In this document: piece by piece, positions 1 to 42,799 of the stretch
Layout: the number at the start of each line of letters is the position of its first letter
Position numbering within the stretch: the first letter of the stretch is position 1
Assembly (NCBI GenBank): GCA_000708835.1
Contig: DF237644.1
Span: forward strand, 1 to 42,799
Length of the DNA stretch: 42,799 nucleotides
Source: Klebsormidium nitens
Taxonomy: Eukaryota > Plantae > Klebsormidiophyceae
Direction: 5' to 3'
Notes under the pieces: model-generated
The model's database searches: none
The model's input: only the letters and a program-made list of their open reading frames with translations
Told to the model about the DNA's origin: nothing
Program-made: the position numbers and the translations under genes

Positions 1-3000
1 GTCATCATTTCATCACCCAGTTTCCGTACACATGGGGCGCAATTGACACCATCGGAACTCCACCATTTGGCTGAGGTTCTGCGCACCGTCGATACGAATA
101 TCCACGGTCAAATTCACCTTATAAGTTATCCTGCAATCGAATCGACTTTCCAATCTGGCAGTGATAGCTTCTGCGGCCTCCGAGTTAGGGGCGGGGTCGC
201 GACCTTCTTCAACAACGCTATGGACATGCCAACAAGGTAAAGACGGGAAACGAGCTAGCTTAGATTGGAACCTTCTTTGCCGACAGTGAATGGAGACAAT
301 GAATGATAGGATCCGACTCAAACTAGGTAGATAGAGTTACGCCATGCAGGATGAGCTAGCGGCCTGGTAGCATGTCAATGGTGAGGGTCGGATAATGATA
401 GCGCGCCATATGTTGCATGCTAAGCTCAATCGTTGTTATGACCGCGCTCGGTTACTAGAATTATTGTTCGGTTTAAGATTTTGATGTCGGAACAATCAGC
501 CCAAACATTAAATAGCTTCTTTTCCCGCCATCATGGCCCGCATGAGCGTGTACTAATTAAACGAGGTGACCGGACCACAATAAATCATGGTATGCCGGGG
601 CGTGCCTCTTGCGCCCCAGACTCCGCTTGAGGCCCGGCGCACGGGCCACCTTTTAGTCTCCCATGTTATAAGTTGGTTGATTTAAAACCCTCTGCCCCGG
701 CTTACTATATTTAGTTCCTTGATTAGCTGCTTATGATCTGCAGATATGATGTATACCCGATCAAAAAGCTAGGTCATATTGTGATAAACCGAAACTTGAA
801 AAATGCCGGCCACACATTGGCACAACTTGAGGCCTTTGGTGAAATTGTGAGGCCTTGTGAAACACCATCCAATAAAGGAGGGCTTGGTTTCCGAACCTCA
901 AACTACTAAATGATCGTATAGGACATCCCAGAACTATTGGGAGAATGCTGCGAAAATTGGCCAGATTGTAACCATTCCCAAACAAATCAAATGGTTATGG
1001 TTTTATAAGCTCCAAAACTTGGAGCTCATTCTGTGACGTGCGCCCCATTTGGCGCCCCAAAATCAGCCCCAGAGCGCAGGAAAGGCTTAAGGGGCCCATT
1101 CCGCCCCAAAGTGCGCTCCGTCGGAAACGCTGGTTGCGTTGTAAAAGACAGCGGAACATGCAGCCGCGCTCCATCACGATTCGAAGTTCGATGCGCAGAT
1201 GCGAATCCTGACCTCGGATGAAGGAGTGCCAATACAAGCTGACAGGGGGAGGGTTCTTACTCTTAGGGTAAATACTACTGCATAAAAGCAGCCAGTCCAG
1301 TCCATCCGATGGCGACAAAAACCGCTAAGTCTGACGAGAGGTTGCCTCCATGAACAAATTTGAAGGTGCAGACGTTCTGTCCGTGTTAACATCAGCAACA
1401 ACAGCCCGTGTGACGTGCGATCTAACGTGTGACGTGAAAAGCCCCATCAGCTCGCTGACTCGTGCCGATGTAAACACGGATGGGTGCGCTCTAACAATCT
1501 GCAAGTCACAGCAGTAAATGGCGTCAGAGCCTTCTGAGAAAATGACCAAACAATCTGGAAAGGTCATCCGCACGGCTCAACTCAAGACCGAAGAGTCCGA
1601 AAAGTCCGGACAAAGGCTTAAAGACAGCTGAGAGCTGAGGGGAGCAACCAGAGCAGGAGGCGGATGGCCATCATCAAGGTATACTGTCTGCCGTGTGCCC
1701 TTTGCTAGGCCTTGTTGCTTGCGACCAAATCCTGCTCTCTGTCTCGATTACCAGAACGGGTACGATGCCAGCAGATTGGCAAGCGACGGTTAAAGCTATA
1801 ACTGAGGTTGGAAAATCAGCATAATCTGCATGTTGGGTTGCAAAAGTAGGCAGCTTGCAGGCTCTAAGGGTAAGAGAGACGTTCCCCTACACAGCCGACA
1901 AAAAAAACCAGCCCTCGCAGTCAACGGATTATGGCTCAAGCACTTCCTACGAAGTCCCATGCCGTAAACGTGCACTAATGGGGCTGCTGTTGCTGATTTG
2001 TTTAAGCTTTGAATCCACCACTTCGCCGTTTAACCATCCGCACAAAACAGCCGACACGAGTACTCAAAAACCTTTGCTCACCGAGCAGGAACGTCCTAAG
2101 ACGGTTGTCTAGGAAGCTCGACACAACCTTGCGACCATTATTTTCGGGAGAAACCCTTAAGCCCATAATCTGATGCTCGTCAGGTTGAAGAGCAGCTGAC
2201 TAGAAGGCTTTGAATCAGACAGAAAAACGAGCGCAGTGCTCCTTGATAGCAGAGAACATGGGCATAAACTGCGAAAATTTTCCGGAATGAAGACTCACCT
2301 TCACAATGATCTTCGAGTCCTCCACCTCGTCCAGGACAGGGCGCTCACAAAGAGTGCTCATGATGGCCGACACATCTCCTTCAAACCTGCACAGCATGCA
2401 CGCCTTCTCAGACAACGGCGGAACAAGGTACCTGAATGTATAAAGAGAGCCCTCAAAAGCTGCGGCGCCTCGTGAGTCTCTTCTAAGTTTCTGTACAGGT
2501 TTCTCTGAACCTGATTCGCATGGCCTTGCGCTCTTCAATTGTGCACATTGTGTAAGTCTGAGGCTTGTCTCTTGAAGGGCGAGCTCCAAGACACGAAGCA
2601 GTCGCCAAAGGGAGATGCAGATCGAGAGAAAGCAGGCTCTCCAGCGACGGCAATTTGCCAAAGAAGACGGGGCTGCAGTCCGGCGGGTGATGTCTCCGTG
2701 GCCATACCCAGTCCTGAAACGGAGAAGCTAATCCAAAATTCTTCGACAACCTGCTTCATGTAGGACTGACACAGCCGATAACCAAAGGAAATACTTCGGC
2801 GCAACTCTGCAATTTGAGAAGGCTGTCAACGAAGGCTGCGTCACTTACTACTCGCTGCAGGTCTGCGGGAGGATGACCGCGCACGCCTCGTCCGGAGCTA
2901 CGCGTCCAAAGGAGTGAAGAGTTGCTGAGAGCTGCTGCTGCAAGGATGACATGACAGTGACGTCAGCTTCGACCAAGACACGTGTAGGAACTTCAGGCCC

Positions 3001-3145
3001 CACAGGCGGAATGTCAAAGGGAAACAATTGAACGATTGTCGCTGTGAGGAAAGGCGTCCCACGGAGACGATCTTTTAACGGCGCAAACCCTTGAGGCTTG
3101 AGCACCTACAGGAGGTGAGCTCCCAGGCAGATCTGCACTTCCACG

Positions 3146-3191
3146 GACCTTCCTTGACCATAAGAGATGACCTTCCTTGACCATAAGAGAT
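3146..3191. repeat. Perfect 23-bp tandem duplication
   Basis: gaccttccttgaccataagagat occurs at 3146-3168 and 3169-3191. Confidence 0.95.
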
Positions 3192-3703
3192 GTTGGAAAA
3201 GGCCTTTGGCTGGACCACACTTCATTCTGACATCCTTGAGTAAATCACAAACCACAAAGGGCCACAAAACAATCTAAGAATTGTGCAACAAGGACCAGAC
3301 AAGCATCCGCACCTTCATGACATGGTGTCCAGCTGTGGGCAATCAGCCGCATACGACTGGACCAGCGTGTCCGCCCTGGCAGGGACGTGCTCCAATAATA
3401 ACCGTCTGGCTCCTGCAAGCGAACACCAGTCAGCGGCTGCACCAAAATCACTCTCCGGCACAATGACTTGGTGGGCGGGGGGTGGGCGTCAGGGCATCTG
3501 GTCCGCCCGCATCGACAATGCCGGGGCACTTGATATGGAGCTTCAGAAGAAAGTGTTTGGCAGCCACAGCAAACGTCCATGGTGCGGATGGAGCCTTCGG
3601 ACGCAAGAACAAATATCCGGGGAGTGCCACAGCAAGGACCAGAGTGTGGCTCAAGGGGCAATGATGTAGCGAAGAATTACTGGGCCTTTCTGAAAGCTCC
3701 TGC

Positions 3704-4062
3704 CAGTGTTCGCGGCGAAACCTGATTGATTTCGCCAGTCAGGTTTGTGCATCAGTTTGCGCAGGCTGGCGAAATTGAGCGCGGCCGCACATAGGCGGGC
3801 GGGCGTAGAACGCCTGTGTCAACGACATTCTGGGGTCAGGTGGCAGTTACTTTTGACCTTGTATGAGAAGACTGCCTTAGAGGCGGCTGGTAGTTGGGTT
3901 TGCGTCAGACCCATACCTCATTTGGCACCAAGTAATAGGCTGAGGAGCAAGAGATTGCGTAAGCCTACAGATATTTTCACCAATTTCGCCAATTAGGGTG
4001 AATTTGCGCTTCAGCAATTAGTGTTTGCGCATTTCCAAAAACAGTTTCGCCCACGATCACCC
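3704..4062. mobile_element. Possible small non-autonomous (MITE-like) insertion with degenerate terminal inverted repeats
   Basis: Left end CAGTGTTCGCGGCGAAA (3704-3720) imperfectly matches the reverse complement of tttcgcccacgatcaccc (4045-4062). Five GGCGAAA/TTTCGCC copies lie at 3714, 3730, 3768, 3984 and 4045. No target-site duplication found. Confidence 0.3.
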
Positions 4063-5899
4063 ATTACAAGACCGCCCATACACTCCAATGCCGGTACACC
4101 GCACTCCGCAATGCCAGATGCCCCACAGACGTCCACCCTTGAATTTGGACGCTCCACAGATTCTCAAAAGGGACTCCTTAAGCAGCGCAGAGTTTACATC
4201 AGCAGAAAGGCAATTCACCTTTGGCGGCGCCGTCCCTAATCTTCGATTCGTGCGATTTCCTGAGCTGGCGCAGTAGCCAAAGTGGACGATCGTTGGTACC
4301 GGCCACCACGATGTGATCCCGCTCCATCACTTTCGAATGCGCGCCCTTTCGCAGCCGCTCCATGCGGCTCTGCAACCAGGATAGACGGATTATACTGGAT
4401 TTCTAGCGCCTTTTGGCGACACAGTCGCAGTCTCTGGTCTTTGGCTTCGACACTGTAATGTCCTTCAAAACGCACCGGTGAACACAAGGGTCTGAAAATT
4501 GCACGAGACTCGTTTGAGCAGCGAGGAGCTAAGGCTTCGCGGTTCAAACAAAATCCACAAACCGATGGTACACAGGGATCGGTACCATGTTTTCAGAGTT
4601 TCTGAGGAACTCTCAAGTGCGCAAAACTTGAGGACTTTACTTTGAAGGATGTGGTCATAGTACTGGTCAGCAACGACCAGCAGAAGAGCGCCCCTAGGGC
4701 AAGCATCAGACCAGCCCGCACGAGCACAAAAGCTCTTCTCCTGCATGCGAGAGAAAAGAACGACCGTAAGCGACCCTGAAATTGCGAAGCCTCTTCGAGC
4801 TTCGCTTGACAATGAAGGAGAGAAGAGGGTGAAGCATCACTATAGTGCCAGACGACAAGTCCGCAATCTGGACGGAAGGCAGCTCTCCAGGTCTCAACGG
4901 ATGAGGACACCACGATTCGGGGGAGGGTGAACGAGAACCCCTCTTACGTCACTTTCATACCTGATTTCTGACAGAAGACGGAAGGGCTTCAGGAGCACCT
5001 TGTAACTCTGAATGACGGCGACAGAAGCGATATTCGTTGCAGAACGGACCCTTCCTAGACTCGTTGGACGCATACCAACCTTTACGTGGCTGGTGGAGGC
5101 GTGAAGCAACTCCAGGCGTCCCACACGCTATCCCGCAGGCTCTTGCGACGGTGGTCCCTGCGAGAAGCAAGATAATAGTGGTCTCAGCAGATGCCGGAGG
5201 CAGAAATCGGTTTACCATCATGTGAGAAAAGGCTTTGTCAAGCGGCAAACTCCATGAGCTCGCAGGCAGTGAAATATGCGCGCGCAAATTCGTTTGGTCA
5301 ATTCTGTTAGTGGCTTTCCTAATAGCTGTGCACCCGTGCTACGCGATTTTTGGCACAATGGTGTGAAGGGTTCGGGTGAACGCTTCAGGAAACGACGCTG
5401 AATCTAAAATTAGCTGGGCAAAGATGCCTGAAAGTTGTGCGTTCCTGCTTTTTCGTCCAAATAGCCACGTGGTAAAAGCTGAACGGCCCGTGCGCACCTG
5501 GGATAAGCCGGTGTGTGCTCAGTAACATGTGAAGACATCCGGTCTTTGCACCATCTCGACTGACGTTGCCAAGCGCCTTTAGAACTTCGTCACTTCTGGA
5601 TGAGGCACACTCGTATGACCATTCTTTTTCCCAAGTAATGTTGACGGCTAAACAGACCAGTCGAAAGAGAGTCGAGATTACAAAACTGTACTCGGTTGTT
5701 CATAGAGACTGCTTTAAAAACGCGTGTAAAAACCAATGGATTCCGTATCAAAATTTTATTTGTACGTGGCTGATGATTCAAAAGCCTGGGAGAATTAAAA
5801 TATAAACTTCTTCGAGGGAAAAAGCTCGACTAGGACAGGTTGAACAGCCCTAGCGTCTTACGTGAAGGGTGCTTCTCCAGGGAGACACGCTTCCCAGGC

Positions 5900-8152
5900 A
5901 CCATTTCGCTGAAGGGCCAGTTGAGTGCAGCTGCGAAGGCTGCCGCAAAAGATTGGATCAGCAGCCGCTCGCCGGGGGGTTCGGATACACGGTCTGGAAG
6001 GAGGGGGACTGGCTGGCATAGACCGCTGTAGCTATTGAGGGGAAGATGGAAGCGGCTGTGAGGTGGCGGGTCAGGATGACTAGGGTGAGGAGGGTGACAA
6101 GGACAGTGAAGGCCAGAAACGAGAAAAGAGCGAAGTTGGGGCCCTGTACGGCAGCCAGTGAGTACACAATCGCTTTTTAAGACACTTTGTTCTGCGAGCA
6201 ATCATGGACTTTCTTGTCCAGAGGAAGGATCGCAAGTTGGGCAATGTGTCGAGCGTTTTTTCATCATTGTAGACAACAGTCTTCAAGGACCAGTCTAATG
6301 AGAGGTTCATCAAATGGTCCAGGAGGTGGTGGAGCAGTCCCCATCAGTTGAAAAAACAACGACTCAAGACATCCAGAATGCGCATGAAAACCGAAAGAGG
6401 GCCGCAGGTACAATGGCCTGGTCAACACAAAAGGGTTCCTTTTTCATTGCCAGCTGTCCGTTTTTGCCTTTGGGTCTTGTCGATTCCAAAGATTGGAACA
6501 GCTGTAGGGGGATCAGAACTTGAGCTTTTTGAGAGGACGCGCGCAATCTGCTCCAAAACATGGAAGCATTTGCCAGGGTTCTCCTAGTCGTACAAAAGAA
6601 AAGGCAGAGGAAAGTGTGACCTTTTGACATAGTTAACACTTACCAGGGACCTTAGATCTGATGCCCCATGAAGGTCTGGGTCACTGGGCTGTGCCCCATC
6701 TGGGGTTACTTCCTCCTTCTTCAGACCCAGTCCTAATGCATAGCCGCCCTCAGCCCCGGCGCACTTGGCTTTCCGCGTCTCATGAATTGGGCTTTACGAC
6801 GGTCGGAGGCAGGACCGATGGACGGCTGATTCCACATTCGGAAGGTGGCTTTTCTGCCACACCCTGCAGAGAAGATATTAAATTTCAAGAAGTGCAAAAC
6901 TCGACTAATCATCTTGGCTGAAGCACTGCGCACAATCGACAAACTTTCACACATGCACTTTGCAATCTCTTCATGGAACCACGAATACTGAGAATACAAG
7001 GGTTTTCCAAAGTGTTGTGCACATCTGATTGATGTCCACAGAGTCCAGACTCCAGATTCAAGGACCTCGACATGCTAGGGGCCACCATTCAATTGCTGAA
7101 AGGTTTACGCAAGTCTCATCCTTCACTGATGTCACAGTGGCACTAAGTTTGACCAACATCTCCTTCACTCTAAAAAGCCTGGAGGTGCGTGGTCTAGCGC
7201 ATTTGTGAAGCTGCCCCACAAGCCACAACAATCAGGCGCAGTCTGCATGATCACCGGCGACCGTTTCAACCACTGCCCGACTCTTTGTGAGCTTTCTAAG
7301 AGGGCAGGGCTTGACCAATCTTTCATTAATGCCAAAACTACATGCGCTTGCGCTTTAATGAGTTGCGGCCAAGACAGACGAATGTTGACAGTGGCTCGGT
7401 TGCAAAGAAAGGGACTTGATGTGCAATTAAATGACAAGAAGTCCACACATGGACAAGTATCATCCAAAATCAAATCCTTGGAGTTGCAAAAGATGCAGGA
7501 GCGCTTATCAAGGAAGAGCTGCCCGGCATTGGTCACCGCAACCCTCACGAAGAGCCAGCTCCATCAGGAATTGTTGACAAGATGGCTCACCCCGAGCAGG
7601 CCACAGAAGATGAACACAAAGAGATATCAGAATCACATTAAGTATGGGCAAAATGTTCCTCACCAGATTCTTTCTATTCCTCCTCCCCTCCCAGGATTGA
7701 AGCAACTGTACACGCACTTCAGCAATGGGTCTAAACGCTAGGCATAAGCCGTGTCGTGGCTGCCTTGCATACACCACCTGCTTCCCAAAGGCTCTGTTGA
7801 AAAGACATTGCGTTTGGGGGCATGCAAGAGTCGCCATGACTCTATATTGCGCAAGCGCTACTTGGCTGGACTGATTTCAGATTCTCAGAGAGAATCAAGT
7901 GAGCAAAGATACGCACGCTGTTTTAGTTCCCTTGACGATACATCCAATCTTTGCAGCTTGCCTCCAAAGAAGGGTGCTGCTGTCAAAGGCAGAATACCGA
8001 CAAAAAGCTGACGGCGCTACACTCACTGTAAGGCACTGCACACTAATTGTCTCTTCCCCAGTTCTGCTACTAGGGGCTGCTGCCCAACAGCTCAGGCAGA
8101 CTGCTGGCACCCTCAGGAGGTCTTCAGCCGCTGCTCGTCTTTCCGCCTCCAT
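5900..8152 (-). pseudogene. Decayed multi-exon gene of unknown function (boundaries approximate)
   Basis: Start MEAERRAAAEDLLR at 8152 lies downstream (minus sense) of a GC-rich island at 8220-8320. There is a clear intron gtaagt...cgactag (about 6640-6584). The protein-like exon VWQKSHLPNVESAVHRSCLRPS*SPIHETRKAKCAGAEGGYALGLG carries an in-frame stop. No family recognised. Confidence 0.4.
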
Positions 8153-10013
8153 TTAAAGCGCCCCATGCAGAGCGCCTCTCAATTTTCAAAGCGACTCCTC
8201 AGCCAAGTTTGAAGAGTGCGCCGAGCCGCGACGGACGCGGCAAGCTAGAGCCTGCTAGTGACTGGCAGCGACGCCGCGGCCGCACCCGGCCGGCACCGCG
8301 CTGCCGCGCGGCCGTCTTAGTCATCATATCCGGGCACAACCCTTCCAGGAATTATAAGTTTTCACGATGGTTGTGTCGTTATCTGTTTCAGTCTAGCGCG
8401 GCTCTTGAATTTTAAGTGTAAGTCCCGGCGCAGTGCCGAGTCGTACGGCGAGTTTGGTTTCAGGGTAAATTTTCGGACTTAGCGATTTCTCGAGGCCGAA
8501 TTTGCCCGTATATTTTCCACCTTCTATAATTTATAGCGCGACCTAGAGACCTTACTTTGAAAAAGTGAACGGTCAAAGTCTCGAACATACGCCCCTTAAC
8601 ACTGAGGAATTTCTGGTTGATCAGGAACCTAGTGCAGGTGAATGTGCACGGTGTTAACGGGCTCTAATAATAATTTTTACTGGTAAAATTCACTGTGAAA
8701 CACTATATACGCGACGGTGCGGGAACCGTCGATCGTGAATTATTTTTAACCGGTGGCGCAAATTCCGGAGTGGTTGTGGGCCTGCTGAGCTGCATGCCGC
8801 GCACCTCGCCGCGGCTGGGGCTTTTATTACGGGGCCGCGCCACTGCAAGACACATTAGAAATACGCGCTTGCACAATTGTACACGAAGATTGCAAAATAG
8901 TCTTAGCTCAACCCAATCCAGCTGCCCTCCAGCTGCCGAAGCTGCTGCAGCAGAAGCTGCTTCGGTACGCTACGGTCTTGCAGTAATTGCACCGGGAAGT
9001 GCCCACGTGACCACACGCGGCTTATGCCGGCCGCGGGCCGGCCGCCGCCGCCTTTTTATCTGGTCCAAGCGCTTAGGCTTCACGGTGCCGCAGCTAACTG
9101 ACTATAGTATGTGCCCGCGCAATCCCGCATGTGCCGCCCTCTCAGATCGCGAACTCAATGTCTTCTGCTGATGCGGCACTTGTGAAGCAGCAAAGCGGTG
9201 TGCTCCACCCACTTCTCGAGAGTGCACGCATCACGACCAGTGTGAAGCAAGCCAACGTCTGCATATATTCATGAGGCGCATGCAAGACTCGGTTTCCAAC
9301 ACTGTCTGCGCATGCTACTTTTCCGCGAGGCAGTCACTTCTGACTCCGCGGTTCCACCTGACGAACTGGGTGAGACCATGCGCCAGATACCGCACCCGAA
9401 AAGCGTTGTGAATGACACTGTCGAACCCAGCCCGCGCGGCTTTCGAATTTCCGCAACTTCTCGACGTGGCCCTTGAACAATTGAAGGCTTAGTTTCTGCA
9501 ACGGTGACATGCGAAGGTTCGAGGAGCCACGCTTCAGGGTCGTGCCAAATGGTTGATTTCAGCTGAAAGGAATCAAGGTGAGACTGGCGCCCACGTCCAA
9601 AAAGACGGCCGCGAAGCTTGCACGAAAGTTGCCGCCGCTTGCGTACTCGGAGCGGGTTTAGAGGGTCTGGCTTCACAACCATGGAAAGCGCTCTTTTTCC
9701 CATTTTGCCTTGGGAAGTTCTGCGTTCTTTCATCGTCCCATCGGTGCCCCCAAGTGGAAAGGGGAGGTTACGATTACGATACCCAATCCAATAGCTAAAG
9801 GCAGGAGTAGCTTGGGGAGGCTCTAGCTGGTTGGCCGACTTTCTTGCAAGGGAAATGTCTCTTGTCTCTTTTCAAAAGGCTCAGGAATGGAAGTGACCGG
9901 CTACGCATGCTTGAGCTTGCACATTAAATCTTAGCTCTGTCTGCACAAAAGACGCGAGCTTCGTGGGAGCTAGCTTTCTTGAGCGGATCGATGTTTACGA
10001 GGTTCTGGGACGA

Positions 10014-13000
10014 ATGGCGCGAGGGACGTCTCTCTTCGCGCAGGGATCGGCCAACCTGTTCCTAGGGTTTTCGGTTTTCGCCTCGGCACTGTCAGCCATT
10101 TATGCCCAAGCGCCCCGGGCCCCCTTTTCCCCCGGGCTCAAACGGCAGCTCCAATGGCAGCTCGGGGATTCCCCCCGGGTCTCTACAGGTTAGCGCCGAC
10201 CAGCCCCCGGACCCGGTCTTGGGCTACAATCTGACCGGTTTCATGGACACGAACGCCTACTACGGATCGTACGGAAATGTCCAAACGGACACTAACGCAG
10301 TGCCCGAGCCTAACGTTGACGCGAGCTTGGTTCCCCCCGGGTGCCACGTCTTCAACCGGTGGGCGATTGCCAACTACACCGGGCCACTGCCCTGCCAGAC
10401 GAACGGACAGCCGTCGTCGCCCTCGGGGCCTCCATGCCTGATAAGATTCGTTGAGCGTCACCACCACTTCGGTTCCTTGAAGAAGATGAAGATTGCGTCG
10501 AATCGCGTCCTTTCTGATCCTAGCTGGTGGTAGGCAGTGTTGGACTTGCAGAATCGTCCAAAAATTGAGACTCCTTTCTGCTTTTCCTCGTGGCTCGTAA
10601 CCCTGGGAAGGTCATCCATGTGCATCTCATATGAAGGTTCGGGTCCTGAAATGTTTGGATTCGTGAGCTACAAAGGCTCGCTGCAATATCTACTCATGCA
10701 AGTTGAGCAAATCTGATAATTCTTTTGAGCAGGCCAACAAGTCTCCGTCGGCTGGAACGAGCCGAACGTGTCTTAATCTGCCCTGCAATGGATGCGACCC
10801 GCATGTTACAAAACGAAAGTCTGCTGCCAAGAGGAGTGCACGGGATGTGCGATTGAATCTCTTACTCTTGCAAATATGCAGAACATCGCCGGGAGGATTG
10901 CCCTCGTTACAGGAGCATCGACCGGTGAGGCTTTGTAACGGGGATCAATTGTGTCAAAACAAGTTTTAATGGATAGTCATTGAAACTCAAATTGGGGTGA
11001 TTCTGCAAGGGTGTTGTCTGTCTGACATGTTGTTTGATTCGAGCGGTGCAGTTACTTCAGCCAGCATGCGAGACGCGAGGTCCACGTTCGTGACATCTTC
11101 GATCCTGTTAGCAGCGTCTTAGCGCGAGGATCGGTTTCGTAGTTGGCTGCTTCAAGTTGATAAAGGATCTTAAAGAGCTGGCGCTTTGGCCTGGACAAGG
11201 CGTAACGGAGCGTCACGACCAATTACCCAGGAGGTCGTCAGCCGCATCTCTGGCACCTTCTCCAAAGCACACACTGGAAGTTATCGAGTGTTCTTACATG
11301 AATGTACTTCTGGCAAGGAATGCTTGTCGAGCTTCCCCTGCAGCGTCTACCACCCGCTAAGAAGAGCGTCCTTTTACACCCCAGGCATCGGCCGCGCGGC
11401 TACGGATCGGCTGGCGGCCGCGGGCGGGATCGTGATCGGGACTTCGCGGTATCCGTGGCGGTACCCACAGCCGCCAATTGGCAGCTGTACCAGCTGGACC
11501 AGACGTCGGATGACTCGGTGAAGCAGCTTATAAACCGCATCGCATCCAACTACAGCGAAATCGACTTCCTTTATCTGAACGCGGGTACGTGGCCCTGTCT
11601 GAAGGCCTCGCATCGTCATATTCTGAAGTTCCTTCCACAAGCAGAGAGGATCATGAAGCGGCGTATGAACCGCTGGTTGATGGATTCTACTGCAGTCGTG
11701 CTTTCTTTGCACAGCGTATCTTCCATTTCTCGGAGTTACCCATCGAGCATCTGGATCCGTCATTCAATTACGCCTCAAGAGCAGCCTTCAGGTCAGGGGT
11801 GTCTTCGCAGTGCCTCAGGGGCACCCGTATCCTTGGCCTTCAACTGTCAAGAGGCTGCGAATCGAACTGATTCTACCTTATGCATTACAAGCCAAGAATT
11901 AGCCTTTGTTTTCTACGACCTCAAAATGAAATTCTGAATTGGCCTTGGCTTCTAACGTTTCCTCGTGCGCCTCTACTACCTACAGGGCGGCTGTTCATCA
12001 GGGACATTGTGAACAGCGACCTGCGGCAATTTCAGCTCACGTTCGACACCAACTTCTGGGGCCCCGTGAGAGTCCTCCAGGCGACGCTCCGTCTAATGCC
12101 CACCACGGGTAAGTACACAAGACAGATCTCTGGAGTCAATGGCGGACCGGTCATCCGAAAGGATATTGTAATACGTTTAAGTCTCTCCAGAAATGTCGCT
12201 CTGATCCGTATCTGCGCAAGTCAGATGCGTTTCGATCAGATCGAACCAACATGCGAGTTAAGACAAAACAGCCCCCTCTTGATATCAGCTTCAGACGCGA
12301 CGACCATCTGTCAGCTGCTTTTGATCGACTTAGCCGTTCCAACGGTTTCCTTGTCCATCTTTTGGTTGTACGCCGCTACGAGCCCCTGCCCATGGCTGAT
12401 CGCGGCCGTCACATCCCCTAGCCTGCTCGCTTCTTTCCGGCCCCTCGTTCCAAGCCATAAGTATTGATGCGACCCCTGACACATCCCCACAATAGGCTCC
12501 CAGGCTACGCGCGCATTCTGCTGACCAGTTCCATAGCCTCCCTGTACGGCAGCCCCGGTTACCTGCGGGCCGTACACCGTTTCCAAGTGGGGCCTCCACG
12601 CTCTCCAGAAGACCTGGGTTTCCTCCGGGGCAGCTCCCGGGAGCACGCCCAGTAACATCGACGTCATCGCCATCATGCTCGGAACCGTCAACACCAGCCT
12701 CGGGTACAACGCCATCCGACGGTGAGCGCGCGCGCACAATTGCGCTTCCACAAAATCTGAAACGACATGTCGGATGGAAGCTTGGAATTTGGAGATTATG
12801 CTGAGTCCCCGCTGTTCGATACTGTGCGCCAATCTGACTGGACTTTGCCCACAGTCAGACGGTCCACGAGCAAGCTCCACTGAGAGTACTATGTTGTCTT
12901 GGGGGTCGGCCCGCTGAAAGTCTCTTACAGGATTCGAAATACGAAGTTGCTGCGCTCGTTGGAGCCAAGCCTGAGCATTCGACTAGATTCAAAAGTTGGC

Positions 13001-14054
13001 GACCCGCTGTTGGCGCCTCCCCGAGTATTTGAAAGGATGTCCTGAGCACTTTCTGTCGATTTTAGCCGGACTCGCATGGCGTTCAAAGACCTTAGATAGG
13101 AAATCAATGACCCTTCGTCACTCATCATAATGGTACTAATACGTGGCAGACAGAGAGAGCTTTGACAGCCCGCCCTGAAAAAGGTTTGCAACGGCTGTCG
13201 TGGTCAAGCAGCAAGGAACCGGGACTGCAAGTACGTCAAACGTCGAACGCACAATCATTCAGGACTTAAACCACGTCGAACACTTTGTTGGGTGCTCAAT
13301 ACTCAACATTACTGACAGCATTAATTTTTTCGCAGGCTGTCCTCAATTGGCCGACGCGGTGGGGGGTCAAGTGATCGAGTACTTCAAGAGTCAGGGCCTG
13401 AACCCCCGGGACGTGGGAGAAGCCGTCTACAGAATTGCGATCGACCCCGCGCCGCGGCCGCAGTACCTCATCATGCGGGACGATCAGTGGCCCACCATCA
13501 TCCCGCTCCTCTGCAGGTGCGGTCGAGGACATCGAATCAAGTTGTCGAAGTTTGGATCCGGTGCTTGAAGTCAAGCCTTCTTCTCCTTCAGTCGTTTGGA
13601 AGCTCGCCTTGCCTCGGCTTCGTTCTCATTGTTTGAAAAGCATGTTGAACCTAATCATAATGGGATTGACCAAACAAACCTTCGACACCGAGCTCTGCTC
13701 AGGACTGCTTCGCGATCCAACACCCAACTCGTCTTCTCGCAGTAGGCCCCATATCACCTTGCCTTGGAAGGGGAATCAGAGACTGTCATCAAAAGCTTTG
13801 CGCAAAACTTTCCCCGTTGCTTCTTCGTGAATCTTGCCCCAATGCCCCCGGCCTCCTGCAGGCGCGAGACGTTGCCTCTAGACCAGGTTTATGTGCATAC
13901 CCCGGCGGGGCCCAACATCAGCGCATGGCTGTCAAAAGAGGCGGCGGCGCGCTCCCAGTACACTTGCAGCGCAGCGTGTGGGGGCGCGCCGTATTGCGGG
14001 CCGGGGCCGCTCGGGTCGGGGACGCTGGGCACCGGGACCATCGGGCCGTACTAG
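10014..14054 (+). pseudogene. Short-chain dehydrogenase/reductase (classical SDR) with N-terminal signal-peptide-like segment and Cys/Gly-rich C-terminal tail; frameshifted (copy A)
   Basis: Spliced exons give RIALVTGAST|GIGRAATDRLAAAGGIVIGTSR (TGxxxGxG; 10882-10924 joined to about 11386), LDQTSDDSV and IDFLYLNAG, FDTNFWGPVRVLQ (11986-12108), ILLTSSIAS (catalytic Ser), YTVSK (YxxxK, 12573-12587) and GTVNT. Terminal exon ends GPY* at 14054. Single-base frameshifts at about 10115, 11473, 12566 and 12718. Confidence 0.9.
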
Positions 14055-14899
14055 AGTGGTGCGCAAAATCAGCCGAGAATGAGTGTCAATATAAGTTGGC
14101 AATACGCGAAGGAAGCAAGTTGCATGATGGCCAGAAGCTAGTCTCAACGGTGTTACATGGTATGATTAGTGACAGTGGAAGGAGTTTCCTGTGTGCATGG
14201 CACTGTGCTCTGTGACATGCAGGTTATGCATAGTACTGGAACCATTCACATGATGGCGAAGGGATCGACATGTGGGCGGTCGGGGTGTGAACAAATGAAA
14301 ATAGCACCGAGATACACATGCGTGACACTAGGCTGTAGTAACAAGGTAGTAACAGTTTACGAGCAGTTTACTTGAAGCTAGCATACTAGTGGCAGGCGCA
14401 CGGGTACAAATCATATCGAACCGGCCAATCTGAACCCCCGGCGAATCTGAGCGTAAATGCTCATGTCCCCGACTTTCCATCTCATTTGTTTTGGTTTGAT
14501 GGGACTTTTAGTGGCTTGACTCAGAACACTTGCAGGAGGGAAAGTCCTTGATGCTGTTGATGGTTCGAACCACCTCAAACGACGGACATGAAACATCGGT
14601 TGATCGGTGATGTCTTAGGTTCCACTTATTCGACGATTCCATTCCAAGCATCCCAACAATGTTGATGGCACTTTGAATACCGTCTTAATACCACCAGAGT
14701 TCTGACGCCGGATTGAGAACTGTTTGAAGACGAACACCCCTCCGACTCGACTCTCAAGCCTCTCCCCGACTGCTGAAAAGTTCATGCGTCAAACCTGTGA
14801 AACCTTTCCCCTCAGCCTCCGTTACCATGACGTCACAAAAAAATTTATCTAACTGTCGACGACCGTCGATGGTTTGAAATCCGCGTTTCCGGAGCCCCA

Positions 14900-17800
14900 A
14901 AATGCGGTATCAGAAATTAAGCCCAATTCGGCGATCCACCCGGCCTGTGCTGCAGCGCGCGAGCCAGCTGGGCAGCCTCAGGCTGCTCAGGCAGCCTGAG
15001 GCAGAAGCTGGCAGAAGCTCGAGGCCGAGTTGGACTATACATAGTACAGAGACGCTGCATTGGATCGGGGCGCTCCTGAGCGGACCTGTTTAACTTTTGT
15101 ACTAAGCAGCTCTTTGATGAGAATTCTGGCGGGGAACTTGGTGAAAAGCTGCACGGAATATTGTGCTTCATGTCATTTTCAAAGCATTGAGTGAGGCGCA
15201 TTGGCCGTGAAAGATGCGTCTGCTTCAAGATTGCCTCGTTGAAATACAAGGATGTAAGATCATCAACGATGTTCTCTGCCAAGAACGAGAGTGTGTGGGG
15301 GGAAGCCCTGCGCATGTATGTCTTTGATTTGAGGAGGGGCCGCCAAGAGGTACAATGACTCCTCTTTTTTCAATCCCTGCCTTCTGGCCCTTGCGATGCG
15401 GCTAAAAGAAAGGGATAAGAGCAAAATGGCGCCAAAGGACTAGCCCAATTTTTGAAGAGTTTGACTTCAACGTTTCTGTTCTTCTCGCATTGCTGCATGA
15501 GCTGGATCAAATTCTGAAGTCGCTGAGGTCGTTTTGTCTGTCATAGCGCCGAATATCTTAGAATGCCAAGCGCACCACCATCAGCGTCTTAATGCCATGT
15601 AGACCCTTTGCTCTTAGCTATTGGGTAAGATGTACAGTACAACTGTCGTCGTCATATCATGCATCCTTTTTGCAACCAACTAGAGAAAGCAGTCAATGTA
15701 TCAACTATGCCAGCAGACGGATGCCCTGCAGATTGTCAGTTGCAGAACTTGAGCCCTGAAGTCTCTGTTCCTTGCCTCTTTGGAAATACATGGTCGGAAG
15801 CTTATCTCATGATACTTTCCTTGGATGCAGGGGCAAGAGGCGGAGAAAATATTGTTTTTCTATCCACGGGAGGTCTCTCTTGACCAGCAAAAGCTGATGG
15901 TGGGGCTGAGCGAGGGCTTGTTAACATTCACCAAGTGAGCACTCATGCACTTACTGACAGATTCAGTCTTAGGTGGTTCTTCTCACCTTTGCCTGCACAC
16001 TGTAAGGTACGGTACTCAAGATCTTTTGATGCTCGATAGCACCGCAAAGGTGCATGCTGTTCCACAGGATACAACTCCAAGGAAGTATGCCGCTCTCAAT
16101 CCGAGACAGTCGCGGTCTATGCACTTGTTCTGCAATTCATTCAATGACCTCGAGGCTGTTCTTCTTATAGCCAAAGAAGTCAGAAGCACGGATATTGCAG
16201 GCTGGCAAAGCTTATCCTGCCTCCAGCTCAGTTCCACTGGGATGTAACACACACATCGGCCCTTCGTTGCAGACTGTTTTCTCCGGACCAACCGTGCGAA
16301 GCCCTGTACACTGAAAAGCACAGGCACATCTTCTTTGAATGTGAACCCAGCGTGTGGATGGTCCTGGTGAGCACAGCAGCTTCCTTTGAGAGGGGATTCA
16401 GGAGAGATTTTGCTCCGAACTGCCCAGTAGCGACGTGTAGTGTCCTTTGGCTGCGGCTGTAATGGAGACTTAGCATGCTAGCTTGCTGAATGCTACTCAC
16501 GCATGGTCGTACGGGCATGTTACAAAGCGAACCATCCGGTGAGCAAGGAGTGGCAAAATGCGCAGGACTCATTGCTGTCTGACGATTGCATCGAACCCCT
16601 CAGAAACTTTGATGCACTGCTATGAATGTTGATGATCTGCTGACAACTTTACTGACGGCAAAATGCTTATCAGGGAGGCCGTTGGTGATGTAAGCTGAAA
16701 AGCTGAGCAATCAGAAATGCTGCAACTGCTGTGCCCCCTTGTTGCTAGGTGGTCAAGCGAGGGAGCCCTGGGGGTGTGGACCCCACACTTCGGGATGATG
16801 CTCTGAGGGCTGTCCTCCAAGAAGCTTACAGGTGCACATTACACACTAACATTTTGACACACTTTTGTTCCGCAAGACCGTTACAAGTACCTTTTCCTTT
16901 CACAGGCTGAGTACCTTTCCCTTGCGGTCAAGTTTGGCAGATGAAGACTCGTAAGTGAGTCTTCTGTATGACTGCCAAACCGTCTTTGTCAGTCAAGAGA
17001 AAGCTAACCATCATGTTGTGTGACTTCACCTTGGTATCATCAAGGCACCTGACTGGAAAGTTGCTTGGCGTCGTACCACCTGTGAGGTCTGCAGAGCCTG
17101 GCTGCCAGGCCCTTCTCGGACTCTTGATTCACAAGACAGGTGCTTGCAATCTGGTGAATCGACCGCTTCGTCTCTGTGATTGTTACATACTGAAAGCAGG
17201 TTTGGCAGCCACGGTTGAAAACGCTTTGCAGGTCCAGAACTATCCGCTCTTCTTGCAGAATATTTGTATTTTTTAATGGCGACTTTGAGAACCTGCTCGC
17301 GAGGGATCCCTCTGGCGCTGCACTTCGCCAGCTGCTGGACCGGACACTGTCAGACCACCTGCACAATCTGCTGGGTGAGCACCGGTGCAGTTCGCAACAG
17401 CATCAGATAATACTGTGCGCCCTGTCATTCGAATGCGCCTTCTGAATGAATCTTATCTTGGGGGTCCATGGTTCCTCGCTTGGAATATTTTCCCATAAGG
17501 GGCAATCTAGGAAGACGCTGCTTCTCACAGAATCTGCACGTGCTCGTGTCAATTCCCTTCAGAGCCAGTCAAACAGAGTAAGTGTGAGATAATAAACTCG
17601 CATACCAAACCTGCCGCCAACATCACGGGTGCACCTCCAAAGCGCAAGGTGAACTGACACGTGTGCATACGACGTTCCCATGTGACCGTAACATCCGCTT
17701 CTGGGCTGCAGGTGGCAAGCGGGGGCAGCATCTCCCGAGCCTCGGCACCGGCCTTTCTGAGCGGGGTTGCCTCGCGCATCTCCCAGTGGATAGACACACC

Positions 17801-20800
17801 AGCCTGAGCGTCCAGTCGCTTTTTGGGCTGGTCCAGACCGCACAGTACCAAGGGGGGCCGTCATTGAATAGCATGCTACTGTACAGCGGACTCTGCGTCG
17901 CGTCTACCCTTCAAGCTGTGAGTCAACGCAAGGTTTCGCTCTCGGGCAGCCCTGAGAACAAAACTGTTGACCAAAATACGTTAGCAGCTTGTTGATGGAG
18001 GTAGACAGTCAGTGGCCACTTGTGAAGTTTGCCAACCATATTAGGCAGGATAGCATGTTGCTGCTCGTCCATTTTATCCTCCATGACACCTGTCTGACAG
18101 AAGGTCCAGTTGTACCGGCTACAACCGATAGGCCCATTGTTGCACGTACCACCCTCAGTTGCTTGAAACTCAAGATCTCTGGCGTGATCTTTGTTAGTAG
18201 GGTTTGAGCCGTATCGCCACAGTTTTTTCTCACTTGATGATCACGAACGAATGTTTTCGTTGAGCAATCTGAGCAGTTCTGCATGACGAGTCACTGAGAC
18301 TCTTTTTGCTTGAAAGGATAAAGCCTTCTGGTCGAGCCCCAAAAACGGACCTTCCTACAATTGGTATGTAAGATAGCTTTGCAAGCTTTTGGTTCTCCAG
18401 AGACAGAAATGTAATCGGCTCACTCGTTGCGGCGGGCTCCGTGTATTCGCGCATGGTACATCTTGACAGACAGTGCCGCAGTGCAGTTGGAAATCCCCAC
18501 CGTGCACTTTTGACTCTTCTGTTCACCCACTCGTCTTCTGAGGTCTCTCTCAGCCTGACTTTGCGAATTGCTTGCGCTCACCGAAAGTACTGCTGCTTCT
18601 TTTGTCCGTATAGTAAATCTGTCGCTTCTCTTGTCTCTAGAGCGATGCTGCAACTCTCCAGTGGTACATACGCAACTACATAGCGACTTCCTCCCGGCGG
18701 TCGTCCCTCCCCTCCGCCATGCCCCCTGTGTCAAGCGCGTCCACAGGCTTCAAAGCCGGCGTGCGCTCACTGTTTTCCAACATGACGGGCGGGGGCAGTG
18801 CCGCAGCAGCGCACCGTAGTGCAAGCCAGAACTCGCTCCAGGGCACCCCCGACAGCAGCAGGCCCGCGTCGCCAGGACCAAGTGAGGAAATCGGCAGAGA
18901 TATGACGTACGATCGAACGTGATTTGTACTGGAAGGAGCATTGACCGTGGTTTGTGGGTTCAAATTCTGACAATCATTTGCAACTACTTCGAGGTCAGTC
19001 AAGGAGTCAATTTAATCCGCTGTCTTGGGCGTTATGTGTCGCTGACGTACTGCCCCATTGGAGCACGGATTTGGATTCTATTTGCACGTATTTCGAGGTC
19101 AGTCAAGGAGTCATGTATATCCGTAGTCTTACGCATTATGTGCAGCTGACGTACTACCCCATTGGAGCACGGATTCTGAAACCAAGGGTTTTTGTTGCCA
19201 CGTTCCGCTTTTACTCCTTCTGGAATACGGCGTCCAGTAGTTCCCCTGCTTTCATTCATTGGGTGCCCTTTGCTTCTAACTTCTTCGACACGTCAGGCTT
19301 GCTGAGTCGATATGCATTCGAGAACCACTTTGCAACGGCGAAGTTTCTTACTTGTGGATCGGCTCCTTCTTCTTGGCTTTTGAACTTGACCTTGAATGTG
19401 CTGTCTTCTTGCAGTTGAATATTAAGCTCTACGATCCAACCGCTAGTTGGATCAACCTGGTCGAATGGGGGAGGGACATGCTCTCAAATGTCACCTCAAC
19501 AATCGGACCGTTCTGTCATTCTGGTTCGTAATAGCAACTCTCATTGTCTCAATCCAACAGTAAGCTGTAGTCGTTGTCTCTTCACGTGGAGTAGTGCTCA
19601 TGTCCTCGGCGTGCAGGCGGAGAACCCGTCTCCGATGCGGAGAGCATTCCAAGCCGGGAGGGCCTGACGGCCCAATGCGAGCCGTCCACGTCAGGACAAG
19701 TCCGGCCCCTGCGTGGTGCTTCCTGGTGGCGACAGGCGGACGGCTGGATGGTTACGGACGCTTGGCGAGGGGGCGTGCAACCGTCCGTGTATTTGGAAGG
19801 GGGTCGCAAGCGAGCGTGGCTACACATATACCAGGTAAGGGTCTGCTTCCGTCAAAGGTTCTGAAAACAATCTGCTTGAAGAACCATATTGCATCGCTCA
19901 ACCACTTGGTGGATGCCTGGAAGTGCGACTCACAAAATCAGAGGTATAGCAGTCGATTAAAGCAGACCCTCAGATTTTAGGGTGGTCCATCGTTGTCGTG
20001 GAGGATGCCCTTTGCCAACGAAAGGGCCCGACCACGCATGTCATTGTTCAAGCGTGACCCTGGCTGAGACAAGCGTTTTGGTGACTCGGAGCTCGCACCT
20101 GCTGCACGCGTCGTTGTCGCATGTAGGCACCTCTGATCGAATGTCGATTTCCGAATGTACAGAAGGTGCTCCTGGCGACAGAAGTTGTTCACGGCAAGAC
20201 TGCAAAGCCACAACTTTGTTGGGTTTTATTTTGCCTACTCCAATCCAAGCAGTGCCCACTCCCTTCAAGAGGGCGGGTCATCTGGATGTTTCCCCTCCAT
20301 GTCCCCTCAGCAGAAGCCCTCCCTAGGATCCACTTTTGCTGTAGGCAATGAGGAACGCTTGCGGTCTCCAACTGTAGCTGAGTACGACCTTCTCTTCTTG
20401 CAGCAAAGTGGCCTCATGCTTGTCCTCTTACTCCCTGTTGACAACCAGCTGACCAGCCTCCTCCCGCCTCCGCTTCTCGAGAAGGTCAGTGCCGTTTTTC
20501 CAACTGGACCTCGTTCCGGACAGGCTTCTGGAGCTCACTCTGTGTAAGTACTTTCTGGGTTCTGCTCGGCGAGCAAGTGTCCATCGAAACGAGTTCGCCT
20601 TTGAGTTGGTCTCTGCCTAATCTTTTCCCAAACGGGCAGACTGTCTTTGAAATGTTGAAACGGGAGGCGAAGGCTGGAGGTTCCAAATCCATATCTTACA
20701 TCTTGCTGCCATTTAATGGTAGAGTGCTAACCTCCAGAGCCTTTAAGTGGCCCACATATGGGACTCAAGGCCTTCCGTCCAAGAGAGCTGAACCTTTGAT

Positions 20801-22300
20801 TGTGGAGAGACAGTGGCCTTTTCTAAGTGACAGTAGGTAGCTCCAGTATCTGCTCACAAGCTTCGATCAGACGGGAAGGGTTGTCAGACCGCATGATCCT
20901 GCCTGCAGATCACTGCTCGGTTGAGGTCTTTGGAAGCTGTCGTCGCTAACCAGTTTGGGGGGCCAAACGGAACGCATGTGCCAGGCTACCGTTACCTCTA
21001 CGTGGACCGCTCTACTGAGAAGATGCAAGCGTCCCCCGCGGGAAAGGTGAGCCCATACCTGTTTATGATGAGTCATGTTGGCAATGGTATAGCTCTTGAT
21101 CAATGGTCGAGGCAGTGCGATGATCTTAACGGTCTAGTCATGTTTGTGTAATAAATAACGACCCCCACGCGTTTCAGCGGCTGCATGATTCTTAGTGTGC
21201 GGTCTGGAAGTTAGCAAGCGGCGCTTGCTGTGTGTGTACTCGTTCTTGAGGAGATTGCGAGAAAGCGCGCTTCTGTTGCATGTACACGTGAAAAAGCCCC
21301 AAGATTGATGTCCGGTCAATCAATCAAATATCCCGCAGGGTGAGTGATTGCATGAGCGTGTCCTATGCATCGGGATGCTTTCAGAATCAATGCGACGAGA
21401 CTGGTCACCGCGCTACCTGTGACGAGCATCCGTAACTCCTCCAAGTTGATACTTTCCATGATCGAGAATCCATACTTTTTGTCAAAAATTGGAGCGATAG
21501 AACGGGTCGGCTCGAGTGTTTAACAAAGAACACAACGTTTTCCTTCCAGGCTGGGACTCTAGCGAAGGAGTCGCTTGCCGCCTTAAACCAAATCCGAGGA
21601 GAAAAGGATGAGGAGAAAGCCTCGGCGAAATTAAGTCCCAGCATCCCGGAATCGAGCACCGAGGTCTACTTGCGCGCCCAAAACAACGCCTGGGTCGTCG
21701 TGAAAAAGCAAGTAATGTGAAGAACCTTTTTTTTCAGAAATTTTGCTTTCTTTCAGGTCACTGGGCTTTGGATGTAAGGCGAGCGTTGGCGCGCTCATGG
21801 TACCTGACAAGCTCTAGGAAAGATGGGTTTAGTCGCTTTGCTTCATTGTATTCTGCAGCATACCCTCAGCACTCTCGGTTGCTGCCCAGGTCCTAGGAAA
21901 TGCGGTGCATCATCCCTCCTTGACGCACTCATTAACCGTCGGTCTGGCACATCATTTGTCCTGTTTGAGAAAGCTCAACGTTGTTTTCTATATATCTCCG
22001 CAGGACGGATACACACGAGTTGTATGTGGTCTTGGAAAGGGTCAGTGAGACTCTAGTGGCAGCAAGTGAGATGATGGATCGCTTCGATACAGACATTTTG
22101 GGAGGACTGTTTCAAGGAGGCTAATAGGATGGTTCATAAGAATTCGTGTACGCCCCTGCCGGAGACAGAAGACAATCTTTTTGAGCTCGACAATTCAACA
22201 TAGAAAAGATCTCCGTATGTTGTGTCATTTTTACCGCCCATGAAAGCGATGCCTGTTGCCATATTCATTGGACGTCCTTGCACGCTTTCCATGACAAGTT
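14900..22300 (-). pseudogene. Long decayed minus-strand coding region(s), unidentified; possibly transposon-derived (boundaries approximate)
   Basis: Protein-like minus-strand stretches are broken by stops. Examples: DQVDPTSGWIVELNIQLQEDSTFKVKFKSQEEGADPQVRNFAVAKWFSNAYRLSKPDVSKKLEAKGTQ*MKAGELLDAVFQKE* (about 19470-19205), RRYWAVRSKISPESPLKGSCCAHQDHPHAGFTFKEDVPVLF (about 16440-16315), IFDKKYGFSIMESINLEELRMLVT|gtagcg (about 21490-21420). Several GT/AG boundaries are present. Confidence 0.4.
18988..19175. repeat. Two-copy imperfect tandem repeat, period 104 bp
   Basis: ttcgaggtcagtcaaggagtca...gctgacgtact(g/a)ccccattggagcacggatt starts at 18988 and again at 19092. Confidence 0.9.
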
Positions 22301-23409
22301 CACACAACCGTTCCTGGAATTCTGGTAATGTCGAAATATCTGGGTTGAACCTTACTAGTAGCGAGACTTAAGTTTCGGCCGACTGACACTCTTCGGAGCG
22401 CGAAAAGCCTCCAACGCCAAAATCTATTGTCGGCTTGGGCAGCCCGTTATACAGAGGTGCTTCAAGATAATGGAGGCCGCCCGCATAGCCAAAAGGGTGA
22501 CCAGGACGATTGCGCATCTCTTGATGAAAAGTTGCTCGATTTGCCGCCAATGTTATAGAACACCTATATATAATGAATGCTAGCATCATGGCATCTTACA
22601 TGCAGCACTTGGGTCGGAAGATATTGATACCCCCGCATGCAAGCACGTATATGTTGCTCCCTACAATGTTCGAATTCAATGACATTGTTGAGTTGCAGAG
22701 AACAGCGGCTTGCGGGCCAGGCTTTATATAGAGAAAGCGCTTTAAAATGAACCTACTATAACTAAGTACCCGGTTCAATTATACTTATCGGTCTTGGGCT
22801 TACCTATTCATCATGCAGCATGATTGCCTATGATAGGCCGCCAAACCAAAAACAGAACGCGCGGCCTAGCCCCGGCCTAGCTTCCGTTGTATATAGAAGC
22901 CCTGTTGCAACGCGAAGCATCATGGCATGCATTCAACCGCCGCTCGAAACGCGACAGTACCGCGACCGTCGGACGTGACCGTCGCCGTGAGTCGTCCCTT
23001 TTCTTGATTGCTGAAAAGCGCGGGGCTTGGCCGCAAAACGCGGAGTCCCGCGAGTTGTGCATGACCTTATCGCGGCATAACCGTTGGTAAAACGGTCGAC
23101 TGCATGCATGTGTATGAATGCAACCATGCATCGAACATTCCACTGCCGAGGCCAAAAGGGCGGCCAGTGTCCGCGATCGTATCTGCATCCGACCGATGGT
23201 TTGGTCAAGTTGGTTGGCACAGCGTTTTGATTGGAAATTTTTGACAAGATACCTACTACGCCGCTTGTACTCCGTATACGGGTTGCCTACAATCAGAATA
23301 CATGCAATCTAGATGCGGATCTAGACCGAGATCCTGCAGACCAAAACTACACCACTATGTTTTTGTAAGCGAGCTTGATTTCAGACGTCTCCACTTGCCC
23401 GTGTGCCAG

Positions 23410-25459
23410 GGCGGCTGTTCATTGGGGGCATCGAGAGTCCTTCAGGCGGCGCTCCGTTTGATGCCCACCACGGGTGAGCCAGATCTTTTAGAGTTGATGG
23501 CGAACAGGCCGTTCGAGGGGTCCGTTTGGTGAGGACAGCGTTTTGGGATGGCGGTGTTACTGACCATCTCAAAGAGCAGTCGCTCCAATTGCTCGGCAAG
23601 GCCTCATCCAGACGAGTTTTGTGAACACCCTCTTCTACTTACGGCCGACTGTGAGCTGCGTCGGAGATTAGCCGTCGTGCATCACCGTGATACGGATCTC
23701 ATGTCTATTTCAGCCAAGCTTAGTTGCATTAATTAAATTTGAGAAACAGAGTTCGGCTGTAATCGGAAGCATTGATCGCATCGTGACGCAGCCGTGTTAA
23801 TGGAGAGCAAAGAAATCAGCAGATCCTCACCACGTACATCTCAAAGTTGAGCCCCACCTCTGACGTCTCCGACCCACTTTCGCAGGCTACGCGCGCATTC
23901 TCGTGACCAGTTCCATAGCTTCCCTGTACGGCAGCCCCGGTTACCTGCCGTACACGGTTTCAAAGTGAGGCCTCCGCGCTCTCCAGGAGACCTGGGTGTC
24001 CACGGGGGCAGCCCCCGGGAGCACGCCCAGTAACATCGACGTCATCGCCATCATGCCCGGGACAGTCAACACCAGCCTTGGGTACAACGCCATCTACGGT
24101 GAGCGCCCGCGCGCGCGCAATTGCTCCTTCCACAAACACGCGAAAGGTTATGTTTGGTGGGAAAGCTCCGGGTTTGGGTTTGTTTAAAGATCCAAAGTCG
24201 CTATAAAGTTTCCCGCTGTTCGATACTGTGAGCCTTTTTTACTGGGGTTCGCTCACGGTCAGACGGTCGGCAGAGAGTCCGCCTCTCATAACGGCCCGGC
24301 GACCTAGAGAATTTGGGAGGATTACAAGCTGTTCCTTCTGCGCGTCGAACTGTGAATCTCAAGTCGAGAGTTGGATATTGGCCGACCCGCGTTTGGAGCT
24401 CCTCAGAATTTTGAAAGCTAGGGATGTATTCGCACTTACCTGACTGTTTATGCGTGAAGCGCACATGCGCTCAAAGGTTTCGTACGTGACCTTCGTCACG
24501 ATCACAGAGCCCACGTCTTTGCAGCTTCAAAAGTGCGCCCTGGAAGGTGCTCGACATGTCTATCATGTGCATTAACCACTGCAAGCAAGCAGGAGAGGAA
24601 TCCGAACGTCGAGCGCCAATCCTTTTCCGTACTTCAACCACGTCAAGCACCGAGATGTTGTTCGGTACTTAAGACAGAAAGATACTAACAAGGGGATTTT
24701 ACGCAGGCTGTCGTCAGCTAGCCGACGCGGTGGGGGGGGGCAAGTGATTGAGTACTACAAAAGTCAGGGCCTGAACCCCCGAGACGTGGGAGAAGCCGTC
24801 TACGGAATTGCGATCGACCCCGCCTCGCCGCGGCCGCAGTACCTCATCATGGGGGACGATCACTGGCCCACGATCATCCCTCTCCTATGCAGGTGCGGTC
24901 AAATACATGCATCAAAACAGAGTCGGGTGAACCATTATCTAGAGTCCTCAGAGTTCGAGCTTTGTCTGATTCAATGATTCTGTCATTTCTTCCAAAGCTC
25001 TCCTTTACTCAACTTCTTTTCCTTTATGCCTTAGAACGCATCCCGGTTTCTTGAGGCCCCTCAAAAGTGACAGAAGCACTTGCTGAAAACTAGGTTTGAT
25101 CATAGTTTCACTGGTGAAGCACCCAACACGTCTTCTTGCAGCCACTGGCAGTCCCATACCTTCGATTTAAAGGGGGTCTGAGTATCATCGAAAGCTAAGC
25201 GGCAAAAGACTTTATATCCGGATTTTCGCCGTCAATGCCGCCCCGATGCCCAGTCCTGCAGGCGCGAGACGTTGCATCTGGACCAGGTGTATGTGAACAC
25301 CCCGGCGGGTCCCAACATCAGTGCATGGCTTTCGAATGAGGCGGCGACGCGCTCCGATCAGTATACTTGCAGTGCAGCGTGTGGGGGCGCGCCGTTCTGC
25401 GGGCCCGGGCCGCTCGGGTCGGGGCGCTGGGCACCGGGACCATCGACGGGCCGTACTAG
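23410..25459 (+). pseudogene. 5'-truncated genomic duplicate of the SDR gene (copy B)
   Basis: Four exons match the last four exons of copy A, and intron sequence is shared too (e.g. cccgctgttcgatactgtg). The first retained exon is 64 nt versus 123 nt in A. TGG became TGA at 23966-23968 just after YTVSK. The G-run near 24732-24740 is frameshifted. The Rossmann-fold exons are absent upstream. Confidence 0.9.
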
Positions 25460-26401
25460 GTTGCGGCGCGAAGGACAAAGAATTGGTTTTTGAATTCGGC
25501 TCTATGTGAACGGAGTAAAGCAAGGATCAACATTAGGGATAGAAAAATCTCATCAGGTGCGGAAAATCGCCGACGTACTCCATCTCGCGCGAAACCAGCA
25601 CAGGTGTGCGCTTTTTAAGGGCTGCTTGCTAATGGACTTTTTGCAAGGGCCAAGAGGTAGGGCTGATCCAACACAGAGGGCCATAGGAAAGTTGCTTAAG
25701 GGGCTAGTCCACTTGGAATCTGCGACTGTGAAGCTTCAGCAGAATCAATCGGACGTCTGCCAGAGCTCGAGCCCGAGCCCGAGAGATCGATAAGGAGACC
25801 TGAAGGGTGTATTTCAGTCGAGAGTACGGAACAAGATTGATCCAATTCAAATATGATGAGTATTGGTTTTCGGGGACACGTTCGCTTGGACTGTCCGGCG
25901 AGAAACGTTACTAGACATGCTTCAATCCTAGTCGGCTCCATTGAAGAGTTGCAAGAGATGAACGCACGTAAACATCATGGGCAGCATGCCAAGGGTTTCG
26001 ACCCCCACCTCGCGTAACCTGCCACGAGTCTCCAGGGCCGGAGCTCGCGACTCGTGACATGGCCGGGGCACCCAACTCGCAGAAGAGTTTAGCTCCTTAC
26101 ATATGCGGTCATTGATCGGTACGTCGTTCGTCCGTTGGAACGAAGATGGTAGCAGATTACAAAATATACCTGCTTTTAATGCTGGCAGCTAGGGGGATCC
26201 AAAACAATCTGCTCATCGAAATCATTGAACCTTGATTATGGTCCGTAGAAAACGGTGGCGCATACACCCCAAGTTATTGCTGGCAGCGCGTCCGTTTAAG
26301 AATCACCGAGAGTGCGAATAGTACTATTGGTTTCGTCATGTTGCAAAGCCGTGCATGCATGTTGTGTACTTAACTGCTAATTTACTCTCTACAAATCTGA
26401 G

Positions 26402-26452
26402 AATTTTCGGGCCCGGGGCTCGAAAATTTTGAGAGGCCGGGGCCCGGCCTCT
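26402..26452. repeat. Two adjacent palindromes (potential double hairpin/cruciform)
   Basis: aattttcgggccc-g-gggctcgaaaatt (26402-26428, one G-T pair) is followed 3 nt later by the perfect 21-nt odd palindrome agaggccggg-g-cccggcctct (26432-26452). Confidence 0.9.
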
Positions 26453-26677
26453 GAGTCATGACATCGCAATGTTAGCCCATGTTTAGTATCCTAGCTAGCA
26501 CCCGTCACTGAATTAGGATCAGGCATATGCGCAATGGTCTTCTGCGTAAATAATCTCATGCGCTGGCCTGCATGGCCGGCCCGCCGGGCACGGATCCAAA
26601 TCAAGCCGCATCGCTTGAAAACCAGGCTCAGTCAAACTTCGACACTACATATTCAAAGAGAGTAAAGGTGTGCATGT

Positions 26678-26710
26678 AAGCTAGTATACCGTACGCGCGT
26701 ATACTAGCTT
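26678..26710. repeat. 12-bp perfect inverted repeat with 9-nt loop
   Basis: AAGCTAGTATAC-cgtacgcgc-GTATACTAGCTT; a smaller aggcac...gtgcct hairpin follows immediately (26711-26730). Confidence 0.9.
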
Positions 26711-26999
26711 AGGCACCGGTGCATGTGCCTGCATGGCGCCGTTTAGAGCGCGCGCACCAAATGTACACCACAACTACGTCGATCAGTCGGATTGTTTGCG
26801 ACGTACCGTCCTGCTAGCTTCATGAAACATACAATCGTCCGCCTTTTGTCACATCCATGTAGCACATGCATGCCTGCGCGGCTGCGTTCGGCCCGGCCCG
26901 GCCAGCAGTCACTTATGAGATAAGTTCCGGTGCATTAGTGTCACTCACAACTCATTTCAGCCGAAGCAGATATCTCTAAGTTAGATCACTGAGGTTCAG

Positions 27000-29900
27000 C
27001 TGATTCATTGTAATTCGTCCAAGCCTGCAAGTTTGGCCCAGGACACTACTAACCTTTGGACGTCTACAGAGTATGGTACCAAGGCGTCCGGTCGAGTTTG
27101 CTCGGAGCGTGGTTGCACAATGATGCACGGAGTCCGATCGTCTGTTGCACACTATTCCCCACGGACCGCCGGCGTCACTGTACCATGTCGCCAGTTGCAT
27201 GCGAAAGGTGCGAACGTGCATGCGAACAGCTAGCACGTTTGCAACTAAAGGCATGCCGTGCGGTGCCAGTTTACAAAGGGGGGCCACTAGCTTCAGACGT
27301 TGCACCCCGGCCCTCAAACTCTGGAGACCTACCGTGCACAGACTCTGTTCGCCTGACAGCTCAATGGTCGACCAAACGTAATTACACAGATTCGTAATTG
27401 GGTCACAAGGTTTCTTAGTATGTTTCTGAAAGATCTAGTAACAGACTCCATTCCAAAGACTTTTCGGGTAGATTTGGTTGATTGCTGTTTATTATCGCCA
27501 GAACTCCCAGAGTCACGTACGTGTCAAGGGAGTTTGCAAAGCGACCTCTCTAATGAGATAGAGCAGCACGTCACCTGCAATGGACAGAGTAAACTTTGCA
27601 AGTCTTGATAGACGGGTTCTTTGAACTACTGTACGAACAAGCTACATCTACATGCTCTTGACTGTCTCAAAAGTACCCTCTTCGGCTAAAGTGGGCATAA
27701 AGCACTTACGTCCGTGTCAAAACCTCCTTGCAGCCCGTATCTACAGTCACGTGTCAAAAGCGAACCCACCGACTTTACGCCCTCTGGAAGTAGTAGCCGC
27801 CCGTGCCGTATACTGGACCAGGAGGATCCTTTGCCACTTGCCTTCTTGACTGATAGAGTTCTTGATTGATAGACTTTCAAGCTCCTTGCAACCAAAGGTC
27901 ATGTCGCTCAGCGCAGCTCGTTCTGTGTTCCTGCAAGAAAAGCGTTCTTATCAGGGTTCGACGAGCCCCAGGCACCGGAGATAGGGCCTTACCAAAGGAC
28001 GGTCAAGTGATTCAAGCTCAATCCTCTGAAAAGCGATAACCACAGGAGAAGAGTATTTACGGACACGACCTTTGCAATCAGCCGTTGCAGTGTGGACTTA
28101 CCGGAAGGTGACAGTACTAGCCAAGCAATCTCTCTGTCGCTTGCTCGGGTGATATCTGGCGACGTCTCATGCTTTTAATCAATACATCTTTTGTGCATCT
28201 CTGTTATGAAAGGTGGACGGCATAAAGAGGAAAGAGACAGAGACGGTATGCGGACAGCGACCAGCCATCGAAGGGCGCCACCTGTTGGGACCACGATCCT
28301 TGATTCTGCAGCCGCACAGTGCACACAGCCGAGCACATTTGAGAACATGCCTGCCTTTCTCAGAGACGAAAAGCACAAAGCCCAACAGTCCGGTCGAAGC
28401 TCGCATGCAACGACCGAGCTTAAGAGGTAGAACGAAGATCCAAACGGTCACAACGATCCAAAATCTGCACTCGCCTTGTCCAGTTGACCCCCAGCCACCA
28501 TCCTCAGGACTTTCCGGGCGCTGCATTGCCCCCATCCGACGCATCTGAACGGCCTTTGCTGACGTCACCACCCCGGGCGGCAGCCTCCGGCTCCTGACCG
28601 GGACTCTCGGGAGGCGTTGCTTCCCCGAGCGAAGGCCCAGTGCTCGACGCTCCGGCCTCAAAAGCAGCGGCCCCGTTTGTTTGGGCCCCCTGCCTCGTTC
28701 CACCACCGTGCGCCGGCTCGAGCGCTGGAGAAGCGTGTCCAACCGCGCAGCAACCACCCGGCCACTCTCCTCGGTTACGCGGATCAGCCCCCTCAGAGCG
28801 CCGACGATCTCAGCCCAGGGCTCCGGGATCGCTGCCCGGCGCTCCTGCAGGACCCCGACAAAGGCAGAGGACGCACCGCCGCCGCGCTCTTCGGACGGTC
28901 CTCTGCTCTCCGGCTCTGAAAGCTTGTCCGCATAAGCCTTCCAGAGGGAGCCGTAGCTTGCGGCCGACGGCAGCTGCTCTGCGGGCGAGCCGGTTGCAGG
29001 GCGCGCGTCTGCCTGACACGTAGCGACCGCCGGTGCCTTTCCCTTTGCATCGGCGACCACGGTCTGCACTTCGTTTCCTGTTGCCTGCTGCGAAGGCCCA
29101 GCCTGGTCGCTCCGAATGGCCGGTCTCGGTGCTTCTTCTCCGCTGCTTTCCCGGGAGTCGTGTCCTTGCGCGCCGCTCCCTCCACCGTCGTCCTCTTGCT
29201 CCCCTCCGTTATTGCCCTTCTTCTCCGGCGCATTTCCCCCCTTTGTGCCGTCAGCACGTCCCCCCGTTGTGACGTCAGCATCCCCGCTCTCCAGACCTTT
29301 TACCCTCTGCACCACATCAGTCCGCTCCTTTGACCTCAGGTCCGGCTGTGCGGTTGGTGAATTCATCCCCTTTCCATCCGCGGCAGGGACCCGCTCCTCC
29401 GAATGGTCAGCGCCAGAACGACCAGTGACGTCAGCAGCCCCAGGAACGACATCCGGGCCCCCAGAAATGAGGCTAGCATTTCCATTTTCCAGGTGCGGGA
29501 CCGCTGGCTGGGGCATCAAGCTGTGCTTCGGCAGCTTCTCGGCGGGGGATCCCCCGAGTGAGGCGCTCGCCTCGATCACACGCTCCCTCTCCCGCAGTTC
29601 CAGCTCGATTGCAGCCAGGAGATCTTTCTTCGTTGGGGCGTCAGCGCTCCGGTCCGATTCCACGTCATCATCTCCTTCATTCGACACGTCAGCTCTCCCC
29701 CCCTCCACGACGTCGGCATCCAATCCCGCGTTGACATCAGAACCCCTGCCGGCGTCCACGTCAGCGCCCTTCCCCACTGCCTTGACGGCGCCGCCCCTCA
29801 GTGCCGCGCTGGCGCTCTCTTCCTCAGTACGAGCACTCTCCACTTCCGCTGCTTTCACCGAGACACCACCTGCCGGGTCGCCCTTCCCTGCTACCTCTGT

Positions 29901-32536
29901 TGACTTGGCCGCCAGTCTCAGTGCCTTCTTCCGGGCGACCAGGTTTCCGTCACCCTCTCTGATGGCTCCGCCTGCTTCTTCCGCGCTAGGCTGTCCAGAA
30001 GGCTTCTCCGTGCCGCTCCGCTTCTTCTCACACGCCAACGGGTTGGGATCCCCGGGCTGATTCTCTGCCAACGCTTTGCTGCCGGGTTGAGCCGATCGGG
30101 GGTCTTCTTCGGGCGCTGCTGCTTCAGCGCGTGGGGTTGACCTCGTGCCCGCAGTGGAAGGTCGGTCGGTAGCTTTTATTGGCGGAGAAAGGGCAGGCGA
30201 ACGAGGCACTGACTCCTGCAGAAGAAACGGAAAGAAAGCCGTCAGCAGTGGTTCATTGTGCATTCACTGAAACGGAAAGGACTTTACGAGCGCTTTTGCC
30301 CAATCAGTACCGACGAATCCCTCATTGGATTGCCGTATGCAAATCTGGTTCCCTCGGAGATTGAGCGAATAAAGAGTAGGACCGGCTAACCTTCCTCGAC
30401 ATAGATGAAAGGAATGCCTGACAGGGTGAAACGAAGATGCGGAGATACCATTCGAGGGCACATCTAAATCACCGTATGAAAGTATAACTGCTTAAAACGC
30501 TACTTTAAGAGTAGACTACCTTGAAAATGTTACAATGTAGAGTAATAGAACTGTAAGTTGCAACCAGTCATAATTGAATCGCTATAGTTCTATCGGAGCC
30601 GCAATGCTTGGACTGGGTGAAATTCAAGTCTCCAAAGAGAATCTCCCGTCTTTTTAGTGTGCTAGGCAGGACGAAGCAGTTTGTTGAGCAGGAAGGCTGT
30701 AATGCCCACATCTTGACGGTTGCAGATCCCAGGCGCACAAAGAGATTCTTTGCAGAACAGAAGAGATGCCTGCCTGGTGAATCAAACGGGTCTGGTCGAT
30801 GGCAACGAGCATTCCTGCTCGTAAAACAAAAACCCTTTCTGTTGCGTGCAAAACCAAAAGAACTTACAAAAGGGTACTCAGCGCACAAGTGCAAGAACTG
30901 TAACGGCCAGGTTTCCAACTTTTCAAACTGTGATGAAAGATTTCACAAAGCCTACGGAGAGATGTAAAAGACGCTACTGCTAACTTCCTTCACGTTTCAG
31001 CCTGATTAAAAATGGCGGGGCACGTGTGACCAATGAAAAGCTGGGTATGAGAAGCAAGCCGCCACGAGATAGGACGCGCTCCCTTCAGTTCTGACCCCCC
31101 CCTCAAAGACCAGCAAAGGGAAGCAATTTCCAAGATACATGTTTTATGAAATTGGGGTTCGAAACACTAATACAAACTTTTAACTGATGAGGGAAATGCG
31201 ACCAGGTTCGGTTACCAAGCCTTTGCGGCAGCTCTCCTTGCGAGGACCCCCTGCGATCCCTTTCACCGCGCCCCCCTTGTCAGCGTCGGCCAGGAGCCCA
31301 TCTTTTTCCATCCCTGCATCGCCTGCCCCATTTTTTGCGCCTTCTCGCCCTCCGCCCCGGCCCGCCTTTGCCACACGTTGTTTCCTAGCTTGGCCCTCCG
31401 CGACTTTCAATACTTCGCCAACGAAGTTTTGCAGGCCCCGCACTGCAGGAGGATCCCCGGGCTCAGTCCCTGGCACGGGCCGACTCCCCACCTCTCCATC
31501 GCTGCCATTCTTCGAACTCATTTGCCCACAAGCCGTGCCTGCCACTTCTTCCCCCTCCCTAGGTTCGGCAGCGTCCATTGTTCCCGGCTTCTCCCCCCGC
31601 TCAATGCCCTTCCCTGATCGAACCTTGTTTCCGGCCTTTAGGACCTTGACTTCTGCATCCGCCTTTGCACCCACGTCAGTGGCGTCTTGAGCCCCTTCGG
31701 CCGTCTCTGCTCCCGCACCGTCTCGTGCCTTTTCCATCCTCCCTCTCTTGGCTCCGCCCCTCCTCACCACCTCTTCCTCCTCAGCAGCGCCTTCCATCTT
31801 TTCATTCATCCTCCTCTCTTTTCACCCCGTCCGTTATTCCGACCTTCCTTCCCTTCTTCGTAACGCCTCCAGGCTGTACTTCCGCGCCCCCGAGAGCAGC
31901 GCCCGCTGTCTTCCCCTCCACAGCGGTGAGACCGTCTTTCCGTTGCTGCTTGCGACTCTTCGTGAGCACTCCGGACCCGCCTTCCTCATCGCCAGGCACA
32001 GTCTTCTTCTCCCCGCCGCTCCCTATGAGCGCTCTCTTCTTCGAACCGTCATCTTTGCCGTAGCACTCGCTACACTTGCGCACGCCAGCTGAGGCGCCAT
32101 ACCACCGCCTCAACTGAGTCACCCCGCACGACGCGCACTGCTTCCTGTTGCTGCCACGTGGCCCCTCAGCCACTCCTCCCTTCTGCCGTTCGTCGAGCTC
32201 CGCTTCTTCACTCCGGAGATCTTCAATTTGCACATCCTCCCTGCGCGCCCTCTTCGGTTCTACGTTTCCCTTCCGCAGTCCATCCGACTGCGGGCCGTTC
32301 ACGTCAGAGGGCTTGGTCTGGGCCTTGAGTGCATCGTCCACCGCATTGGGCGAAGGGGGGACGACTCCAGCCGTTGCAGTTGGTGTGTCTGTTGCGACTC
32401 CAACCTTCTCTTCGACCACTTCTGAGCTATGCCCACGCCCCACATCCTGAGAAAGGGGTCCGTCAGTGCCTTTCCGAATGAAAGGCGCAGTGGATTCTAC
32501 CGAGGGCGGGATAGTAGGTGCGATGTGGCCGCCCGC
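27000..32536 (-). pseudogene. Downstream exons of a very large gene: GATA-like C4 zinc finger, long Ala/Gly/Glu/Lys-rich low-complexity exons and an unidentified C-terminal region; decayed
   Basis: Exon begins at acceptor ctacag| (32536). CASC-x17-CSEC with the conserved Trp (CASCGVTQLRRWYGASAGVRKCSEC) lies at 32137-32063. A frameshift near 31815 joins ORFs 31802-32548 and 31180-31809. A 1741-nt exon spans 30215-28475 and ends at an apparent GC donor. Further short exons (about 30420-30300, 28155-28102, 27930-27700) contain in-frame stops. The 3' boundary is approximate. Confidence 0.65.
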
Positions 32537-33247
32537 CTGTAGTTTCAAAAGGAAACGGGTGTGGCCGAATGGCCTGCTTGTTCAGGATTGTATATTGAGC
32601 TGAGATAGCAATCCCAAGACAAACGTGCTCAGCTAGAAGTCAGAAGCCTGTCCGCGCAAGGTAAGGTTGAGAAAACTCAAAAACGCAGGTGATACAGAGA
32701 TGAGAACACAATCAGACGCTTTCAGATGAACTCAGACGTTCTGATCGGAGGGCCAAGGAAGAGTCAGAACCATTTGAACACAGCCAGAGTACAAGGGAAC
32801 AATGGTGGAGATGTCTGAATAAGTGCGAGAAAGCTTTGCGAAATTGCAGTTCTGGTCTTGAGATGAACAACCTCACGGTCTAGCTAGTTTCCACTCGACT
32901 CTTGAATTCGAACATGCACGATTTTAAAAAATATTCTTCAACTTCTGACGAGATGCGGCGGAGTAAGGAGAAAAAAAGGCGGAAAGTGTGCGTGTCTTCT
33001 AAAAGCATTCCTTTGCCGCAGAAAGCCCCCGCCTTTCGCAACAGCATGGAAGCAACTCATCCTGGTAAGAAGAAAACCCTCCACAGACGGAAAAAGAGCT
33101 GCAAAGCAAACGATTGTGATCAGTCTAATAAAGCTCAAGACCACTTCTAGCTACAGATTTCGGGGAGTAAGCAGCCATTCATATTTATTCGGCGACATTC
33201 AGATAAGCAAATCGGTGCTCTATCACCAGTTACACTGGTAAACTCAC

Positions 33248-34864
33248 CTTCTTTAGAAGGTTGTTGTCCTCCTCCACCATTTCCTGCTCATTGTCGTCCA
33301 TGTCCAATTCCTCTGCGAAGAACCAGACGTTCTAGGCTGAGTACTCTTGCTGACGAACGTTTCAACCAACGCGGAATGACTCTCGAGGAGCCGAAGCCAG
33401 TGATCAAGCCGACAGTTGAGGAGGATGGCGGAAGTGCCACGTCAGCAGTCCATGGTAAGACACCTCGTAACACAGAAGCGAACATCATCAATAGTTTTAG
33501 TGCTGCTCGTTGTCTCTACACTTACCGAAGTCCAGGAAGATGGGTGGAGGAAACACAGTCTGCCAACGATTCATTAGGCCATCGTTCGGGATCTTCTCTA
33601 GCTCTCTCTTCAAGGGCTCTGGCTGAGTATAACCAAGGATGTTGAGGTGCGTGTAGTCGCACGTCTTGGAGTGATTGTCGTTGACCAGTTCTCGAGACCA
33701 CTTGGCTCCACCCTTGAGTTGCAAAGCTCTGACACGATCTGAGTTGCCCTTCTTATAGTGTCCATCATCTCGAAGAACACGTGAGCCTCCTCCAGGAAAA
33801 GCATTCCGCTGTGGTCTGGCTGGAAGTGGAGCAATTGAAATAGACGCTCGAAGTTGACCTGTGGAAATAATAGGATACAGACAGTCAGACATAGTGGTAT
33901 GAAAAGTCGGTGGCTCTCTACATGTATACTATATCTTGTGCATCCGAATGGATCATGTCAATCTAAGAAGGTTACTTCAATTGCCTGATCTCTGCAGAGC
34001 CCCCATCCACAGTCACCAATCTGAATAAAGATCCCAGGTTGAATGTCGCGTATGATCATGCTCGGCCATGCAGCCGCTTGCAAAATGAATTAGCCAAAAG
34101 CTGGCACTGCGCGGCTTGCACTCGAGTCAGATGCAATCATATGCTGATCAATTCAGAAGACACAGCCGATCGGTCCAAACTTGAACCAAAAGCAGCGAAC
34201 AGCATACACGAATGCATAGAATGGCAGAATCTAAAACAAGTAAACTTACACATGCTATGCATGCAAGACTTATTACTATGCATGTGCAGAAGGATGAGCC
34301 TCTGCTTAGCAGCGACAAATGCAACGATGCAAATTGTCTTACAATGAAGCCAGGCATACCATCCTAATAAGCAATTCCAGGCTAACGGAAAAATTGCTCA
34401 GACAGTGAAATAAATGGGAACGGATCCAACGATGGACTCACGGCACCGTCGAGCTTGATCTTCGCGAATTGAACTTTATCGAGCAGCTCTTCTAGGTCGG
34501 GGGAACCTTCGGGGTACAGTTGGGGATTCTTTCCATTCAGAACCGCATCTTTCTTGGCTTCATTGATGTCGCCTTCCACCGAGTCAATGATGTCGCTCAG
34601 CTTATTGTGCGCCTGGGATTTTCCATGGCCACTGTCACCAACGACGAAGCCCCAATGGATCAACTTCTGCAGCCAGTCCAATCCTTCAACTTTGACACGA
34701 GAACCTGGACCAAGGAAGTAGGATGCCGCAGAAATCACAGGAATCAGTAGCATCCAGGACGAAACTCCAATTCTCTGTCCCATCCGCGCGAGCATCTCCA
34801 GCACCACAGGTGGAAACGCAGACTTGGCGTTATCCTCGTTGACGAAAAGACAGATTGCACGCAT
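33248..34864 (-). pseudogene. DUF3987/YfjI-like P-loop ATPase (putative primase-associated helicase), spliced; one frameshift
   Basis: Exon 34864-34442: AFPPVVLEML...WGFVVGDSGHGKSQA (Walker A). Exon 33858-33526: VNFERLFQLL...GMLFLEEA (Walker B-like), then after a -1 frameshift at about 33762 HYKKGNSDRVRALQLKGG, LNILGYTQP and DGLMNRW. These match the G-x-x-QP and DG-L-x-x-R motifs I recall for DUF3987. Acidic exon at 33312-33248. True start may lie further upstream. Confidence 0.75.
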
Positions 34865-35650
34865 CCGTGTTGAGCTGGGGAGCGGCCAGAGGACGAGCCC
34901 CCTTTTTTCTGGTTTGAGACCGTGAAGCTTCGATAGTTGAGCTGGCGTGCAAAGGACTTTGATCTATTATCAGGCAGCTTCGACCTAGAAAGACCTCAAA
35001 GGTCTCCACCACAAAGGACCTCAGAAAACTGTCCTTCGGAAATTAAACTGGATCAACTCAATTGTATTGAATTCGGAAGCGGATCAACTTCAGCACATTC
35101 TGTCCCTGTCAAGCTCAATCCAGGCTGCCGTGGGACTGCAAGAACGGAAGCACACTCAAAGCTACTGAATGCAGTACCGCCACATTCAAACATCTTTCAA
35201 ATTTGAATTCTGTGGTCAATTTTCGTCCTTCCCAAAAGGACGCTCTACGACCACGCATTTCCCAAACCTCTAAGACCGCAAACCCGCTCTCTGCAGGGCC
35301 CGCGCGCGCGGCCGCGGGCGCGCAGCGACCACTCCGCCAAACAAGCTCTACGATCGACCATCCAGACGCGACCGCGCTTGTGCTTGCGCACGCGCCTGAG
35401 TTGACGACACTAAGCTTAGGCGACCAGCGCTTAGTCTTCAAAATCAGCTTGGTTGCAGCAGACAAGGGGTCTAGCGCCGTAGGCTAAGTGTATCTAGTAC
35501 TAGGGCTGCCGTATACATTCAAACGGCTTCGAGCAAGAAAGCTATTCGCGTTCTGCATCAGTTTCTTACTCACAGTATGCCGCTTTTCCCAACGCCTTGA
35601 GACCGGAATGGAAAGACAAGAAGGCCCAGCAGAGCAATCGACTGCGCAGG

Positions 35651-38529
35651 ATGGCTCATAACAGAAGACGACCAGAGAAGGAGATTGCGGATGAGACGAA
35701 TGAATGCATCAGAGAGAAGATGCAAAGGTTACGCGATCGCTTCATCTTCGACTGCCCGGGCTTCGTTTAAGCTAGTCAGACGAACGTGTACAGGACTTTC
35801 AGTTCTATAAGCGACCTGTACACGTTCGCGGATCACTACATTTACAGGGACCCGCTCCTTCTCTTTGCGTCTCCTGAACCAGAACGGGGATGCTACAGAT
35901 ACTTTGCTGCCACATTTCTCCCTTTCCGACTCAGGTAAGCCTTCGACATCCGTAGAACTGCACCTTCTCCAGTTTGAAACCTAAGCCCTGCAATCATAGC
36001 GATGCTCTCAAAAAACGCACACAACCACGCATGATTAGCCTGCCTTTTGGATATATGAAAACAGGAGTCTGGCTTCTCGAGACTGTCCGGATCAACGGTT
36101 TTGGTGATGTGCAGTTACGGGGCGCTTCCGGACTGCCAAAGAATGATGTTTGAGATTTTCAAAACGGTAGGTCAACAGTCTCGCTGCTCCACACTCTGGC
36201 AAGTCTTCAAAATGAATTAAGCTACAGAGATTCCGTACAGTCAACTGCTTAAGGGAGTCCACCTAATATCAGTGCCACATAATGAAAACAAAGCCCCTGA
36301 TTCGCCATATGCAGGGACGTTGGCACATCTCTTTCTGGATCTAGAGTTTTACACGCAGTTCAACCAGGGGAGAGACCCCAATCGCATGCTAGACACGGTC
36401 CTGGCAGTCATCGAAGAGATTTGCGAACAAAAGTTCGGTATGGGCATTGACTTTGACAAAGTACTGGAGATGGACGCCTCTTATTCAGGTAAGTACCATC
36501 AAGCAAACCATGCGGCCGCCTTCTTTCTGGCTGTATTCTCACGTTCTTCAAACCGCGCTTTCGATTTGAATCTACCAGATGTAAATAACAGTTAGCAAAC
36601 TGTAACGCCATGAATACAATTGCATCCCCTGATTCCGAACCGTACGTTTGCAGCTAAAGTCTCCCGCCATGTGATCGTACCGATCTTCCACCGGTGCTTC
36701 AAAAACGTCCACGAACAGATGCGGTACTTCATGGAGGAGGTAAGTGAAAGACGATGATGAAAAACCATTCACCGATACATCTTTGTGTGGAGCTTGGTGC
36801 ACAATGCCTCCAGAAGCACGTCTGTGAACGCATATCAAAAGCTTTAAGAGTTCGAGTTGGTCCTGGATGCCGAACTTATACTCTCTTGCTCTCTTACCTT
36901 CAGGTCTGCAACCTGATCCGCAACCGCGCCTCTGACGGGGACAGACTTTGCAAAGAGCTGCTGGTCAACCAAGCTCCTGGCCTCCCCCAAACTCTATTCA
37001 TCGACTTAGGCGTTTACACGAAGAGCAGACACCTACGATGCCTCCTGTCGAGAAAACTAGAAGGACCATCTGTTCCCTTTGTGCCGACCTGCAGGTACTT
37101 CAAGGACGAGGTGAGGCTCTCGCTGATTTTATCCACCCAGCCAATCCCATGCGAGGCAAGGATTGCCTACAGACACAAAAAGGTCGTATGCACGAATCAG
37201 CCCGGCTGAGTCACATTCCTGTTCTCCTTGTCTAAAAGTGTTGCCTTTTGCAGGACCTCACGCTACAGCTGATTCACTCCTTGGGTTCCAACGTGTCCAT
37301 CACCAGCTCACCTCTGCCGGACGTCAGGCGCATGCAAGTGAGGTTCAACTCCTAAAATCACAGACGTCCCCAATGCTTCTTGATAAGAAACATTCGTGCA
37401 CAAAGTTGCGTACTGTTGACCGTCACGGTTATATAAGGAGAATACAGATTCAAGCCAGCATCCCACAATATTCGACACGCAGGTTCGACAACCAACCGGA
37501 AGCCCCTAGTTCCAGTCGATCCGCAGCCCCACATTCAACACGCCATCAGAACCCCTGACCGCTACACCGTCAAAGCAGTCACAGCAGTTCCAGTGCAATA
37601 TTCCGTCTTTGTCAACATACATTGAAGAGCTTGTGCAGAAAAACACCGGGTTTCATGTAAGCGAACACGTTCCTGCCCAACTCCATCGTCTCTTGAGCAG
37701 CGCAACAGATTTCTAAGCTGCGTTCTGGCCTTCATTACGGTGTCCCGGTTTAAAAGCTTATGATTCTTTTCAGCTCTATCCATTCATTTTGATTACGTTA
37801 CAGTACGGGCAATTTCCAAACTTTTTCCTTTCGCTGCAGTCGCCAGCGTACAGTCGTCGGTACTGTTCGCTGGTGAAAACGGGAACTACATCTCTTTTCG
37901 GTTCAGAGGAACCAACTTCTGCTTTAACGTCATGAGGGAGCACAGCCAGAACCGGGGTGAGTGCGGATCACACCAAAAGCTTCAGAACTTTCTTTGAAGC
38001 AATCGTTCAACGGCGTCGAAAACTTGGCTGTATTCTGAAGCCTTCCCATTGTTGGAAACATAATCCGCTCAAGCAGTCCTGATCCAAGCCCCGATCAAAG
38101 ACACTAGTCCGTGTAAGCAGCTAACATTCTCGCTCTTCCGCTTGTTCAGTGTACGTGGTGGTGGACCTCAATCGAGGCACTTACTATCAAAAGTGCCACG
38201 ACCAAGCCTGTCAAGGTAAACCACTGACTCCAAAGCACAACAACTTGCAACCACTGGTAACGTCGTGTTGCATCTCGCGTCCACAACAGGCAACACATGA
38301 ACCAAGTTTCTGCTCGGAGTCGGAAGCCATCGCCACCCATAATTACAGCTGATAGTCTGAGGCAGTTCTTTTCTTTACAGGCTACCGATCGCCTGCCAAC
38401 AGCTTACCGGAGCATCTCGTCAGCGAAGCAGTGCATGTCGTGCGCTCCCTCTTGGAGGTACCTTCTGCAGCACGCACGGGCTACGTTCCAGAGCCTCATG
38501 CACAGGTCAGAATGCTCAAGAGTGACTGA
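35651..38529 (+). CDS. PRIMPOL: PrimPol (AEP-superfamily primase-polymerase with UL52-like zinc finger), 11 exons, about 420 aa; may carry 2 single-base deletions and 1 stop
   Basis: Manual splice: 35651-35727, 35848-35934, 36115-36166, 36315-36488, 36654-36739, 36904-37110, 37254-37337, about 37483-37656, 37840-37956, 38150-38215, 38381-38529. Motif I HLFLDLEF (DxE), motif II KVSRHVI (SxH), motif III FIDLGVYTKSRHLR, zinc ligands FCFNVMREH and YQKCHDQAC, then GYRSP as in plant PrimPols. The best splice sites give phase mismatches at 36166 and 37656 and a TAG at 37507-37509; weaker alternative sites avoid these. Confidence 0.9.
35781..35828. repeat. 14-bp perfect inverted repeat (20-nt loop) inside predicted PrimPol intron 1
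   Basis: CGAACGTGTACAGG (35781-35794) and CCTGTACACGTTCG (35815-35828). Confidence 0.95.
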
Positions 38530-39053
38530 TGTTCAGAGTGATGTTGTTTTCGTTTAAATATTTCTCTTTTTTTCTTTTTTCGGCATTTCGTGCATTGATC
38601 GAAGGGTTGCGTGGCGGTCATCGCAACCGTCGATTGACCCTAAGGAGGACCCGCCAATTGTTCGAAGTAGAGGTAATCCTGCCAATGTCATGCCGGCTGA
38701 TCAACGGCAAACATGTCAAATCGCCCCGCGATCAACGGCAGGGACCGACTTCAGCGGCCCACAAATCCTCGACCGGGCAGAAGCCTTGGTTTATAAACAG
38801 TCGTAACTCCTCGAGATACCAGACGGTCGCTAGGCGAGCCACTGGGCATAATGGGGCCCAAAGTGACGCCGGCAAAAATGCCAGCTCTCAATTTGGTCGT
38901 CTCGCTCGCTCAAAGGGTGTCTTGAAAGAGATGCCGCCATGGCGCACCGTTTTGCAAGTACGAGCCTGACTATCGACGGTTGAACGGCGACCACGTAGCT
39001 GCCTAGCGGCCCACGAAGAATTCGAAAAGTGATATCCGGGTTCATAAGGCGGA

Positions 39054-40708
39054 ATGTCGTCAGATCTCCTCGAACGGGTCCTACAGTGCAAAGTCTGGGC
39101 CGCGCCTCCGACTTGTGTGCTGGCAAAGCATTTGCCAGTCATACATGTACTGAAGGTGTAAGGCTCAACGAGGTTAGGGGAAATTGCTGTAACCCGTTTT
39201 GTTTTTCCTTCCTTTTCCACAGAAACTTATTCATTGAATCTAATAAATCAAGAGCAAAACGGTACGCCGAGGCTAGCCAATGCGCACTATTGAGCGATTG
39301 AAAGCGGACGTGCTATGGCATTCTTGCCACCACTGCCGCCAACTATCTCGCTCAGCAGATCACCCGGCGGCCGTCTGGAAATCTGTGAAATTATTTCCCT
39401 TATTAAGCTTCCTTTCCAGTGATGAGCAGATTGTGGGTCAGAGAACTTGTCTCTGCCGCCGATGTCAGAGCCATCTGCAGTCTTCGTCGTACGATCAAGC
39501 GACCGCCGACCCGGAAGAAGTTGTGACAGCTGAGCATCATTCAAATTTATTGTGCGCAGGAAGCTTCGCCGCCGGACATCGAAGGTGCTTCACCCGAGCT
39601 CGAAGCGAGCGTGACACTCGCCGGCCTCGCACAGGTAAGTTAATCCATACAATGGACGGATCTGGTCAAACTGTACCGGATTGGAAGGCCTTCCGCCGTT
39701 CGATGACAGGCACGCAACTTCCCTATTGACCCACAAACTTCTGGGTCATCGTAATCCCGGAATGTATACGCATTTTGAGCCGGTTACAGTGAACGGGTAC
39801 TACACTGCAGAGCCTGCGCCGAGTTTGTGCGTGAGCTGACGAAGTATTCGTCAGTGACGCACTTGCAGGCGAAGGCGCAGCATCTCTGAAGCCCCTGTGT
39901 AGCCCGTTTTGCATCCGTTGCTTTCAACGTGACTGTTGCATCCAACGGTGCCAAACGAGTTGCATTACTGACGACACTTATTATTCCGCACCTATCAAGA
40001 CATGGGTACGACCTGTATACGGACCAGGAGATCGAGGCTTGCGCCGCTCTAGCTTCGCTGATCAAGGTCGGTCATCCAACCTTTCATACGAAGTTCGTAG
40101 CTCTTTCCGCCTCTCTTCGTACCCTCAGTCAATGAAGCAACTCCATTTGCATAGCAAAACAAATTTGATTCTCTAACCTACGTAATGTTATGTATCATTG
40201 AGCATATGCCAGGTTTATTTTCTTGCAGAGACCTGCGCACGCCGACAATCAGCACCGCAGCAGTTTCGACGATTCAGCCCCCGCGAGCGCCCTTCCTGGA
40301 AGCGACCACTCGCCAGACAGCCCACAGACTCCACGGACAGGGCTCCAACCTTCTCCAGAGGTGCCGTCTTGTCACGAAGACTCAGACCCTGCGGCCACTG
40401 AGCTGCTTCCGGCGTGGGCGGATACAACGCCTCTGCCTTCATCTGATGACGAAGATGACGTCAGCAAACCGAGCGGGAACGGAGGAGTCGGGACCACGGA
40501 GATCCTGGAGGACGGTCAAGCGGACCCTGATCCAGAGTGCGGCAGCCAGATGGGGAGTTATGCAGAGACAAGGATGCAGACTGTGGGCGGTGCGCATGGC
40601 CGAACCCCACAGCTACTAGATCGAGAAAGTCAATCCGACGAGCAGATCGTTAGAGCAATCGAAGCAGAATCGGGCGTGATCGAAGCACGCGATCTTCTAG
40701 GGATTTAG
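39054..40708 (+). pseudogene. Multi-exon orphan gene with acidic Ser/Pro-rich last exon; partly decayed
   Basis: Candidate exons: MSSDLLERVLQCKVWAAPPTCVLAKHLPVIHVLK (39054), gcgcag|EASPPDIEGASPELEASVTLAGLAQ|gtaag (about 39560-39634), VAFNVTVASNGAKRVALLTTLIIPHLSRHGYDLYTDQEIEACAALASLIK|gtcggt (to about 40066), and a final exon RPAHADNQ...SSDDEDD...ARDLLGI* (about 40229-40708). In-frame TGA codons occur in upstream exons. Start uncertain. Confidence 0.45.
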
Positions 40709-40786
40709 GAATAATCACTTGGACCACTTGCAGTTCCCCGCATCCTTACGCTGCTTGAACTTTGCTTGCAAGTTTACTTCACTCAC

Positions 40787-42799
40787 GCTTCGAACATCGC
40801 TTCGTCCACATTCCTCCCGTTCATGCTAGACCACCAAATCTTGACCCAGTGGTGCTCGTGCTCTCCCCTCTCCGTGGATGTCCAGCGAGTGGCCCCTAGG
40901 CGCCGAACGGTGGCAGTGAACTTGGAGAGGTCGTGATACTTGCGGAAATTCCACGCCGAATTTTGCAGGCCGGCGATCGCGGTGCACTTGTCGTCAAAAT
41001 GGCGGAGCAGACGATCGGACTCCTTCAGGGTATCCTCGTTGTGGATGCCCTTTTCGAGCCAAAAGGTCGCCTTGAACCCAGTCCACCAAAGCCACCGCCC
41101 ATTCCACGAGGAGGTCTACCCCGTTTGAACGGAACAGACCTGACACCAGGATCGGGAGCACCTGAAGATGCAACATAGGGAGGGTATGAGTTGGAGGACA
41201 GATTAACTATGATTTGAAAGGTGGTGAAGGTCGCTTACAGCCTATTAATAATGGCCGTCCGATCACACGACAATTGTCTATTCCAAGCTTCACACCACTC
41301 AGCCCAATGGTCTGAATCGATTACCTGCATGACGGCCTTCCACTCATAGTTGGGCACGGAGTAGCGCTCTGTGAAAAACTCCTTGCTCGCTGGCAGCCGC
41401 AAACCGGGGTTGTAGTAGAGGTAGATTTGGTGGAGGCGTATGTTCATTAGTGAGAGGAAGGTTGCCTTGCCATCTGGGTGAATCTCGGCGACCGCGTCCA
41501 GAATGTTGAGGAAGTGGGACCCCAACACCCCGCCGTACACTGTGTGCAGATCGTCGGGGACCATCTTGGGGTAAGGGGCGTTCCAGGGCCGGGTGCCGTA
41601 CTTCCAGCCGAAGAACCATGGCTGCAAAAGGCCGACCGCAAGAGTTGATTGCGGGAAACGGTTCGTCGATGCTGCCGACTCATGATCAGTACTTCAGTAC
41701 GCCATGTGGAACTTTTTCCGCTAGCTTTTGCGAAACCTCAACACGAAGGCGCACACCTTCTGATACCGAGACTCTGAAGCACTTTGACAGGATCTTGGGC
41801 GCTGGCAAAGAATTTTGAAAGTCTGTGCGCGCCTCTCCGATCAAGGGTTCTATAACGTAACTCTTCGATTGGATTCTGGGCGTCAGTCTCTCAGCAAATG
41901 GCGTGTTCCCTCTCACCATCTGGGGGTGCACCCCGTGCTTCTTCATCTCCTCCGTAACCCGGACCATGGGCACCCGTGGGTCTTCTTTGAGGTCGAGGAT
42001 GGTGTTAACAGCCACACGCATCTTCTTTTCCTCTCGCGGAGGGTAATCGCCATCGACGGCCTCGTAGAGTCGGTTCAACTCCTTTGGCGGGACGAGGCAG
42101 GAGTCGCAGTGGTTACTTTTGACGTTTGAGATGGTGGAGGCCTCTCCGAGGTCTTTGCTGATGCAGAACAGCTGCGGAACGCCCTTCCGGTGGACGCCAT
42201 GCGGGTCCACGAAGTCGATCCCTGACCACGACGCCTTCCGCGCGCTCGCCGTGATGATCGGCAACGAACTGGTGATGAAGTGGTGCTTCACGTCGCGGTG
42301 CGCGTCCGACTTGGGCTTGTAGCCAGGCTGCGGCCAGTCGGGATCGGGCTTGGGCTGTGGGAGCAAGGCGACGAGCTCCAAACCACCTCTCTCGTTGTAG
42401 AAGCCCCAGCTGAAGTTGGCAAGGGACACGTACATAGGGAACACGGACACGCGGCGGAGGCCGTCCATGGTAGTTTTGTCCAGGTATATGATGATGGGTA
42501 GCACCACATGCTCGCCTTGGAATTTGGGATCTTGGTCAATCTGCAGGCAGTCACGCGTCAGAAAGTTGAAGAAGAAAGGCTCACTTTCAAGGCCCACTTG
42601 CAAGCTCGAGCAAGCAGGTATTGGTTGCCGCCAACATTGATCACATGATGCTGACCAAACCGGAGGAAGCAAGCACGATTGCTGCAAGGTCCCTGGGTTT
42701 GTTGGGGCCCACCTTCTCCTGCATCTTGTTCCACCATGTGCCCGTAGACGGGTGGTCATATTCCCGGATCCCCGTGTCCACCTCCTTCATTGTACCGTC
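40787..42799 (-). mobile_element. Plavaka-family (CMC/CACTA-related) DDE transposase gene, spliced, 5' end outside the window; one +1 frameshift
   Basis: Exons 42799-42713 (REYDHPSTGTWWNKMQ), 42540-41917 (LPIIIYLDKT; FPMYVSLAN; LVALLP; SKDLGEA; HCDSCLVP), 41621-41325 (MVPDDLHTVYGG) and 41161-40787 (NFRKYHDL; RRLGATRWTSTERGEHEH). These match the ordered Plavaka motifs I recall (TGxWW..Q, ii.y.DkT, PvY.t.gN, aD.pE, C..C.vp, pD.LH, KxH, G....sT...E..H). No in-frame stops; one extra G at about 41077. Confidence 0.85.

Follow-up and report, generated by a model that had tools for sequence, protein, structure and literature searches.

Divergent PrimPol and DUF3987 genes in the window

The window analyzed here is the whole 42.8-kb scaffold DF237644.1 from Klebsormidium nitens, a charophyte alga. 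Two spliced genes are arranged head-to-head on it, a PrimPol gene on the forward strand and a DUF3987 P-loop ATPase gene on the reverse strand. The features of the locus are as follows.

33248..34864, reverse strand: spliced, broken remnant of a DUF3987 (SF6/MCM-related) P-loop ATPase gene (PF13148, identity to GAQ90872.1, tblastn with paralogues)
34865..35650, unstranded: divergent intergenic region of 786 bp (direct reading)
35296..35330, unstranded: GC-rich island within the intergenic region, 94% G+C (base composition)
35651..38529, forward strand: spliced PrimPol gene with an archaeo-eukaryotic primase (AEP) domain and a UL52-type zinc finger (human PrimPol, PF03121, tblastn to loci L001, L002 and L007)

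The initial annotation had proposed this pair, and profile matches, exon homology and recurrence at other loci confirm it. The ATPase limits given there (about 34864 and 33248), the intergenic region of roughly 790 bp (786 bp between the two ATGs) and the GC-rich island were confirmed too. In the profile check against Pfam, PF13148 matched above its cut-off and PF03121 just under it.

The coding blocks of the PrimPol gene matched PrimPol genes at the three other loci in tblastn, and 7 to 8 blocks in the window were backed by homology, where the initial annotation had given 11 exons. In the window, catalytic motifs I and III are readable, as are the cysteines and histidines of the zinc finger. 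A motif-I exon profile built from five copies was compared with 177,635 PDB sequences and matched human PrimPol only (E 1.2e-8, residues 108-162). The motif-III exon profile likewise matched only human PrimPol in the PDB, farther along the protein (E 0.015, residues 266-297). The AEP motifs are colinear with those of human PRIMPOL (PDB 5l2x/7jk1), the only PDB match of the element primase exons, and the UL52-type zinc finger is common to both. Single exons of the window also matched human PrimPol, and the short exons gave no meaningful match in the PDB. The exon at 38125-38349 matched the zinc-finger family PF03121 with an E-value of 7e-4 and 19.8 bits, against a cut-off of 21. Among the annotated copies, a PF03121 match is on record for the product of L007, and the match of L002 is weak. 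No break with homology on both sides was found in the window PrimPol, and its one in-frame stop lies in a 5' stretch with weak alignment and is ambiguous. Stop counts within tblastn matches are unreliable, and the stricter count applied instead gave none.

The first exon of the ATPase gene lies in an open frame at 34385-34963, with its ATG at 34864; it matched PF13148 (E 2.2e-6, 27.6 bits, cut-off 27) and was 99% identical to GAQ90872.1 (KFL_006950070). Three paralogues, P0002, P0016 and P0006, matched the same family with 54-72 bits (E 1e-14 to 5e-20), so that by these profiles their DUF3987 membership is firm, and they also matched the PHROG 'DNA helicase' family 2373. The Walker A glycine and lysine are invariant in the ATPase alignment A2 (G98 and K99 of P0002) and can be read in the window exon too. 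However, the last Walker A position of P0002 is occupied by a non-canonical residue, which counts against the explanation favoured below. Homology of the window ATPase stops at about 33500, and by our own reading a short acidic exon follows to 33248. The window copy spans only residues 15-280 of the 562-aa P0002, and the C-terminal half was absent from the window in tblastn with all three paralogues, even at E <= 1. A C-terminal winged-helix domain has been described for DUF3987 proteins (PMC4889955). Furthermore, one reading-frame change was observed in the window ATPase, at a place where all four relatives compared stay in one frame. The structure predicted from alignment A2 (pLDDT 39) was too poor for a fold search. 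The sole PDB match of the ATPase profile (E 0.98) was judged to be chance, the PADLOC defence models gave no match to the ATPase, and no Rfam match lay within the window.

The region between the two genes is presumably a bidirectional promoter, and the corresponding region measures 416-1748 bp in other copies. G+C peaks like the island occur at only two places in the window, of which the island is one, and G+C peaks of 86-89% were found in the corresponding intergenic regions of L001, L007 and L009. The sequence of the island is unconserved among copies except for a short GCGGCCGC-like core.

Copies at other loci and their boundaries

Six further K. nitens loci and one metagenome contig carry the pair, again head-to-head. 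As a pair, or as a trio with a third gene, it keeps its relative orientation at L001, L002, L007, L009, L010 and L012, and in all of these, as in the window, the ATPase gene adjoins PrimPol. Partial copies exist at L003, L008 and L011, and L005 holds a DUF3987 gene alone, in a copy that ends at the contig end. Since the identical arrangement was found again at many loci, the pairing lies far above chance. DNA similarity among the loci is limited to the exons, where the identity is mostly 65-90%, and the neighbouring genes differ. The initial annotation had named a single occurrence, a single-copy syntenic host PrimPol and unlinked DUF3987 homologues as grounds against a mobile element. None of the three was found: the pair recurs, each time with different flanking DNA, and PrimPol homology lies beside a DUF3987 gene at at least six K. 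nitens loci with differing flanks, which is not the pattern of a single-copy syntenic host orthologue.

Where preservation is best, the copies form units of 13-17 kb with inverted arrays of tandem subrepeats at both limits. Such inverted subterminal arrays were seen in L001, L007 and L002, and in L001 they are accompanied by a 33-nt terminal inverted repeat. The end of L009 coincides with that of L001, and beyond that point there is no homology. In the left flank of L001, an ORF for a retroviral-type protease is broken off at profile position 61 of 136; L001 is inserted into a retroelement protease gene. The right flank of L001 does not continue the protease. One other copy contains a nested piggyBac-type insertion. 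The differing flanks, the interrupted protease gene and the nested transposon identify the copies as independent insertions. No target-site duplication was recognisable at L001, the only copy with both ends, which is situated in nested mobile DNA, and no paralogous empty site was present among the loci compared. The window itself lacks repeat arrays and inverted repeats of at least 35 nt, and neither the L001 nor the L007 terminal repeats were found in it.

Intron positions are common to copies that are only 34-90% identical, and shared introns at such divergence indicate long residence. Decay differs from copy to copy. The copies are old and several have decayed, so that any activity at present would be hypothetical. 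The spliceosomal introns at conserved positions, the cellular eukaryotic type of the PrimPol and the absence of an unambiguous break in its window copy would also be expected of two ordinary host genes that share a bidirectional promoter and were spread by segmental duplication, of which the window would hold a dying duplicate or a domesticated PrimPol. Such an origin is very improbable, as the flanks are unrelated, similarity stops at defined inverted-repeat termini, one copy lies within a retroelement gene and another carries a nested transposon, and the copies have decayed in different ways. In addition, when 1.84 billion representative proteins were scanned, the ATPase turned up only in K. 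nitens, in a few metagenome contigs and weakly in Chara, where the similarity of Chara braunii P0015 is confined to the N-terminal part.

We consider it probable that the window region is the decayed fragment of one member of a hitherto undescribed Klebsormidium family of large DNA transposons, 13-17 kb long and with terminal inverted repeats (TIRs). The window copy is a truncated relic, without the third gene, both ends and the C-terminal half of the ATPase, and because the putative transposase gene, the ends and half of the ATPase are gone, it is not a working element. The initial annotation had suggested that the two genes may be the replication machinery of an undescribed mobile element. 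Recurrence, ends and differing flanks bear out the mobile element; its unit, however, has three genes rather than two, and the window holds only a fragment of it. In the literature searched, we found neither such an element nor eukaryotic DUF3987 genes described.

The chromodomain protein and the gene content of the element

The third conserved gene encodes a chromodomain protein. It is present wherever the DNA extends past the ATPase gene, and in complete members it converges on that gene. The Chromo domain was matched with E-values of 1e-10 to 1e-15. The PF18718 CxC5 cysteine cluster, which Pfam describes as KDZ-transposase-associated, was matched weakly in three of the six members; the best match (E 0.0034, 18 bits, cut-off 26.9) spans profile positions 7-117 of 117. 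Invariant aspartate, aspartate and glutamate residues, the second aspartate and the glutamate separated by an H(4)H motif, were recognised by eye in the alignment of the third protein (A1). This is the pattern of CMC-type DDE transposases (PMC12730594). With the limit relaxed to E <= 10, the only Pfam matches were still Chromo and CxC5, and none was to a transposase catalytic-domain family, KDZ included. The structure predicted from alignment A1 had a mean pLDDT of 36, which is insufficient for fold searching. From weak profile matches and a motif reading, we regard the third protein as the putative transposase of the element, probably of the DDE type. A Plavaka gene that neighbours the window pair was considered for the transposase that this copy lacks and was rejected, being unrelated to the third gene (BLASTP E 0.39).

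Only three conserved genes lie between the element ends, and genes for capsid or packaging proteins are neither on record nor conserved across copies. Large eukaryotic DNA viruses typically link an AEP primase that carries a UL52-type zinc finger to a helicase. The PF03121 match would also suit endogenised fragments of a DNA virus (giant-virus, polinton-like or herpes-like) with a primase and helicase module. This origin is very improbable given the small gene content of the repeat-bounded units, and divergent copies keep their intron positions. DUF3987 helicases have moreover been reported to be absent from eukaryotic viruses (PMC4889955). Scans with both family alignments found no relatives in IMG/VR or in JGI metagenome contigs, which is weak evidence because the scans rely on few peptide patterns, and tblastn found no relatives of the ATPase in 50,697 phage records.

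A possible replication role and comparison with known systems

In a complete member of the family, three genes, all with introns, keep one order, with PrimPol and the DUF3987 ATPase diverging from a shared intergenic region. The third protein would bind the terminal arrays and cut and join the element, and its chromodomain may direct insertion to chromatin with methylated histones. The helicase and PrimPol would unwind, prime and copy the element DNA, either for replication of the excised element or for filling the gaps left by transposition. The element would then be a self-synthesizing transposon in which a primase-polymerase replaces the family-B polymerase. We infer this replication role of PrimPol and the ATPase from the activities of both families in other systems. 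For DUF3987 proteins of phages and prokaryotic mobile elements, which are fused to AEP primases or encoded beside them, a role as the replicative helicase working with the primase is predicted (PMC4889955, PMC5862659).

The element may be a true transposon in which PrimPol and the ATPase are passengers without a role in movement, perhaps serving damage tolerance or counter-silencing. Cellular PrimPol is a repriming enzyme in damage tolerance, and any action of the two proteins on the element DNA is presumptive. Passenger genes that are conserved and fixed in order are documented in DNA transposons, KDZ-type ones among them, and TET/JBP dioxygenase genes are carried in this way by KDZ and other fungal transposons (PMC12730594). 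However, both genes are kept in the same order and orientation in every lineage, at protein identities from 34% to 90% and with the metagenome contig included, and the combination of an AEP primase with DUF3987 forms a replication-initiation module in many prokaryotic elements (PMC4889955, PMC5862659). We regard passenger genes as rather unlikely.

The proposed self-synthesizing transposon was compared with several known systems. As in the prokaryotic AEP and DUF3987 modules of phages, plasmids and integrated elements in bacteria and archaea, the two protein families are adjacent in Klebsormidium. In contrast to those modules, the Klebsormidium genes are eukaryotic-nuclear with spliceosomal introns and are divergent rather than fused or in tandem, and their primase belongs to the eukaryotic PrimPol type, with its UL52-like zinc finger, rather than to a prokaryotic PrimPol family. 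The element resembles KDZ (Kyakuja-Dileera-Zisupton) in being a large eukaryotic DNA transposon with conserved extra genes in fixed order, in the weak CxC5 matches and in having TIRs, as in Zisupton (PMC12730594). However, it gave no match to the KDZ transposase domain, and the 7-8-bp target-site duplications that accompany the TIRs of KDZ/Zisupton (PMC12730594) could not be recognised at L001. Furthermore, its third protein has an inserted chromodomain, and its extra genes encode a primase-polymerase and a helicase as opposed to a TET/JBP dioxygenase.

Polintons/Mavericks and casposons (PMC4046053, PMC4779613) are likewise large, TIR-bounded elements with their own DNA-synthesis enzyme beside an integrating enzyme, which is putative in the present case. 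They rely on a family-B DNA polymerase and, for integration, on an rve integrase or Cas1, whereas the Klebsormidium family has PrimPol, an SF6-type helicase and a putative chromodomain transposase, and no capsid genes. No family-B polymerase, rve integrase or Cas1 domain is on record in the three conserved genes, and the likeness is functional only. The insertion-sequence excision enhancer IEE of E. coli O157 (PMC9943667) is also a primase-polymerase-type enzyme, with a functional link to the excision of transposons and the joining of ends. This single bacterial protein is encoded outside its target insertion sequences; it offers a second model for how PrimPol could serve a transposon. Cellular PrimPol, in turn, is a single-copy host gene, whereas the Klebsormidium element carries the gene in multiple copies, in each case as a pair with a DUF3987 gene.

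To our knowledge, large DNA transposons with their own replication enzymes are few, namely Polintons and casposons, and these two are central to ideas on gene exchange among viruses, transposons and cellular systems. DUF3987 has so far been, as far as we know, a family of bacteria, archaea and phage elements. Its members are now placed in a eukaryotic nucleus, with introns. For annotation, several K. nitens models named 'hypothetical protein' or 'chromo domain' are transposon genes. Some of the transposon-gene models are fused with unrelated adjacent exons. The copies also provide a concrete sequence set for testing the origin of eukaryotic PrimPol. Tentatively, the family may represent a third kind of eukaryotic self-synthesizing transposon, which would combine a chromodomain-guided DDE-type transposase with its own primase-polymerase and an SF6 helicase; its ATPases might then be the first known eukaryotic DUF3987 helicases, and it might have been a vehicle of PrimPol between mobile elements, viruses and cellular genomes. 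With an archaeo-eukaryotic primase-polymerase and a phage-type helicase, the family would represent a different solution from that of Polintons and casposons, in a streptophyte alga near the land-plant lineage.

The PrimPol and ATPase genes of the window

The window is scaffold DF237644.1 (42,799 bp, complete) of Klebsormidium nitens, a charophyte green alga. Its DNA is eukaryotic and rich in introns, and searches were therefore run exon by exon, with open frames as queries. The initial annotation had claimed a PrimPol gene and a DUF3987 ATPase gene arranged head to head, about 790 bp apart, with a GC-rich island at 35296-35330. PDB and Pfam matches of the exons confirmed the pair, 786 bp were measured between the two ATGs, and the island was indeed present.

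35651-38529, + strand: PrimPol, coding blocks with primase-polymerase motifs
34864 (ATG), - strand: first exon of the DUF3987 ATPase, with a DUF3987 match barely over the Pfam cut-off
35296-35330, no strand: GC island, 94% G+C; the window has one other such place

By itself, the motif-I exon of the window matched residues 108-162 of human PrimPol (5l2x/7jk1), and the motif-III exon matched residues 275-298. With exon profiles from several copies, human PrimPol was the only PDB match (E 1.2e-8 for motif I and 0.015 for motif III), and the exon at 38125-38349 matched PF03121, a zinc finger of the UL52 type, just short of the Pfam cut-off. In the ATPase, the first exon showed 99% identity to GAQ90872.1 / KFL_006950070, and full-length ATPase paralogues matched DUF3987 firmly in Pfam as well as the phage family PHROG 2373, "DNA helicase".

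A G+C peak (86-94% G+C) lay between the two genes in the window and in the K. nitens loci L001 (~9450), L007 (~4643) and L009 (~18943); the four peaks had little in common beyond a GCGGCCGC-like core. The intergenic regions of the distant copies L002, L010 and L012 were without such a peak.

The database model on the PrimPol strand (36386-40708, +) begins within PrimPol, omits the 5' exons that relatives keep and extends 2 kb past the stop at 38527-38529, and PrimPol is therefore not represented by the annotation. On the other strand, KFL_006950070 joins the ATPase remnant to exons within a GC-rich stretch, so the annotated 460-aa product is probably chimaeric, part dead transposon gene and part unrelated DNA.

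27513-32581, - strand: GC-rich, strongly skewed stretch, 60-64% GC, with a 694-codon low-complexity open frame that matched no family

Recurrence, element ends and the third gene

With the ATPase exon as query, 1.84 billion representative proteins yielded only 15 matches; the significant ones were K. nitens paralogues, three fragments from metagenomes and, weakly, a protein of Chara braunii. The suggestion that the pair belongs to a mobile element called for its recurrence in the same orientation with differing flanks, and this was found at further K. nitens loci and on one metagenome contig.

L001 (DF237137.1): PrimPol head to head with a DUF3987 gene
L002 (DF237628.1): the same pair
L007 (DF238065.1): the same pair
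L009 (DF237680.1): the same pair
L010 (DF237131.1): the same pair
L012 (metagenome contig): the same pair
L008 (DF238230.1): first PrimPol exon visible, then the scaffold end
L011, and L003 (metagenome contig): ATPase and third gene
P0019 (a third-gene member): signals one more locus

Every locus whose DNA extends past the ATPase carried a third conserved gene after it, on the opposite strand. Flanking genes varied by locus and included a CDGSH iron-sulfur protein gene, porphobilinogen deaminase and SNF2, and DNA similarity between loci was restricted to exons.

In L001, the three genes were flanked by mutually inverted arrays of 60-130-nt tandem subrepeats, with a 33-nt inverted pair (3694-3726 / 20376-20408, 85%) immediately outside the arrays, delimiting a unit of ~16.7 kb. 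Both ends of the 13.5-kb L007 scaffold lay inside inverted arrays of the L001 type. The arrays of L002, a member of a distant lineage, were likewise inverted relative to each other and had a very different sequence; their outer edges lay ~13.7 kb apart. The L009 end matched that of L001, and the similarity of the two loci ceased exactly there. The left flank of L001 was an open frame like a retroviral-type aspartyl protease, which stopped at profile position 61 of 136, at the element start; the L001 element thus lies inside another mobile element. The right flank was a different transposon-like ORF, and no target-site duplication was recognisable in L001, the one copy with both ends. In the third gene of L001, an intron region (14881-15280) contained repeats of 30-40 nt, and the PrimPol model of L007 had internal tandem repeats of ~137 nt at its 3' end (369-907).

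The third protein (P0018-P0023) has 500-800 aa and a chromodomain recognised by Pfam. Three of its six members weakly matched the CxC5 cysteine cluster (best E 0.0034, whole profile covered), which Pfam describes as associated with KDZ transposases; no transposase catalytic family in Pfam was matched. In the alignment of the third protein (A1), read by eye, two aspartates and a following glutamate were invariant, and an H(4)H motif separated the second aspartate from the glutamate. The same arrangement has been reported for CMC-type DDE transposases (PMC12730594). On these sequence features, we regard the third protein with moderate confidence as a probable transposase.

Just past the L001 element end, an open frame (21233-22756, -) contained a CxC4 cluster "associated with KDZ transposases" (E 1.5e-4), and other KDZ-like elements thus exist beside the PrimPol element family in K. 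nitens. The database merges this frame and the third gene of the element into one 1527-aa model.

Age and decay of the copies

Protein identity among the copies ranged from ~34% to 90%, yet in most copies the ATPase exon junctions coincided in protein position; the family has therefore long been resident in the nucleus as intron-bearing DNA. Damage differed from copy to copy. The window ATPase has one frame change and lacks its C-terminal half, and the window copy is without the third gene and both ends; it is a relic of the element family. The window PrimPol showed no break with homology on both sides; its one in-frame stop, in a weakly aligned 5' stretch where relatives share no intron, is ambiguous. 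One internal exon of the ATPase was missing in L008, the L011 ATPase was without its first exon and no PrimPol was detected at that locus, and stop codons lay within parts of PrimPol and ATPase in L012. In L009, PrimPol is split by one nested insertion, ~4.4 kb of foreign DNA (20388-24793), and the database model across it has a piggyBac-type DDE_Tnp_1_7 domain fused to a mannosyltransferase domain.

Two rival readings, a duplicated host gene pair and an endogenous virus fragment, are contradicted by the element ends, the flanks, the nested insertions, the absence of capsid genes and scans of IMG/VR that returned no related virus contig.

The window held further repeats and a transposase gene:

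12068-14021 / 23433-25424: dispersed direct duplication of ~2 kb, ten collinear blocks, 82-94% identity, spacing ~11.38 kb; the second copy overlaps an annotated 119-aa gene (23461-25459)
18976-19175: tandem pair, 104-nt unit, 85% matches
40783-42724, - strand: Plavaka-type (EnSpm-like) transposase gene, convergent with PrimPol (PF18759, E 3e-18)

The Plavaka-type gene was rejected as a relative of the third gene (BLASTP E 0.39) and therefore represents a separate transposon.

Possible roles and placement of the family

The DUF3987 proteins of phages and of mobile elements in prokaryotes are predicted replicative helicases of the SF6, MCM-related type; they are either fused to an AEP or DnaG primase or encoded next to one, and eukaryotic viruses are reported to lack them (PMC4889955, PMC5862659). 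The element helicase and PrimPol would, by analogy, unwind, prime and copy element DNA, and the terminal arrays would serve as transposase binding sites and possibly also as origins. Alternatively, the pair may process and fill breaks from excision and insertion, an idea taken from the bacterial protein IEE (PMC9943667). A rival to both roles is that PrimPol and the DUF3987 ATPase are passenger genes.

In full-text literature searches, no paper dealt with eukaryotic DUF3987 proteins, with Klebsormidium PrimPol or with a primase-polymerase carried by a transposon of eukaryotes. Itself undescribed in the literature searched, the element family is rated as belonging with the large TIR DNA transposons that bear accessory or replication genes.
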